From Candidatus Nomurabacteria bacterium (GTDB lineage Bacteria > Patescibacteriota > Minisyncoccia > Phycocordibacterales > UBA9973), in contig JAPLXS010000012.1 of NCBI GenBank assembly GCA_026395965.1, positions 115,977 through 179,976 on the forward strand: DNA of 64,000 nucleotides. Reading direction: 5' to 3'. Shown here one piece after another: positions 1-64,000 of this stretch. Position 1 is the first letter of the stretch, and each line of letters begins with the position of its first letter. The notes under the pieces are model-generated. The model was not told where the DNA came from. It saw only the letters and a program-made list of their open reading frames with translations, and did not search any database. The position numbers and the translations under genes were made by a program.

Positions 1-1225
1 TTTCTATTAGTTTTGTAGATACACCACCAAGAGTTTCAATACCAAGAGATAAAGGTATCACATCAAGAAGAAGAACATCTTTAACATCACCTTGTAGTAC
101 TCCTGCTTGAACTGCAGCACCAAGAGCTACAACTTCATCTGGGTTTATACTTCTATTTGGTTCTTTTCCAAACAAAGCTTTTACTGCTTCAACAATAGCT
201 GGCATTCTTGTTTGACCTCCAACCATAATTATTTCATTAATCTCACTCATTTTAAATGGTGAAGCTTCCATAGCACGCTTTGTGATTTCTATTGAGCGGT
301 CTACATATTCTTGCGCCAAACTCTCAAGAGTCGCACGAGTTATCTTGATAAGGAAATGTTTTGGACCAGAAGCATCTGAAGTGATAAATGGAATATTTAC
401 TTCTGTTTCTGGTGTTGTTGAAAGCTCTATTTTTGCTTTTTCTGCAGCTTCATCTAAACGCTGAAGAGCAAGTGGGTCTTTTGTAATATCAATACCTGAT
501 TCTTTTTTGAATTCTCCAGCTAACCAATTTATTATTTTTTCATCTATATCACGACCACCCATGTGTGAGTCGCCATCTGTAGATTTTACTTCTATAACAT
601 CATTTGAAACCTCAAGAACTGATACATCGAAAGTACCTCCTCCGAAGTCGTAAACTACTATTTTTTCTTCTTTCTTTGTATTAAATCCATAAGCGAGAGC
701 TGCTGCTGTAGGCTCGTTGATAATACGCATTACATCAAGACCTGCGATAGCACCAGCATCTTTTGTTGCTTTTCTTTGTGCATCATTAAAATATGCAGGA
801 ACAGTAATAATAGCCTGAGTAACTTTTTCTCCAAGTTTTGCTTCAACATCAGCTTTTATTTTTGAAAGAATCATAGCAGATATTTCTTCTGGACGAGACC
901 ATTTATCACTGATATTTACTTCTACACCTCCATCTGTACCACCTTGAATTTTAAAGGGTGCAGTTTTTTGTGTTTTTTGTATTTCAGGATCAGCGAAATT
1001 GTGACCCATAAAACGCTTAATACCATAGATTGTATTTTGTGGGTTTGTAACTGCTTGACGCTTTGCAAGTTGACCAACTAAACGGTCGCCATTTTTTGCT
1101 ATCGCCACAATAGACGGAGTTGTTCTTGTTCCTTCTATATTTTCTATTATTTTTGGTTGACCACCTTCAATGATTGCAACCGCACTATTTGTTGTACCTA
1201 AATCGATACCGATAATTTTTGACAT
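1..1225 (-). CDS. dnaK: Molecular chaperone DnaK (Hsp70), N-terminal part; C-terminus lies beyond the window start
   Basis: Reverse translation from the ATG at 1225-1223 gives [18 protein letters not shown]... followed by canonical Hsp70 ATPase-domain motifs (DLGGGTFD-like region further in). Confidence 0.93.
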
Positions 1226-1342
1226 ATATTTTTATATTTAATTAATAATTGATAATAAAATATTAAATATTTTAAATAAATCGTATTATTTAAAATATAT
1301 AAAAATATTATATACTATGAAATATAATTATACAAGCATTTC

Positions 1343-1945
1343 GTGCTCACGAAACTATTGTATAATATCAAATATAGTGTTAATATACTCAACATGATAA
1401 AGAAACCTTCTATCCAAAGGGCAATATTTAAAACTTTAGCTGGTAAAAATGCTGTTTCTTTTGAATCTCTTAAAAATGACGTTGAGAATACTATAAAAGA
1501 TATATATAAAGGTAAAAATAAGCCAGAATATGCAATATCTAGATCTATAAAGAACCTAGCTGAAGATGGATTAGTAGAGTGTTTTCAGTCCGAATATCAA
1601 CAATATTTCCGGTTGTCTACTGAAGGTAAAAAACGTTTCAATAATAGTACATTAGACAATGATACAGGACTTATTTCTAATGAATGGGATGGATACTGGA
1701 GAATGATAATACTTGATCTTCCAGAAGACCGTAAAAATGAACGCGAAGCTCTTCGTTATTTACTAAAGAAAGCAGGGTTTATTTGTATAAAAAATTCAGT
1801 ATGGATTTCTATGTACCCTTATGAGCATTTATTCACGAACATAAAAAAAGATCTTGGTCTAAAAACTGAAATGATGATAATAGTTACAGACAAAGTAGAC
1901 TCTGAAACTGAAAATGAATTTTTCTTAATTTGTAAAGCAAAATAA
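1343..1945 (+). CDS. Hypothetical winged-helix regulator, PaaX-like; the real start may be the internal Met near 1394
   Basis: 200-aa ORF. C-terminal region WDGYWRMIILDLPEDRKNEREALRYLLKKAGF resembles the PaaX C-terminal domain. Sits between grpE and dnaK on the opposite strand. Confidence 0.4.
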   Translation: MLTKLLYNIKYSVNILNMIKKPSIQRAIFKTLAGKNAVSFESLKNDVENTIKDIYKGKNKPEYAISRSIKNLAEDGLVECFQSEYQQYFRLSTEGKKRFNNSTLDNDTGLISNEWDGYWRMIILDLPEDRKNEREALRYLLKKAGFICIKNSVWISMYPYEHLFTNIKKDLGLKTEMMIIVTDKVDSETENEFFLICKAK

Positions 1946-2062
1946 ATTTATTAAAATTATTTATCACAGAGGAAACATTTGATATAAAAAAAATAAAATC
2001 ATTCTGATAAATAAAAACATCCAATATCTATAGGAATAGATGTTGGATATTTTTATTTCAAT

Positions 2063-2647
2063 TTATTTTTTATATTCGTAAATATTTACTCTCGCTGGTC
2101 GTATAACTCTATCACCTATTTTGTATCCTGCTTGAATTATTTTTTCAATAGTGTGATCTTTGCTTTCATCATCAGTAGCAACACTTTCCATAGACTGGTG
2201 AATATTTGGGTCAAAAGAAATATTACTTTTATCAATCTTTTCAACACCAGAGTCAGATAAACTATTTATAAATTGCTGATATATATACTCAACACCTACA
2301 CGCCAATTTTGATCAACTTTTTCCCATGCATCTTTATTTGCAAATGCCATATCAAAACTATCAAGAGCAGGCAAAAGATTTTCAACTATTTTTTCTTTAG
2401 TAAGCAATGATGTATTTGCACGAACTTGATCCATTTCTTTTTGTAAATTTACATAATCTGCTTTTGCTCTTTGCCAACCTGTGAGATATTCTTCTTTGTC
2501 AGAGCGTACTTGTTTTAAATCTTCACGTAATTTTTTGACTACATCTTTTGTGGGCAAAGCTTCACCGTCTTCATTGCTGTCTACATAAGATATATCTGAT
2601 TCAATAGATTCTTCTGTTGTTTTATTTATTATTTCTTCATCATTCAT
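2063..2647 (-). CDS. grpE: Nucleotide exchange factor GrpE
   Basis: 194 aa with an acidic N-terminus, a coiled-coil region (DYVNLQKEMDQVRAN) and a C-terminal beta-domain ending ...GDRVIRPARV, typical of GrpE. Confidence 0.85.
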   Translation of the reverse strand: MNDEEIINKTTEESIESDISYVDSNEDGEALPTKDVVKKLREDLKQVRSDKEEYLTGWQRAKADYVNLQKEMDQVRANTSLLTKEKIVENLLPALDSFDMAFANKDAWEKVDQNWRVGVEYIYQQFINSLSDSGVEKIDKSNISFDPNIHQSMESVATDDESKDHTIEKIIQAGYKIGDRVIRPARVNIYEYKK

Positions 2648-2680
2648 AATATATATTATACAATTATTTATTAAATAAAC

Positions 2681-2703
2681 AAAAAGCCCCCTAAGGGGCT
2701 TTT
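2681..2703. terminator. Bidirectional rho-independent terminator hairpin downstream of rpsI
   Basis: aaaaaGCCCCcTAAgGGGGCttttatt is a GC stem flanked by an A-run and a T-run. Confidence 0.6.
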
Positions 2704-2704
2704 A

Positions 2705-3115
2705 TTAACGCTTACTCCATTGTGGAGCCTTACGAGCTTTCTTGAGTCCGAATTTTTTACGTTCAACTTGACGAGGATCGCGTTTAAGCATTTTAGCCTT
2801 CTTAAGAACACCACGAAGTTCTCCATCTTGTAGAACAAGAGCACGAGATATACCGTGACGAACTGCTTCAGCTTGGGAATGTATTCCTCCGCCTTTAGTA
2901 GTTACAACAACTTCAAATTTCTCAGCTGGTGTTGCAGTTTCAAAAGCAGAAGTCACAATCTTTTTTAGGTCAGCAGTTTTAAAGTATTCAGTTAAATCCT
3001 TTCCATTTATTGAATAAGTATTTTTTGAAGCCTTGTAAAGACGAACAACAGCTGTAGCAGTCTTGCGACGACCGATGGCTCTGAAATATTCTTTTGTTGT
3101 TGATTTTTTTTCCAT
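2705..3115 (-). CDS. rpsI: 30S ribosomal protein S9
   Basis: YFRAIGRRKTATAVVRL...GGGIHSQAEAVRHGISRAL...PQWSKR is the canonical S9 sequence. Confidence 0.93.
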   Translation of the reverse strand: MEKKSTTKEYFRAIGRRKTATAVVRLYKASKNTYSINGKDLTEYFKTADLKKIVTSAFETATPAEKFEVVVTTKGGGIHSQAEAVRHGISRALVLQDGELRGVLKKAKMLKRDPRQVERKKFGLKKARKAPQWSKR

Positions 3116-3120
3116 GTTAT

Positions 3121-3471
3121 TTAATCTTTTATTGTTAAACGCTTCATCATTAGAGGTCTAAGCTTGTTTGCTGGAAGCATTCCGTATACTGCTAATTCGT
3201 ACAAACCTTGCCATCCCTTTTTGTCTATAATCTTGGCATTTGTTTTTGTTTTGAATCCGCCTGGATGTCCTGAGTATGTTTCGTGTAGTGTTTCTTTCAT
3301 GCGGCGTTCTGACATTTTTGTCTTACCTGCATTTGTGATTGTGACGATAACATCAGCAACCTTGTTTGGAACATAGTCTATAGAAGTTTTACCCATAAGG
3401 ATTTTTGCGGCTGCACTTGAAACAAATCCTAGTGTCTTACCTTCTGCATCAATTGTATGTCTAGTAGTCAT
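3121..3471 (-). CDS. rplM: 50S ribosomal protein L13
   Basis: MTTRHTIDAEGKTLG...VYGMLPANKLRPLMMKRL matches L13. Confidence 0.9.
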   Translation of the reverse strand: MTTRHTIDAEGKTLGFVSSAAAKILMGKTSIDYVPNKVADVIVTITNAGKTKMSERRMKETLHETYSGHPGGFKTKTNAKIIDKKGWQGLYELAVYGMLPANKLRPLMMKRLTIKD

Positions 3472-3476
3472 ATATA

Positions 3477-3830
3477 TTATATAAATTCGATAATTGCCAT
3501 TTTACTTGCATCTCCTTGTCGACGTGGGAGTTTGGTAATGCGAGTATAACCGCCGGCTTGTCCTTTGTATTTTGGTGCAATCTCATCAATAAGTTTATTT
3601 GCTTCAGCAGTAAGATTGTATAAACGTGAAATAACTAAACGTCTTGAAGCAAGAGTTCCAACATTTGCCTTTGTAACCATCTTTTCTATAGTAGGACGTA
3701 GTTCCTTTGCTTTAGCTTCTGTTGTTTGTATCTTTCCGTGAGCAATAAGCGCTAACATAAGACCCTTTAGTAGGGCGTGGCGCTGACTCTTGTCTCTCCC
3801 AAATTTTCGTACATTATTACCGTGTCTCAT
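3477..3830 (-). CDS. rplQ: 50S ribosomal protein L17
   Basis: MRHGNNVRKFGRDKSQRHALLKGL...GGYTRITKLPRRQGD matches L17. Confidence 0.92.
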   Translation of the reverse strand: MRHGNNVRKFGRDKSQRHALLKGLMLALIAHGKIQTTEAKAKELRPTIEKMVTKANVGTLASRRLVISRLYNLTAEANKLIDEIAPKYKGQAGGYTRITKLPRRQGDASKMAIIEFI

Positions 3831-3858
3831 ATATTATTACTTATTACTAAATTACTAA

Positions 3859-4836
3859 TTATTTAAGTGTTATTCCGTAAACACCAAGGACTTTTTTAAT
3901 TTCTTGGATACCTTTATCTCCAATTCCTTCAATTTCTAATAAATCTTCTTTCTTTTTTCTAGCAATACCTCCTATTGTTCGGATATTTGCACCAGTCAAA
4001 GAATTCAAAGTACGAGTAGACAAATCTAGAGTATCGATTCTTGTTTTTAGAATATCTGTAAATTCACTACTTTCTTCTTTTTCAGAATCATCTTTTTTAT
4101 CAGTTACTTCTTCTTTTTCTATTTCTTTTCCGATAACTCGGTGAGAAACAGTAAATCCTACAATTGCTTGTAATTGTTCTACCATAACAGTGATAGCTCT
4201 TTCAAGTGCCTCACGGGGTGTTAGAGTTCCATCTGTTTCGATAGTCATACGTAAACGATTGTGGTTTGTTTTGTCTCCAACACGCATATTTTCTACTTCG
4301 TATGATACGCGACGTATTGGAGTGAATATAGCATCAAGAGATATAACACCAACTTCATTCTTGTTTTTCTGGTGCATTTCTTTTGGCATAAAACCTAATC
4401 CTTTTTCTACTGTCATTTCAATAGAAAGAGCATTTTTTCCAGTTACTTCTGCTATATATAAATCACCATTTAAAACTTCAACTTGTCCTGAAGTTTCTAT
4501 ATCACTTGCTGTTATTTGTTTTGGTCCTTTAACTTGAAGCTTAACAGTTTGTGGCTCATCAGTATTTAAACGAAAACGAACCTGTTTAAGATGAAGCAGG
4601 ATTGTTATAACATCTTCTTTTACACCATCAATAACAGAAAATTCATGATCTACGCCATCTATTTTAATAGATGTAATAGCAGCACCTGTCAAAGATGACA
4701 AGATAATACGACGAAGAGAATTACCCAAGGTATGTCCATACCCAGGATAAAGACCGTCTATTTCATAAACACCATTTGTACCTACCTCGGAAACGATAGA
4801 TAATTTTGATGGAAGTATAATATTTAAATCAGACAT
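3859..4836 (-). CDS. rpoA: DNA-directed RNA polymerase subunit alpha
   Basis: 325 aa with an N-terminal dimerisation domain ([22 protein letters not shown]-like: [18 protein letters not shown]) and a C-terminal CTD with an HhH; sits in the conserved rpsD-rpoA-rplQ order. Confidence 0.93.
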   Translation of the reverse strand: [325 protein letters not shown]

Positions 4837-4905
4837 AGTTATATGATGTTGGAAAGCTTTATGCTTTCATAATTATTTATTAATAAAAATTAACCATAAG
4901 CTAAT

Positions 4906-5514
4906 CTAACGACTGTAGAATTCTAATACGGTATTTAGATCAATGTATCCTTCAGTGTTTTTAGGTTTACCTTGTATTTTTCCAGAAAGACTTTCAGCAT
5001 TGAACATTAACCAGTTTGGACATGTGTAATCTTTCATTTTATTTACCATATCTCCAAATAATACACTCTTTTTACTACCTTCACGAATAGCTATTATATC
5101 TCCAACTTGTACTCTTTGTGAAGCTACTGTTGTCTTTTTTCCGTTTACGAGAATATGACCATGAGAGACCATCTGACGTGAAAGACGACGTGAATTTGTA
5201 AGTCCTAATCTGTATACAACATTGTCTAGTCTATTTTCTAACAATTCAAAAAGATAATCAGTTGCAATAGTACCTTTATGGTTTACAACTTCTTTGATGT
5301 AATTTGAAAATTGCTTTTCACTTATTCCATACATAAAACGAACCTTCTGCTTTTCTATGAACTGAGTTGCATAGCCAGAAAGAGGTTTTGGTCTTTTCTT
5401 TTTAGAATTTTTAGCATGGCGAGCTTCTGATGCAGCAAATTTGGCTGTTTGACATTTTTCAAACACACCTGGACCTAATCTTCTGCAAATTTTATATTGT
5501 TGGACTGTTTTCAT
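4906..5514 (-). CDS. rpsD: 30S ribosomal protein S4
   Basis: N-terminal C4 zinc-ribbon region (CRRLG...KC) and an S4 RNA-binding domain (RLDNVVYRLGLTNSRRLSRQMVSHGHILVNGKK). Confidence 0.9.
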   Translation of the reverse strand: MKTVQQYKICRRLGPGVFEKCQTAKFAASEARHAKNSKKKRPKPLSGYATQFIEKQKVRFMYGISEKQFSNYIKEVVNHKGTIATDYLFELLENRLDNVVYRLGLTNSRRLSRQMVSHGHILVNGKKTTVASQRVQVGDIIAIREGSKKSVLFGDMVNKMKDYTCPNWLMFNAESLSGKIQGKPKNTEGYIDLNTVLEFYSR

Positions 5515-5519
5515 AATTT

Positions 5520-5966
5520 TTATACTCTACGAGGCTTCTTAGGTTTAGGACCGTTGTGAGGAACCGGTGTTACGTCATTTACTCCTGTGATTTCTATATC
5601 ATAAGCCATAAATGCACGAATGGTAGGCTCACGACCACTACCTACTCCTTTAACTTTTACATCAACTTCTTTGATTCCCAATGCTTTTGCTTTTTCTCCT
5701 ATTATAGATCCTGCTTTTGAAGCAGCAAAAGGTGTACCTTTCTTTGCTCCTTTGAAGCCCAATGCTCCAGCGGATGTCCAGAATAATGTATTACCTTCTT
5801 TATCAGATAAAACGATTTTTGTATTATTAAAAGTGGCCTCTACGTGTAGAGTGCCAGCGATAATTTTCTTCTTAGGAGTTTTACCACCTGTTTTAGGTGT
5901 TTCAACAACTTTGTCTGAAATTTCTTTTTTATCTTCTTCTTTTGTTGTAATTTTTATCTTTCCCAT
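5520..5966 (-). CDS. rpsK: 30S ribosomal protein S11, with a Lys-rich N-terminal extension
   Basis: ...HVEATFNNTKIVLSD..GNTLFWTSAG...REPTIRAF...GVNDVTPVPHNG is conserved S11. Confidence 0.9.
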   Translation of the reverse strand: MGKIKITTKEEDKKEISDKVVETPKTGGKTPKKKIIAGTLHVEATFNNTKIVLSDKEGNTLFWTSAGALGFKGAKKGTPFAASKAGSIIGEKAKALGIKEVDVKVKGVGSGREPTIRAFMAYDIEITGVNDVTPVPHNGPKPKKPRRV

Positions 5967-6038
5967 ATTTTTAATTAGTTTCTAGTAATTAGTTTCTAGT
6001 TTCTAGTAAGTCCAGAATTTGGAATCTAGAATCTAATC

Positions 6039-6419
6039 CTAAGTCTTTTCAGCTTTTCTTCTACCACTACCCATGGTCTTTCTAACATTTCCACGAACAG
6101 TACGTGAATTAGTTTTTGTTCTTTGACCATTAACAGGAAGACGGCGCATATGTCTAATACCTCTGTATGCTTTGATATCTTTTAGTCTTTTTATGTTTGA
6201 AGCAACTTCACGCTTTAAAGTACCTTCTATAGACATACCTTCTATGATTTTACGAATTGTATTTTCCTGATCAACAGTAAGAACATCTCCTTTTATAGTT
6301 CTTTCAATACCAGCTTCGTCTAAAATCTTTCTTGAACGTGATAGACCAATACCATAAAGGACTGTTAATCCTACGTCTAAATGTTTATTGTTTGGGATAG
6401 TAATACCGAGAATTCTCAT
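6039..6419 (-). CDS. rpsM: 30S ribosomal protein S13
   Basis: MRILGITIPNNKHLDVGLTVLYGIGLSRSRKILDEAGI... matches S13. Confidence 0.92.
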   Translation of the reverse strand: MRILGITIPNNKHLDVGLTVLYGIGLSRSRKILDEAGIERTIKGDVLTVDQENTIRKIIEGMSIEGTLKREVASNIKRLKDIKAYRGIRHMRRLPVNGQRTKTNSRTVRGNVRKTMGSGRRKAEKT

Positions 6420-6425
6420 ATAAAA

Positions 6426-6536
6426 TTATTGTTTTTGTTTATGTTTAGGATTATCGCAAATAACACGAAGATGACCACTTCGCTTGATTAACTTACATTT
6501 TGTACAAATTTTCTTTACTGCAGATTTAATTTTCAT
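6426..6536 (-). CDS. rpmJ: 50S ribosomal protein L36
   Basis: Not in the ORF track because it is under 60 aa. Reverse translation gives [36 protein letters not shown], the canonical L36 with its C3H zinc ribbon, between rpsM and infA. Confidence 0.88.
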
Positions 6537-6643
6537 ATTTTATCTATAATGCTAAAGAAAAATATATAGGGTTTCTACCCTGTATATTTATTACATAAGC
6601 ATATATCCTTTTATAGTACACTACTTTAATAAAATAAGCAAGA

Positions 6644-6859
6644 CTAGTTTCTTTTAATAATTCTTCCTTTGCCACCGTATGGATCAAGTAGAACTTCTAC
6701 TTTGTCACCTAACAATACTTTTATTCTATGCATGCGCATTTTGCCTGCAAGATAAGATAGTATTATTTTACCATCCCCTATATCAACTCTAAAAAGAGTG
6801 TTAGGAAGGGCTTCCGTAACAGTTCCGATAACAGTGTTTTTGTCGTCTTTTTGATTCAT
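6644..6859 (-). CDS. infA: Translation initiation factor IF-1
   Basis: 71 aa; GTVTEALPNTLFRVDIGDGKIILSYLAGKMRMHRIKVLLGDKVEVLLDPYGGKGRIIKR is the S1-like IF-1 sequence. Confidence 0.92.
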   Translation of the reverse strand: MNQKDDKNTVIGTVTEALPNTLFRVDIGDGKIILSYLAGKMRMHRIKVLLGDKVEVLLDPYGGKGRIIKRN

Positions 6860-7019
6860 TAATGCTTTTACAATATAACAAAAATTATATTTTTAGTCAA
6901 ATTATTTATGTATTTTTTTATACCGATGAGTAAAAGTCGATACTTATTTTTAATTTTTAAAATAAAAATATATTATTTTACTCAGAATCCACTAAATTTT
7001 ATATAAATATATACAATAT

Positions 7020-8375
7020 TTATTTTAAAATTATATTTATTTTTGATAAATCATTTGGAATAGATTTTTGCCATATTGGGAAAATGTTTATTAGAGCAGA
7101 CGATACTCCTGGGTCTTGTCTAAAAATCGATGGTGCATTTCCCTTGTTAATTCCTATTAGTTTAGTTTTAAGCAATTCAACATCTGGATTCCACATAGCA
7201 TCTAAGCTTCCTGATAAATAAAATGAAACTGAGCTAATATCTTTTGAAATAACTTGGTCTTTATTTATAAAATTAAAAGTAAGCTTACTTAAGTCAGAAA
7301 TATTTATTTCTTTTAACTCAACTCCTGTGATTTGTGATAATGAAATTTTAATTATATTATTTATTAGACTTTTTTCTTTAATTAAAATAACAGACAAAGT
7401 ACCTTCAATCTGAACTTCTGATTCAGGGGTTTTGGATAAATTATTATCTAGAACTTTATAAGAAAATGTCGATGCATCTGGATACAAAATATATCCTGGG
7501 TAAACAGAAGATTGAACTTTTTTAAATATATCATTTCTTAGAGAAGTTTTAGCTAATTCATCGATATTTTTAATATCCATATCACTAAAAGTATAAACTG
7601 TTCCGAGAGCACCACCTACAAATGGGGATTTTAATTTACCATAAATTTTATTATATTTTGTAGTCCCCTTGTATGACGTAATATAAAAATCTGTTGGTGA
7701 TCCATTGTAAGTATCTCCAGGGAGAAAAGCACTAAGATTTATAGTTATTTGACCGGGTATATTCTTTTTATTTTCAGTAGTATAACCTGGAATAGTAATA
7801 GCACTTTCAGTTTTATATGTTTTACCTTCGTTATCTGCAATAAATGTACCAGATGGTATCTTTTGAGGTTTTGCACTAAATTCATTATATAAAACAACAC
7901 TACCAGCAGATTTTACAGATACATCTTTTGGCTCTGTTAGAATCATTTTTTTGGATACCTTATCTGTATATATCATAACCATAATATCATCTGTCTCTCC
8001 ATTTGATTCTTTTAAAATATTAAAAGGCTTATTATTATAATTTATAAGTTGATGTTTAGGAGTTATTGTTATATCAGCTTTTTGGAAATAAATACCACCA
8101 AAATAAACAAGGACAGCAATAAATATAAATCCCAAAAAGACATATAGTAATCTATTTGACCCACCTATCTTATTTTTTAAATACGGAGTTCTTCGAATTT
8201 TTTGTTTTACAGGAGACTTTTTATTAAAATAATTATCAAATTTAGAATCTTTTAGATTATCGGCATTAAAATCTTTTTGAATATTTTTTGTCTCAATAAA
8301 AATTGGCTCTTCTTTTTTAGGAAGAACTTTTTTTTTATTATTTAATTTTATATCTTCTAAGATAATTCTCGGCAT
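7020..8375 (-). CDS. Hypothetical bitopic membrane protein (Lys-rich cytoplasmic N-terminus, one TM helix, ~350-aa extracytoplasmic domain)
   Basis: 451-aa ORF. The hydrophobic segment LLYVFLGFIFIAVLVYFGGIYF follows a basic N-terminus. No recognisable catalytic motifs. Confidence 0.5.
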   Translation of the reverse strand: MPRIILEDIKLNNKKKVLPKKEEPIFIETKNIQKDFNADNLKDSKFDNYFNKKSPVKQKIRRTPYLKNKIGGSNRLLYVFLGFIFIAVLVYFGGIYFQKADITITPKHQLINYNNKPFNILKESNGETDDIMVMIYTDKVSKKMILTEPKDVSVKSAGSVVLYNEFSAKPQKIPSGTFIADNEGKTYKTESAITIPGYTTENKKNIPGQITINLSAFLPGDTYNGSPTDFYITSYKGTTKYNKIYGKLKSPFVGGALGTVYTFSDMDIKNIDELAKTSLRNDIFKKVQSSVYPGYILYPDASTFSYKVLDNNLSKTPESEVQIEGTLSVILIKEKSLINNIIKISLSQITGVELKEINISDLSKLTFNFINKDQVISKDISSVSFYLSGSLDAMWNPDVELLKTKLIGINKGNAPSIFRQDPGVSSALINIFPIWQKSIPNDLSKINIILK

Positions 8376-8379
8376 ATTA

Positions 8380-9564
8380 TTACTTTACTATTTTTCTCAT
8401 AACTGAGATAGATTCGATCATTATAAATGGATCACAGATACCATCACCAACACTGCACATATTTAAAAATTCTGATCCTTCGATAGCAACAATTTTAAAT
8501 TTACGGCTTGAAAATTTAGATTTTAAATATTTTTCATTATTTAAAATCTGCGTAAACCAATGCATAATATCATTATCTGCTGTAAAAAAAATTGTATTGG
8601 ATAAAACGAGATCAGATGGCAATGAACCAATACATTGATTAAAAGAATCATTCCATGATTTCTCTATTGATTCAATAACTAAGTCTAACTTTTTAGTATG
8701 TTCTTTGGATAGGTTTTTGTCATTGTAAAGATTAAATAATTCTTTTGCATCTCTTAATTCTATATTCATTTTAGAACAAATCTGTTTAAAAACTGTTCTT
8801 TTTCCAAAAGGAAAAGATAAAACAGTTTTTAAAACTCCTTTTGACACTATTCCTATATCTGTTATTTCTCCACTCACATCTAAGAGTAAATACGAATCTT
8901 CGGTTACATATCTATCTCGTACTGCTAGATATGTAGCCATAGTAAAAGAAGAAAAACTAACATTAGTACTGTGATATATTTTTGATAATTCTTCGCGCAT
9001 TTTATCAAGATAGATTTTGGGTACCAACGATACCAACATATTCATTTCAAGAGATTTACACCTTTTACCCAAAGGCTCTTCTTCTACAGAGTCATCAAGA
9101 CTCACTGACATTATATTTTGCTCTATTATTTCAGGTAAGCCTTCTGATTCTCCGTATTTATTTTTAAATATTTGAACAAGATTAGATACTTCGTTTTTAA
9201 TTAGTTTAGTTGCCAAACTTTTTGAAAATATAAATGGATTTTCTTTCTTTAGCTTTATAACTCTTGTTTCAGATAAGTACCAAGGTGATGCCATTACGCA
9301 AAATATTTCATCTGGAGCACCTGATTTTTTATCATGTAAAGATTTGGCTGCAGAATAAAGAGCTGAATTCATATCCAGCATCATCAAATCAAAATCTAAA
9401 TTCTCACGAAATTTTATCTCAACATTTTTAATAGATTTTATTATCTCAGGTACTATTTTCCCATCTAAAGGTATTCGAACAATAGCTCCACCAATACTAT
9501 CTGACCCGATATCAAATATTGCAACAATGCGTTCTTTCTTTTTTGATGTAAATAAAAATCCCAT
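8380..9564 (-). CDS. Actin-like (ASKHA) ATPase, PilM/FtsA-like
   Basis: N-terminal phosphate-1-like IVAIFDIGSDSIGGAIV and a later LLLDVSGEITDIGIV (phosphate-2-like). Length 394 aa. Confidence 0.45.
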   Translation of the reverse strand: MGFLFTSKKKERIVAIFDIGSDSIGGAIVRIPLDGKIVPEIIKSIKNVEIKFRENLDFDLMMLDMNSALYSAAKSLHDKKSGAPDEIFCVMASPWYLSETRVIKLKKENPFIFSKSLATKLIKNEVSNLVQIFKNKYGESEGLPEIIEQNIMSVSLDDSVEEEPLGKRCKSLEMNMLVSLVPKIYLDKMREELSKIYHSTNVSFSSFTMATYLAVRDRYVTEDSYLLLDVSGEITDIGIVSKGVLKTVLSFPFGKRTVFKQICSKMNIELRDAKELFNLYNDKNLSKEHTKKLDLVIESIEKSWNDSFNQCIGSLPSDLVLSNTIFFTADNDIMHWFTQILNNEKYLKSKFSSRKFKIVAIEGSEFLNMCSVGDGICDPFIMIESISVMRKIVK

Positions 9565-9615
9565 AGTATATATTATACTACAGGATTAATAAAAAGTTTA
9601 ACAAATTTGGAAATA

Positions 9616-11409
9616 TTAGATTAGATTTGCTTTTATTCGACGAATACCAGCAGCTACGGCTTCTTCTTTTTGAATTTTAAATTGACCCAATTCTTTAGTA
9701 TTTTTTACATGAGGTCCACCACAAAATTCTTTTGAAATAGCCAACCCTTTTTCATCTTCAACTATATACACAGATACTATGTCTGGATATTTTGCACCAA
9801 ATTCCATCTGAGCTCCTATCTTTTCTGCTTCAGATAGTGGCATCTCATGACGAACAACACTAAGACCTCTATTTATTTTATCATTAACCCAAGCTTCTAC
9901 ATTTATCTTCTCTTCATCTGTAAGTTTATGATCACATATAAAATCCATACGTAACCGCTCTTCTGTAATATTACTACCACGTTGTTTTATGTCTTTACTT
10001 ACTATTTCTTGTAACCCAGCCAAAAGTAGATGATGAGCAGTATGTAGTTTTATTGTTTTGTCGTTGTGATTTGCGAGTCCTCCTTTGAACATACCAGCAG
10101 AAGCAGTTTGAGAAAGTTTTTGATGTACTTTCATTTCTATATTAAATTTTTCAATATCATCAGAATTAAAATAAATGCCTTTTTCTTTTAAAAATTCTAC
10201 TATTAATTCTACAGGAAACCCATACGTTGTATATAATACAAATGCATCATATCCAGTGATTTTTTTATTTTCATTAAGTAAAACATTAAAATGTTTTACA
10301 CCATCATGAAGAGTTTTTCTAAATTTTATTTCTTCATTATTTATTTCTTCAAGAATTTTTTTAGAATTTAATTCAATATCATTATAAAAAGTTTTGTATT
10401 TAGATATTACAGTTTCAGCAATAAGCATCAAAGAATTATTTTTGAATCCTAGCTGATCAGCAAATCTAACAGCTCTTCTTAAAAGTCTTCTTAGTACATA
10501 ACCTCTATCTGAATTTGATGATATAACTCCATCATTTATCATAAAAACGCTTGATCTTACGTGATCAGCGACTATACGTCTTTCTCTTAGATTATCAATA
10601 TTTACATTGCTTGATAATGAATTGATTTGATTCATAATTTCTTCAAATAAATCAGTATCATATGCCGTACGCTTATTTTGCATAATAGCAGTCATTCTCT
10701 CTACTCCTGCTCCAGTATCTACATTTTTTTGTTTTAATTTACCTATAACTTCTCCATCCTTTTTTTCATATTCCATAAAAACATCATTCCAGATTTCTAT
10801 TAAATCTTCTGTTTTTACAGCATTGATAAATTCATCTTTTGATAAATCTCCAACTTTATTTTCTGTCATATCATAAAACATTTCACTGCATGGGCCGCAT
10901 GGTCCATTTTCCCCGGGGCTCCACCAGTTATCATCAGCTTCTAAAAAATAAATACGGCTCTCAGGAATTCCAAGGCTTTTCCATATTTCAAATGATTCAA
11001 TATCTCGTGGTGCATTTTTGTCACCTTCAAAACAAGTGATATAGAGTAAATTTGGATTTAAACCCAATCCCTCTTCTTTGGAAGTTAAAAATTCATAACT
11101 CCAAGTAATAGCTTCGTTTTTAAAATAATCTCCGAGTGACCAGTTCCCCATCATTTCAAAAAATGAAAAATGTCTATTGTCTCCAATACTATCTAGATCC
11201 CCTGTTCTGACACATTTTTGGATATTAGCTATTTTTTTACCCATTGTATGCTCCTGCCCAAGTAAATAAGGCACCAATGGTTGCATACCAGCTGTATTAA
11301 ATAAAACAGATGGGTCATTATCTGGCAAAAGAGAAGCGGAGTGGATTATATTGTGACCCCGTTTTTCGAAAAATTTTAAAAACCTTGTTCGTATTTCACT
11401 TGAGTGCAT
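9616..11409 (-). CDS. alaS: Alanine--tRNA ligase, short form lacking the C-terminal C-Ala/DHHA1 region
   Basis: N-terminal MHSSEIRTRFLKFFEKRGH...FNTAGMQP class II catalytic core. Editing-domain HxxxH (HTAHHLL) and the CGGPHV Zn motif are present. Only 597 aa versus ~870 typical. Confidence 0.85.
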   Translation of the reverse strand: MHSSEIRTRFLKFFEKRGHNIIHSASLLPDNDPSVLFNTAGMQPLVPYLLGQEHTMGKKIANIQKCVRTGDLDSIGDNRHFSFFEMMGNWSLGDYFKNEAITWSYEFLTSKEEGLGLNPNLLYITCFEGDKNAPRDIESFEIWKSLGIPESRIYFLEADDNWWSPGENGPCGPCSEMFYDMTENKVGDLSKDEFINAVKTEDLIEIWNDVFMEYEKKDGEVIGKLKQKNVDTGAGVERMTAIMQNKRTAYDTDLFEEIMNQINSLSSNVNIDNLRERRIVADHVRSSVFMINDGVISSNSDRGYVLRRLLRRAVRFADQLGFKNNSLMLIAETVISKYKTFYNDIELNSKKILEEINNEEIKFRKTLHDGVKHFNVLLNENKKITGYDAFVLYTTYGFPVELIVEFLKEKGIYFNSDDIEKFNIEMKVHQKLSQTASAGMFKGGLANHNDKTIKLHTAHHLLLAGLQEIVSKDIKQRGSNITEERLRMDFICDHKLTDEEKINVEAWVNDKINRGLSVVRHEMPLSEAEKIGAQMEFGAKYPDIVSVYIVEDEKGLAISKEFCGGPHVKNTKELGQFKIQKEEAVAAGIRRIKANLI

Positions 11410-11437
11410 TTATACATAATACATCAAAAAGCTTAAT

Positions 11438-11470
11438 TTAAAAAGCCCTCCGGGGATTTCTCGGAGGGCT
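11438..11470. terminator. Rho-independent terminator hairpin (bidirectional) downstream of the MgtC-family gene
   Basis: aaaaAGCCCTCCGgggatttctCGGAGGGCTttttttt. Confidence 0.65.
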
Positions 11471-11474
11471 TTTT

Positions 11475-11957
11475 TTAATTAGTATCTAATGATGTATTTT
11501 CTTTAAAATACTTTGTTTTTTTAAGTTGTTGTTCTACAAACCATAATATTGTAAAAATAAACAATGTAAAAGTAGTCGCAATAATAGCAATACTGTAAAG
11601 TTTAAAACCTGCAGCCATTCCAATACCTGCTGATACCCACAAACCAGTCGCAGTAGTAAGACCTATCATTTTTGATTCTTTAGAAAAAATTAAACCTGAA
11701 CCAATAAAACCAACACCAACAACTATTTGTGCAATAATCATAAGTGGGTTAAGACCTGAAAATCCAGCGTAGTATCTAACCATTTCATTTGATACGATAA
11801 CAAATAAAGCAGAACCCATAGAAACAAGAGCATATGTTCTCATGCCTGCTGTTTTGTGCGCCCATACACGTTCAATTCCGATAATCATACCTAAAGACAA
11901 AGCTACACCTAGACGAACCATAATATCAATTGTTGTTATATCAAATATTTTTTCCAT
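11475..11957 (-). CDS. MgtC/SapB-family membrane protein
   Basis: 160 aa with 4-5 TM helices. N-terminal RLGVALSLGMIIGIERVWAHKTAGMRTYALVSMGSALF matches the MgtC family signature. Confidence 0.7.
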   Translation of the reverse strand: MEKIFDITTIDIMVRLGVALSLGMIIGIERVWAHKTAGMRTYALVSMGSALFVIVSNEMVRYYAGFSGLNPLMIIAQIVVGVGFIGSGLIFSKESKMIGLTTATGLWVSAGIGMAAGFKLYSIAIIATTFTLFIFTILWFVEQQLKKTKYFKENTSLDTN

Positions 11958-11981
11958 ATGTAATATAGTATATCAAATTAT

Positions 11982-13058
11982 TTAAATAACTACACCACCA
12001 CCCAAACAAATATTGTCATTAAAAATAACAATTGACTGACCACTAGATACCAATATAGATTTATCAAAATTTACTAATGCGCAATTATCTTTTAGAATAC
12101 TTAACGTACAATTAACAATTTCTCCATGATAACGAATCTGAGCAGTATACTTTTTGCCATCTTCTGGTTTATTATTTATCCAGTTTGTATTTATTAAATT
12201 ATATTTACTAAATTTTTCACTTATTGTATTTATATGAATATCAGAAACAGTAATAGTATTTTCTTTTATATCTTTTGCAACAACATAAAATGGTTTACTG
12301 TTATTTGCATGTTTTGTAAGCATAAAACCATGCCTTTCTCCCAGTGTAAAAAATACCGCTCCGTCGTGGACGCCTACGATTTTACCTTTATTATTTAAAA
12401 CATTACCTTTTTTTGATTCAATATAATGACCGAGAAAGTCTTTCATATCTAATGGTCCCAAGAAACACACACCCTGACTATCTTTTTTTGTAGCTGTAGG
12501 TAGATTATATTTCAATGCTTTTTTTCTAACTTCTGTTTTTTCTAGATGTCCTACCGGAAACAAAGTATGAGCCAAGTCATCCTGAGTCAAAGTCCATAGG
12601 AAATATGATTGATCTTTAGATAAATCTTTTCCTTTTTTTAATTCGTAATTCTTATTTTTTAATTCATAATCATTCTGAGCATAGTGACCTGTTGCGATAA
12701 AATCTGCACCATTGTCTTTTGCAAATTTCAAAAATACCCCAAACTTTACTTCGCGATTACACATAACATCTGGATTTGGAGTATTACCTTTTCTATATTC
12801 TTCTATCATATAATCAGCTACTCCTTCCTTATATTCTTTTTCAGCGTCGCATTCTAAAAATGGTATTCCAAGGTGTGCGCATACACGCATAGCATCGCGT
12901 CGTTCATCTTGCCAAGTACATTTTATAAAGTCTGGTGTCCAAGTGCGTATAAAAACACCAACGACAGTATATCCTTGTTCTATTAAAATCGCAGCTGAGA
13001 CAGACGAATCTACTCCTCCTGATACTCCTACAAATACTGTTTTATTATTTTTAATCAT
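11982..13058 (-). CDS. mnmA: tRNA-specific 2-thiouridylase MnmA
   Basis: PP-loop VGVSGGVDSSVSAAIL. Conserved Cys residues (C..C..FLG) and C-terminal barrel; 358 aa. Confidence 0.88.
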   Translation of the reverse strand: MIKNNKTVFVGVSGGVDSSVSAAILIEQGYTVVGVFIRTWTPDFIKCTWQDERRDAMRVCAHLGIPFLECDAEKEYKEGVADYMIEEYRKGNTPNPDVMCNREVKFGVFLKFAKDNGADFIATGHYAQNDYELKNKNYELKKGKDLSKDQSYFLWTLTQDDLAHTLFPVGHLEKTEVRKKALKYNLPTATKKDSQGVCFLGPLDMKDFLGHYIESKKGNVLNNKGKIVGVHDGAVFFTLGERHGFMLTKHANNSKPFYVVAKDIKENTITVSDIHINTISEKFSKYNLINTNWINNKPEDGKKYTAQIRYHGEIVNCTLSILKDNCALVNFDKSILVSSGQSIVIFNDNICLGGGVVI

Positions 13059-13119
13059 TTTAAATTAGCTATTTTAAAAAACAAAGAACTTATTTTATAA
13101 CCTAATTCTTAATTCTTAA

Positions 13120-14001
13120 TTAAATTTTGCTCCATCTTGCGAAAATTCCACAAGGAAGAAGTCTTTCTTCATTACTTTCTTCTATTACAAGTTCACCTAT
13201 TTCTATTTCACCTTTATATTCTTTCATTATATCCTTTAGATTATTTTCATAAGCAATAGATGAATATCCTGCTGTATAACCATTTATTATTATAAACAAT
13301 GGATCATCTGAAAGCACCTCTTTACATAATTTCATTAACAACAGGAAGTGTTCTTCAATCTTCCAAAGTTCATCTTTAGGCCCATGACCAAAAGACGGAG
13401 GATCCATTATTATAGCATCATATTTTCTTCCTCTTTTTATTTCTCTTTTTAAAAACACTAAAACATCATCTACTATCCATCTTATAGGTGCGTTTTCTAA
13501 TCCTGAAAGTTGCGCATTTACACGAGCCCACTCTACTGCTGTTTTAGAACCGTCTACATGACACACTTCTGCTCCAGCTTTTGCAGCTGCGAGTGTAGCT
13601 CCTCCGGTATATCCAAACAAATTTAAAACACTAACTTTTTTTTCATTATTATTTTTTAATTGATGACCTTTAATCATCTTAAGAGTCCATTGCCAATTTG
13701 GAAGTTGCTCAGGAAAAAGACCAGTATGTTTAAAAGAAGTAGGACGAATAGAAAAATTTAAGTCACCAAATAATATATTCCAATTTCTAGGTGTTCCTTC
13801 TTTTGTTATCCATTTAGTTTTATTATTATTTCGTACAAACCGTAGTTCTGCTTTATCCCAAAATAATAAATTGTGTCTTTTTTCCCATAGTGCTTCTGGA
13901 TCTGGACGTCTTAAAATATATGGACCATATCTTTCCAATTTTTCACCATTACCACTATCTAGTAATTCATAGTCTTTTTGTTTTTTTGTTTTTAAAATCA
14001 T
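13120..14001 (-). CDS. Class I SAM-dependent (rRNA) methyltransferase, RlmI/RlmK-like
   Basis: SAM-binding motif VLNLFGYTGGATLAAAKAGA and catalytic IIMDPPSFG (DPP motif). Confidence 0.7.
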   Translation of the reverse strand: MILKTKKQKDYELLDSGNGEKLERYGPYILRRPDPEALWEKRHNLLFWDKAELRFVRNNNKTKWITKEGTPRNWNILFGDLNFSIRPTSFKHTGLFPEQLPNWQWTLKMIKGHQLKNNNEKKVSVLNLFGYTGGATLAAAKAGAEVCHVDGSKTAVEWARVNAQLSGLENAPIRWIVDDVLVFLKREIKRGRKYDAIIMDPPSFGHGPKDELWKIEEHFLLLMKLCKEVLSDDPLFIIINGYTAGYSSIAYENNLKDIMKEYKGEIEIGELVIEESNEERLLPCGIFARWSKI

Positions 14002-14002
14002 A

Positions 14003-14941
14003 TTATTTAAGATAATTGTTTATATTTCGTTTGTGTTCTTCGAATGTCTTTGCATAATGTACATTACCATTTTTATCATGAAGATAATATAGATATACTG
14101 AATCTATAGGATTCACAGCAGCTTCAATAGAAGATAAACCTGGATTATTTAAGGGTTTTACGGGAAGTCCCTTTGAGGTATAAGTAGATTTTTCGATATC
14201 TACTTGTAGCGGCATTCCAATAGAAATTCTTTTCCATAAAATTCCAGATATAATACCAATATCTTCTTTTCCATTTGCTTCACCTTCCAATATTGAAGCC
14301 ATTATTACTACCGATGATAGATTTTTATTACTAAATGCTAAATATGAATTTATTTTCTTTGTTCTACTATAAAAATTATTTGATAATTTATTTATTATTT
14401 CATCTGTAGTATCAAGTGGAAATAGAAAATATGTATCTGGGAATAAATATCCTTGCTTGTCTTCTACTTTAGATAGAAAATCTTCTATTTTAAAAACAGA
14501 CAATTTACCTGAGAGTAAATTTGCAATCTCAATATTTGTTAATCCCTCACGAATTGTAATTTTGATAGGTTTTATGTTGTGATAACCCCTACCCACTTGA
14601 AGAGCTACTTCCCACACTGATGAGTTTTTAAAAATCAAATAATCCCCAGAAACAACTCCTTGGCCAGATTTTAAAATTTTAATAAATAATTTTAAAACAA
14701 ATTCATTTCTAATTATATTTTTATTATGTAATTCTTGTGCTACATAATCCACAGAATCACCATCTTTGATATGTATAACAATATCTTTACTACTAAAAGG
14801 AGCAGACAAAAATAAAAAAATAATTAAAATAGAAAAAAATGAAATTAAAACAACTTTCCATTTTTTATTTTTATTTATTTTATTTGTATCTATTATTTCA
14901 TCAACATTATCCATCCTATATTTTAAAAAATAAATTATCAA
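14003..14941 (-). CDS. mltG: Endolytic murein transglycosylase MltG (YceG family)
   Basis: N-terminal TM helix, then a YceG-like domain including ...GLPVKPLNNPGLSSIEAAVNP and a conserved catalytic Glu region (LEGEAN). Confidence 0.75.
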   Translation of the reverse strand: MIIYFLKYRMDNVDEIIDTNKINKNKKWKVVLISFFSILIIFLFLSAPFSSKDIVIHIKDGDSVDYVAQELHNKNIIRNEFVLKLFIKILKSGQGVVSGDYLIFKNSSVWEVALQVGRGYHNIKPIKITIREGLTNIEIANLLSGKLSVFKIEDFLSKVEDKQGYLFPDTYFLFPLDTTDEIINKLSNNFYSRTKKINSYLAFSNKNLSSVVIMASILEGEANGKEDIGIISGILWKRISIGMPLQVDIEKSTYTSKGLPVKPLNNPGLSSIEAAVNPIDSVYLYYLHDKNGNVHYAKTFEEHKRNINNYLK

Positions 14942-14963
14942 TTAACCTTTTTACCTATATAAA

Positions 14964-16304
14964 TTATATAGGTAAATTTGAAGGTGGTTTTGCTATCTTT
15001 GACTCTATACGTTTAAAGCTTGGAGTTTCAGAAACCATACCTGGGAAGTGAAATATAGTAGCAAGTTCTTCTGTTGAAAGAACAATAATCTCAGGCTTAT
15101 GTGAGGGAAAAAATATCGAAAAGATTGCTGGATACTTTATACTATTTTGTAATGGCGGATGGAAGAATGTTCTTAAGCGATAAAAATCTAGCATACGTTT
15201 CTTTACTTTATCAAGAGCAAGCCCTGTGGGATCAGACCACGGTGCATCAAACTGAGTAGCGTTTATACGATTAAATTCATTTGAGAAAGGTTGAGAATAT
15301 TGACGAAATATTAAACGAGCTGAGCGTCTTAGATTGTTAAATTGTTCTTCAGTACAAAGTCTCTTGTCTGAAAGAGTCATAACTCGTATTCCAGTATCAA
15401 AGTGTATCAACCCCAAATGATCTGTAACAGCTTTAATAACTGGCTCCAATTGCTTTGGTATAGCTGTCATTTTTCCAAATCTACCAGCATCACTATCATC
15501 TTTTAATCCACGAGTATAAGGGGCAAGAATTTTATCCATGAATTCATTTGCTGCATCGTAAAAATCTACATGCTTACCAGTATGATGACTATGGTACATT
15601 TTAATATTTTGTCTTACTATTATTTGTATCCACATTTGCTGTCCTTTTGGAAGAGAACCTAGAAATTCAATAGTAGGAGTAATAGGGTCGATTTTAAATT
15701 CTTCTTTTATACCAGTTTTCATATCATCACCAAAATTTTTGTAGGTACGAATAGGCAAAAAATCTTCCTTTTTTTTATTAAATTCACATCCCCAAATATT
15801 CCAATCTCCGTCTTTTTTATATTGAGGAATATTAAAAGCATAATCATCTACTTCAATAACTTTTGCTTGAGGATACTGAGCATAAATCTGTGTTTCTACT
15901 AGGTCACGTATTCTAGATGGTGTACGAACATAAAAATGCACTCTTCCATCAACAGAAACCATCTCAAGAGAAAACCACATCCAAGGAGCACCTATTATAA
16001 ATTGCTCCCAAAATCCTTTTTTGCTTTGATGATAAAAAGCGTTAGTAAAAATAAGCTCCATAGCTGCAGGACTTTTTATAACATCACGTGGTACCTGTAT
16101 TTCCAATAAAACCCATTTTATACCCATTATAAAACGCTCAGTTCTGTAGTGATGCCATAGCTGGAAAGCAATATAAGCAAGAGGAATAGGCATCAAATAA
16201 CCAATAGTTACTAATAGTAATTGAATGGCATTAAAATTATTTGTGTTCAAAAAATCTTGTATCATATAGTTACTGATTAGTAAAAAGGCCAATGAGTATA
16301 GCAA
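14964..16304 (-). CDS. Hypothetical membrane protein (two N-terminal TM helices)
   Basis: 446-aa ORF with no recognisable motif. Confidence 0.45.
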   Translation of the reverse strand: MLYSLAFLLISNYMIQDFLNTNNFNAIQLLLVTIGYLMPIPLAYIAFQLWHHYRTERFIMGIKWVLLEIQVPRDVIKSPAAMELIFTNAFYHQSKKGFWEQFIIGAPWMWFSLEMVSVDGRVHFYVRTPSRIRDLVETQIYAQYPQAKVIEVDDYAFNIPQYKKDGDWNIWGCEFNKKKEDFLPIRTYKNFGDDMKTGIKEEFKIDPITPTIEFLGSLPKGQQMWIQIIVRQNIKMYHSHHTGKHVDFYDAANEFMDKILAPYTRGLKDDSDAGRFGKMTAIPKQLEPVIKAVTDHLGLIHFDTGIRVMTLSDKRLCTEEQFNNLRRSARLIFRQYSQPFSNEFNRINATQFDAPWSDPTGLALDKVKKRMLDFYRLRTFFHPPLQNSIKYPAIFSIFFPSHKPEIIVLSTEELATIFHFPGMVSETPSFKRIESKIAKPPSNLPI

Positions 16305-16387
16305 TAAAAATTAATCCGAGCACTATCATAAGTATATTGATAAAACCTTTCTGCATATTATGGTATTGTATCATATAATAAATAAAA

Positions 16388-16416
16388 AAACCCTCCAAGT
16401 TTTACTTAGAGGGATT
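16388..16416. terminator. Rho-independent terminator hairpin downstream of the 16420..17451 gene
   Basis: aaaaaaaCCCTCcaagttttacttaGAGGGattttttt. Confidence 0.6.
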
Positions 16417-16419
16417 TTT

Positions 16420-17451
16420 TTAGGCTATCGCGTATTCTCCTGTTTTATTCTTTTTGAAATATTTAGCATTTTGTAGATTAACAAGAATTGTATTTTTCTT
16501 TAAATATCTTTCTTTCATAACTTGTTCTACTATATCCTCTTTTGTCATTGGACCATTCTTTTTTATAAGTTCTTTTATTACATCACGGACTACTCCAGTT
16601 TTGTAACCCCATTCTGACAAAGCGTATATGCCTCTACCCACTAACACAAACCTTGAATCTTTTATAAGTTCGTTGTGACAAGTTGCAATGTGACATTTTT
16701 TATCAAATGTATTTGCCACTGCTTTAGCAACTTCTCTAAAATGCATAGGACTTCCATGTTTTCTCATCATCAAAAATGCATAATCCTTTACTCCTCTAGT
16801 CTTTATACTTGAAGATGTTGATTTACCCCATTCTCCTAGTGGATTTTTGCTAATCTTTTTTGATATAGAAAGCCAACGCTTAGCTATTTCTTCATTTTTG
16901 TATTGTTCAGCCAAACCTTTTACTTCATCTAGGAATCGAGCTACCAACTCACCTTCTGGAATTAATTCATCTTCAGACAAGTTTTCAAAAAGACTTTTTA
17001 ATGATTTGTGAATATTATCCGCAACATCATTATCTACACTCCAACGAGTTTTAAAATGTTCGTCTTCTTTATGTTTAGTAAATTCATCACCTAATGTTAG
17101 GTATAAATGTATATGATTTTGAGTTAGTTTATCTTTAGATAAATGACTAAGAAGCTCTTGCTCTCCTACTACTCCACCCAATGTATGTATTAGTTTTTTT
17201 AATTCCTCAAAAACATCTTTTTCGGATTTAAAAGATTCGGACTTACGAATAAGTGCTAATGCTGTATTTTCTATCTGACGAACACGCTCACGAGTAATAC
17301 CGTATTTTTGACCGATCGCTTCTAGTGTTTTTCTTTGAGTATCATCAGTAAGACCAAATCGATTAACAATCACTTCATGAGCACGTGAAGGTAAACCTGA
17401 AAGCATACGCTTAGTAACTTGTTTTGTTTTAAATGTAACTGTATTAGCCAT
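16420..17451 (-). CDS. Sigma-70 region-4-like HTH domain protein
   Basis: N-terminus LSGLPSRAHEVIVNRFGLTDDTQRKTLEAIGQKYGITRERVRQIENTALALIR is a textbook sigma-70 region 4.2 HTH. The rest (about 270 aa) is uncharacterised. Confidence 0.6.
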   Translation of the reverse strand: MANTVTFKTKQVTKRMLSGLPSRAHEVIVNRFGLTDDTQRKTLEAIGQKYGITRERVRQIENTALALIRKSESFKSEKDVFEELKKLIHTLGGVVGEQELLSHLSKDKLTQNHIHLYLTLGDEFTKHKEDEHFKTRWSVDNDVADNIHKSLKSLFENLSEDELIPEGELVARFLDEVKGLAEQYKNEEIAKRWLSISKKISKNPLGEWGKSTSSSIKTRGVKDYAFLMMRKHGSPMHFREVAKAVANTFDKKCHIATCHNELIKDSRFVLVGRGIYALSEWGYKTGVVRDVIKELIKKNGPMTKEDIVEQVMKERYLKKNTILVNLQNAKYFKKNKTGEYAIA

Positions 17452-17560
17452 TTTTATTTAAAGTTTATACTAATTAATTGATTATTTCTTTTTTTATAAT
17501 ATCATTACTATTGAATAAAGTCAAATTATTTTTGACTTTATCCGCAAAGCCCTTGTAATA

Positions 17561-19369
17561 TTACTTCTTCGATGCAACCTTGGCCTTTGATCTATTCATT
17601 TCTGTTAGTTGTTTTTTTCTTAAACGAACATTTTTGGGTGTAATTTCTAGATATTCATCATCAGCCATTATTTCTAAACCTCTTTCAATAGACAGTTTGT
17701 ATGATGGTTTAACATTTACGGCTTCGTCTGTACCAGATGAACGCATATTTGATAGCTGTTTACCTTTTGTTGGGTTTACTGCCATTTCTTCACCTTTTGT
17801 AACGTTACCAATAACCATTCCTTCGTAAACTTCATCTCCGTGCTCTACATACAATATACCTCTTTCTTGGAGTGTCCATAGTGAAAATGCAACAACTTTT
17901 CCAGAAACCATTGATGTCATTGAACCAACATCACGTTTTTTTATTTCTCCAGCATAATCCTTGAAACCTATAAATCTTGAAGCAAGTATTCCTTCGCCTT
18001 TTGTATCTACTACAAACTGACCACGATATCCAAGCAATCCTCTTGTTGGCATTTCTATAAGCATACGAACTATTCCTTCTTTTTCGTGCATGCTTGTTAT
18101 AAGACCTCTACGTGCAGTAAGTTTTTCGATAACAGCACCAGAAAATTCATTGCGGACATCTATAGTAACTTCTTCGTATGGTTCTAATTTTTTACCATTT
18201 TCTTCTTTTATAATTACGTGAGGTTGTGACACTTGAAGTTCATATCCTTCGCGACGCATATTTTCAAGCAAAATAGCAATATGTAATTCTCCACGTCCGT
18301 AGACTAGGTAACCTTCTTGAACTTCTTCTTCATCTGTACCATCAAAATTTATTTTTAGTCCTACGTTTATTTCAAGTTCTTTTTCTAAGCGCTCTCTTAT
18401 TTGTCTACTTGTTACATACTTACCCTCACGTCCACAAAAAGGAGAATCATTAACAATAAAATTCAAAGAGATAGTAGGTTCATCAATAGCGATAGATGCA
18501 AGTGCTGGAGTAGAAGCATCTGTACAAAAAGTTTCTCCTATAAATACATCTGGAATTCCAGAAACAATGGCAATATCACCAGTATTTAATACTTCTGCTT
18601 CTTTTCTTTTTATTCCATCAAAAGTAAACATTTTAGTAATTTTTGATGGACGAGAATTACCATGTGAATCCTTTACTATTATAGTAGAGCCTGTATTTAC
18701 AGAACCGGCATATGCACGAACAATAGCCAAACGTCCTAAAAAGTTGTCATAACCCAAGTTAAATACTTGTGCTTGGAAAGGTTTTTCTTTGTTTACAGAA
18801 GCTTCTTTGACTTCAGAAAGTATAAGATCAAACAATGGAGTTAAATCTTTTGAATCATCTTCTAAGTTGGTCTTTGCAATACCTTGTCTGCCGATAGCAT
18901 ACATAACTTTGAAATCTATCTGGTCTTCAGAAGCACCAAGCTCCAAAAATAGTTCCAGTATTTCATCGTGAACACGATTTGGATTTGCAGCTGGTTTATC
19001 TATTTTGTTTATTATAACAATAGGTTTAAGTCCTAATTCAAGTGACTTTTTTAAAACGAAGCGAGTTTGAGGCATAGGACCTTCTTGAGCATCAACAAGC
19101 AATAGGACTGAATCAATAGCACGAAGAACACGCTCAACTTCAGATCCGAAGTCCGCGTGGCCTGGAGTGTCAACTATATTTATCTTTGTACCTTTATATA
19201 CAACAGAAGTATTTTTTGAATAAATAGTAATACCACGTTCCAACTCTAAAGCATTTGAGTCCATAGTTACTCCTTCTTCTACCATTCCACATTGCTTCAT
19301 CATCTGGTCAGTAAGTGTTGTTTTACCATGGTCAACGTGTGCTATTATTGCGATGTTTCTTATTTCCAT
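17561..19369 (-). CDS. typA: Translational GTPase TypA/BipA
   Basis: [20 protein letters not shown]1 motif, DTPGHADF G3 motif, NKIDK G4 motif; 602 aa with a BipA-specific C-terminal domain. Confidence 0.92.
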
Positions 19370-19557
19370 ATAATAATTTGTTTACTAATAATTAAATATT
19401 TCTTAATTTGTTTTTTGTCTAAATAAAAAAATATCCGCCTGAGCGGACCAGTACTAAACTGGATATCGCCATGAGCGAATGTGTTATTATAATATCATAG
19501 ATTATCCATGATGTAAACTCCCTATTTTTATTTATGGACAACAATACTCCACTAAAA

Positions 19558-19590
19558 AATCCATAGGTTTTTCCTACGGATTTTTAGTTA
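19558..19590. terminator. Terminator-like hairpin downstream of rseP
   Basis: aaaaATCCATAGGtttttCCTACGGATttttag. Confidence 0.45.
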
Positions 19591-19604
19591 AATACTATTT
19601 TATA

Positions 19605-20711
19605 TTAAAGTAATTTAATAATATCGTGGTAGGTTATCACAACCATAAGAATCATTAAAATACCAAAACCTACCATATTTATAGTATTTGCAATTTGTGG
19701 CTTTATTGGTGAACCTTTTATTTTTTCTATAAGCAAAAACAAAAGTCTTCCTCCATCTAGTGCTGGAAATGGAATTAGATTTATAACTGCAAGGTTAATA
19801 GATATAAGAGCTGTAAATGATAAAAGGTATATAAATCCAAATTTAGCTGCATCTCCTACAACCCCCACTATACCCACAGGACCAGTAAGTGATGACATAT
19901 TTCCTTGCCCAATGATTGCATTATGTATTAGATTATAAAATCCTAGTATGGTTGATACCATAATACTACAAGTTAATTTCAATCCCTCCCAGAAAGCTTT
20001 ATGTATTGGTAGTCTTAGAGTTCCTATTGTATCCATTGAAATACCTATCATTGCTACATCACTTTTGGTATTTATCTTTGGTGTTACAAGTATCTCTTTT
20101 GATTCTTTTCCTCTTACAATAGATACTTTTATTTCTTCATTTCCATGTTTTTTTATAAATGATTGTAATTCCTCAGATGAGAGATTTGATGGGGAAAATA
20201 AAACGGAATCGGCTTTAGTTACAAGTGAAGATATTTTATCTCCAACTTTTAGACCTCCTAGTGATGCAGGAGAATTTGTTAAAACACTTGTGATGGTTAG
20301 TGCTTGATTTTCAATAGTAGCACCAGCTGGTACTGAACCAAGTGAAGTAGGAAGACCCGACATAAAACCTACAGAGAGAAGCAACCATGCTACTAAAAAG
20401 TTCATAGTAACTCCAGCAAATAAAACTGCAGCTTGTATATATCTAGGTTTGTTTATAAAACTTCTTTTACTATCTGGTCCATTTAAAGACTCTTCATCTG
20501 GATTCTCTCCAAATATTTTTACATAACCACCTACTGGTAATAGATTGAAATTATATGTTGTTTCCCCTATTTTTTTACCAAAAAGTTTTGGTGGAAATCC
20601 AAAAGAAAATTCATCTACTCTTATTCCTGATTTTTTAGCAACTATAAAATGACCAAATTCATGAGAAACTACTAAAACAAGTAATATTGTAATAAAAATT
20701 ATTATACTCAT
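19605..20711 (-). CDS. rseP: Site-2 protease RseP (zinc metalloprotease)
   Basis: HEFGHFIVAK (HExxH) in the first TM helix, a PDZ domain and a C-terminal LDGG motif (PALDGGRLL). Confidence 0.9.
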   Translation of the reverse strand: MSIIIFITILLVLVVSHEFGHFIVAKKSGIRVDEFSFGFPPKLFGKKIGETTYNFNLLPVGGYVKIFGENPDEESLNGPDSKRSFINKPRYIQAAVLFAGVTMNFLVAWLLLSVGFMSGLPTSLGSVPAGATIENQALTITSVLTNSPASLGGLKVGDKISSLVTKADSVLFSPSNLSSEELQSFIKKHGNEEIKVSIVRGKESKEILVTPKINTKSDVAMIGISMDTIGTLRLPIHKAFWEGLKLTCSIMVSTILGFYNLIHNAIIGQGNMSSLTGPVGIVGVVGDAAKFGFIYLLSFTALISINLAVINLIPFPALDGGRLLFLLIEKIKGSPIKPQIANTINMVGFGILMILMVVITYHDIIKLL

Positions 20712-20713
20712 AC

Positions 20714-21247
20714 TTAATTCATTATATCTATTTCTTTTTTAGCAAAAATAGCTTCTAGGTTATTATTTGATTCATCAACAGCTTTTTGTATATCATCTTT
20801 TCCGCGCTTTACTTCATCTTCAGAGAGATCAGTAAGTTTTTCCATTTCAGCTTGTCTTTCTTTTCTAACACTTATACGAGCATCTTCAAGCTTTTCTTTT
20901 AATACTTTTACAAGCTTAGAACGGTTTTCAGTAGTAAGCATTGGGAAAATAACGCGCACACCATCACTATCAGATACGATAGATAAGCCTAAATCAGCAG
21001 CACCTATAGCATTTTCTATTTCTTTTATCTGTTTTTTATCCCAAGGAGCCACTCTTAGAGTTTTTGTATCTTCAATAGTAATTGAAGCGATGTTTTTTAT
21101 AGGCATATGACTACCATAGCTTTCAACCATAACACTATCAAGAACAACAGGAGTAGCACGCCCTGTATGAACTTGTGAATACTCTTTACTTAACCATTCT
21201 TCTACTTTCTTTAGTTCAGTTTTAAAATTTTGTGTATTGTATGCCAT
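20714..21247 (-). CDS. frr: Ribosome recycling factor
   Basis: 177 aa; ...VHTGRATPVVLDSVMVESYGSHMPIKNIASI... canonical RRF. Confidence 0.9.
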   Translation of the reverse strand: MAYNTQNFKTELKKVEEWLSKEYSQVHTGRATPVVLDSVMVESYGSHMPIKNIASITIEDTKTLRVAPWDKKQIKEIENAIGAADLGLSIVSDSDGVRVIFPMLTTENRSKLVKVLKEKLEDARISVRKERQAEMEKLTDLSEDEVKRGKDDIQKAVDESNNNLEAIFAKKEIDIMN

Positions 21248-21365
21248 ATGTTGTGTTGTAAAAATGAAATAAATTATTTTATAAAAATGCCTAGCCGGTT
21301 TCCAAAAAAATTTGAAGAGGAAATACGAATAATTTTTTAGAATATAATTTATGTAATTTTTTATT

Positions 21366-21449
21366 AATAATTCTTAATTCTTAATTCTTAATTCTTAATT
21401 CTTAATTCTTAATTCTTAATTCTTAATTCTTAATTCTTATAATTATACC
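21366..21449. repeat. Tandem heptanucleotide array (TAATTCT), about 11-12 copies
   Basis: Direct reading of aattcttaattcttaattctt... between the holB stop and the frr start. Shorter copies occur at 13101-13126 and 22150-22162. Confidence 0.9.
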
Positions 21450-22144
21450 ACAAGAGCTAAGTGTTCTAAAATCATCTTAACAGCTGCTCCTGGTGTACTT
21501 AGATATTCACGACTTTTTTGTAATTCATTTAAGATAAATTTTATATTTTCATCATTTCTATTTTTCTTAAATTTTTCATAAAATACAATTTCTAATTCAT
21601 TTATAAATGACGTAGCATAAAATCTGAGTTGCCCACTATTTTCTTCATTTTTATTTTTCTTAATAATAGTTATAAGTGAGTTTACTCTATCACTAGGTGA
21701 AGAAGATATAAACAATAAAACATCTTTTTTTATATCTATATTATTATTTTGATATTCTTTTGTTTTAATAACATGTACTCTTGAGATAATAGTATCGCAC
21801 AATACAGAAACATCTGGAACAATAATAAAATAGTGTGTATTGATACCAGGCTCTTCAAGGATTTTCAAAAAAGTTTGTTCTGCTTCGCGGTTTATAAATT
21901 TGGTTGCAATAATACAAATCTTTTTGTTTTTAGTAATACCATTATTACTATTCCATTCTTTTATTTGACTTACATCTTTCATGGTAAATGATTCATATAC
22001 CTGACATAAAACATCTGGACTTTTACTTTCTACTTCCCCTTTAGATTCAAGATAACGAAGCAAAATATCACCCATTGTTTCTGGATTTCCTTCTATCACA
22101 TAACTATGATATAAATCTTTTGGTAAAAATTGTTCAAAATCCAT
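21443..22144 (-). CDS. holB: DNA polymerase III delta' subunit-like (clamp-loader AAA+ fold, short form)
   Basis: ...LKILEEPGINTHYFIIVPDVSVLCDTIISRVHV resembles the sensor-1/SRC region (T..SR) of HolB; 233 aa. Confidence 0.65.
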   Translation of the reverse strand: MDFEQFLPKDLYHSYVIEGNPETMGDILLRYLESKGEVESKSPDVLCQVYESFTMKDVSQIKEWNSNNGITKNKKICIIATKFINREAEQTFLKILEEPGINTHYFIIVPDVSVLCDTIISRVHVIKTKEYQNNNIDIKKDVLLFISSSPSDRVNSLITIIKKNKNEENSGQLRFYATSFINELEIVFYEKFKKNRNDENIKFILNELQKSREYLSTPGAAVKMILEHLALVV

Positions 22145-22167
22145 AAATATAATTCTTAATTATTTTA

Positions 22168-23247
22168 TTATTGTACTCCAATTGGATAAATATCAGAAAG
22201 TTCTCCAGAATAATAAAATTCATACGCTATATCCCCAAAAGTATAGTCTACGTTATTTATATTTATTATTGATCCACCAATCTCTGGATTATCTTTTGGT
22301 ACAGAATAAAAGAAACCGAGATTGTAAAGGGTTGCCAATATCTCTGGACGCTCGTTTAAGTTGTATCCCTTCTTTTGCCATTGAGCTATAATCTCTTTCA
22401 TATATAAACCTGAATATAAGTAAGAGTAATATGGATATTTTGCATTTGTTATTCTACTTAATCTTTCAGAATCAACATCTACATTGGGAGGATAGTCTGC
22501 TACATGTTCCATATCAGGACCTAAATAAAATTCTGAATTTACATCTTTTAGATTACTTTCTATAGTAGCTACTGTTTTAGGTTTTAGACCAGCTATACCA
22601 AAAGATATCTGAGACAATGATGCTAATATTTTCATTGGTTCAAAATAACTTTTGAATATTTCGCGTTTACTATTATTAAAAAATCTAAATTGTTCACCTA
22701 TAACTCCACTCAATATAATTCGTGGAGATATACCAGAATCATGAGCAGCTCTTTTAATAGTTTCTTTGTCACGAGTAAATACTTCTTTCATCAAATTCCA
22801 TTGATCAGTGTCAGCCCAATAATATGCTGAAATAGGAATATTTAATTGTTGATTTAAATCACTTGAAGTCTTACATTTTTCTATAGACAAATTATAAAGA
22901 TAATCATTTTTAAAACGAAGAGAAGCCATTTCTATCATTTTATTCAAAAGCTCATCATTTGCTCCATTTGTCATAGTTTTAGATATATTTACAGAAGTTA
23001 AAGGAGCAAATTTACTAAGTACATTTATTTTACATATAATTTCTAGATTGCTATCTGTACTACTATTTTTTTGTGAATTTTTATTTACATTAAAATATGA
23101 ATTTCTTTCTGAAACAGACCCTTTTACATTTAACCATCCAAACTGCATTGAGATAAAAACAACAAAAAAAACAAATCCTGTGAGGGCAAACCCGAACAAC
23201 AAAACACGAACGGAATTTCGTTTAATTTTTTTAAAATTTATAGACAT
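22168..23247 (-). CDS. Hypothetical membrane-anchored protein immediately downstream of mreB
   Basis: 359 aa with one N-terminal TM helix and no recognisable motifs. It occupies the position where mreC normally lies. Confidence 0.45.
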   Translation of the reverse strand: MSINFKKIKRNSVRVLLFGFALTGFVFFVVFISMQFGWLNVKGSVSERNSYFNVNKNSQKNSSTDSNLEIICKINVLSKFAPLTSVNISKTMTNGANDELLNKMIEMASLRFKNDYLYNLSIEKCKTSSDLNQQLNIPISAYYWADTDQWNLMKEVFTRDKETIKRAAHDSGISPRIILSGVIGEQFRFFNNSKREIFKSYFEPMKILASLSQISFGIAGLKPKTVATIESNLKDVNSEFYLGPDMEHVADYPPNVDVDSERLSRITNAKYPYYSYLYSGLYMKEIIAQWQKKGYNLNERPEILATLYNLGFFYSVPKDNPEIGGSIININNVDYTFGDIAYEFYYSGELSDIYPIGVQ

Positions 23248-23248
23248 A

Positions 23249-24262
23249 TTATCTTTTACTTAAAATACTTTTTTTATAGGTTTCTAAATGATTCAATGCT
23301 TCTCCTGTACCTTTTACAACACATAACAAAGGTTCATCTGCTACGCGTGCCTTTACTCCAGTACGACGATATATCAAGTCTGCCAAATTTCTAATCTGTG
23401 ATGAACCACCTGTCATGATAATACCTCCATCTATAATATCTGCAGCAAGCTCTGGTGGAGTTTGAGACAGAACATCTTTAACAGCACCTATCATTGTACG
23501 AAGCTCTTTGTCTATAGCTCTTACTATTTCATTGGTTGATATTTGAGCTGTACGAGGTAAACCTTGTATAAAATCTCGGCCCTTGATAGTGATAGTTATT
23601 TCTTCTTCAAGTGGAACAGCAGCTCCAATTTTTACTTTTATAGCTTCTGCTGTTTTGTCTCCAATAGCTAGGTTGAAGGTTTTCTTTATATAGTCAGTAA
23701 TAGCTTGGTCTATCTTATCTCCTGCACATTTTACAGAAGTAGAAGCAACTATTCCACCTAAAGCAATTACGGCTACATCTGTAGTTCCTCCTCCAATATC
23801 CATAATCATATAGCCACGTGACTCTTGAATAGGTATACCTGCTCCTATAGCTGCCAATATGGGCTCTTTTACAACGTAAGCATTTTTTGCACCAGCTCTT
23901 ATTGCTGCTTCCACTACAGCTCTTCGTTCAGTCGAAGTTATTCCAGCAGGAACAGAAACCATAACATCAGGTTTAAATAAATTGTATTTACCCAGAGTTT
24001 TTGAAATAAAATACCGAAGCATTGCTTCTGTAACTCTATAGTCTGCAATAACACCATTTTTCATGGGACGATAGACTATAATATTATCGGGAGTTTTTCC
24101 TATCATATCCTTAGCCTCTAAACCAATAGCCAAAATAGTATTATCTTGTTCTGATACAGCAACTACAGAAGGTTCATTTAAAACAACCCCTTTTCCAGGA
24201 AGATATACTAGTGTATTTGCAGTACCTAAGTCTATGCCGAGTTTTTTAGAAAAAATAGCCAT
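23249..24262 (-). CDS. mreB: Rod-shape-determining protein MreB
   Basis: LGIDLGTANTLVY phosphate-1 motif, MDIGGGTTDVAVI phosphate-2 motif; 337 aa. Confidence 0.92.
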   Translation of the reverse strand: MAIFSKKLGIDLGTANTLVYLPGKGVVLNEPSVVAVSEQDNTILAIGLEAKDMIGKTPDNIIVYRPMKNGVIADYRVTEAMLRYFISKTLGKYNLFKPDVMVSVPAGITSTERRAVVEAAIRAGAKNAYVVKEPILAAIGAGIPIQESRGYMIMDIGGGTTDVAVIALGGIVASTSVKCAGDKIDQAITDYIKKTFNLAIGDKTAEAIKVKIGAAVPLEEEITITIKGRDFIQGLPRTAQISTNEIVRAIDKELRTMIGAVKDVLSQTPPELAADIIDGGIIMTGGSSQIRNLADLIYRRTGVKARVADEPLLCVVKGTGEALNHLETYKKSILSKR

Positions 24263-24324
24263 AATTTATATAAATAACATAGTTATCATAACACACAATT
24301 ATTGTTTTATAAAATAAATAAATT

Positions 24325-26310
24325 GTGTTTATTTTATACACTTATGGTACGATAATAAGTATGTATATTGCTACTGTTATACCTCTTATAAAAGGACCGC
24401 AAAAAGAATATTTAACGTATTTTTCTATGACAGATATTCATGTTGGAAGTATCGTGTCAATTCCCATTCGTTCTAGAATTGTTGATGCTATTGTTATAAA
24501 TACAGAAGAAGCTAGAAATATAAAATCTGATATAAAAAAAGCAGAATACCAACTAAAAAAAATAATTAAAATAAAAGGAGAATCTCCATTTAATGGAAAT
24601 TTTTTTATTGCATGTCAAAAAATGAAAAATTATACAGTGAGCAACACTGGAACTATTATTAAAAATCTTTTACCTGCTGCATTTGTTGACAATATAAATC
24701 ATCTCGACAAAGCACAGGAATCAAACGAGCAATCGCCCAAAAATATAGCTCACGAAAAATTAATATTTCAAGCTACTCCATCTGACCGTTTAGCTTTTTA
24801 CAAAACTTTAATCCGTGAAGCATTTGCAAAAAAAGAATCTATTTTTATGTGTGTTCCAAATCATTATGATATAGACTACTACAGCAAAGAACTTACTCGA
24901 GGTATTGAGCAATACGTATTTACATTTCATTCTGATATGACAAAAAAAGCCTTGATAAATATGTATAATTCTGCGGTTAGTGCTACACACCCAGTACTTA
25001 TTATTGGTACTGGAATATTTCTATCTATTCCTCGCCATGACATTAAAACAATCATACTAGAACATGAAAGTTCTGATACATATAAACAAATAAGTAGACC
25101 TTATGTTGATATAAGAAGCTTCGCTGAAATATTATCATCAATTCAAAAAATTAAATTAATTTATGGAGACACATTGCTTCGACCTGAAACATTACATAGG
25201 CATGAAATAGGTGAATTTGGAGAAGTATCTTCCCCTTTATATCGTCTTCCTCTAACTGAAAATCAAACCGTAGTAGATATGAAAGATGAAGTTAGTGATA
25301 CCGGTAAGAAAATATTTACTAGTATCTCAGTTGCAACAAAAAAAATGATAGAGCAATCTATACTAGAAAATAAATCTGTTTTTTTATTTTCTGCTAGAAA
25401 AGGTTTAGCTCCTATAACTGTTTGTAATGATTGCAGTAATACCCTTTTATGTCCATCTTGTTCTACTCCAATAGTTTTATATGGAACAAGACAAATAGCA
25501 GCAAACAAATCAACTACTCCTCGCATATTTATGTGTAATAAATGTGGAAGAAAAGAAAAAACAGAGGTCAGCTGTCCAAAATGTTCAAGTTGGAATCTAA
25601 CACCACTAGGAATTGGAACAGACAAAGTATATGAGGAAATCAAAAATTTATTTCCAAAAACAAAAATTTATCAAATAGACAAAGAAGCTACAAGTACAAA
25701 TAAAGAAGCTCGCGATGCAATATCAGAATTTAATAAAAATCCAGGAAGTATTCTAATTGGTACGGAAATGGTTTTTTCATATTTACAAAATAAAGTTTCA
25801 AGTAGTGCGATTATTTCTCTTGATGGATTATTTTCAATTCCAAGTTTTAATATTACTCAAAAAATATTGCATATAATTGAAAAGCTACACAACATAACTA
25901 CAGATAATTTAATAATCCAAACTCGTATACCTGAAAATAAAATTTTACAAAACATACTTAGTGGCAATGTATTACCACTTTGTCGTGAAGATTTAAAAGA
26001 ACGCAAAGATTTTGGATATCCACCATTTAAAAGACTTATAAAAATTACATTTGAAGGTTCAGCTGATGAAACTGAAAAAGCAAGAAATTTTATTGAAAAA
26101 ACTCTTGGGGAGTACGAGCCACAGATATTTAGTGCATTTACTAGTAAAATAAAAGGTAAATACATAACAAATACTGTAATAAAGGTTGATCCTACAACAT
26201 GGCCGCTATTAGTCGACGAAAAACGACAGTTAGATCACAATCTACTGCAAAACCTTGCTCAACTTACTCCATCATTTTCAATAAATGTAGACCCAGAAGA
26301 CTTGCTATAG
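24325..26310 (+). CDS. priA: Primosomal protein N' (PriA) homologue with a degenerate Walker A/B
   Basis: N-terminal 3'-DNA-binding region (VGSIVSIPIRSRIVDAIV). Cys-rich Zn-binding insertion (CNDCSNTLLCPSC...CNKCG...CPKCSS). The position aligned to the PriA Walker A reads QATPSDRL, not GVTGSGKT. Confidence 0.7.
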   Translation: MFILYTYGTIISMYIATVIPLIKGPQKEYLTYFSMTDIHVGSIVSIPIRSRIVDAIVINTEEARNIKSDIKKAEYQLKKIIKIKGESPFNGNFFIACQKMKNYTVSNTGTIIKNLLPAAFVDNINHLDKAQESNEQSPKNIAHEKLIFQATPSDRLAFYKTLIREAFAKKESIFMCVPNHYDIDYYSKELTRGIEQYVFTFHSDMTKKALINMYNSAVSATHPVLIIGTGIFLSIPRHDIKTIILEHESSDTYKQISRPYVDIRSFAEILSSIQKIKLIYGDTLLRPETLHRHEIGEFGEVSSPLYRLPLTENQTVVDMKDEVSDTGKKIFTSISVATKKMIEQSILENKSVFLFSARKGLAPITVCNDCSNTLLCPSCSTPIVLYGTRQIAANKSTTPRIFMCNKCGRKEKTEVSCPKCSSWNLTPLGIGTDKVYEEIKNLFPKTKIYQIDKEATSTNKEARDAISEFNKNPGSILIGTEMVFSYLQNKVSSSAIISLDGLFSIPSFNITQKILHIIEKLHNITTDNLIIQTRIPENKILQNILSGNVLPLCREDLKERKDFGYPPFKRLIKITFEGSADETEKARNFIEKTLGEYEPQIFSAFTSKIKGKYITNTVIKVDPTTWPLLVDEKRQLDHNLLQNLAQLTPSFSINVDPEDLL

Positions 26311-26406
26311 ATAGGGGTCCAACCCCTATCTGACTTTAGGGGTTGGACCCCTAAAATATAGCCCAGGGACTTGCTTCAAATAAAAAGGTGTGATAATATA
26401 TCAAAC

Positions 26407-26658
26407 ATGATTACCGTTATAGAAGTAAAGAAAAATGCAAACGAAAGCAATATGAATCTTATTCGCAGATTTACACGTAAAGTGCAAGAATCTGGAATTA
26501 TTCAGAAAGTTAAAAGTAAGCGTTACAATAAAAGAGCTGACTCTAAAATAAAAGTTAAAGTAGCTACTCTTAAAAGATTGACTCGTAAGAAAAATCTTGA
26601 AAAACTTATTAAACTTGGTAAAGCAACTAAATTCACTAAGAAAAGAGGTCATAAATAA
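26407..26658 (+). CDS. rpsU: 30S ribosomal protein S21 (may start at the upstream Met at 26371)
   Basis: MITVIEVKKNANESNMNLIRRFTRKVQESGIIQKVKSKRYNKR... matches the S21 pattern (V.VrenE..d.alRRFkr..ek.G.l.e.r.r..yeKP). Confidence 0.75.
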   Translation: MITVIEVKKNANESNMNLIRRFTRKVQESGIIQKVKSKRYNKRADSKIKVKVATLKRLTRKKNLEKLIKLGKATKFTKKRGHK

Positions 26659-26663
26659 AAATT

Positions 26664-27050
26664 ATGGTAGATATAGGTTTCTGTACTATTACAAATAAAA
26701 CAAAAGGCAAGCTTCCACGCTTGCCTTTTGTTTCGATTAAAAATAAAATACTTGGCCCTGAATACGAATTAGGTATGAGTATATTAACTCCTTTAAAACA
26801 GAAACAAATCAATTTTAAATATCGTGGTAAAAATGAAACAACAAATATCCTATCATTTCCACTTTCTGAAACATCTGGTGAAATAACTATTGACCCTATA
26901 AAAGTAAAGAAAGATGCTCCTCTTTTTGATATGAATTATACTCAATTTTTTAAATATTTATTTATCCACGGATTATTACATTTGAAAGGTTTTGAACATA
27001 GTAGTACAATGGAAAAAGAAGAAAAAAAATATCTTAAAATGTTTTCATAA
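26664..27050 (+). CDS. ybeY: Endoribonuclease YbeY
   Basis: HGLLHLKGFEH is the H..LH..G.(D/E)H zinc-binding signature of YbeY; 128 aa. Confidence 0.85.
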   Translation: MVDIGFCTITNKTKGKLPRLPFVSIKNKILGPEYELGMSILTPLKQKQINFKYRGKNETTNILSFPLSETSGEITIDPIKVKKDAPLFDMNYTQFFKYLFIHGLLHLKGFEHSSTMEKEEKKYLKMFS

Positions 27051-27113
27051 AATATTATATTTCTTACTTTTATAGTATACTTTAAAAAGTAGACACCATT
27101 ATTTTTATATAAA

Positions 27114-28289
27114 ATGAAAAACAATAATTATACTTGCGGCATAGATATAGGAACTCAGTCTACAAAAGTTGTAGTTATGGTTTTTGATAAGATAAAGAAA
27201 GAAAATATTATTGTAGCAACAGGAATATCTCCTACACTTGGTATGCGTTTCGGATACATTACAAATGTAGATACTGTAGCTGCGAGTATAAAAAAAGCAG
27301 TAGGACAAGCTGAAAACATCTTAGGGTTTAAAATCCGAAAAGCTTTTATTTCTGTTGGTGGAGTTAGTCTTAGCTCTGTTACATCAACAGGGTCAGTTAT
27401 GATTTCAAAAGCTGATCAAGAAATAACAAATCTAGATGTACAAAAAGTTTTAGCCAATAGTGAAGAAAACCTTGATATTGTAAACAAAAAAATAATTCAT
27501 ATTATTCCAATTGGATATAAACTTGACGGCAAAGAAATATACGCAAGACCAGAAGGGTTAAAAGGAATCAAATTAGAAGTAAAAACTCTTTTTATTACTT
27601 GTTTAAAACAAAATATAGAAGACCTTATAACGGCACTCACTTTAGCCAAAATAGATATTGAAGAAATAATAGCATCACCTTTTGCTACTGGAAATGTACT
27701 TGTAAACAACCAACAAAAAATTGCTGGTTGTGTTCTTGTAGATATAGGTGCTGAGACTGTATCTACTGTAGTCTTTGAAAATAGTCTACCATTATCAATA
27801 TCTGTGTTTCCTATAGGTAGCATGGACATAACAAAAGATATCGCATTAGGTCTAAGGCTTTCTCTCGAAGAGGCTGAGAGTATAAAGCTTGGTAGTGTTA
27901 CTGGCGGCGATTACTCAAAGAAAAAAGTAGATGAAATAATAGAAGCAAGATTAGGAGATATATTTGAACTTGTCGGAAACCAACTCAAAAGATTAAAACG
28001 CAATGAACTTCTTCCTGCTGGTATTATTATAACTGGTCATGGTTCTTCTACAAATAATATTTGTGAGATAGCTCGTACACAATTAAAACTTCCAGCTAAA
28101 ATAGGAGTAATAGATTCATCCTTAAACAATAAATTAAAAGTTCGTGACTCATCATGGTACACAGCACTTGGATTAGCACTTTCATCAAATAGTGAATCTT
28201 TTAATAATCAAGCAATCGATTCTATTGGTGTAAATATAAAAGAAATGAAAAGATTCTTTAAAGATATCCTAAAACAACTACTTCCTTAA
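27114..28289 (+). CDS. ftsA: Cell division protein FtsA
   Basis: CGIDIGTQSTKVVV phosphate-1, VLVDIGAETVSTVVF phosphate-2; sits directly upstream of ftsZ. Confidence 0.9.
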   Translation: MKNNNYTCGIDIGTQSTKVVVMVFDKIKKENIIVATGISPTLGMRFGYITNVDTVAASIKKAVGQAENILGFKIRKAFISVGGVSLSSVTSTGSVMISKADQEITNLDVQKVLANSEENLDIVNKKIIHIIPIGYKLDGKEIYARPEGLKGIKLEVKTLFITCLKQNIEDLITALTLAKIDIEEIIASPFATGNVLVNNQQKIAGCVLVDIGAETVSTVVFENSLPLSISVFPIGSMDITKDIALGLRLSLEEAESIKLGSVTGGDYSKKKVDEIIEARLGDIFELVGNQLKRLKRNELLPAGIIITGHGSSTNNICEIARTQLKLPAKIGVIDSSLNNKLKVRDSSWYTALGLALSSNSESFNNQAIDSIGVNIKEMKRFFKDILKQLLP

Positions 28290-28401
28290 GTATATAGTGA
28301 AACATAATAAAATCTAGTCAATATGTTCCCTTTTTATTAATTTCTGGTATTATGTATTTACATAAATTTATTATTAATGAAAGACTTTTGTCTACAAATA
28401 T

Positions 28402-29589
28402 ATGCCTAAATTAAACCCAGACATTGAATCATTCGCAAGAATTAAAGTTATCGGAATTGGTGGATCAGGAAAAAACGCTCTTAATCACATGATTAACTCC
28501 AAAGTCAGAGGAGTAGAATTTATAGTGATGAATACTGATACTCAAGATTTACATAATTCTTTGTCTGAAAAAAAGGTTCATCTAGGAAAAAATCTAACTA
28601 AAGGACTAGGTGCTGGTATGAATCCTGAAATAGGAAGACGTGCAGCAGAAGAAACAAAAGCTGAAATACAAGATGTAATAAAAGGAGCAGATATGGTATT
28701 TATCGCCTGTGGTATGGGTGGTGGTACAGGAACAGGAGCCGCTCCTATCGTTGCTCAAGCTGCGAAAGAACAAGGTATACTTACTGTTGCAGTTGTAACT
28801 AAGCCATTTTCATTTGAAGGAAACCAAAGAATGAAACTTGCTGATATGGGATTAGCTGAATTAGAAAAAGAAGTTGATGCTATTTTAGTTATTCCAAACG
28901 ACAGACTAATAATTATTTCTGGAAAAGACGTTGGATTTAGACAAGCATTCGCAATGTGTGATGAAGTACTAAAACAAGCTGTTGAAGGTATTTCTGAATT
29001 AATCACAACTCCAGGTATGATAAACGTAGACTTTGCAGATATAAAATCAGTAATGTCTGACGCAGGATCAGCTCTGATGGGAGTAGGTATTGCAGCTGGT
29101 GAAGGACGCGCTGAAAAGGCAGCTACTATGGCTATCAATTCCCCTCTTCTAGATCTTTCTATTTCTGGTGCTCGTGGAGTATTATTTGCCATATCGGGTG
29201 GAGACGACTTAACTATTCATGAAATACAAGATGCTGCAAAAATAATAACAGAATCTATAGATAAAGATGCAAAAGTTATTTTTGGAACAATTAAAGATGA
29301 AAAACTTAAAAAGGGAGAGATGAAAGTTACTGTTATAGCAACAGGATTTCCTACTGATATGCCAAAGCGTTCACTTTTCCAAATGGGCCAACATCAGAGT
29401 AGAATGCTTGAGCCAACAGTAGTAAATTCAACAAAAGAAGAGATTATACAAGTTGTAAAAAAAGAACTTCCTAAAAATGAATCTGATGATTATATAAAGA
29501 AAACAGAAAAAATCGAAGATGATTTATTTATAGACGATACAGATGACTGGAGTACAGTACCAGCATTTCTAAGAAGAAACAAAAAATAG
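28402..29589 (+). CDS. ftsZ: Cell division protein FtsZ
   Basis: GIGGSGKNALNHM and the tubulin signature GGGTGTGAAP; T7 loop NVDFADI. Confidence 0.95.
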   Translation: MPKLNPDIESFARIKVIGIGGSGKNALNHMINSKVRGVEFIVMNTDTQDLHNSLSEKKVHLGKNLTKGLGAGMNPEIGRRAAEETKAEIQDVIKGADMVFIACGMGGGTGTGAAPIVAQAAKEQGILTVAVVTKPFSFEGNQRMKLADMGLAELEKEVDAILVIPNDRLIIISGKDVGFRQAFAMCDEVLKQAVEGISELITTPGMINVDFADIKSVMSDAGSALMGVGIAAGEGRAEKAATMAINSPLLDLSISGARGVLFAISGGDDLTIHEIQDAAKIITESIDKDAKVIFGTIKDEKLKKGEMKVTVIATGFPTDMPKRSLFQMGQHQSRMLEPTVVNSTKEEIIQVVKKELPKNESDDYIKKTEKIEDDLFIDDTDDWSTVPAFLRRNKK

Positions 29590-29715
29590 TAAACAAGAGC
29601 TAGCGACTAGCTTTAAATACTGTTATACTAAGAAAACTATAAACAAATGTTTATGGTTTTCTTTTATCAACCTTATTCTTTAGCTACTAATACTAGTTGC
29701 TAAATACATAATTAT

Positions 29716-30642
29716 ATGTATGATTTATTAATTTTAGGAGGAGGTCCAGGAGGTACTGCTGCTGCAGTATATGCTGCACGAAAACAATTAAAAACTGCTA
29801 TTATCACAAATGAATTTGGTGGTCAGTCTATAGTTTCTGAAACAATATACAACTGGATAGGTACACCCGAGATTTCTGGATCTGAACTTGGAGCAAATTT
29901 TAAAAAACATATTCTTTATTATAAGGGTCCGTTTTTAGATATTATTGAAGGAGAAAAAATAGTAGAAATAACTAAAAATAATGACACTTTTATAGTAAAA
30001 TCAGAAACTAGTAAAACATTCGAAACAAAGGCTATTATAATAACAACTGGAAGTAGTAGACGAAAACTAGAAGCTATCAATGCCGATAAATTTGAGCACA
30101 AAGGTATTACTTATTGTGCATCATGTGATGGTCCTATGTTTGGAAACCAAGATGTGATAGTGATAGGAGGAGGTAATGCTGGATTCGAATCATCTGCTCA
30201 GTTGCTTGCTTATTGTAAGAGTGTGACTATGATACACAGAAATAATGATTTCAAGGCTGACCAAATAACAGTTAAAAAAGTTTTAGAAAATCCAAAATTT
30301 AAAGTTATTACCAATGCAGATGTATTAAAAATAGATGGAGAACAATTTGCAAACTCACTAACATATAAAGATAAAACTACGGGTATTGAAAATACAATTC
30401 CTACGGCTGGAATTTTCGTAGAAATAGGACAAATTCCAAATACTAGTTTTGTTAAAAATCTAGTAAACATAGATGAGATTGGCAAAATAATAGTAGACCC
30501 AATGACTCAAATGAGCTCAATCCCTGGTATTTGGGCAGCTGGTGATTGTACAAATGGTAAATATCATCAAAATAATATTGCTACTGGAGATGCAGTAAAA
30601 GCATTAGAAGACGCATATATTTGGATACATAAAAATAAATAA
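29716..30642 (+). CDS. trxB: Thioredoxin reductase
   Basis: FAD-binding GGGPGGTAAAVYAAR, redox-active CASC(DG), NAD(P)-binding GGGNAGFESSAQL, C-terminal GDCT motif. Confidence 0.9.
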   Translation: MYDLLILGGGPGGTAAAVYAARKQLKTAIITNEFGGQSIVSETIYNWIGTPEISGSELGANFKKHILYYKGPFLDIIEGEKIVEITKNNDTFIVKSETSKTFETKAIIITTGSSRRKLEAINADKFEHKGITYCASCDGPMFGNQDVIVIGGGNAGFESSAQLLAYCKSVTMIHRNNDFKADQITVKKVLENPKFKVITNADVLKIDGEQFANSLTYKDKTTGIENTIPTAGIFVEIGQIPNTSFVKNLVNIDEIGKIIVDPMTQMSSIPGIWAAGDCTNGKYHQNNIATGDAVKALEDAYIWIHKNK

Positions 30643-30648
30643 AATAAA

Positions 30649-30697
30649 AAATAGACGTTGGTCGCTAGTTATAGCAAATGACCAACGTCTATTTTTT
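30649..30697. terminator. Long dyad-symmetric hairpin (bidirectional terminator) between trxB and the glmU-like gene
   Basis: aaaaaTAGACGTTGGTCgctagttatagcaaatGACCAACGTCTAttttt. Confidence 0.6.
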
Positions 30698-30700
30698 TAT

Positions 30701-31462
30701 TTATATTAAATCTTGATTAGCAATCAAACCTTCAAGTATCTCTAACTCTTCTTTTGTATTTGGCTGAAAACCTTCTATTATATTTTTAACTGAAACAGCT
30801 TCTATGTGCTTACCTTCTTGACTTGCTATTTTTACTAAATCAGTTAAATAATATTCACATTGAGCATTCTCATTTTTTAATTTATCTATATTTTTCCAAA
30901 GCCATACAGAGTCAAATGCGTATAAAGCAGGATTCACTTCATGTATTTCTTTTTCTTTATCATTTGCATCTTTGTATTCTACTATACCTGATACCTTACC
31001 ATTTTTATCTCGCAATACTCTGCCAAAATTTATTAGCCCAGCTCGCCAATCCTTAAAATCGGGAAGAACAACAGTCCCTAGGGTAATAATTGCATTTGTA
31101 TTTTTATGTGTATTTATAATATCTTGAATTGTATCCTTTGATATCAAAGGTTGATCAGTAGATAATATAACAATTATTTTATGGTCTGGATGAGTAGAAT
31201 CTTTAGCACAAAGAACAGCATGTCCTGTTCCAAGTTGATCCTCTTGATTAGCATAGTTATGACCATGTCCCAATACATCAAAAATACGCTGTTTCTTATG
31301 ACCTACAACTATAACTGGATCTATCTCTAAATTTAAATGAGATACTGTATCTAATATATGCTTTAAAAAAGGCTTACCCGCAAGCATAGCAAGTGCTTTA
31401 GGATCATCTGATTCCATTCTTTTACCTTTACCTGCTGCTAATATAATTATTTGTGTATTCAT
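30701..31462 (-). CDS. Sugar-1-phosphate nucleotidyltransferase, GlmU N-terminal-domain-like (no LbH acetyltransferase domain)
   Basis: [32 protein letters not shown] matches the GlmU/RmlA G-x-G-x-R-M NTP-transferase signature; 253 aa. Confidence 0.75.
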
Positions 31463-31639
31463 AGAAAAATTGAGATAAAATTTTAATTAAAAAGATGGAG
31501 AATTCATACAGAACCGCAATTAAGCAGGTAGAACCCTGTGTATGATTTGAATACTACCTATTCGGGTACTTTTCAATTTGCAAAGCAAATAATGAAAAGT
31601 CTTTCAAATCCCTCACGCATGTGAAGCAGTTCACATGCT

Positions 31640-31679
31640 ACCGCGCACAAAAATTGCATTAGCAATTTTTGTGCGCGGT
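31640..31679. terminator. Perfect 18-bp hairpin that includes the tRNA-Val 3' acceptor strand plus its trailer
   Basis: ACCGCGCACAAAAATTGC-atta-GCAATTTTTGTGCGCGGT. Confidence 0.5.
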
Positions 31680-31744
31680 GAGGGATTTGAACCCCCGACA
31701 TCGTCAACGTCAATGACGCGCTCTACCAACTGAGCTAACCGCGC
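31672..31744 (-). tRNA. tRNA-Val (anticodon GAC)
   Basis: Reverse complement folds as a cloverleaf: GCGCGGT-TA-GCTC-AGTTGGTA-GAGC-G-CGTCA-TTGACGT-TGACG-ATGTC-GGGGG-TTCAAAT-CCCTC-ACCGCGC-A, 73 nt, no encoded CCA. Confidence 0.85.
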
Positions 31745-31842
31745 AAGCTTTTATATTTTAAATGAAATTATAATTTTAAACTACACTACAATGCTTTTTC
31801 CACCAAGACAGCATAACCGCGCAAACTTATTCTTTACAAAGC

Positions 31843-31929
31843 GGAGGGTACAGGATTTGAACCTGTGATCCTCTTACGAGGATTACGCTTTTCGAAAGCG
31901 GTGCATTCAACCTCTCTGCCAACCCTCCG
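31843..31929 (-). tRNA. tRNA-Ser (anticodon CGA), type II with long variable arm
   Basis: Reverse complement GGAGGGT-T-G-GCA-GAGAGGTTGAA-TGC-A-CCGCT-TTCGAAA-AGCGT-AATCCTCGTAAGAGGATC-ACAGG-TTCAAAT-CCTGT-ACCCTCC-G, 87 nt, G73 discriminator. Confidence 0.8.
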
Positions 31930-32118
31930 CTTTATACAGGATGAAAGCAGTATATTCAATTTATCAATCATTCAATCTTAAATATACTTTCTTAAGTATA
32001 CAAGAAATTTATTATATACTCAACACATTTAGACGTTGGACATCTAGAAAAATAAAATATAAACCCTTATAAAATAAGGATAATTATCTCTTAGACGTCC
32101 AACGTCTAAGAGATAATA

Positions 32119-33627
32119 CTATTTTACAAGACTCTCCCCTGTCATATCTATTGGTTTTTTTAGTCCAAATATTTGCAAAATAGTAGGTGCAACATCCGCC
32201 AGTATTCCAGTATCTTTTAGTTTAATATTCATATCTGTACAAATAAATGGAACTGGATCACTAGTATGAGAAGTATGCCTAAGTCCTGAAATCGGGTCGA
32301 TATTTATTTCAGCATTTCCATGATCAGCTGTTATACAAGCTACTCCTCCATTTATAGTAAGTGCTTCTAGGATTCTACCCAATTCTTTATCTATTTCCTC
32401 TACTGCAGTTATAATAGCTGGCACTTCTGCGGTGTGTCCCACCATATCTGCATTTGCAAAGTTTACCAAAATAAAATCAGTACCGTTTTTAATTTGTTCT
32501 ATAACTTTATCTGCTATTTGTTCTGCTCCCATTTTGGGAGCCAGATCATAGGTTTTTATGTCTTTGCGGCTAGGTATTAGAATATGCTCTTCTCCTTTAT
32601 AGCAACCTTCGGCACCACCATTAAAGAAATATGTAACATGTGCAAATTTCTCTGTTTCTGCGATGTGTGCTTGTTTTAGACCAGATTCAGAAATCTCTTT
32701 TGCTAAAGTTGTATTTATTTTGATTGGTGGATAAGCTACCAATGTAGGGTATTCCTCACCATAATTTGTCATTGTAGCAAAACAAATATTTTCTTCTTTT
32801 TGTTTTTCAATTATTTTTGAGGTAAGTTGTCTTGACCTATCTGCTCTATAGTTAAAAAAGAATACTCCGTCATTTTTTTGTAAAAAATATTTTTCACCAT
32901 TTTCCCCTTCACAAACAAATGGAACTAGGTATTCATCTACTTTTCCTTCCTTATATAAATTTTCTACATATAAAGATGGTTCGATATTACAAATATCTCC
33001 CTTCCCTTCAAAAATAACTTCTTCTGCTTTTTTTAATCTATCCCAATTTTTGTCTCTATCCATAGCATAGAAACGACCAGAAACTGAGGCAATATTTCCC
33101 ACTCCTATTTCTTTTATTTTATCTTCTAATTCTTTTATATATAAAGCAGCGCTCTGTGGTGGAGTATCTCTTCCATCAGTAAATACATGTACTGCTACTT
33201 TTAAAACATTCTTTTCTTTTGCTGCCTTTAAAAAAGCAAATAAATGTGACATGTGACTATGAACACCTCCATCAGAAAGAAGCCCCATCACATGCAGAGT
33301 AGAGTTATTATTTTTTACATGGTCAAAAAGAGTTTCAAAAACAGTATTTGAATAAAATGAACCATCGTTGATATCTTTATAAATCCTGACTAAATCTTGG
33401 TCTAAAACTTTGCCTGCTCCCATGGCCATATGACCTACTTCACTATTTCCCATTTGACCATCAGGAAGCCCTACAGCAAGCCCAGAAGCGCTCAAAAGAG
33501 CATGTGGGTAAGTATTCCACAGATTGTCATATATCGGCTTTTTTGCCTGAAAAATCGCATTATCTTTATGTTCTTCTCTGTATCCCCAACCATCTAGAAC
33601 AATAAGAGCTACTTGTTTTTTATTCAT
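32119..33627 (-). CDS. gpmI: 2,3-bisphosphoglycerate-independent phosphoglycerate mutase
   Basis: 502 aa. N-terminal LIVLDGWGY and the conserved metal-binding His/Asp of the iPGM family (ADHGNAE). Confidence 0.9.
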   Translation of the reverse strand: MNKKQVALIVLDGWGYREEHKDNAIFQAKKPIYDNLWNTYPHALLSASGLAVGLPDGQMGNSEVGHMAMGAGKVLDQDLVRIYKDINDGSFYSNTVFETLFDHVKNNNSTLHVMGLLSDGGVHSHMSHLFAFLKAAKEKNVLKVAVHVFTDGRDTPPQSAALYIKELEDKIKEIGVGNIASVSGRFYAMDRDKNWDRLKKAEEVIFEGKGDICNIEPSLYVENLYKEGKVDEYLVPFVCEGENGEKYFLQKNDGVFFFNYRADRSRQLTSKIIEKQKEENICFATMTNYGEEYPTLVAYPPIKINTTLAKEISESGLKQAHIAETEKFAHVTYFFNGGAEGCYKGEEHILIPSRKDIKTYDLAPKMGAEQIADKVIEQIKNGTDFILVNFANADMVGHTAEVPAIITAVEEIDKELGRILEALTINGGVACITADHGNAEINIDPISGLRHTSHTSDPVPFICTDMNIKLKDTGILADVAPTILQIFGLKKPIDMTGESLVK

Positions 33628-33777
33628 TATGTTTAATGCAGGTCAATGCTAGTTTAAAACTAACTTAAATCTACTATTGTTAAATTAATCATATATTCCA
33701 TATTATTTACAATAACTTATGTATATAATCGGATTTGTAAGACTATTATAACAAATTATATGATTTTTGTATTTAGA

Positions 33778-34719
33778 TTATTTTTTAAAAAATAATTCTC
33801 TTAAATCGTTTATTTCTTTTTTTAATTGGGATATTTTTAAAACATTGCTTGACAAGTTTTTATTAATTTTTTCTAATTCTTTTGTTTTTGAGATAAGTTG
33901 TTCTTGTATATTGATTTTTGATTCATTTGTTTTATTTAATATGTCCTCAAACATATTTTTTAATTCCCCAATTTCATTATCACTAGAAGGAAAGATTTCC
34001 AAATTTTTTTCATTTTGCAACATATTCGATAAAGACAATATAGAAGTAGAGATTACTTTATTTAAACGTAACCCAACCAAAGTTGCCAATAATCCAGACA
34101 ATAAAAAGATAATCAGATATATTGCAAATATGCTTTTTTCTTTACTTACAATATCTGATGCTTTTATATCTATACCCAACACACCCTCTATTTTACCGTC
34201 TTTATCATAAAATGGAGCATATCCAGAATACCATGTACCCCATTTATCAGTTGTAAAATTATCTTCTGTTACTGTATTTTTAATAGTTGAAAAATTATTT
34301 TTGAGAAATGGACTAGCGTCATCGTAAACATCACCAAGATGAGAAACATTTATTGGGCTTTCTTCTGCATCCACAATAAAAGATACATCTTTATTTTCAT
34401 TCTCACGCATTGTATATATATAATAAATATCTTTAGAACTATTGCGTATTTTTTGGAGAGTTGTCTTTATATCTTTATATGCTTGAGTACTTTCATCGGC
34501 TCTTGTTTTTAGTGAGCTATGTTTTTCTGCATCAACTTGCAATACTGCCATACTTACCATAGTAGATAAATGCATTTTTAGATCTTCTCTGCTAACTTTT
34601 AGAAAATATGAATAAGAAAAAAAAGAAATTAGACCCATTAATATTATAGAAGATAGTATTAAAGTAATTGTAATTTTTGTTCTAATCTTAAAGTATTTTT
34701 TAAGTTTTAAATTTTCCAT
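33778..34719 (-). CDS. Membrane sensor-like protein: TM, Cache-like extracytoplasmic domain, TM, HAMP-like segment and coiled coil, with no output domain
   Basis: 313 aa. The extracytoplasmic GVLGIDI motif is typical of Cache domains. After TM2 comes the HAMP-like DNEIGELKNMFEDILNK. The C-terminus is a heptad coiled coil. Confidence 0.45.
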   Translation of the reverse strand: MENLKLKKYFKIRTKITITLILSSIILMGLISFFSYSYFLKVSREDLKMHLSTMVSMAVLQVDAEKHSSLKTRADESTQAYKDIKTTLQKIRNSSKDIYYIYTMRENENKDVSFIVDAEESPINVSHLGDVYDDASPFLKNNFSTIKNTVTEDNFTTDKWGTWYSGYAPFYDKDGKIEGVLGIDIKASDIVSKEKSIFAIYLIIFLLSGLLATLVGLRLNKVISTSILSLSNMLQNEKNLEIFPSSDNEIGELKNMFEDILNKTNESKINIQEQLISKTKELEKINKNLSSNVLKISQLKKEINDLRELFFKK

Positions 34720-34892
34720 ATTTATTTATTAGATATATTATATATCTAAATTTAGCGAATAAAATAAAAAGTAATAACATTAATATTATACACCCGTCAA
34801 ATTTATAAATAAAGCATAATATACACCACAATATGGTAAAAAATAAAAGCTGATTTGCTACGCAAATCAGCTTTTTGATTTAAGTAATTTAT

Positions 34893-35153
34893 TTAAATTA
34901 CCTTTTTTTGTTTTTTGATATAATTTAAAAATAATATTATTGTTAAAATAAAAAATATAACTACAATAATTTTATTATCTTTAAATATATTCAATAAAGG
35001 AGCAAGGATTTCAATTTTTTCTTTTGAAGTTATATAAACAAGAATATACAAGAAGCATACACCTGCCATACTACCCAAAATAAAAATATTAACAAATACG
35101 AATAAAAGTTTTGTAATACCTACAAAACAGTTATATATTTTTATTAAATTCAT
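34893..35153 (-). CDS. Small hydrophobic protein (3 predicted TM helices)
   Basis: 86-aa ORF composed almost entirely of hydrophobic segments. Confidence 0.3.
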   Translation of the reverse strand: MNLIKIYNCFVGITKLLFVFVNIFILGSMAGVCFLYILVYITSKEKIEILAPLLNIFKDNKIIVVIFFILTIILFLNYIKKQKKVI

Positions 35154-35333
35154 AATATCAAGTTTTATTAGTTAATTTGAGCAATAGATACCTTGTATCT
35201 GTTATTCAAATTAACCAATATTCCATAATACACTTTTTATTATATTATCACACATATAGTAATGTGTCAAAATAATTTAATCAAAAAAATAATATAAAAA
35301 TTAAATCCCCTACTTATGTAAGGGATTTTTTGT

Positions 35334-35996
35334 TTAACAAATTTTAATTTTTTCGTTTTTATTAAAAAATGAAAAAATAAATTTATCTTTAATTTCTTCT
35401 TTTTGCTTCGAAGTAATAACACCAGGAAAGATATTGCAATATTGGTCTAATATGAACTTATTATAACAATAAAATTTAATTGAATGATCACTTACCATAT
35501 TTGTTATACGCATAAGCAAATCCAATCTTTGATAAGTAGACATTGGAATATGCTTAAGTAAAGAGCAATAAAGATTACAAATTAAATTAGGTTGAAATAA
35601 CGATAAACCGCTCCAGATATATTTTGATTTTTTATTATAATCTAATAATGATTTATATATCCCTTCAATAAAAGGAATATAGTAATCGCAGGGCTTAGTC
35701 GAATTTTGCAAATGATAATCAAATATATCTGCAATATTACTATAAATACTAACATCATATACATGACCACTACTTTTATAATTTGAATCTTTCAAGCTAT
35801 TTTCGAGCAATTTTTCACCTCCAGCATATGATAATATCAACAATTCAATATGTTCTGGTTTCAGAGAGTCGCTATTTAAAATTGATTTTATTTTATTTTT
35901 ATTATTTTGAGATAGACCTACAAAAGGACTCTCAAAAAGAACGCATTTTTCTAACTCAACCATAGCTATCTCGTGGTTTTCTATTTTTTCTATCAT
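35334..35996 (-). CDS. Hypothetical protein
   Basis: 220-aa ORF followed by a terminator-like hairpin (aATCCCTacttatgtaAGGGATttttt at about 35303-35330). Confidence 0.45.
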   Translation of the reverse strand: MIEKIENHEIAMVELEKCVLFESPFVGLSQNNKNKIKSILNSDSLKPEHIELLILSYAGGEKLLENSLKDSNYKSSGHVYDVSIYSNIADIFDYHLQNSTKPCDYYIPFIEGIYKSLLDYNKKSKYIWSGLSLFQPNLICNLYCSLLKHIPMSTYQRLDLLMRITNMVSDHSIKFYCYNKFILDQYCNIFPGVITSKQKEEIKDKFIFSFFNKNEKIKIC

Positions 35997-36059
35997 TTTC
36001 TATATTTTTAAATTTTGATTTATATTACAAATAAAATAGAGTCATGTCAAATTATACAT

Positions 36060-36182
36060 AATATAGACAAGCTTTTCGATTCTCCTCACGGTTCGATTTA
36101 CTAATCGCCGGATGAGAAGCAAGCAGTTGCTTCTCATAGGGCCACAAAAGAAAAGAGCCCCACATTCGTGGGGCTCTTTTTC
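36060..36182 (+). ncRNA. Candidate small RNA: 43-nt conserved module, GCAG-loop hairpin and an intrinsic terminator
   Basis: Module 36072-36114 is identical to 38061-38103. Hairpin GAGAAGCA-agcagt-TGCTTCTC at 36114-36135. Terminator GAGCCCCACattcGTGGGGCTCttttt at 36155-36181. The element lies upstream of both flanking genes, so it is not their terminator. Confidence 0.4.
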
Positions 36183-36187
36183 TACGC

Positions 36188-36589
36188 GTGAGCCTAGTCG
36201 AGATGCGACCATGGAATTCATTATCGTGTAAGGCTTGTTTTAACTATTTGCTATTATATATTTACCCTTCTCGAGAGATAAAATTAATTAAAAGTATAAT
36301 TATATTGCTATATTGTTGTTACTTTTATATAATTATGAATATGGAAAAGTTTAAACCACAAATAAATAATAATATTGAAAATAAAGAATCGCCGGAAGAA
36401 AAACATTCAAAATGGAAAAAAGAAGCGAGGGTATTATTAGAAGGTATTGGATTTTCTACTGGTGTTATTGTGTCATTAAGTCTTATTGAAAGATATTTTG
36501 GAATTGATTTAACATCGAATGCAATAAATTTATCTGCTGTTATATCATCTATGACATATATGGGTATTAGACGCGAAAATTTGAAATAA
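36188..36589 (+). CDS. Hypothetical small membrane-associated protein
   Basis: 133-aa ORF. Its stop overlaps the next start (ATGA), suggesting a translationally coupled pair. Confidence 0.4.
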   Translation: MSLVEMRPWNSLSCKACFNYLLLYIYPSREIKLIKSIIILLYCCYFYIIMNMEKFKPQINNNIENKESPEEKHSKWKKEARVLLEGIGFSTGVIVSLSLIERYFGIDLTSNAINLSAVISSMTYMGIRRENLK

Positions 36590-36590
36590 A

Positions 36591-36881
36591 ATGATAAATA
36601 TAAATGAAATTAAAATAAAATTAAAAGAATTAGGTTTTAAAGATGAAAGTGTCGATACTATTATTTATGATGTCATTCAAGTTATTTTAGCTAAGTCGTT
36701 TGGATCATGTCTCTTGAAATTTCCGGAGAATGAGCAGTCTAAATTAAAGAAATTTTCAATAAATGAATTTGAAGAATATATAGAAAAGAATAAGGATAAA
36801 TTACCAGAATTTTCAGGTGAAGAATTTAAAAATATTTATAATGAAACTTGGAAAAACTATTTTGATACTATCTCAAAATAG
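36591..36881 (+). CDS. Hypothetical protein
   Basis: 96-aa ORF coupled to the upstream gene. Confidence 0.4.
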   Translation: MININEIKIKLKELGFKDESVDTIIYDVIQVILAKSFGSCLLKFPENEQSKLKKFSINEFEEYIEKNKDKLPEFSGEEFKNIYNETWKNYFDTISK

Positions 36882-36935
36882 TTTTAAATCGTCCAAATTT
36901 TAGCCTTATCGAGAGCTCGAATTAGCTTTCGACTT

Positions 36936-36952
36936 GGTGACCCTACCGGGAA
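36936..36952. repeat. 17-nt direct repeat identical to the 3' end of tRNA-Glu (candidate distal att site)
   Basis: ggtgaccctaccgggaa = 50502-50518. Confidence 0.7.
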
Positions 36953-37092
36953 CGGCATTAGCCTTATCTCCCTCGACTAAAACTTTTTATCAAAAAAGTT
37001 TTGTCTGGGCACCAGCTCATCTATTTTTCTTACTAGAAAAATATGATTCCGCTGTTCGATTCCCGAACACAAGCAAAGCAGTTTGCTTGCTC

Positions 37093-37146
37093 AGGGTCAC
37101 AAATTAAAAAATCTGCCTTACAGCAGATTTTTTAATTTGTGACCCT
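37093..37146. repeat. 24-bp perfect palindrome (bidirectional terminator-like) with an A6/T6-flanked stem
   Basis: AGGGTCACAAATTAAAAAATCTGC-cttaca-GCAGATTTTTTAATTTGTGACCCT. A variant copy at 38325-38371 has a different inner stem. Confidence 0.8.
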
Positions 37147-37346
37147 AGGGAGTTCAAATTGGAATCTTATTGTATATCAGATAAAGGGTTTTAAGGATAT
37201 TCTCGCCTGTTTATTAGATAAAACCTGAGTTTGTATCAATACAATAATAGATATTTTGGAAAATAAAAAAATCTGATCAATTTGATCAGATTTTAAAATA
37301 CTCTTTTTTCACGAACCAAGATAACATATTGTAGTACCAATAGGAT

Positions 37347-37895
37347 TTAATATAGATTTAACAATATATATATATTAGGAATTATAGTTTTAGAAAAACC
37401 ATTTATTTCTAAGAGAGTTTTTAAGGACTTCTTAGGAGTGAAAGATATATCATTTACTTTGACAATATCTATTCTTTCTTTCCAATCTACTTCATGAATC
37501 CAATCATAAAAACAATTCCTACGATAATGTTTATAAGCGAAATAACTTCTAGTTTCTTTTTGTTCATCTTCCTTGTATGGATTAAGTAGGACAGTTTCAA
37601 GTAAATACATAACATTTGGTATGTATTCATCAAGTTTTTTAAAGGTTCCTTGATACTCAAGATTAACTTGGTTATCATTTCCATATTCCTTATTTAAAGT
37701 TTCCATCATAATCTTTATTAAACTTTTACTATCTAAATAGGATTGATTCTCTTCCAAATCAATACCAAGAAAAATAAAATAATAAGATAAGGGTCCTTCT
37801 GTGGATTGGAGATGTAATAATTTTATTTCTGAAGGATCAAAAAATAAACCTAAAGACTTCGTAAGTTTAGTTGTAATATTTTCTTTTATTTTCAT
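37347..37895 (-). CDS. Hypothetical protein
   Basis: 182-aa ORF between the two tRNA-Glu-derived repeats. Confidence 0.4.
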   Translation of the reverse strand: MKIKENITTKLTKSLGLFFDPSEIKLLHLQSTEGPLSYYFIFLGIDLEENQSYLDSKSLIKIMMETLNKEYGNDNQVNLEYQGTFKKLDEYIPNVMYLLETVLLNPYKEDEQKETRSYFAYKHYRRNCFYDWIHEVDWKERIDIVKVNDISFTPKKSLKTLLEINGFSKTIIPNIYILLNLY

Positions 37896-38019
37896 CTTCT
37901 TATATTTAAATTGGTTATCACAAATCTCCTAAAAGACCTCTGATAACCAATCAAATATAAATTTGAAAGAACAGTAACATTAAGCAAACAATAACATTAT
38001 TATATATACTCGTCAATCT

Positions 38020-38034
38020 GTGACCCTACCGGGA
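38020..38034. repeat. 15-nt direct repeat matching the tRNA-Glu 3' end (candidate internal or older att site)
   Basis: gtgaccctaccggga. Confidence 0.65.
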
Positions 38035-38546
38035 TATCTTTCTCTACGAGAACAGTATACCTTTTCGATTCTCCTCACGGTTCGATTTACTAATCGCCGG
38101 ATGCGAGACCGGGACCGTGAGTACACTTATCGAACCTTACAGGTTCAGTACACCTTTTCCGTTCGTGAGTACACTCATAATGAAGAACTTTTTAACTCCC
38201 GGGAACCATGATTACATGTTCGGTCGCTCATAATTTTCTGCTGAAAATTTGTGCGACCCCGCCTCAGCTCGTCAGCTTCCGGCTTTCGATTTTTTAAAAT
38301 ATAAATACTTTTATATTTTAAAATCACAAATTAAAAAACCCGACCTTTCAGTCGGAGCTTTTTAATTTGTGAACGTTTAAGTAATAGAACCCATGCAATT
38401 TATTACCCCGCAAGGTTGTTTTTAATAATCTGACTTTTACATTTTAACCCTTCTCGTGCGACTATAAAAAGTGACAAAAGTGACACATCTTGAGATATAA
38501 TTATTACACCCAGGTGTCACTTTATTTAATATGATATAATGAAAAT

Positions 38547-39329
38547 ATGGAAAAATTACCTCAAAAAGTACATGAAAATAAAGATTTGGCGGTACATCTT
38601 GTAAGACATGCGAAAGCATTATATATACAAAATGAATGGGATGATATTGAAACAGCTAATGATATTGGTTCTCCAGAAGGGAAAAAACATGAATTAGACA
38701 AAATTAAAGCTACCGCAGAAAAGATAGCTTCTCTTGTTGAGAAAGGTGAAGAAATAGCTATTTGGGCTTCTCCTACAGGAAGGACTCTTGAAACAGCCAA
38801 GACTCTTAGTTTAGAGTTAAAGAATTTTGGGGTTGAAATAAGAGATGCCAAAAACTCTTATGGTGTAAATATTTTTGATCAAATAGGAGAAGTAAAAAAT
38901 TTTTCTCATGAAATATTTATGAAGTTTGTTAATGGTGGTACTATTAAAATGGAAGGAAATGATATTTTTTTAGAAAAGAAATATACTAATCCTGATAATT
39001 TACCACCTAATATTTATTTTCAACAAGATGCAATACATAATATAGATAAAAAATATAAGGATAGTTTACCCAATATACTACAGGAAGGTGTAGGTAATAT
39101 CGAAAAGTTTTATGAAGTAACAAATAGAATACAATCTGTTCTTAAAAGACTTAATAATTTACATGACAAAAAATACAGAATAATAATAGTAACACATGAT
39201 GCTCTTACTAGTTATTTAGTTAATGAATTTACTAGTGGAGATAAACAAGGAATAGATCCAGCCGAGATGGTTTCATTACTTAGAGAAAATGGCACACTAA
39301 AAGTGTGGTCAATAACTTCAAATGATTAA
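38547..39329 (+). CDS. Histidine phosphatase family (PGAM/SixA-like) protein
   Basis: N-terminal VHLVRHAK (RHG-type motif) and C-terminal IIIVTHDALTSYL (the second catalytic His region). Confidence 0.5.
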   Translation: MEKLPQKVHENKDLAVHLVRHAKALYIQNEWDDIETANDIGSPEGKKHELDKIKATAEKIASLVEKGEEIAIWASPTGRTLETAKTLSLELKNFGVEIRDAKNSYGVNIFDQIGEVKNFSHEIFMKFVNGGTIKMEGNDIFLEKKYTNPDNLPPNIYFQQDAIHNIDKKYKDSLPNILQEGVGNIEKFYEVTNRIQSVLKRLNNLHDKKYRIIIVTHDALTSYLVNEFTSGDKQGIDPAEMVSLLRENGTLKVWSITSND

Positions 39330-39733
39330 GCTCTGAATTCGTTTAGCCCATCAGAATATCCTTCAACAACTTTAATTAAAATAGGTTTTTCAAAGTATTC
39401 GATAAGACCATTGTCGAACGCCTTTTGTAATAACTCATTTGAATATAGAGGATCTAAGTTTTTAATACAGGAGAGAGTGATATGCGGGAATTTATTTTTT
39501 GATTTTATGTTTTCGACTAAAAGAGCATCTCCCTTTTCATCAGTAGCTCTACCTAAAATTTTAATATCGTATATTTCTCCAACATTTATATCATTTAAAT
39601 TATTTGGTTTAAACTCAATAGTAGAATGGTCACCAAAAACCGCTTCGTGTTTAGGTGAAAAAATTTCTAAGATTCTGTTAATATCAATTACAAATAACGC
39701 AGTGCACAAAATTTCTTTATTATCCATACTCAT
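39326..39733 (-). CDS. Hypothetical protein
   Basis: 135-aa ORF convergent with, and overlapping, the neighbouring gene end. Confidence 0.35.
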   Translation of the reverse strand: MSMDNKEILCTALFVIDINRILEIFSPKHEAVFGDHSTIEFKPNNLNDINVGEIYDIKILGRATDEKGDALLVENIKSKNKFPHITLSCIKNLDPLYSNELLQKAFDNGLIEYFEKPILIKVVEGYSDGLNEFRA

Positions 39734-39790
39734 TATTATACTATATATGTTTATTGCTTTAAAAGATATTTTGTTCTATTATCTTTATAT

Positions 39791-40342
39791 ATGATATTAA
39801 ATTCACATACAATAATTTCACCTTATACTAATGAATGGAAGGATAAATTTAGCACTGAAAAAGACTTAATTCTTGATTTATTAAAGGATAAAATTCTTGC
39901 AATAGAACATATTGGAAGTACTTCTATTCCAGGACTTTCAGCTAAACCTATCGCTGATATAGCTATCATAGTGAATGAATTTGAACCAGCAGATGTATTT
40001 AGTAAAGATTTAAGTAAGTTGGGGTATAAATACAATTCATCTAGTACTGAAAGACATTTTTATATAAAAGGAGATCCTGAGAGTTTTCATTTGTCTATTT
40101 CCTTTGCTAATAGAGGGGGTTTTTGGGTTAGACAAATACTTTTCAGAGACTACTTGAGAAATAATCCTGAATCAAAGAAAGAGTATGAGGAATTAAAAAA
40201 GAAACTTTTAACTGAAGACCCTACTGGGGTAAATTCTTATTTTGCAGGAAAAGATGCTTTTGTTAAAAAGATATTAACTTTAGCAAATTGGAAAGAAAAT
40301 CAATTGTATTCAGATTACATGAAAGATAAAAAGTTAAATTAG
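39791..40342 (+). CDS. GrpB-family (UPF0157) nucleotidyltransferase-fold protein
   Basis: IEHIGSTSIPGLSAKPIADIAIIV is the GrpB signature. Confidence 0.7.
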   Translation: MILNSHTIISPYTNEWKDKFSTEKDLILDLLKDKILAIEHIGSTSIPGLSAKPIADIAIIVNEFEPADVFSKDLSKLGYKYNSSSTERHFYIKGDPESFHLSISFANRGGFWVRQILFRDYLRNNPESKKEYEELKKKLLTEDPTGVNSYFAGKDAFVKKILTLANWKENQLYSDYMKDKKLN

Positions 40343-41409
40343 TTCAGTTTAATTGTTTTATATTGTATAAATGTATCTTCTGGTTTAGATTGTTTATATA
40401 TAAAAATCTCTTTAACTTCCATTTTTGTATTTTTTATTTTAAGGAGTTCACTTTCGATATCTTTTTTTATTATATCTGAGTAGAAACCTTTTTTAAATTG
40501 GATTAATGTAGTATGTGGTATGTATTGTGAACCTTCAAAATATCTTGATTTTAACTCAGGACTACAATTTAGCTTATTGATTAATTTATTATGCATATCA
40601 ATTAAAATTTTTGAATCTGATTCTAGATATAAAACTGAATTGTTAAATACGCCAATATTTTTAAATGAAAGTCTAAAAGATTTATAATTTTTAATTATCT
40701 CTTCAAAATTTGCAATCCATAATTCATTGGGTAATAACCCCCCAGGTGCTTTTATCGTAATATGAGGTTCAGCAAGTAATAAAACTGAGTCCAGAGAGTA
40801 TATCTTATGAATATTTAATACTAAATCTTTAACTTGTCCCAATATTGGGATCGCGATGAAATATTTTTCCTGTATAATTTGATCTTCTGAAAAGTCTAAT
40901 ATTTTTTTAACAAATTCTGTTTTTCCTGAATTATAAACTTCACCTAGAGAGAGGTCCACGAATTCTTTTTCTGGTGTAATTTTTAAATTATTTTCTTTTA
41001 AATTTTGATATTCTAAAATATGCTTCGGGTTATTAATTAAATAATCACGAAAAAGAATCTGTCTTCTCCAGAATGAAAATTTTGGAGAAGACACAGAAAG
41101 ATGATATTCTACAGGGTCACCTTTTCTACAAAAAATTCTTTCAGCTGATGACATTTTTGGATAATATACATATCCTAATTCCTGTATAAGATTAATAATA
41201 GGATCAATGTTGTCTATCGAGTTTACAAGAACGGCTATATCTATAATAGGCTTGGCTGAGAGCCCAGGGATGGAAGTACTTCCAATATGCTCAATATTTA
41301 GAACATCATATTTATTCTCAAAAGTTTTTGTTATTTTTTCTTTTTCTATTTCAAACTTGGTTTTCCAAAATTCTTGATATTTTGTGAAAAATTGATGATT
41401 ATTTTCCAT
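40339..41409 (-). CDS. GrpB domain fused to a 2H phosphoesterase (LigT-like) domain
   Basis: N-terminal IEHIGSTSIPGLSAKPIIDIAVLV (GrpB). C-terminal half has two H-x-T-x motifs (HITI and HTTL) about 85 aa apart. Confidence 0.6.
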   Translation of the reverse strand: MENNHQFFTKYQEFWKTKFEIEKEKITKTFENKYDVLNIEHIGSTSIPGLSAKPIIDIAVLVNSIDNIDPIINLIQELGYVYYPKMSSAERIFCRKGDPVEYHLSVSSPKFSFWRRQILFRDYLINNPKHILEYQNLKENNLKITPEKEFVDLSLGEVYNSGKTEFVKKILDFSEDQIIQEKYFIAIPILGQVKDLVLNIHKIYSLDSVLLLAEPHITIKAPGGLLPNELWIANFEEIIKNYKSFRLSFKNIGVFNNSVLYLESDSKILIDMHNKLINKLNCSPELKSRYFEGSQYIPHTTLIQFKKGFYSDIIKKDIESELLKIKNTKMEVKEIFIYKQSKPEDTFIQYKTIKLN

Positions 41410-41412
41410 ATA

Positions 41413-42204
41413 TTATTCGTTTTTCTTATTTTTAAATGATAATAAATTACTGTCCTCAGAATATATAAAGGTTATGTTTGGATATTTTTTTAATGAATAT
41501 TCATAAACCGCTGTATTCTTATAATAAGAGTTAGGATACATTATAACTTTTTTACCCAACATTGTACTGGCAATAGCTATGTGCAATCTGTCTGTTCTTA
41601 TTTCTTCATATTTAGATATTTCTTCTAAAAAATCTTTAATTGGTTTTTTGCAATATCCATTTTTTGAAATATCAAAATTATTTTTAGGTTTTATTTTTTT
41701 TATAGATTCGCAATCTTCTCTAAAAGCATTCAAAATACCAGTCCCATTTTTTTTGTATGAATCAAAATTATTATAAAATGCACAATCGTGCCATATATAA
41801 ACTTGGCAATTTTTGGCATATTCTTTGACGAAATCATAACTAATCATATCTCTGCAAAATATCGTGACATTATTATTTAGGGTTTCTAGTAATGATTTTT
41901 GTTTTTCTCCGTTAATTGTATGTGGTAGTATTATAACTTCTTTGTATTGTTGATTTTTTTTAATCAAAAAATCTCTAACATCAAAATAATAATCTACAAA
42001 ATTACCACCTCCATCTATAAAAAGAACATTATTATGTACACCATCTTCGGTGTTGACATATTTTAAATTTATAGATAGTTCCTCCATTAATTTTAATGTT
42101 CCATGCCATATTAAAGAATCACCATAATTACCATTGAATCTATAAAAATCAACTTCTGTATTTGAGAATCTTTTTAAATATTTTTTTAAATCCATTTCTT
42201 TCAT
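41413..42204 (-). CDS. Polysaccharide pyruvyl transferase-like protein
   Basis: N-terminal GNYGDSLI and C-terminal TDRLHIAIAS resemble the pyruvyl-transferase family. Confidence 0.45.
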   Translation of the reverse strand: MKEMDLKKYLKRFSNTEVDFYRFNGNYGDSLIWHGTLKLMEELSINLKYVNTEDGVHNNVLFIDGGGNFVDYYFDVRDFLIKKNQQYKEVIILPHTINGEKQKSLLETLNNNVTIFCRDMISYDFVKEYAKNCQVYIWHDCAFYNNFDSYKKNGTGILNAFREDCESIKKIKPKNNFDISKNGYCKKPIKDFLEEISKYEEIRTDRLHIAIASTMLGKKVIMYPNSYYKNTAVYEYSLKKYPNITFIYSEDSNLLSFKNKKNE

Positions 42205-42213
42205 AAAATAATT

Positions 42214-43893
42214 TTATATATTGTTTTTAATAACCTCAAAGACAAAATTAGGTATAATTTTGTCAAAACAAAATTCTTCACAGCAATCAATTTCTTCTTG
42301 TCTCTTTGTGTGGTTACATAATATATGCCTATTTTTGTTGTATATAGATATGGTTTCTTTATTTAAATTTAGATATTTAGGATGAGTTGCCCCAAATATC
42401 ATAAAAGACTTCTTTTTAAAACTTTGAGCTATAATGGCAGGACCAGAATCATTACCTATAAAAAACTCACAATACTTTATTAAAGATAACATTTCTTTAA
42501 AACTATTGCTGTCATCTAGAAAAATTACCTTGACTCTAAGTTCTTCTATTATTAGAAATGAAAGATCTTTATAATTTTTAATACCCCAATTTCTTTTATT
42601 TTCTTGCCACGAGCTAGTGTTCGGAGCTATTAAAACATACTTTTCTTTCATTAATACATCATGTTTATCATTAAGGAAAGGTAAATTATTAATATTTTCA
42701 TCTATTCCTGCTGATTCAGCAAATCCCTGGATATAAGTTTTGTCATTTCGTGAATTTTCATAATTTAATTTTATTTTTATATCTACACCATCAAAATCAT
42801 TTATGTCTGAATAATTTATAATTCCATCATAAGCGGGAAGTAAGTTATTGATGTTATTTATATTTGTGGCTAAGTAAACTTTATTAACGTATTTATGTAA
42901 ATATCTAGCAATGGGTTCTGTCATTATTACATCACCAAGATTTCCTTTTCTTATTAGGCAGATGGAATTAATTTCCCTGTTTTTTATTTTATTAATAAAA
43001 TATGTTTTATACCAAAAGTTTAAAGTATTATCAGTTATTATTTTATTTTTTTCTATAACTGTTCCCCAAAATGTTCTATGCTCAGAAAACCACATTTCAT
43101 TTACTTTTTCTAAATTATCTTTAAATTCGATCACGTAATTTTTAATGGTTTGTATCCTCTCAAGCCAAGGAGAATTATCATTTGAACTAGAGTCTCTTTC
43201 ATATTTTGCTAGTTTTTTCCATTTTTCATAAATCATTTTTGCTGTATTCCTGAATTCATAATGTAGTAACTTGGCTTCGTTGTAAGGAATTATAAAAGGA
43301 TTACTTGTATATGTACCAAAAAAATCAGGATTATTTCTAGACTTCACATAATGTCCACCAACCACAATTTCGATATTCTTATGATTCTTGATTATAGCTT
43401 TTCTGAAATGGCCAAACTCTTGCCATGGTTTTTCTGGCCATGGTAAATAATAACAATTTGTATCTATTGGAGTAGCTTGTGCACGACTGCATTCAAATAA
43501 TGCGTTTGCCCATCCGATAGTTGCATACACGATACCAGCTTTTTCTAGTCGATCAATAAAAGCATGAATTGTCTTATCTTTCATACTTACAAATTCATCT
43601 GCATCCAGCATAAAAAACCAATCCACTTTAAAATTTTTATTTGCAAATGAAAGTAGTTTATTCGCAATTTTTGCATGGTCAAAAACAGGGTCTTCTTCTT
43701 TGATTACAATTATTCTTTTGTCCGCATTGTAGCTTTCCAGGATATCGTTTGTTTTATCTGTTGAACAATGGTTAGCTATAAAAATATAATCAAAACCAAT
43801 ACTAAGGTGATATGATATATTCAAGTCAATAAAACTCTCCTCATTTCTAACTACCATCAAAATAGCAATTTTATTATCTGTTTTGTTCTCCAT
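42214..43893 (-). CDS. Two-domain glycosyltransferase: GT2-like N-terminus plus GT9 (heptosyltransferase-like) C-terminus
   Basis: N-terminal MVVRNEESFIDLNISYH (GT2 family). C-terminal CLIRKGNLGDVIMTEPIARYL and FIGNDSGPAIIAQSF (GT9 signature). Confidence 0.55.
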   Translation of the reverse strand: MENKTDNKIAILMVVRNEESFIDLNISYHLSIGFDYIFIANHCSTDKTNDILESYNADKRIIVIKEEDPVFDHAKIANKLLSFANKNFKVDWFFMLDADEFVSMKDKTIHAFIDRLEKAGIVYATIGWANALFECSRAQATPIDTNCYYLPWPEKPWQEFGHFRKAIIKNHKNIEIVVGGHYVKSRNNPDFFGTYTSNPFIIPYNEAKLLHYEFRNTAKMIYEKWKKLAKYERDSSSNDNSPWLERIQTIKNYVIEFKDNLEKVNEMWFSEHRTFWGTVIEKNKIITDNTLNFWYKTYFINKIKNREINSICLIRKGNLGDVIMTEPIARYLHKYVNKVYLATNINNINNLLPAYDGIINYSDINDFDGVDIKIKLNYENSRNDKTYIQGFAESAGIDENINNLPFLNDKHDVLMKEKYVLIAPNTSSWQENKRNWGIKNYKDLSFLIIEELRVKVIFLDDSNSFKEMLSLIKYCEFFIGNDSGPAIIAQSFKKKSFMIFGATHPKYLNLNKETISIYNKNRHILCNHTKRQEEIDCCEEFCFDKIIPNFVFEVIKNNI

Positions 43894-44632
43894 AAATAAT
43901 TTTATTTAAGTCCAATTTAAAACGATAAAAAGCTGGATGTTCTGGCCATGTTGCATGAAAAAGATCTATGTTATCTAAAGATTTAATTTCTAAATTTTGG
44001 TGATCACTTATTAAAGCATATTTTTCTTTCGGTAAAATTAATAGACTCCCATTCCTTAGGTATGGAGTAAGAGCAATAGCTAAAGATCCTTGTTCGTCGT
44101 GGTGGGTTTGGTTCTTGTATGAAATATTTTTCAGCCACCACTCAAATTCTCGAGCAAGATCTGGTGTTATGTCATAATTTTTCTTTTGAATAAATAATCC
44201 TGCATTTATAAAAGGTGTATCGGGTGAAGCTTTAACTTTCATTGCTCCATGTTGCCAACTTTCACCTTCAAATTCATCTAGAATTGCGAAATGTAAACTA
44301 TCATCGTTTAAAAAATTTTCAATTTCTTTTGGGTATTTTACAAGAAATACATCTGAATCTATATAAAATTCTGTCTCATCAATGTTTATTCTAGATTTGG
44401 GACACCATTTCAACCAAGTTGCTTTTGATTTAACGTCAAACATGCTTTTATTTTCTGAAAAAAAAGATTTAACTTGAGCTATGTTTTTTAAGCTTACTGG
44501 TATTGATTCAACATTGTCGGTGTATAAAATATATTTATGAGAATCACCGTACCATCTTTTAAAAGAAGAAATGCTGTATTCTAACATTTCATAATTTTTA
44601 TTATCTCCCCATATTGACCATCTAAATATCAT
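43874..44632 (-). CDS. Hypothetical nucleotide-sugar transferase-like protein (DxD motif)
   Basis: YIDSDVFL DxD-like motif; 252 aa; overlaps the neighbouring genes as in an operon. Confidence 0.35.
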   Translation of the reverse strand: MIFRWSIWGDNKNYEMLEYSISSFKRWYGDSHKYILYTDNVESIPVSLKNIAQVKSFFSENKSMFDVKSKATWLKWCPKSRINIDETEFYIDSDVFLVKYPKEIENFLNDDSLHFAILDEFEGESWQHGAMKVKASPDTPFINAGLFIQKKNYDITPDLAREFEWWLKNISYKNQTHHDEQGSLAIALTPYLRNGSLLILPKEKYALISDHQNLEIKSLDNIDLFHATWPEHPAFYRFKLDLNKIIYGEQNR

Positions 44633-45903
44633 ATATTTTCTAGAAAATTAATTAAGTTATTTGAATAATCAAAATCTTTTACTGAATTTTCATTAAGTTT
44701 TGACATATTTTTCCGATTGTCTATTGTGGTGTTAGATGCAATATAAAGAGTTTCAGCAAACATATCTATATTTAAAGGATCTACAAGGTAGCATTCATTT
44801 TTTTCAAAAGAATCTTTGACCCCATCTTTATCACTGGCAACTATTACATAGTTCATATCCTTCATAAATAGTTTAGCTTCTATGGGGGTATGTGGATTTG
44901 GATCCATTAACGATGGTAAACAAACTATATCTGTATTTTTATATCTCAAAATAGATTTCCAAATATTTTGATTAAAGTTGTTTACAACAACTACCCGAGG
45001 TAAAACATTAGCCATTTCTATTAATTTTGAATAGTATTCATCTTCTCCTGAATTATTTGGGGCTTGTAAAATAAGGAAGTGATTGGACAGTTTGTTGTTT
45101 ATTATCGCCCATGCATCAATTAATTCTTTGAAACCTTTGGCGACCGAACATCTACCCCAACTAAATATAATTTTTGACCCACTGTTTAAGTTTTGATTTA
45201 AATAGCTAATATCTTCAAATTTTGTATTCATTTTTAATGACTCTGCGTATTCACTAAATGATAATCCATTTTTAAGATAATCATTCATTGTAAAGCGTAA
45301 TCCATAATTATCGAATAAATGCTCACCGAAACTATTTCCTGTAGCTATCACTCTAGAATTTTTATCTTGATTTATTAAAGTAAAACATTCTTTTTCTATG
45401 TGAACTCTCTCATCTCTCCATATTTTATTTCCAAATACATGATTTAATCCACTACTATGTGGTAAATAATAACATTTAAGATTTTTATTAATCACTTGAT
45501 CTTTAAATTTTGAAAATAACAAAAATGGAGTATCGTGTAACATTAATATGTTTTCTTCATCTTCTTTAAGAATGAGATTTAAACTTGTGGCAAGAGAAGC
45601 GGATACATAATTCCATTCTGGAAAACTTCTCCACATATCCCACTCTGTTAGCCCCTTTGTTCCATTACACAATGGAACCATAAAGCCTTGAGTTTTGTTT
45701 ACCAGAGAGAGGCTTTTACTGTAACTTTCTTTGCTGTATGCTTTGCCTTCAGGGCTAGCTGTAATATAGGCAATACTTACCCTTATATTATTATCTTTGG
45801 CGTAATTATTTAGTGTTGCAACAGTATTTTTAGCTATTGTTCCTACTCCACAATAAAAAGTAGATAGTCCATCATATGACGCTATAATAATATGCTTTTT
45901 CAT
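44629..45903 (-). CDS. Putative glycosyltransferase (GT-B-like)
   Basis: 424-aa first gene of the glycosyltransferase operon. Weak GT4-like C-terminal features. Confidence 0.35.
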   Translation of the reverse strand: MKKHIIIASYDGLSTFYCGVGTIAKNTVATLNNYAKDNNIRVSIAYITASPEGKAYSKESYSKSLSLVNKTQGFMVPLCNGTKGLTEWDMWRSFPEWNYVSASLATSLNLILKEDEENILMLHDTPFLLFSKFKDQVINKNLKCYYLPHSSGLNHVFGNKIWRDERVHIEKECFTLINQDKNSRVIATGNSFGEHLFDNYGLRFTMNDYLKNGLSFSEYAESLKMNTKFEDISYLNQNLNSGSKIIFSWGRCSVAKGFKELIDAWAIINNKLSNHFLILQAPNNSGEDEYYSKLIEMANVLPRVVVVNNFNQNIWKSILRYKNTDIVCLPSLMDPNPHTPIEAKLFMKDMNYVIVASDKDGVKDSFEKNECYLVDPLNIDMFAETLYIASNTTIDNRKNMSKLNENSVKDFDYSNNLINFLENI

Positions 45904-46082
45904 ATGCTATTTATAATAACACATAATTTATGACTTAGCAATTGTTAATTAAATAATAACACTTCGACCTTGTTATTAAAAGTTTATTGTATCGCAGACG
46001 CTTGAAATCATAGAGGAAGTTACCAACATGTTGCCAACAATTAATGCCTTAGCAAAAGATTAAATTTCTGGCATCATTAGGT

Positions 46083-47399
46083 ATGGAGACAACCAATATA
46101 GGTCTTATTTATAACCCAATAATAGCAACTGAAACAAGGATCAAATACGTGCTGTATGCACGTAAATCGACTGAATCTGACGAGCAACAAGCATTGTCGA
46201 TAGATTCTCAGATTAAGGAAATGACCACCATAGCAGAGCGTTTAAAGCTTAATGTAGTAGCAATCAAAAGAGAGTCTCATTCAGCTAAAGCTTCAGGACA
46301 AAGACCTGTATTTAAAGAATTATTAGAGGAGATTAGCAAAGGTATCTATAACGGAATCTTAACATGGGCACCAGATAGACTTTCAAGAAATGCGGGAGAT
46401 CTAGGTACTGTTGTTGATTTTATGGATGAAAAGAAATTAATTCATATACAAACCTTTGGACAAACTTTTTCTAATTCACCGAATGAAAAATTTCTTTTAA
46501 TGATTTTATATTCTCAGGCAAAACTTGAAAATGATAATAAAAGTATAAATGTTAAACGAGGTCTAAGAGCAAGAGTAGAGATGGGATTATGGCCATGTAA
46601 ACCTCCAACTGGTTACACTAAGTTTAAAAGAATGGATCAAAAGTGTGAAGCAATAATTGATCCAGTCCGTGCACCCATCATAAAACAAATATTTGAAAAA
46701 GTTGGTTATCAAAATTGGAGTGGCAGAAAAGTATTTCATTGGTTGAAGCAAGATATAGATTTTAAAACTGAAAATAATATACATCTTAGTTTAGGAAATT
46801 TATATGTAATAATATCAAATACTTTCTATTACGGAAGATTTGAATTTCCAAAAGGTTCAGGTAATTGGTATAACGGAGCACACGAGCCAATCATATCAAA
46901 AGAACTTTTTGATTTAGTTCAAACACAAATTAAAAGTCAGATAATGGAACCGAGATCAAAACAAAAAGAATTTGCTTTCACTAGAATTATGACTTGCGGA
47001 TTGTGTAGTTCTGGAATTACGGCAGATGAAAAATTTAAAAAGCACAAAGACGGAACAGTGAGCCGTTACGTATATTATAAATGTACTAGAGTAAAAGATT
47101 CTAAATGTAAAAGTGGTTACATAAATGAAGATGACTTAATTAGACAGCTTCAAAATCTTATTGATGATCTTGAGATTCAAACAGTCCCAATGAGAGAGAA
47201 AATAACAAGTGAAGTTAAACGATTTAAGAGTTTTGAAAAAATGTTGTTAGGAAGAAAAAGCCCTGTAATTATTAAAGATATAGATATTCGTAATTATGCT
47301 AAGTTTATACTCCAAGAAGGATCAATGGACGAAAAACGAGAGTTTTTAAGGTGTTTAAATAGTAAAATTTTTTTAAATGGGAAAAAAGTAATTATTTAA
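46083..47399 (+). CDS. Large serine recombinase (resolvase/invertase catalytic domain, recombinase domain and zinc ribbon)
   Basis: N-terminal YARKSTESDEQQALSIDSQ with the catalytic Ser. Later ...APDRLSRN. C-terminal Cys cluster CGLCSSG...YYKC. 438 aa. Confidence 0.8.
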   Translation: METTNIGLIYNPIIATETRIKYVLYARKSTESDEQQALSIDSQIKEMTTIAERLKLNVVAIKRESHSAKASGQRPVFKELLEEISKGIYNGILTWAPDRLSRNAGDLGTVVDFMDEKKLIHIQTFGQTFSNSPNEKFLLMILYSQAKLENDNKSINVKRGLRARVEMGLWPCKPPTGYTKFKRMDQKCEAIIDPVRAPIIKQIFEKVGYQNWSGRKVFHWLKQDIDFKTENNIHLSLGNLYVIISNTFYYGRFEFPKGSGNWYNGAHEPIISKELFDLVQTQIKSQIMEPRSKQKEFAFTRIMTCGLCSSGITADEKFKKHKDGTVSRYVYYKCTRVKDSKCKSGYINEDDLIRQLQNLIDDLEIQTVPMREKITSEVKRFKSFEKMLLGRKSPVIIKDIDIRNYAKFILQEGSMDEKREFLRCLNSKIFLNGKKVII

Positions 47400-50300
47400 T
47401 AATTGCTTCTATTAATTTATAAGAGGTGGATTCTAGTATTTCTTTTATTTTATCTTTTGGAGTAATTAATAATTGTTCTTTTGTTTTTATTCCTGCTTTG
47501 ACTAATGCTAAATATTCTTCACGAGACATTTCAATATTTATATTTAAAAGACCAAAGCATTCTGATGGAATTCCTGTTTCTAGACTCTTAAGTAAATCTT
47601 CAAATATTTTATCTTCTAACATTTCGCCAGGAAAAATAATTGTAGCAATTTTATGAACTGACCTAAGTTGGAATCTAGTAAAATCAGCAAAGGTTCTTAT
47701 GTTGCCATAAGCGATATTACCCATATAAGGATTGTTTGATTTGAACGTTTCTTCAATATCTGGGGTTGGAATACCATTAATCCAATCAAACAGAACTGAT
47801 GCTTTTTTACATCGAGCATAATATTTAAATTCATCGCCATTTGTAAATCTTTGTAGTAATCTAACAATTTCAGGTCCAAAACGTTGAGATGCCTCTCTAG
47901 GTCGCTTAGATTCAGATGTCCCTTTTTTAAACATAGGGGTATATGTATTGTCTGATTCTGGAAGTATTTGTACTATAGCCATTAATTCATTTGCACTCAA
48001 AGAAGGGTTTTTATAATCCTTTAATAATTCAACAAGACGTAATGCTGATCTAAAAGACAATACTGATTCTCCGCATACCTTACCTAAAATAGTTAAATGA
48101 ACTAAACCATTTTCTTCTTCTGCAATACCCAATCTGACCATTTCATTATATAAATTTTCAAGCTCTTGTCTCATTTTCTTTTCCCACTCCGGATCTTTTT
48201 TATTAGCGACATAACCACCATACGTATTTGCTAGAAGATTAAATAGGTCATTTTTATGAACATCTTTTACTTGAACTAAAAGTTTTATTACCCAAGTATC
48301 AAGATCTGAAATATCAAAAGATGATATTAATGGTTCAGGTTTGCCTAAGACATATTTGTTGAACAAAAAATCTGGACTGCTTCCATTATCTGCTAAAATA
48401 ATTGCTTTTCCTTTTTCATTAAATCCTACACGACCAGCTCGTCCAGCCATATTTTTATATTCAGCAATAGTAAATATTCGTCCATTTTCACCAACAAATT
48501 CTTGTTCCGCTAAAATTGCAGTAGAAGCGGGTGTATTAATCCCCGCAGCAACTGTGGTTGTTGCTACAAGAACTTTAATTTTACTATTCGTATCACGGAA
48601 TACGCGTTCTACAATTCGTCGTTCTTCTCTGCTTAGGTTTGAATTATGAAATGCTGTTCCACCCTCGAAGCAAGTTCTAAGTTTAGAAGAAGTAGAAGAT
48701 GATGCATATCTAGGAAGCATATTAACTTCATCTAAAGCTGGAGGTAATCCAATATCAGTAGCAAGATAATTAGCAGCTCCTTCTGTTAATCCTTTTTGAT
48801 TACGAAAAATTATAATTTTTTCTCCCTTTTCAACTAGACTTTTTACAAGTGGAACAATCATATCTTGTTGACTTGGCTTGTCCTTACGTTGAACAATTTC
48901 ATGATACGGAACTAGCTGTTCCATCTTTATTTCTCCATTTTCTGAAAGATATTTAAATTGACCGTTTCTACCCATAACTCCTTCTATTAATGGAATTGGC
49001 CTTTTAGTCGTTAAAAGTTTTCTACATCCTAACCAATCTTCAAAATTATTACTATCACCAATAACTGCTGATAAAATAACTAATTGAGGATTAACACCTC
49101 GTGTTCTTACGGCAATAAGATTCGTTAACAGTAATTCTACAGATATTCCTCTGTTTAAGTCAGTGATAAATTGGGCCTCATCAAGAACTACTAAACCAAT
49201 TTGATTTAAAACAGAAGGTAATGAAATACTTAAATTTAAAAACATTTCATATGTAAAAAGTGCAATATCATACTTACCCTTAATAAATTCATTATTTTGA
49301 TCTAAATAATCTCCTGTACAACGTATTACTCTATAACCAAGTTTATTTTGATACAGATCAATAAATTGATCATATTTTTCATTAACTAATGCTTTGTAGG
49401 GAAAGAGAAAAACTGATTTTTTCCCCATGGAAACAGCCTTAGCACTGGCTAATTCACCTACAAAAGTTTTTCCAGAACTAGTCGGTGCAATTACAAGGAC
49501 TGATTCGTTCTCTAAAATTCTATATTCATTTATTGCTTCAAGTTGTAAATCATTTAATCCGTTTTTAAATAATTGGCCCCATTCTTTTGTTAATTCTTCA
49601 GGGATCCCGAATTTATTTAGCTCTTCAATTTTATTTGAAATCTTTACTCCTCTTTTTTGAGGAAAGGCATTAAAATAATTTTTTCCAGGTATAAGTTTGG
49701 GAAGTGTTAATCCTCCTGTGACATGATTTAATAAAACTGGAGTTTGAATTACTCCTATTCTACTTGCTTCAGCTCTTACAATATCCATTATGTCTCCCAT
49801 TGCCGACAACATGTTTATAGTCTCATCTTTAGATAAAGTTAGTATATCAATAAGAGCTTTTGTTAAAATTCCATGTCCTGTTGACGGTAATTCATATGAG
49901 GGTTCATCAAAATTTGAGGCAGCAATAATAAATCTTCCTTCTCCAGACAATGAATCAAGGGGGTTACCTATATTACGAGGGATAGGACTATCTTCCAAAA
50001 CTTTAGCTGGAGCACCTCCACTAAAACAACAGTCAAGTATACACAAAATATTTTTTGCTTTACTTTGCTTGAAAAGATCAGCAATCCCTTGCATGGGGAA
50101 AGTAGTTTTTTCTATGTTTATGATTTCTGTATCAAAACCAGTTATTCTGTGATCTTTAGACCCATGTCCAGAATAGAAAAAAATAATGGTATCATTTTGA
50201 GTTGCAATAGATAAGCTTTCTTCTAATGCTTTTTTAATATTATAAATATTGGCGTTAGTTCCAGTAATAATTTCACCAATAATTTCTTTATCTAACGTAT

Positions 50301-50409
50301 CAATAAAAAGATTTCCTAATGCTAATGCATCATTTTTTGCTCCACTTAAGTCTCGTATTGATGGATCTTTGTATTTATCTACTCCAATGAATTTAGCTAT
50401 TATTGCCAT
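47392..50409 (-). CDS. Caspase-like (peptidase C14/CHAT-like) domain fused to a Ski2/Hel308-like SF2 helicase; candidate defence protein
   Basis: Caspase His in IIFFYSGHG (~aa 82) and Cys in CILDCCFSGG (~aa 127). Helicase motif I VLVIAPTSSGKT (~308), motif II VVLDEAQF (~410), motif III SAV, motif VI NMAGRAGRVG. 1005 aa. Confidence 0.75.
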   Translation of the reverse strand: MAIIAKFIGVDKYKDPSIRDLSGAKNDALALGNLFIDTLDKEIIGEIITGTNANIYNIKKALEESLSIATQNDTIIFFYSGHGSKDHRITGFDTEIINIEKTTFPMQGIADLFKQSKAKNILCILDCCFSGGAPAKVLEDSPIPRNIGNPLDSLSGEGRFIIAASNFDEPSYELPSTGHGILTKALIDILTLSKDETINMLSAMGDIMDIVRAEASRIGVIQTPVLLNHVTGGLTLPKLIPGKNYFNAFPQKRGVKISNKIEELNKFGIPEELTKEWGQLFKNGLNDLQLEAINEYRILENESVLVIAPTSSGKTFVGELASAKAVSMGKKSVFLFPYKALVNEKYDQFIDLYQNKLGYRVIRCTGDYLDQNNEFIKGKYDIALFTYEMFLNLSISLPSVLNQIGLVVLDEAQFITDLNRGISVELLLTNLIAVRTRGVNPQLVILSAVIGDSNNFEDWLGCRKLLTTKRPIPLIEGVMGRNGQFKYLSENGEIKMEQLVPYHEIVQRKDKPSQQDMIVPLVKSLVEKGEKIIIFRNQKGLTEGAANYLATDIGLPPALDEVNMLPRYASSSTSSKLRTCFEGGTAFHNSNLSREERRIVERVFRDTNSKIKVLVATTTVAAGINTPASTAILAEQEFVGENGRIFTIAEYKNMAGRAGRVGFNEKGKAIILADNGSSPDFLFNKYVLGKPEPLISSFDISDLDTWVIKLLVQVKDVHKNDLFNLLANTYGGYVANKKDPEWEKKMRQELENLYNEMVRLGIAEEENGLVHLTILGKVCGESVLSFRSALRLVELLKDYKNPSLSANELMAIVQILPESDNTYTPMFKKGTSESKRPREASQRFGPEIVRLLQRFTNGDEFKYYARCKKASVLFDWINGIPTPDIEETFKSNNPYMGNIAYGNIRTFADFTRFQLRSVHKIATIIFPGEMLEDKIFEDLLKSLETGIPSECFGLLNINIEMSREEYLALVKAGIKTKEQLLITPKDKIKEILESTSYKLIEAIIK

Positions 50410-50500
50410 AATAAATAAATATTAGCACTAATAGCTATTAGATGATAGTTATAATAACAAAAAACATATTTTCATATATGCTTCTCGTGCTAGCACGTGA

Positions 50501-50575
50501 TGGTGACCCTACCGGGAATCGAACCCGGATTACCGGCTTGAAAAGCCGATGTCCTAACCGTTAGACGATAAGGCC
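50501..50575 (-). tRNA. tRNA-Glu (anticodon TTC), CCA encoded
   Basis: Reverse complement GGCCTTA-TC-GTCT-AACGGTTAG-GACA-TCGGC-TTTTCAA-GCCGG-TAAT-CCGGG-TTCGATT-CCCGG-TAGGGTC-A-CCA. Confidence 0.85.
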
Positions 50576-50609
50576 AATATTAAAACATTCTTTTAAAATG
50601 CAAATAACT

Positions 50610-50668
50610 TTACTGTACGGCTTTTACGCCGATGTCCGCTGTATCTAACTTGGTTAGACAACAAGGCC
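50610..50668 (-). pseudogene. Degenerate tRNA-Glu-like 5' fragment (no T-arm or acceptor 3' strand)
   Basis: Reverse complement GGCCTTGTTGTCTAACCAAGTTAGATACAGCGGACATCGGCGTAAAAGCCG aligns with the 5' half of the adjacent tRNA-Glu (GGCCTTATCGTCTAACGGTTAGGACATCGGC...). Confidence 0.55.
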
Positions 50669-50762
50669 AATAAATACCGAATCAGTATAGCATTTTTATC
50701 AAAAAAATCAAATATTCAATATTTTTTACTTATAATATATAAGTATTTTAATATCATTAAAC

Positions 50763-50792
50763 TTGACAAATAGGCGTAGTATGTGATATAAT
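50763..50792 (+). promoter_or_regulatory. Consensus sigma70-type promoter (TTGACA, 18 nt, TATAAT) upstream of the 50956 gene
   Basis: cTTGACAaataggcgtagtatgtgaTATAATa. Confidence 0.5.
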
Positions 50793-50955
50793 ACAAGATA
50801 GATAAGTAGTTTTTTGACAAAATATTGTTATTTATATTGGTTTGTCCATTTTAGTGGTCAATCACCCTTTATGTATGCCATTTACTATTAAAATGGATAA
50901 ACCAATAACTAATTAATAACAAAAATAAAAAAAACAGCCATGGAGGGCTGACAAA

Positions 50956-51906
50956 ATGAAAAAAAATCAAGTAATACCAAACACTAAGACACCAACTGTG
51001 GTCTATTTAATTCTATTAATGATAATATTAATATTCGGCACAATTTTTTATTCCTTATTTGGAATATGGGGGATAATTATTTTCTTTATTATTTTAGCGT
51101 ACTTTACGTCACTATTTTTAGAAGATGATATTCCTATGTTCCATGCACTAATAATGAGAGGTGGCACAGGAAAAATGCGAGTACTATTTCCAGGAGTTTT
51201 TAATTTTAAATTACCCTGGGAACAAGCACACGAAGAAAACGGTGCTAAGAAATACATCGATCTTAGGGTTGAAACTGGTGAAATATGTAATGATACATAT
51301 CCATCAAAAGACACCTTAATGAAAACACAATATGTGTATTCATTAAGACCTGATCTTAGAAAAAGTAATAACGGAACTATTGAAGAAAATATTATAAAAT
51401 TTTCTTCATTTGAGATTTCTGCAATTAGAGAGAAGGCTAAAGCATTATTTTCAATGTTACTTTCTGATTGGTATGCGAACAAGAGTGGTGATGATTTAAA
51501 AAATAAATCATTAATCAACAAAAAACTTTTTGGAACAAAAGACAAGCCATCTAATGCTGTCACCGAATTTGAAAAAGAACATGGCGTTGAAATTTCTGTT
51601 CGACTTGTCGACAGTGATTTTAATGACAATGTTCAAGAATACCGTGATAAAATCGCTGGTGCAAAAACCATCAATGAAATACGAAATATTTTAATGAAGG
51701 ACGACATTCACGAAGATGGAACTGTAGCAAAAGGAGTTAGTCCTGAAGTCGCAGATCAAATGATTAAATTTATGGAGTTTGGCAACTACTCAGAAAAAGT
51801 TGTAAATCTAAACATCAAAGCACCAGACCTTGGAAATCTACAAAATGTAAATTTATTAGGTGGAACAGGAATCACTGGTGATGAAAAAAAAGAAGGTAAA
51901 AAATGA
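50956..51906 (+). CDS. Membrane protein, possibly SPFH/band-7-like
   Basis: Two N-terminal TM helices, then ...IMRGGTGKMRVLFPGVFNFKLPW, which resembles the start of SPFH domains. Lys/Gly-rich tail. Confidence 0.35.
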   Translation: MKKNQVIPNTKTPTVVYLILLMIILIFGTIFYSLFGIWGIIIFFIILAYFTSLFLEDDIPMFHALIMRGGTGKMRVLFPGVFNFKLPWEQAHEENGAKKYIDLRVETGEICNDTYPSKDTLMKTQYVYSLRPDLRKSNNGTIEENIIKFSSFEISAIREKAKALFSMLLSDWYANKSGDDLKNKSLINKKLFGTKDKPSNAVTEFEKEHGVEISVRLVDSDFNDNVQEYRDKIAGAKTINEIRNILMKDDIHEDGTVAKGVSPEVADQMIKFMEFGNYSEKVVNLNIKAPDLGNLQNVNLLGGTGITGDEKKEGKK

Positions 51907-52364
51907 GTACAAATGAAAAAGTATCAGGCCGCACATTATTTAAATGGATAGCCTTAGGAATTGCAATTTTCTTATTTTTAATTGCAATTAGTACATTTAT
52001 TAAATCCTTTAAAACGGATTTATTTAATGGAAAAAATGAAACTGAATCAACTAATCAAAATGGTGTTAATTCTTCTAACCAAAATAATTATATTTGGGTT
52101 GAAAAAGATGTAAAATATATACCACTGAATAGCGAATTCGGGAATAAGTACAATCTCTTACATGGAGATGGATTTAGTTTTGAGAATTCTACTGTACCAT
52201 ATTGTGTGATTAATGGAAATAATCATTCTGAATGCGGTACAATTAATGAAGATTTATCTTCAAAATTTGGAAAAGAAATTGCTAATGATGAATTAAGATT
52301 CAAAAGCAATAACTCCCAAAATGGAATATTAAAACTAGTTATTTGGGAAAAAAAATTCAAATAA
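51903..52364 (+). CDS. Hypothetical membrane-anchored protein
   Basis: 153 aa with one N-terminal TM helix. Translationally coupled (ATGA) to the upstream gene. Confidence 0.4.
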   Translation: MSTNEKVSGRTLFKWIALGIAIFLFLIAISTFIKSFKTDLFNGKNETESTNQNGVNSSNQNNYIWVEKDVKYIPLNSEFGNKYNLLHGDGFSFENSTVPYCVINGNNHSECGTINEDLSSKFGKEIANDELRFKSNNSQNGILKLVIWEKKFK

Positions 52365-52422
52365 TAAATAAAACAAAACACGCTTCCAAATGGAAAGCGT
52401 GTTTTTATTTTGTTTAAATTAT

Positions 52423-52758
52423 CTATTGACCAATGGTTATATCGGTACTATTTACTTTGATATTGGTAACACCTAAAGTATTTAAAAGTATATTCATAAT
52501 CCCAAATACTGATATCATTATAAACATTCCAATGACTCCCCATATCATGAGTGATTTACTTGATTTTCGTATCTCTTCATTGTCTGGAGATAAAAGATAT
52601 CTAGTAAGCCCATAAAGGAAGTAAACAACAGCAAGAGCAAATAAAAGTACTATAAGAGGGTTTATAATAACCTTGTCTACTGCTTTCATTAGAGTTGCTA
52701 CACTTGCCTCTGCTGTTGGGATAATTCCAAAATTCATATAATTATTAACAATTTGCAC
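52423..52758 (-). CDS. T4SS-pilin-like small 2-TM protein (paralogue 1)
   Basis: 111 aa with a signal/TM helix, a short loop and a second TM helix. Paralogous to the next three genes (shared ...W(G)(V/L)I..F....SV/A...G motifs). Confidence 0.55.
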   Translation of the reverse strand: MQIVNNYMNFGIIPTAEASVATLMKAVDKVIINPLIVLLFALAVVYFLYGLTRYLLSPDNEEIRKSSKSLMIWGVIGMFIMISVFGIMNILLNTLGVTNIKVNSTDITIGQ

Positions 52759-53113
52759 CCATGTTGTTTTGAGAAGTAGGAATACAAGGTGTTATATTTT
52801 GACCTGTTACATTTCCTATTCCAAATGTATTTTTAACTACTGCAATAATTCCCCAGAAAGCTACGATAACAAACAAACCAATAAGACCATTTATGATCTT
52901 TGTACGGCCCATTTTCTTTGCTTCTTCATCAGATGAAGTCATAAATGAGATAACTCCCCAGATAAAGTAAACAACAGCTACAGTTATAAGTGCAGGAACG
53001 ATGTAGTTTAAGTAACCTACAAGCTGTGCGATAATACCACCTATTTGATCTGCTGCAAAAGCCATAAAAGGAACTGAACTCAAAACCAAACCAAAAGAAA
53101 TAATTTTTTTCAT
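52745..53113 (-). CDS. T4SS-pilin-like small 2-TM protein (paralogue 2)
   Basis: 122 aa. Signal peptide MKKIISFGLVLSSVPFMAFA followed by two TM helices, as in the TrbC/VirB2-type pilin topology. Confidence 0.55.
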   Translation of the reverse strand: MKKIISFGLVLSSVPFMAFAADQIGGIIAQLVGYLNYIVPALITVAVVYFIWGVISFMTSSDEEAKKMGRTKIINGLIGLFVIVAFWGIIAVVKNTFGIGNVTGQNITPCIPTSQNNMGANC

Positions 53114-53256
53114 ATTTTTAAAAACTAATTTTAAATCTAATAAACTTTAATAATATAACAATACTTTGTTAAATCCTATCGACATAGGAAATAAAAAATC
53201 AAATGTATAATTGTATTATATCAACAAGACGTGATATACACAATATTTTACTACTC

Positions 53257-53601
53257 TTACTGTGGAAGATTTGGAATAACAGCACTACCTCCGGGTATGA
53301 ATGTTGAAGACAATATTCCCACCAATCCCCAAATACTTACCATTACAAACAAAGTAATCAATCCCCATATCATATAACTCTTTCCAGCTTTTCTCTTTTC
53401 TTCATTCTCTGGATTTAGGAAAAATTGAATAATCCCATAGATGAAAGCTGTGACAGCTAAAGACATCAAAAGAGGTACCACTGCATTCATGAGTGTACAG
53501 GTAAAGTAATTTATAAAACTTGTTAGGTTTGTGATTCCTCCCCCACAAGATATACCTGCTACACTATTTGTACTTGCTGCATAAGCAATCATTGTATTCA
53601 T
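53257..53601 (-). CDS. T4SS-pilin-like small 2-TM protein (paralogue 3)
   Basis: 114 aa with the same architecture. Confidence 0.55.
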   Translation of the reverse strand: MNTMIAYAASTNSVAGISCGGGITNLTSFINYFTCTLMNAVVPLLMSLAVTAFIYGIIQFFLNPENEEKRKAGKSYMIWGLITLFVMVSIWGLVGILSSTFIPGGSAVIPNLPQ

Positions 53602-53610
53602 ATAATTATA

Positions 53611-54102
53611 CTATGCTGAACTTTTAATTTCGTCGACCGTTTTACCAATAGCATTTGCTATTACAAATGCGCCAAGCAGAAGTGCGGCACCTATCAGGGT
53701 ATACATCAGGGCATTTTTTGCTTTTGAAATTTCTTCGGGGTTACCTTGAGCTTTCACAAAAAGGAATCCTGTATAAATGATAGCAAGGACAACGATAGGT
53801 ATTCCAACAATAAGAACAATGTTTATAACTGCTTCAATAAACTTTGGTATAGAATCTATATTCTTACCTAATGGATTTGTGATTGTATTTTTAATACCTG
53901 TTATATTTGCTGATCCTGTTTCACTACCAACTTGCCCTCCTGGACCACCACCAACTTGCCCTCCTGGACCACTTTCTACTCCTCCAAGAGCCCAAACTTT
54001 AGGTATTATTAATATAAATGCAAATACAAAAACAAAACTATACTTTAAAATATTTGATAAAATGCTATATTTTTTTTTCTTAAAAATTTTCATATGATTC
54101 AT
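53611..54102 (-). CDS. T4SS-pilin-like 2-TM protein with a Gly-rich tandem repeat (paralogue 4)
   Basis: 163 aa. GPGGQVGGGPGGQVG is encoded by a 21-nt direct DNA repeat at ~53930-53985. Same two-TM topology. Confidence 0.55.
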   Translation of the reverse strand: MNHMKIFKKKKYSILSNILKYSFVFVFAFILIIPKVWALGGVESGPGGQVGGGPGGQVGSETGSANITGIKNTITNPLGKNIDSIPKFIEAVINIVLIVGIPIVVLAIIYTGFLFVKAQGNPEEISKAKNALMYTLIGAALLLGAFVIANAIGKTVDEIKSSA

Positions 54103-54135
54103 TAAAAAATGCTGTGCATAATTTATTATTAATAA

Positions 54136-55464
54136 TTAACCCAAAAATGTAGGACCAGTAAAACCTAAGCTGAAAAGAATAGTCTTTACTATAAGCCAAG
54201 CAGCTAGAGCTATAACATATCCAATGACTGCATTTTTCAATATCTCCTTTGCGTGTTTTATATTTTCAGAACTTCCCATATCACTAAGATACAACCATCC
54301 GACATAGATTATAATAAGTGCAAACAATGGAGTAGCAAGTGTAACAAGTAAGAAATTAATAACTTTATTGATTATTGCTATTACCATATTAAAATCACAA
54401 GCATTTGAATAAACTCCATTTACAATATTGCCAGTATTACATTCGGGGACTAAACCATGCCATTTTACTGAACTAGAAGAATTACTAATACTACCAGAAC
54501 CTGTATTAGAAGTACCATTTTGATTATTGTTATCGGTACCAGTACCAGACCCTGAAGCAGAAATTACTTTAAATGGTGTGTCACTAAGTGCTGTGGTACC
54601 ATCTATCATCAAAAGAGATACAACTCCAGTGGTAGCACCAGCTGGTACATTGACTGTTATCTCTGTGGGAATACTAGTCTTAGTAATTGCTTTTTTAGTG
54701 TTAAAAAATACATTATTTAAACCTGTTGATCCAGTAAGATATTCCCCTGAAATAGTCACAAGATCTCCTACTTTTCCTTCTTTAGGAGAAATATCAAATA
54801 TTTTTGAAAAATTACCAGTGCTCGCATCTGTTGTAATCTTAAAGTTAATATCACTAATAGCAGGTGTATCACTACTTGTTGTTACGGTAATAACTCCATC
54901 ATTTGCACCAGATGGTACTTTGACTATTATTTGTGTATCGCTACTACTTACTACTTCTCCTTTTTTTGAAAAAGGAAAATATACATTTTGTAAAGTATTA
55001 AAATTTGATCCTTTTATAGTGACGACATCACCCACTTTGCCTTTTATAGGAGACACACTTGTTATTTTGGGAATTGTATTTGTACTGGATCCTTGAGTTA
55101 AATCTGAGTTTGCTGTAGATGTATCACCGACAGTAAAGTCAATAACTCCTATTTCAGTAGAACTATTGTTTGAATAATCCAATACATAACCTTGGTATTT
55201 TGCACCAGTTATCAAAGAATCAAATGTATGTTCAGCGATTCCACTGCTGTCTGTTTTTACTCCGATAACAATATTGTCTAAATTAGATCCAATTTTTCTA
55301 ACACCAAGACCGATTGATTTTGAAAACAAACCACTGTCTACATTTAGGGTTACAGAATTGGACTGAGGGTTTTTTATTTTAATAACAACATTTGCATAAG
55401 CACTATTTATATTTAAACATAGTAATGCTAAGAAAAAAATATATCCGAAAAGTTTTTTATTCAT
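54136..55464 (-). CDS. Secreted protein with three IPT/TIG repeats fused to a C-terminal pilin-like 2-TM domain
   Basis: Signal peptide. Three repeats of the pattern ITSVSPIKGKVGDVVTIKGSNF / ISPKEGKVGDLVTISGEYL. The C-terminal ~90 aa resemble the neighbouring pilin-like proteins. Confidence 0.55.
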   Translation of the reverse strand: MNKKLFGYIFFLALLCLNINSAYANVVIKIKNPQSNSVTLNVDSGLFSKSIGLGVRKIGSNLDNIVIGVKTDSSGIAEHTFDSLITGAKYQGYVLDYSNNSSTEIGVIDFTVGDTSTANSDLTQGSSTNTIPKITSVSPIKGKVGDVVTIKGSNFNTLQNVYFPFSKKGEVVSSSDTQIIVKVPSGANDGVITVTTSSDTPAISDINFKITTDASTGNFSKIFDISPKEGKVGDLVTISGEYLTGSTGLNNVFFNTKKAITKTSIPTEITVNVPAGATTGVVSLLMIDGTTALSDTPFKVISASGSGTGTDNNNQNGTSNTGSGSISNSSSSVKWHGLVPECNTGNIVNGVYSNACDFNMVIAIINKVINFLLVTLATPLFALIIIYVGWLYLSDMGSSENIKHAKEILKNAVIGYVIALAAWLIVKTILFSLGFTGPTFLG

Positions 55465-55468
55465 CTTA

Positions 55469-56791
55469 TTATTTTAACAAAAGATCAAGTTGTCCTTGAG
55501 CTTTATTTATGGATTCACTTAATGATAATCTATTTGATAAAATATTTTCTACCATTTCTCCAAAAATTAAATCAGTTTTTGCTCTATCTGGATCAAGCCA
55601 TGATCTTGATATAAGCGCTGAGCTAAAAAATGTTGAAAGAAAATTGGATCCTTGGCCTGTTGGTTTTTCAGAGACAAGTAATGCTTTAGATGCGGGAGGC
55701 AGTGATGTTTCTACAGAAATACTTTTTGCACTTTCTCCTTGACTTAGCTCCCCTGCTATTTGAAATGCTGAAGTAATGTTTGTAGATTTTTTACTTACAA
55801 CAATAGCGTATATTTCTCCGAGAGTACGCTTTTTGGGAGTATCTTTCATTTGTGGAATTTGTGTTACATCAAAACTCAAATTATAATTTACATTTTGAAT
55901 ATTAAACAATTCACTTGCACGTCCTATATAAAATGCACTTTTGCTTTGAGTAAACATATCCACAGAATTAGGCAATGACCTATTCCAAGAATAAGCTGTA
56001 TCTGTTGGGTTTGAAAATTCAACAAAAAACTTTAGTATTGCCTCTATTGGAGCAACAATAGAATTTGAATTATTGTCGGTTAACACAGAACTAAAACCAA
56101 GATCAGTTCTTTTGACTATAGGATTATCATTTTGAACAAGCAAAGTTGCTAGTATATCTTTTGCATTATTTATATTGGTATACTGACCAAGAGCAATCAT
56201 ACTCTGGCTTATAGCCCCAGCATTATCTCTTTTAGTCAAAACAGGATTCATGGTGAAAAATTGATCCCAACTTAAATACGAAGATGGATCAATGATTATA
56301 TTTTCATTTGTTAAGATATCTTTGTTGTAATACAAAACCATCGGGTCTACAATCAACGGCATACCAATAACCCCTGCTTTATCTAGATAAATATTTGCAC
56401 CATCTATAAATGTATCAGTAAATGTTTTTTCTGGATAACTTGCATAGGGTATTTTATAAATAAAATTATCATTCTTTTTAATCATATCTGTAGTTATTAT
56501 AAAAAGATCAGGACCTACTCCGTTTGCAAATGCTTCTATCAAATCCTGTTGGTAAGTAACTTGATTTTGTTTTCTATATATTACACTTACATTTTTATTT
56601 GCTGCACTTATAGCATCTATTGAGTTTTTGAAAACAGAATTTTGAAAAGTTCCCCAAACAACAACTTTGCCTTGAGCTTGATTAGTACTACTTGATGTAC
56701 CACCTATATTTATAGCTCCAGAAAATATCAAAACAGCAAACACAAAGAAGGATACAAAAATTGCTACAAAAATTGTCTGAAAATTATTCAT
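55469..56791 (-). CDS. Extracellular solute-binding protein (ABC transporter SBP family 1-like)
   Basis: 440 aa with an N-terminal TM/signal anchor. The overall periplasmic-binding-protein-like pattern (GKVVVWGTF...) is typical of sugar SBPs. Confidence 0.5.
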   Translation of the reverse strand: MNNFQTIFVAIFVSFFVFAVLIFSGAINIGGTSSSTNQAQGKVVVWGTFQNSVFKNSIDAISAANKNVSVIYRKQNQVTYQQDLIEAFANGVGPDLFIITTDMIKKNDNFIYKIPYASYPEKTFTDTFIDGANIYLDKAGVIGMPLIVDPMVLYYNKDILTNENIIIDPSSYLSWDQFFTMNPVLTKRDNAGAISQSMIALGQYTNINNAKDILATLLVQNDNPIVKRTDLGFSSVLTDNNSNSIVAPIEAILKFFVEFSNPTDTAYSWNRSLPNSVDMFTQSKSAFYIGRASELFNIQNVNYNLSFDVTQIPQMKDTPKKRTLGEIYAIVVSKKSTNITSAFQIAGELSQGESAKSISVETSLPPASKALLVSEKPTGQGSNFLSTFFSSALISRSWLDPDRAKTDLIFGEMVENILSNRLSLSESINKAQGQLDLLLK

Positions 56792-57311
56792 ATCTAAAAA
56801 TTATACCATAATGATGGTCACTTATAGCAATACTTTCTTCAAATTTAAAACCTCTTTTTTCAAATAATTCTTTTGCTAAACTTTGGTTTATAATATGTTT
56901 AAAATCTGGACCCATACCTTTAAATGAATCACTCCATTCTATAAATAAAACCTTGCCATCTGTCTTCAAAACTCGACGTGCTTCATCTATAACCCCAATC
57001 CTGTCTTCTGCTTGAAATAAAACATTTGAAATAATAACAGTATTTACAGAGTGATCAGATATCTTGGTACCATTATAAGTTTCTATATTACCCCAAATAC
57101 ATTCTATATTTGAAATTCCCCAATCATTTATTTCGCTTTCAAGTTTTTTTACTAAATCTTTTTGTACTTCTATCGCATACACTTTACCAGAATACCCAAC
57201 ACGCATACTACATGCCCTAGAATAGAAACCAGTACCTGCACCAAAGTCTGCAACTCGCATGCCTTCTTTTAGGCCTAAGTGTAAGATATTTTTTTCTGGT
57301 TTAGTAAACAT
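56784..57311 (-). CDS. Class I SAM-dependent methyltransferase
   Basis: VADFGAGTGFYS (motif I) and VLKTDGKVLFIEW (motif post-II). Confidence 0.7.
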   Translation of the reverse strand: MFTKPEKNILHLGLKEGMRVADFGAGTGFYSRACSMRVGYSGKVYAIEVQKDLVKKLESEINDWGISNIECIWGNIETYNGTKISDHSVNTVIISNVLFQAEDRIGVIDEARRVLKTDGKVLFIEWSDSFKGMGPDFKHIINQSLAKELFEKRGFKFEESIAISDHHYGIIFRYE

Positions 57312-57393
57312 ACTGATATATTATACTCCCAATTTATATAACATCAAAGTATTTTAATCAAAAATATTTTGATGTAGCTATAAAAATTAAATA

Positions 57394-59853
57394 TTACAAA
57401 AAAGTAATAGAAGCTATGTTGTCACCTGATCTTAGTTTCATTACAGTCACACCTTGAGTCTGACGACCAGATGTAGGTATAGAATCTAAACTTACTCTTA
57501 TAACTTGTCCTTTTTGAGATACAGCAATAATCTCTGTTTCATCTTTTACTATTTTTGCAACAATAAGATTTCCTGTTTTAGCAGTAACTTTAGCTGTCTT
57601 TATACCTGAACCTCCCCGTTTTTGAGTTTTATATTCTTTTATATTTGTCTTTTTTCCAAGGCCATTTGAAGAAAGAGTTAAAATAGAAAGTGAATTTTCT
57701 CCTTTTGGAACTTTATCAACTCCAATAACAAAATCTCCCTTGCCAAGTTTTATGGCTCTGACACCTCCTGCTCCACGCCCCATCTCTCTGACATCATTTT
57801 CTTTAAAACGTATAGATTGTCCCAATGTCGTAGCAAGCATAACATCATCTCCTTTTAAAACAGCTAGTACAGCTTGAAGCTCATCGTCCTTGTCTAGTTT
57901 GATAGCAATAAGACCGCTTCTACGCACATCCTTAAAGCTTTCTGCGCTTACTTTTTTTGTTATACCCATTTTGGTAACCATCATTAGATTTTCTATGGTC
58001 TTTTTTGTTTCTTTATCTATTGGGAGTATTGAGGTTACTTTTTCTTCTGCACCTAAAGATATGAAATTCATTATTGATTTGCCTTTTGTTGCACGCTTTC
58101 CTTCTGGTATGTCGTACATTTTTATCTGATATGCCTTACCAAGATTGGTAAAGAACAACAAATCACTATGTGTATTTGCAGATATCATCATAGTTACAAA
58201 ATCTTCTTCTTTGGGTTCTATGTCTATCACTCCCACACCTCCGCGCTTCTGTGCATGATATTCAGATGGGTCTGTACGTTTTACATATCCACCTTTAGTA
58301 AATACTAAAACAGATTCTTTTTCAGGAATAAGATCTTCTTCGTTTATAGCTTTTACTCCTCCTTTTATAATACGAGTTCTTCTTGTATCACTGTATTTTT
58401 CTCTAATTTCTTTAAGTTCATCAGAAATTATCTTCATCATCTTTTTAGGATTTGCAAGTAATGCTTCTAATTCTTTTATAAGTTCTTGTTTTTCTTTCAA
58501 CTCAAGTTCTACATTTTTACGTTCAAGACCTGCAAGCTTTTGAAGCTTCATTTCTAAAATAGCCACAGCTTGTATTTCTGAAAATTTAAATTCTTTCATC
58601 AAATTAAACTTGGCAATAGCTGTATCTTTGGAACCACGTATAACAGTTATAACTCTATCTATGTGATCAAGTGCTTTTTTAAGACCCAAAAGAATATGTT
58701 CTCTGTCTTTTGCTTTTCGTAAATCGTATTCTGTACGACGACGAACAACAATAACTCTATGAGAAATAAATTCTCCTAGTAAACTCTTGAGTGACAAAGT
58801 TTGTGGTACTCCGTCTACCAATGCAACAATGTTGAAGTTAAATGATTGTTCTAGCTGAGTGTGTTTGTAAATATAATTTAAAACTTTTTGCGGTATTACT
58901 CCACTTTTTAGATCAATAACAACACGTATGTCTCTTGTGGATTCATCACGAAGACCCTTTATACCTTCAAGTTTTTTCTCTTGAATAAGAGTAGCTATTG
59001 ATTCTATGAGAGCAGATTTATTTACTCTGTATGGAATAGAAGTGATTATTATTTGGAAAGTTCCACTTTTTTGCTCTGCTATTTCTGCTTCACCACGAGT
59101 TACAACTCCACCGCGTCCAGTAGAGTAAGCATGCAATAAATCAGCTTGACCATAAACTACACCTCCCACAGGAAAATCTGGACCTTTTATAAACTGCATC
59201 AAGTCTTCTGTGGTTGCTTCTTTGTTTTCAATAAGATGTACTGTCGCATCTATAACTTCGGCCAAGTTGTGTGGTGGAATATTTGTAGCCATACCAACAG
59301 CAATTCCTAAAGTTCCATTTAAAATCAAACTTGGGACAGAAGTAGGAAGTATTGCAGGTTCTTTTCTAGTTTGATCATAGTTTGATCTAAAATCAACTGT
59401 TTCTTTTTCTAAGTCTAAAAGCAACAAAGAAGATACTTTTGACATCTTTGCTTCTGTATAACGCATAGCAGCAGCATTGTCTCCATCAATAGAACCAAAG
59501 TTTCCTTGACCATGAATAAGTGGATATCTATAAGAAAAATCTTGTGCCATATTTACCATAGAATCATAAACAGCAACATCACCGTGTGGATGGTATTTTC
59601 CGAGCACATCTCCGACTACTGCCGCACTTTTACGAAAACGTCCTTGGTGAGTAAGACCCATTTCATGCATGGCATACAAAATACGTCGATGAACTGGCTT
59701 AAGACCATCACGAACATCAGGAAGTGCACGGTCGGTAATAACCGACATAGCATAGTCTATAAATGATTCTTTCATTTCTGTACTTATATCAACAGAAACC
59801 ACATTTACATGATCATCTTTTATTTCTTCTACTATTTCTTTTTCTTTAGCCAT
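57394..59853 (-). CDS. gyrA: DNA gyrase subunit A
   Basis: [14 protein letters not shown], an active-site Tyr region (AAMRYTE) and a C-terminal beta-pinwheel; 819 aa. Confidence 0.9.
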
Positions 59854-59957
59854 TCCGTATAAAGAGAGTCTCGGTTGTTATTATCTTATAACTCACCAAT
59901 CCTACAAATCTAATTTATAATAATTTTATTTTCCACACCTTTAGCAAAAATTTTTAT

Positions 59958-60332
59958 TTATTCTGTCTTAGGTTCTACAACAATAAGATCTATCTGTTTC
60001 CCCTTTTTCACTTCAGGAATATTTTCTTCTTTTTGTTTACCGAGTGATGAAATATTTCCTACACTAGCAGTTACATTTTTGTACGCATCTGAAATAGTTT
60101 TACTAAAAAGAGAAAAAGGTTTTACATCTTCTTTTGCTTTAACAGAATTTTCGTCATTAAATTTAGAACTAAAACTATTTATCCAAATAAATCCAACAAA
60201 AGACATACAAACAATCAAAGAACCTATCAGTATTTGTTTTCGTGTATCTTCAGATTTTGATTTTATTTTATTTATATATTTTCGCATATAATCTTGATAA
60301 TTATGATGATAAAACGATGATTTCTCCTTCAC
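59958..60332 (-). CDS. Hypothetical membrane-anchored protein
   Basis: 124-aa ORF with one TM helix. Confidence 0.35.
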   Translation of the reverse strand: MKEKSSFYHHNYQDYMRKYINKIKSKSEDTRKQILIGSLIVCMSFVGFIWINSFSSKFNDENSVKAKEDVKPFSLFSKTISDAYKNVTASVGNISSLGKQKEENIPEVKKGKQIDLIVVEPKTE

Positions 60333-60927
60333 GACCAGCCAATTCTTTTGATTTGATCGTAAGCTTATCTAATGGTGTTATTTTTTCTTGGCCAGCCTCT
60401 TTCAAAAAAGCCTTGAGTGTTGTGTCGTCATAATCCATAGGAACGATAATCTTTGGTTCAAGAGATACCGCTAACTTATATGCTTCTGCGGGGCTCAATA
60501 ATTCTTTGTTTCCAATAGGAATAAATAATATATCAGGAGATGATATCTCGCCACGAGTAGCTACGTTGAATTTTTCATTTGAAATTGCTCCAAGGAAACA
60601 CAATGAAATATTTTCAATAGACAATGAATAAATAGTATTTATATATTTTTTACCAGAAATTTCTGAATCTGTTTTAATACCTTTTATAAAAATATCTTTT
60701 ATTTCATAGTCTCCTGGGCCACTTATCTCAAAAGGAACTGCATCTCCATGAGATACCATATCAAAACCATTATAATCAGGATGATTTGTAGTAGAAAGAG
60801 CGATATCAGAACCAAATTTTGATATTTTTTCAGAATATTTAGAATCCTTACTTATAGGATTAAAGGCTACGGTCAAACTACCCTGCCCGATTTTAAAGAA
60901 TTGTTTTCCTAAATATGTGATAATCAT
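60301..60927 (-). CDS. Metal-dependent hydrolase (UPF0173/MBL-fold-like)
   Basis: MIITYLGKQFFKI...start and His-rich motifs consistent with the beta-lactamase fold; 208 aa. Confidence 0.5.
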   Translation of the reverse strand: MIITYLGKQFFKIGQGSLTVAFNPISKDSKYSEKISKFGSDIALSTTNHPDYNGFDMVSHGDAVPFEISGPGDYEIKDIFIKGIKTDSEISGKKYINTIYSLSIENISLCFLGAISNEKFNVATRGEISSPDILFIPIGNKELLSPAEAYKLAVSLEPKIIVPMDYDDTTLKAFLKEAGQEKITPLDKLTIKSKELAGREGEIIVLSS

Positions 60928-61179
60928 GTTTTTATTATATCATCCTGCAGTAAATTTTGAAAGTTTTTAAATAATAAAAGTTACAACTTAAACTATTTTT
61001 AAATTTATAAAGACATATCAAATTTAAAGTAACAAAATATGCTTGATTAATAATTAAAAATGTAGTATATTTATATGTATTATAAGCTCGGTTTGAAGTT
61101 TAACCCTTTTTGTGTTTAGTTTAGAAAACAAAGAGATCTTCTGCTGTGCCGCGAGACGCGGTTTTTTTAGTAAAAAATT

Positions 61180-62310
61180 ATGAAAAAAGACAATAAAAGT
61201 GATATAGACAATATCGCAGAAAATGCAAAAATAGAACTTACTGGTATTGGTAAAATGTTGGACAAAGTAGAGCTTCCACCTCAAGTAGATGCACTTATAG
61301 AAGGTCCAGTTATATTAATCCAAAAATCATCTGTATATATCGACCTAGCACCATTTGGTACAGGTATCATATACGGACGTGAATTTATAAATGCTAAAGA
61401 CATAATCAAAAAAGTAAGTATTGGTGATGTTGTTAAAGCAAAAGTTGTTTCAACTGACAATGAAGAAGGTTATATAGAATTATCTTTGAAAGAAGCTAAG
61501 CAAGCTCTTATTTGGAGTGAAGCTGATAAAGCTATTAAATCAAAGATGCCTCTTGAACTTACTGTTAAAGAAGCAAACAAAGGTGGACTTATCTTAGATT
61601 GGCAAGGTATTGCTGGATTTCTTCCTGCAAGTCAACTAAAGAGCGAGCACTATCCAAGAGTTGAAGATTCAGACAAAGACAAGATATTAAAAGCATTAAA
61701 AATGCTTATCGGTAAACGTATTAGTGTTGTTATGATTTCAGCTTTACCTAAAGAAGGTAAACTAATCTTCTCAGAGAAAGATAACAACCCAGAAGAAAGA
61801 CAAGAAATTGTTGGTAAATACGCTGTAAACGATGAACTAGAATGCACTATTGCAGGAATCGTAGACTTTGGTATCTTCTTAAAATTAGAAGAAGGCCTTG
61901 AAGGTCTAGTTCATATATCTGAAATAGATTGGGGTCTAGTTGAAGATCCAAGAACTATGTTTAAGGTTGGAGATAAAGTTAAAGCTAAAATAATTGAAAT
62001 CAAGGATGGTAAAATATCTCTTTCAATCAAGGCTCTAAAAGAAAATCCATGGAAAGAATTTGAAAACACTCTAAAGAAAGGAGATATCGTTTCTGGAGTT
62101 GTAATAAAATTCAATAAACACGGTGCTTTAGTTTCTATAAAACAAGGTGTTGCAGGTCTTGCTCACAATTCAGGATTTGGTTCTGAGGAAAAGCTAAAGA
62201 AGACTTTGGAACTAGGTAAAACTTACAATTTCCAAGTAACTCTATTTGAACCAAAGGATCAAAGAATGACTTTAGTTTACTTAGAAGATGCATCAAAGAA
62301 AGTTGAATAA
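61180..62310 (+). CDS. rpsA: 30S ribosomal protein S1 (4 S1 domains, short form)
   Basis: Repeated S1/OB motifs (GDVVKAKVV..., GKYAVNDELECTIAGIVDFGIFLKL..., GDKVKAKIIEI..., GDIVSGVVIKFNKHGALVSI). Confidence 0.85.
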   Translation: MKKDNKSDIDNIAENAKIELTGIGKMLDKVELPPQVDALIEGPVILIQKSSVYIDLAPFGTGIIYGREFINAKDIIKKVSIGDVVKAKVVSTDNEEGYIELSLKEAKQALIWSEADKAIKSKMPLELTVKEANKGGLILDWQGIAGFLPASQLKSEHYPRVEDSDKDKILKALKMLIGKRISVVMISALPKEGKLIFSEKDNNPEERQEIVGKYAVNDELECTIAGIVDFGIFLKLEEGLEGLVHISEIDWGLVEDPRTMFKVGDKVKAKIIEIKDGKISLSIKALKENPWKEFENTLKKGDIVSGVVIKFNKHGALVSIKQGVAGLAHNSGFGSEEKLKKTLELGKTYNFQVTLFEPKDQRMTLVYLEDASKKVE

Positions 62311-62322
62311 TAAAACAAATAA

Positions 62323-62351
62323 AAAATCCCTCATTTATGAGGGATTTTTTA
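62323..62351. terminator. Bidirectional terminator hairpin between rpsA and pth
   Basis: aaaaaATCCCTCAtttaTGAGGGATtttttatttg. Confidence 0.65.
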
Positions 62352-62903
62352 TTTGCTGTTAAATTTATTCATTGCAATCTCTTTTCCTTCTAAAATAATT
62401 GATTGTATAACCTCATGAATATTTGGAGATATTTTTTCTTTTATAATTTCTAAATCATTTTTTGAAAAAGCACCTAGAACATCTGGCTTACGCAAAATAT
62501 TATTTTCATCCAAGATAGAAACTCCGACTCTAATACGGATAAATGATTGAGATTTTAAATGATTCATTATTGATTTTATTCCATTATGACCACCATCTCC
62601 TCTATCGTAAGAAATTTTTATTTGATTAAAAAGTAAATCTATATCATCATGAATTACAATAATATCTTGAGAATTTAATTCGTACTTTTTTTGAATATAA
62701 GAAACAGATAAACCAGATTCATTCATAAAAGTTTGCGGTTTAATATACTCAATACCATCATCACGATGGTATAAAAGTTTACCTTTTGAACTTTTTTCCC
62801 AATTAATATTTTTTAAAATATTATCAAGAATAATCCAACCAATATTATGGCGAGTATTTTTATATTCTATTCCTGGATTTCCAAGTCCTACTATTAATAT
62901 CAT
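62349..62903 (-). CDS. pth: Peptidyl-tRNA hydrolase (start taken at the internal Met MILIVGLGNPG)
   Basis: LIVGLGNPGIEYKNTRHNIGW and catalytic His/Asp regions (HDDID); the ORF track extends 11 codons further upstream. Confidence 0.85.
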   Translation of the reverse strand: MILIVGLGNPGIEYKNTRHNIGWIILDNILKNINWEKSSKGKLLYHRDDGIEYIKPQTFMNESGLSVSYIQKKYELNSQDIIVIHDDIDLLFNQIKISYDRGDGGHNGIKSIMNHLKSQSFIRIRVGVSILDENNILRKPDVLGAFSKNDLEIIKEKISPNIHEVIQSIILEGKEIAMNKFNSK

Positions 62904-63022
62904 TAATTTATAATACCACATATACCACTTACTCAAAATAGTTTATATTAACCACAAAAAATAAACACAACACACAAAACCCTATTCTGTCAATAGTATT
63001 TGTATGATAAAATATATGCTAT

Positions 63023-63643
63023 ATGGAAAATATAAACACCAAAATTGGAAATGAAAAATCTCCAGTTAAATCAAAATTTAAAGAAGGTCTTGAAAATTTT
63101 TGGGAACTTGTTAAGTTTGCAATAGTTGCACTCATAATAGTTATACCTATAAGAATGTTCGTAGCACAACCATTTTTAGTAAGCGGAGATTCTATGTTCC
63201 CTACTTTTCACAATGGAGAATATTTAATTGTCGATGAACTATCTTATATTATAGGTAGTCCTCATCGTGGAGATGTTATAGTTTTTCGTTATCCTGGTGA
63301 TACAAAAAGATTTTTCATTAAAAGAATTATAGGTTTGCCAAATGAAGAAGTTTCTATTAAGGACGGCATAGTTACAATAATAAACAAAGAAAACCCAAAA
63401 GGATTTACACTGGTTGAACCATATATAGATGAAAAATTTAACACAACAGACAATTACAAAACTGGAGATGGTGAATACTTTGTAATGGGAGACAATAGAA
63501 ACAGGAGCTCTGATTCTCGTGTATGGGCTGAACCGAACACAACTAAACTAACAAATAAATTAATAATAGGTAGAGCTTATTTAAGACTCTTACCACTCCA
63601 AAATATTTCTTACCTACCAGGATATTTTAAAGAAAATAAATAA
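63023..63643 (+). CDS. lepB: Signal peptidase I
   Basis: Catalytic Ser box VSGDSMFPTF and Lys box (RGDVIVFRYP...KRIIGLPNE). Confidence 0.88.
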   Translation: MENINTKIGNEKSPVKSKFKEGLENFWELVKFAIVALIIVIPIRMFVAQPFLVSGDSMFPTFHNGEYLIVDELSYIIGSPHRGDVIVFRYPGDTKRFFIKRIIGLPNEEVSIKDGIVTIINKENPKGFTLVEPYIDEKFNTTDNYKTGDGEYFVMGDNRNRSSDSRVWAEPNTTKLTNKLIIGRAYLRLLPLQNISYLPGYFKENK

Positions 63644-63657
63644 TTTTATATAAATAT

Positions 63658-64000
63658 ATGGAAAATAAAAAAACAAAAAAAGAACCTCTAACATCAGTAA
63701 AAGGAATGCGTGATATTATTGATGCACAATATTATCAATTTCAAGGTTTTTTTGAAAAAGCTCAAGAGATAGCTGTGTATTATGGTTTTAAACCAATAGA
63801 GACCCCTATAGTAGAACAAGAAGATGTATTCACCTCTTCGATAGGTATAGGCACTGATATCATAGATAAGGAAATGTATACCTTAAAAACAAAAGGTGGT
63901 GATCATTTAGCTCTTCGACCTGAACATACTGCTGGAATAATGCGTAGTTATATTGAAAATGGAATGCAATCTTTACCACAGCCAGTTATGTTTTACAGCT
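63658..64000 (+). CDS. hisS: Histidine--tRNA ligase, N-terminal part (runs off the window end)
   Basis: Translation from the ATG at 63658 gives MENKKTKKEPLTSVKGMRDIIDAQ...LALRPEHTAGIMRSY, class II motifs 1 and 2 of HisS. Not in the ORF track because no stop is reached. Confidence 0.85.
   Translation, partial: MENKKTKKEPLTSVKGMRDIIDAQYYQFQGFFEKAQEIAVYYGFKPIETPIVEQEDVFTSSIGIGTDIIDKEMYTLKTKGGDHLALRPEHTAGIMRSYIENGMQSLPQPVMFYS

Follow-up and report, generated by a model that had tools for sequence, protein, structure and literature searches.

A caspase-like protease fused to a Hel308-type helicase in Candidatus Nomurabacteria: a candidate one-gene defence system

The fusion gene and its flanks

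There is a single 1005-aa ORF on the minus strand of the window (the whole 64,000 nt stretch of Candidatus Nomurabacteria DNA that was analysed), starting with ATG and joining a caspase-like protease to a helicase (Table 1). The first-pass annotation had described this two-module ORF without its strand and, motif VI apart, the motifs quoted from it are present in the translation: IIFFYSGHG (H82), ILDCCFSGG, APTSSGKT (K314), VLDEAQ (D410/E411/Q413) and LSAV. The database protein 'MAG: caspase family protein [Candidatus Nomurabacteria bacterium]' is 100% identical to the translation.

The gene for a large serine recombinase is convergent with the fusion gene and overlaps its 3' end by 8 nt, and a tRNA gene lies upstream, 91 nt from the fusion gene's start codon. 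This is the tRNA-associated island with an adjoining serine recombinase that had been noted at first pass, and the recombinase is likely to be the mobility gene of this small island. Recombinase and tRNA aside, the fusion gene's own neighbourhood in the window has no recognised defence genes, which counts against a role in defence.

Table 1. Genes, domains and catalytic codons at the locus, numbered by position in the window
Feature	Position	Strand	Evidence
Whole gene, caspase-like protease + Hel308-type helicase, 1005 aa, stop codon included	47392..50409	-	ORF list and translation
Large serine recombinase, 438 aa	46083..47399	+	Pfam Resolvase + Recombinase + Zn_ribbon_recom; PHROG integrase 3.6e-60
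tRNA-Glu(UUC), island boundary	50501..50575	-	ARAGORN; Rfam tRNA 63.2 bits
Peptidase_C14 (caspase/metacaspase-like) domain, residues 1-240	49690..50409	-	Pfam PF00656, AF2 model, Foldseek, profile matches
Codon of catalytic His82 (YSGHG)	50164..50166	-	Invariant in 54 representatives; aligns with metacaspase YSGHG
Codon of catalytic Cys128 (LD-C-C128-F-S-G)	50026..50028	-	Invariant; metacaspase alignment
Loop behind catalytic Cys, residues 131-147	49969..50019	-	pLDDT, conservation among 40 homologues
Protease-helicase linker, residues 241-262	49624..49689	-	Between Pfam C14 end and Hel308 profile start (263-267)
RecA-like domain 1, residues ~263-478; motifs I, II, III	48976..49623	-	Pfam DEAD 287-451; Hel308 alignment
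RecA-like domain 2, residues ~479-698; motifs IV-VI	48316..48975	-	Pfam Helicase_C 583-662; Hel308 structure alignment
Winged helix, Hel308 domain 3, residues ~699-800	48010..48315	-	Profile alignment to 9b15; Foldseek
Ratchet, Hel308 domain 4, residues ~801-930, including W876	47620..48009	-	Weak Pfam Helicase_dom4_arc match 846-927
Helix-hairpin-helix, Hel308 domain 5, residues ~931-1005	47395..47619	-	Alignment to 2va8, 2zj2, 9b15

The protease and helicase modules

The N-terminal domain matches Pfam Peptidase_C14 over residues 5-227 (60.3 bits against a cutoff of 21.4, E = 2.8e-16), the PADLOC 'caspase' model (1.3e-16) and, in profile comparison, metacaspases (4e-10). The nearest NCBIfam model is caspase_w_EACC1 (NF047832), matched at 1e-24 with 87 bits, which is under its cutoff of 140. 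When an AF2 model of the domain alone (pLDDT 89, pTM 0.88) was compared with the PDB using Foldseek, the top 50 matches were all of the caspase family, with MALT1 the best (8e-13) and sequence identities of just 13-18%. As modelled, the domain is a complete single-chain caspase-hemoglobinase fold. It had earlier been called C14/CHAT-like; Pfam and Foldseek bear out a C14, metacaspase-like fold, but CHAT is absent from the families listed by the Pfam scan. A flavodoxin-like non-protease was also considered and is ruled out by the same 50 matches.

The catalytic dyad reported for this domain is present and invariant in the family, with the cysteine of the ILDCCFSGG motif as the partner of H82. 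However, the residue named at first pass, C127, is the wrong one of the two cysteines: it is unconserved across the wider family, and it is C128 that aligns with Cys139 of Arabidopsis metacaspase-4 (AtMC4) and Cys213 of T. brucei MCA2 (TbMCA2). There is also an acidic pair, comprising the invariant D27 and D126 (at least 90% conserved among 54 cluster representatives, as is E173), which aligns with Asp95 and Asp211 of T. brucei MCA2, taken here to be the aspartates of its S1 pocket. Because such a pair is found in metacaspases and MALT1, cleavage after Arg or Lys is predicted for the protease.

Fold, dyad and acidic S1-pocket pair are thus common to this domain, the metacaspases and the paracaspase MALT1 (Peptidase_C14B), and like MALT1 it is a compact single-chain domain. 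It differs from them in having no p10 extension, Ca-binding 280-loop region or death or Ig domains, in being attached to a helicase and in its low sequence identity. In the full-length model the loop behind the catalytic Cys falls below a pLDDT of 50 at 131-136 and 138-147. Conservation in 40 homologues is at least 90% for A133, P134, A135, V137, S141, P142 and R145, but the loop is unconserved across the wider family. We regard it as a candidate regulatory or autoprocessing loop.

The C-terminal module is a complete five-domain Hel308-type SF2 helicase. Pfam finds DEAD (80.9 bits) and Helicase_C (35.3 bits), Hel308 profiles match over residues 267-1005 (E = 2e-79) and the profile alignment to Hel308 9b15 is unbroken over residues 287-994. 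RecA-like domain 1, which aligns with Hel308 2va8, 2zj2 and 9b15, carries motifs I (APTSSGKT), II (DEAQ, 410-413) and III (SAV). Motif VI had been read as QMAGRAGR; the translation gives YKNMAGRAGR (residues 651-660). Foldseek with the full-length model (pTM = 0.64) finds Hel308/Hjm at ~1e-32, with a target TM of ~0.8 to whole chains, followed by the Pol-theta helicase domain. The earlier call of a complete Ski2-like/Hel308-type core is therefore upheld by all the motifs and the five domains. The ~300-aa C-terminal region said to follow the core is present, but it is not a separate module: it consists of Hel308 domains 3-5. In the ratchet, the family sequence '...ailfdWikg...' aligns with Hel308 '...LCLKDWIEE...' and W876 is at least 90% conserved. 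Domain 5 of archaeal Hel308 is described as autoinhibitory (Richards et al. 2008, as cited in PMC12278908). The NCBIfam Hel308 equivalog cutoff is missed widely (268 bits against 887), so the protein and the repair helicase are not orthologues.

Conservation is strong at both active sites. In the 54 representatives, which have 26-53% identity, D27, H82, C128, G313, K314, D410, E411, G656, R657, G659 and R660 are invariant, as are G946 and R963 of domain 5. T315, Q413, S447, A448 and V449 are invariant in the 40 closer homologues. Judging from these sequences, protease and helicase are both under selection.

Distribution and neighbourhoods of the family

The family comprises at least 53 clusters at 50% identity from eight phyla. 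The fusion gene is found on 17 plasmids in five phyla, of which 8 are conjugative and 4 mobilisable, and is essentially absent from the phage genomes searched. The copy in Nomurabacteria, a CPR lineage, is 73% identical to one in Niastella (Bacteroidota). With close copies in different phyla, on plasmids and in integrated elements, the family has clearly spread horizontally. Islands bounded by a tRNA recur, with tRNA-Asp, -Tyr or -Thr at the edge of other loci and non-orthologous recombinases, and there are recombinase-linked mini-islands in the window and at loci L003, L007 and L037. The recombinases beside homologues are only 23-35% identical and are therefore not co-inherited with the fusion gene. 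The nearest caspase-less relatives of the helicase have a C-terminal extension, with an Mrr_cat match in two of the four tested (one barely over the Pfam cutoff). This suggests that the helicase is a reusable sensor chassis with swapped effectors.

There is no ORF family that neighbours the gene at more than 3 of the 37 loci compared, which indicates that it is stand-alone and agrees with the single-protein system first proposed. Nor is a linked substrate, pro-toxin, TIR, gasdermin, pro-nuclease (HamM) or HamA/DUF1837 gene conserved among these loci.

Around the fusion gene lie recombinases, genes for conjugation and known defence genes (R-M, Abi, TIR, STAND, pPIWI-RE, DRT and IetS). Type I R-M, Abi_C and TIR lie together beside one homologue and AbiH beside another; elsewhere there are PLD and conjugation genes, an integrase with Fic, pPIWI-RE with NB-ARC/TPR, and a UvrD-type helicase with a multiubiquitin/ThiF module, and a copy on a conjugative plasmid has NB-ARC and TIR nearby. 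The 113 neighbours at 16 further loci include DRT (3e-261), a type I REase (2e-228) and IetS (8e-207), together with AbiEi/AbiEii, HamC, HEPN_AbiV, TIR and RES. The Niastella copy is in a conjugative element and adjoins ArdC-N and three MPTase-PolyVal genes, which are of anti-restriction type, and the copy on Acaryochloris pREB8 adjoins partition genes. The first-pass annotation had asked whether homologues occur in housekeeping contexts; those examined are in mobile elements and defence islands, and a conserved housekeeping neighbourhood was never seen around them.

Relation to known systems and proposed function

We propose, at about even chances, that this is a stand-alone, horizontally mobile conflict gene (anti-phage or anti-MGE) in which a DNA-sensing helicase gates a caspase-like protease. 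It is a candidate for a role in defence through guilt by association, on the basis of its genomic context. The sensor would be the C-terminal 740 residues, a complete Hel308-type 3'-to-5' DNA helicase, which would engage structures of invading or replicating foreign DNA such as forks, 3' single-stranded tails, and DNA that is branched or damaged. Binding of DNA and hydrolysis of ATP may then switch on the metacaspase/paracaspase-like protease by lifting autoinhibition, by pairing two protease domains, or in both ways. Activation of MALT1 is by dimerisation or induced proximity. The protease would cleave host or invader proteins in trans, and growth or infection would be stopped, most likely by abortive infection.

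A close parallel is Hachiman HamA-HamB (Tuck et al., Cell 2024, PMC12278908), where the Hel308-like HamB senses the state of DNA and its ATPase controls a nuclease, and in the HamMAB variant (Science 2025, PMC12799240) the controlled effector is a protease, of the trypsin-like type. HamB models are the best PADLOC matches of the helicase core (1.4e-32), and both systems occur in defence islands. However, the fusion helicase matches archaeal Hel308/Hjm far better (3e-77 to 2e-66 in a PDB profile search) than it does HamB (1.6e-19) and has all five domains of the Hel308 layout; its effector, a protease of the caspase family, is fused in cis at the N-terminus, and there is no linked HamA/DUF1837 or HamM. 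Archaeal and metazoan Hel308 (Hjm, HELQ) and the Pol-theta helicase domain have the same five domains and all the motifs, and the best sequence and structure matches are 2va8, 2zj2, 9b15, 2p6r and 5a9f. In contrast with these proteins, the fusion carries an N-terminal protease, falls below the equivalog cutoffs, and is bacterial and mobile, in a defence and MGE context rather than one of replication or repair; Hel308 has been described as absent from bacteria (PMC12278908).

As an effector, the protease resembles the type IV Thoeris caspase (Rousset et al., Science 2025), Canu CanA (PMC12799240), gasdermin-activating proteases and EACC1-associated caspases (NF047832), all of them Peptidase_C14-family immune effectors with an intact His/Cys dyad. 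Those are controlled by a TIR-made nucleotide signal, partner proteins or STAND/NTPase modules, and for several of them there is a gene encoding a dedicated substrate, whereas here control would lie with the helicase in the same chain, and there is no conserved TIR, gasdermin or pro-nuclease partner. One polypeptide likewise contains both helicase and effector in Hna, type II Mokosh and the helicase-Mrr relatives, but their effector is a nuclease. The fusion helicase is of the Hel308 clade, outside those of Hna and Mokosh, and neither has a model among the best 25 of the 36 PADLOC matches of the fusion protein.

Unlike the protease-nuclease pairs of Hachiman, AVAST and Canu, the fusion has no linked substrate or pro-toxin gene, which is a point against the proposed reading. 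The same absence, with the covalent fusion and the 22-residue linker, fits an enzyme acting where the helicase is. The helicase would then track 3'-to-5' on invading ssDNA while the protease strips off proteins bound or covalently linked to it, for instance conjugative relaxases or phage terminal proteins at 5' ends, SSBs or recombinases, so that plasmid establishment or phage replication is blocked and the cell survives. We consider this unlikely, though less so than the other alternatives. The polarity of Hel308 (PMC12278908) agrees with it, and copies are often on or near conjugative elements and plasmids, where competition between elements is expected. Against it, the sequence does not tell it apart from abortive infection, it is pure inference and no candidate substrate emerged. 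Characterised caspase-like effectors in bacterial immunity mostly process toxins or cleave broadly to cause growth arrest, which also counts against it.

The gene might instead serve its mobile element, as an anti-defence factor, cutting up the host's immune proteins on incoming DNA, or as a stabilisation or competition module. The anti-restriction genes (ArdC, MPTase-PolyVal) beside some copies fit such a function too, and so weigh against a role in defence; the conjugative and mobilisable plasmids, the partition genes and the recombinase-linked mini-islands point the same way. We nevertheless find this improbable, since bona fide defence genes surround many copies, in islands on chromosomes or plasmids, the gene is essentially absent from phages and, defence systems being commonly MGE-borne, residence on an MGE is no guide either way.

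Archaeal and metazoan Hel308 are repair helicases and the fold is compatible with such a role, a further point against defence. In a repair or fork-maintenance enzyme the helicase would bring the protease to stalled forks or DNA-protein crosslinks, where it would remove protein roadblocks, by a logic analogous to eukaryotic protease-assisted crosslink repair. The closest solved relatives, Hel308/Hjm and Pol-theta, are consistent with this, Hel308/HELQ is active at damaged forks (PMC12278908) and conserved active sites are expected of any enzymatic role. The patchy, horizontally transferred distribution, the dominance of defence and mobility genes among the neighbours, the lack of a housekeeping neighbourhood and the missed equivalog cutoffs nevertheless make it distinctly improbable. 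Finally, we think it very unlikely that the protease acts only in cis, processing for example the 131-147 loop or the linker so that the helicase matures or is released, with no substrates in trans. The low-confidence loop, with its near-invariant Arg145, does sit at the position of the autoprocessing linker of caspases and type II metacaspases. However, its conservation stops at the close relatives, the compact domain resembles MALT1 and type I metacaspases, which do not need linker cleavage, and a 240-residue protease solely for self-cleavage would be uneconomical compared with known effector caspases.

The first-pass annotation did not recognise the architecture as a described system, and likewise our searches of PADLOC-DB 2.0.0 and the searchable literature found no protease-Hel308 fusion described as a defence system. 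This large, mobile and functionally uncharacterised family is a strong candidate for a new immune system that consists of one gene.

The gene and its surroundings

Translation of the ORF gives the protease motifs IIFFYSGHG (containing H82) and ILDCCFSGG and the helicase motifs APTSSGKT (K314), VLDEAQ (D410, E411 and Q413) and LSAV. The first-pass annotation had read helicase motif VI as QMAGRAGR; the actual sequence is YKNMAGRAGR, and each of the other motifs that it quoted is present. The protein is identical to the database entry 'caspase family protein [Candidatus Nomurabacteria bacterium]'. The tRNA and serine recombinase described as its setting both flank the gene. GC content is approximately 30% throughout, with no compositional anomaly, and scanning the surroundings of the gene with Rfam and for promoters revealed the tRNA only and no clear dedicated promoter.

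Features of the caspase-helicase gene and its surroundings (nucleotide positions in the window unless residues are stated)
Feature	Position	Strand	Details
Caspase-helicase gene	47392-50409	-	1005 codons, ATG start
Peptidase_C14 (PF00656)	residues 5-227		Pfam, 60.3 bits (cutoff 21.4)
DEAD	residues 287-451		Pfam
Helicase_C	residues 583-662		Pfam
NCBIfam Hel308 models	residues 267-1005		E = 2e-79, far under equivalog cutoffs
tRNA-Glu(UUC)	50501-50575	-	91 nt upstream of the start codon of the gene
Large serine recombinase	46083-47399	+	438 aa, converges on the 3' end of the gene
Direct repeat	45904-45931 / 50442-50469		28 nt, AT-rich, 79% identity
Degenerate tRNA-Glu 5' half	~50600-50672	-	Acceptor, D arm and anticodon arm
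Promoter and hairpin leader	50763-50907	+	Upstream of the 316-aa ORF
Hairpin arms	50835-50862 / 50880-50907		28 nt each, 86% complementary
316-aa ORF	50956-51906		
T4SS pilin genes	52423-55464	-	Five consecutive genes
Polysaccharide-synthesis cluster	40339-45903	-	Left of the recombinase and caspase-helicase gene
GrpB-2',5' RNA ligase-like fusion	40339-41409		Adjoins the second GrpB gene
Second GrpB gene	39791-40342		

The direct repeat encloses exactly the recombinase and caspase-helicase pair. It was rejected as an att site and we have not relied on it: it may be due to chance, being one of 32 comparable chance-level repeat families in 7 kb of 30% GC DNA, and serine integrases make no long direct repeats. 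The degenerate tRNA-Glu copy adjoins the intact tRNA-Glu(UUC) on its upstream side; it shares a 20 nt repeat (90% identity) with the real gene and is called by neither ARAGORN nor Rfam. An integration or duplication in the past may have left it behind.

Further upstream, a sigma-70 promoter fits the consensus perfectly (TTGACA-18 nt-TATAAT, preceded by a TG; 12/12). After it comes a long imperfect hairpin for which Rfam gave weak miRNA-like matches only. Both are in the leader of the 316-aa ORF, which has no match in Pfam, NCBIfam, PHROG or PADLOC. Each of the five consecutive genes that lie beyond it has a T4SS_pilin (TrbC/VirB2-like) domain, and one also has IPT/TIG domains; at L009, the locus of a homologue, T4SS pilin genes are likewise found a few kb from the caspase-helicase gene. 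The polysaccharide-synthesis cluster on the other side comprises GT4 and GT2/GT9 glycosyltransferases and a pyruvyl transferase.

The protease and helicase domains

The protease domain (residues 1-240) was modelled on 40 homologues (pLDDT 89, pTM 0.88). In a Foldseek search of the PDB the top 50 matches to this model are all of the caspase family, with the MALT1 paracaspase first (E = 8e-13, TMq 0.69); metacaspases 9 and 4, Geobacter GSU0716, caspase-9 and Yca1 come next. A profile of the domain alone places metacaspases first (AtMC4, 4e-10; TbMCA2, 4e-8; Yca1, 5e-8), with MALT1 at 1e-3. The proposal of an N-terminal caspase-like protease is therefore upheld by PF00656, which scores above its cutoff, and by the caspase-hemoglobinase fold of the model. 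The alternative that this domain has a non-protease fold fails because all 50 best PDB structure matches are caspase-family proteases.

The alignments pair YSGHG with the YSGHG of metacaspases, and L-D126-C127-C128-F-S-G with D-S-C-H-S-G. H82 and C128 align with the His and Cys of AtMC4, TbMCA2 and Yca1 and are invariant in 54 representatives of the wide family. The catalytic cysteine is thus C128 by metacaspase alignment and not C127, as had first been assigned. The family segment L-x-x-A-x-R/N-D27-A aligns with the metacaspase 'L-x-G-C-x-N-D', so that D27 corresponds to the Asp of 'GCxND' and D126 to the Asp of 'DxCHSG' in TbMCA2 and AtMC4 (the TbMCA2 chain numbering in the profile alignment is shifted by a 20-residue tag). 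We take these to be the positions of the S1-pocket residues Asp95 and Asp211 in the T. brucei MCA2 structure paper. D27 is invariant in the 54 representatives and D126 is conserved in at least 90% of them. The two form a metacaspase-type acidic S1 pair, which predicts cleavage after Arg or Lys rather than Asp. Residues 131-147, immediately after the catalytic Cys, are the sole long low-confidence stretch of the modelled domain; this loop is well conserved in close relatives and not family-wide.

For the helicase (residues ~263-1005), a profile of 40 homologues finds archaeal Hel308/Hjm best in the PDB (2va8, 3e-77; 2zj2, 7e-75; 9b15, 1e-67 over residues 287-994; and 2p6r). After these come the Pol-theta helicase domain and Brr2 at ~1e-46, and Hachiman HamB is at 1.6e-19. 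The full-length model (pLDDT 82, pTM 0.64) gives target TM-scores of ~0.8 to whole Hel308/Hjm chains in Foldseek, where HamB ranks 43rd. Motifs I (GKT), II (DEAQ), III (SAV) and VI (MAGRAGR) are intact, and T315, Q413 and the SAV residues do not vary in the 40 closer homologues.

The first-pass annotation had described a ~300-aa C-terminal region after the helicase core. Such a region is present. It is not an extra module but Hel308 domains 3-5, because the residue-by-residue alignments with Hel308 run on through the winged-helix, ratchet and HhH domains and because W876, which at least 90% of the representatives retain, lines up with the Trp in the 'KDWIEE' helix of Hel308. Judged by alignment and model, the five-domain Hel308 layout (two RecA domains, winged helix, ratchet and HhH) is complete. 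The NCBIfam Hel308 models give 268, 240, 233 and 203 bits in comparison with equivalog cutoffs of 887, 1200, 1216 and 891. On these scores the helicase is a distinct clade of the superfamily and not a Hel308 orthologue. Hel308 has been described as absent from bacteria (PMC12278908), and a clade of its type in bacteria is noteworthy for that reason.

Distribution and neighbourhoods of the family

An indexed search returned 1687 matches at E <= 1e-10, of which the best 120 are all ~1000-1020 aa long, at least 53% identical and of the same domain composition. An exhaustive search of 1.84 billion representatives gave at least 53 clusters (50% identity) with full-length matches, at identities as low as 28%. 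In the 54 representatives, which are 26-53% identical to the query, the invariant residues comprise D27, H82, C128, G313, K314, D410, E411, G656, R657, G659 and R660; D37 and E173 join D126 and W876 in being conserved in at least 90%. The invariance of residues from both active sites indicates that protease and helicase are both maintained.

Named sources span eight phyla: Patescibacteria, Bacteroidota (Niastella, Chitinophaga, Hymenobacter, Fibrella and Chondrinema), Cyanobacteriota (Acaryochloris), Pseudomonadota (Ralstonia, Bradyrhizobium, Agrobacterium, Rhizobium, Bosea and Rhodopseudomonas), Nitrospirota, Planctomycetota, Bacillota and Actinomycetota (Streptomyces). Horizontal transfer of the gene is indicated by the 73% identity between the copies of Nomurabacteria and Niastella. 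Full-length copies are found on 17 plasmid records, where the sole annotation is 'DEAD/DEAH box helicase'. A phage origin was rejected, since none of 50,697 phage records contains a full-length copy; 2.9 million viral contigs held one relative, which lacks the caspase domain. In a Parcubacteria MAG contig labelled 'viral-cat' (L002, 2039-3303) there is a disrupted copy with residues 1-66 and 128-499 in separate pieces and the rest missing, and a serine-recombinase fragment lies 4 kb from it.

A single-protein query of genome contigs yielded two loci, and the others came from exact-protein look-ups, plasmid records and a metagenome scan.

Genes found near homologues (L numbers denote homologue loci)
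Locus or host	Neighbouring genes
Chitinophaga	Broken serine recombinase, tRNA-Asp
Niastella	Conjugative element: TraG, ArdC-N, MPTase-PolyVal, NYN, resolvases
L005	Type I R-M, Abi_C, Peptidase_M78, TIR
L007	Serine recombinase, primase-like gene, DUF3800, tRNA-Tyr
L008	AbiH, Bacteroidetes conjugation genes
L009	PLD, HTH, T4SS genes, tRNA-Thr
L010	Tyrosine integrase, Fic
L012, Streptomyces plasmid	pPIWI-RE module, PD-(D/E)xK, NB-ARC/TPR, AbiEii
Acaryochloris conjugative plasmid	NB-ARC, TIR
Agrobacterium plasmid	UvrD-type helicase, multiubiquitin/ThiF/DUF6527 module

At 16 further metagenomic loci, the 113 ORFs within 5 kb were scanned with PADLOC and Pfam. Strong PADLOC matches include a DRT reverse transcriptase (3e-261), a type I REase (2e-228) and IetS (8e-207), with further matches to PDC-S24 (1e-193), HamC (6e-97), AbiEi/AbiEii, type IIG R-M and PDC-S54 (three ORFs). 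Pfam adds HEPN_AbiV, TIR, RES, Multi_ubiq and Nmad2. By this qualitative, guilt-by-association measure, essentially every informative locus has defence or mobility genes within 10 kb.

Partners were sought among ORFs within 1.5-4 kb, using all-vs-all BLAST and HMMs, at 14 and then 37 loci. There is no conserved partner gene: neighbouring ORF families each occur in three loci at most of the 37, and these are sub-clade-specific small neighbours. The multi-gene hypothesis was rejected for this reason, in agreement with the original suggestion of a single-protein system. The small ORFs are on the strand of the gene and are of 74-78 aa (DUF2158 in Agrobacterium), of ~200 aa or a pair of 150-250 aa proteins. 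They are found 4-33 nt upstream at L016, L036 and L052, 10-180 nt upstream at L031, L041 and L043, and as a downstream pair at L045-L047, and could be lineage-specific accessory or regulatory components.

Known systems and possible function

PADLOC-DB 2.0.0 recognises the separate domains and not the whole protein, and a literature search found no functional description of a caspase-helicase fusion, so the view that this architecture is undescribed as a system holds. A 2012 census counted 12 prokaryotic metacaspases with helicase domains and did no more than count them (PMC3501461). Hachiman is the system most alike in its working, and in HamMAB a protease under the control of a Hel308-like helicase is a direct precedent (PMC12799240). 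Membership fails, however: HamA (DUF1837) is absent from the window and no adjacent ORF family is conserved in the 37 loci. The helicase is nearer to Hel308 than to HamB in the PDB profile search, and the PADLOC HamB models match its core only (E = 1e-32, ~residues 289-670). The protein also lies outside three further groups. Type IV Thoeris has a TIR partner in the same operon, whereas here TIR genes occur within 10 kb in a few loci only, never adjacent or conserved, and there is none in the window. Avs/STAND-caspase proteins contain a STAND (NACHT/NB-ARC) NTPase; here the NTPase is an SF2 helicase, and NB-ARC proteins are separate neighbours in three loci. CHAT proteases such as Csx29 of the type III-E Craspase have a CHAT profile and are associated with CRISPR or TPR. 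Of the description 'peptidase C14/CHAT-like', the C14 part stands but the CHAT part does not, as the Pfam scan lists Peptidase_C14 and no CHAT family. The neighbours examined included no cas genes.

There are also relatives of 880-970 aa without a caspase domain, in which the helicase part alone matches (~30% identity, starting at residue 2), followed by ~180-220 extra C-terminal residues. By eye, the tails of four of these proteins (P0219, P0232, P0239 and P0244) share a G-x-PD ... GRP(D/G)F motif, and Mrr_cat matches two of the four tails tested (P0239, 22.1 bits with a cutoff of 21; P0232, 20.8 bits). One relative has an OmpR-type winged helix in place of such a tail. PADLOC finds only HamB-like helicase cores in this sister group (these four proteins and locus L013), which itself apparently lacks characterisation. 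Another protein, P0159, has an alternative N-terminal domain (245 aa) that by eye resembled a nucleotide cyclase; this was rejected, as Pfam and PDB gave no match even at E <= 10. Alternative terminal domains on a conserved helicase are the pattern of sensor chassis in defence systems. With moderate confidence, these arrangements suggest that the Hel308-type helicase is a sensor chassis of this kind.

The protein is a candidate helicase-gated system with a caspase-family effector, for which the genomic context suggests a possible role in defence. Hel308 and HamB recognise 3'-tailed, forked or damaged DNA (PMC12278908), and the helicase would recognise invader DNA of these forms. The HhH domain is cited as autoinhibitory in archaeal Hel308 (Richards et al. 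2008, as cited in PMC12278908). ATP-driven engagement could lift autoinhibition, juxtapose two protease domains, or both. Induced proximity is the means by which MALT1 is activated. The protease would then cut proteins after Arg or Lys, leading to growth arrest or a block on the invader.

Several rival explanations compete with this mechanism. A repair or crosslink-clearing role is one; the neighbours of homologues are not the housekeeping genes that would have spoken against defence but are dominated, on a qualitative view, by mobility and defence genes. Another is a function serving the mobile element. Recombinases next to homologues share only 23-35% identity with that of the window, in comparison with 68-80% for the helicase genes. 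Co-inheritance with the recombinase was rejected on these values: the gene is cargo on different elements, and the recombinase is outside any fixed unit. The protease might also act in cis only, processing its own chain, or its proteolysis might be non-suicidal and directed at proteins attached to invading DNA. In a bolder extension of the helicase-gated reading, the protease would act on such proteins (for example relaxases or terminal proteins) while the helicase tracks 3'-to-5' toward them.

Taken together, we put forward tentatively, and with slightly less than even confidence, that this is an unnamed, widespread one-gene immune system with a caspase-family protease gated directly by a Hel308-type helicase. 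This would make it the first single-chain helicase-to-caspase immune switch and the first broadly distributed bacterial Hel308-type clade, with a swappable sensor chassis (caspase here, an apparent Mrr-type nuclease in the sister group). In eukaryotic innate immunity the path from nucleic-acid sensing to caspase-type proteolysis needs adaptor cascades, and to our knowledge helicase-protease coupling in bacteria has so far been multi-gene only, as in Hachiman with its trypsin-like protease. If it is a defence system, this compact 3 kb one-gene module would link the sensing of nucleic acids by a helicase to caspase-type proteolysis without any intermediate. Its hosts include CPR/Patescibacteria, which have tiny genomes, and the cultivable Agrobacterium, Ralstonia, Bradyrhizobium, Streptomyces and Chitinophaga, so the hypothesis is directly testable. 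If true, it would offer a tractable system for asking by which DNA structure an invader is recognised and which proteins a bacterial caspase cuts, and it would give firmer support to the evolutionary link that has been proposed for Hel308 and HamB. Bacteria, presumed to lack Hel308-type helicases, would then have them as mobile immune sensors.
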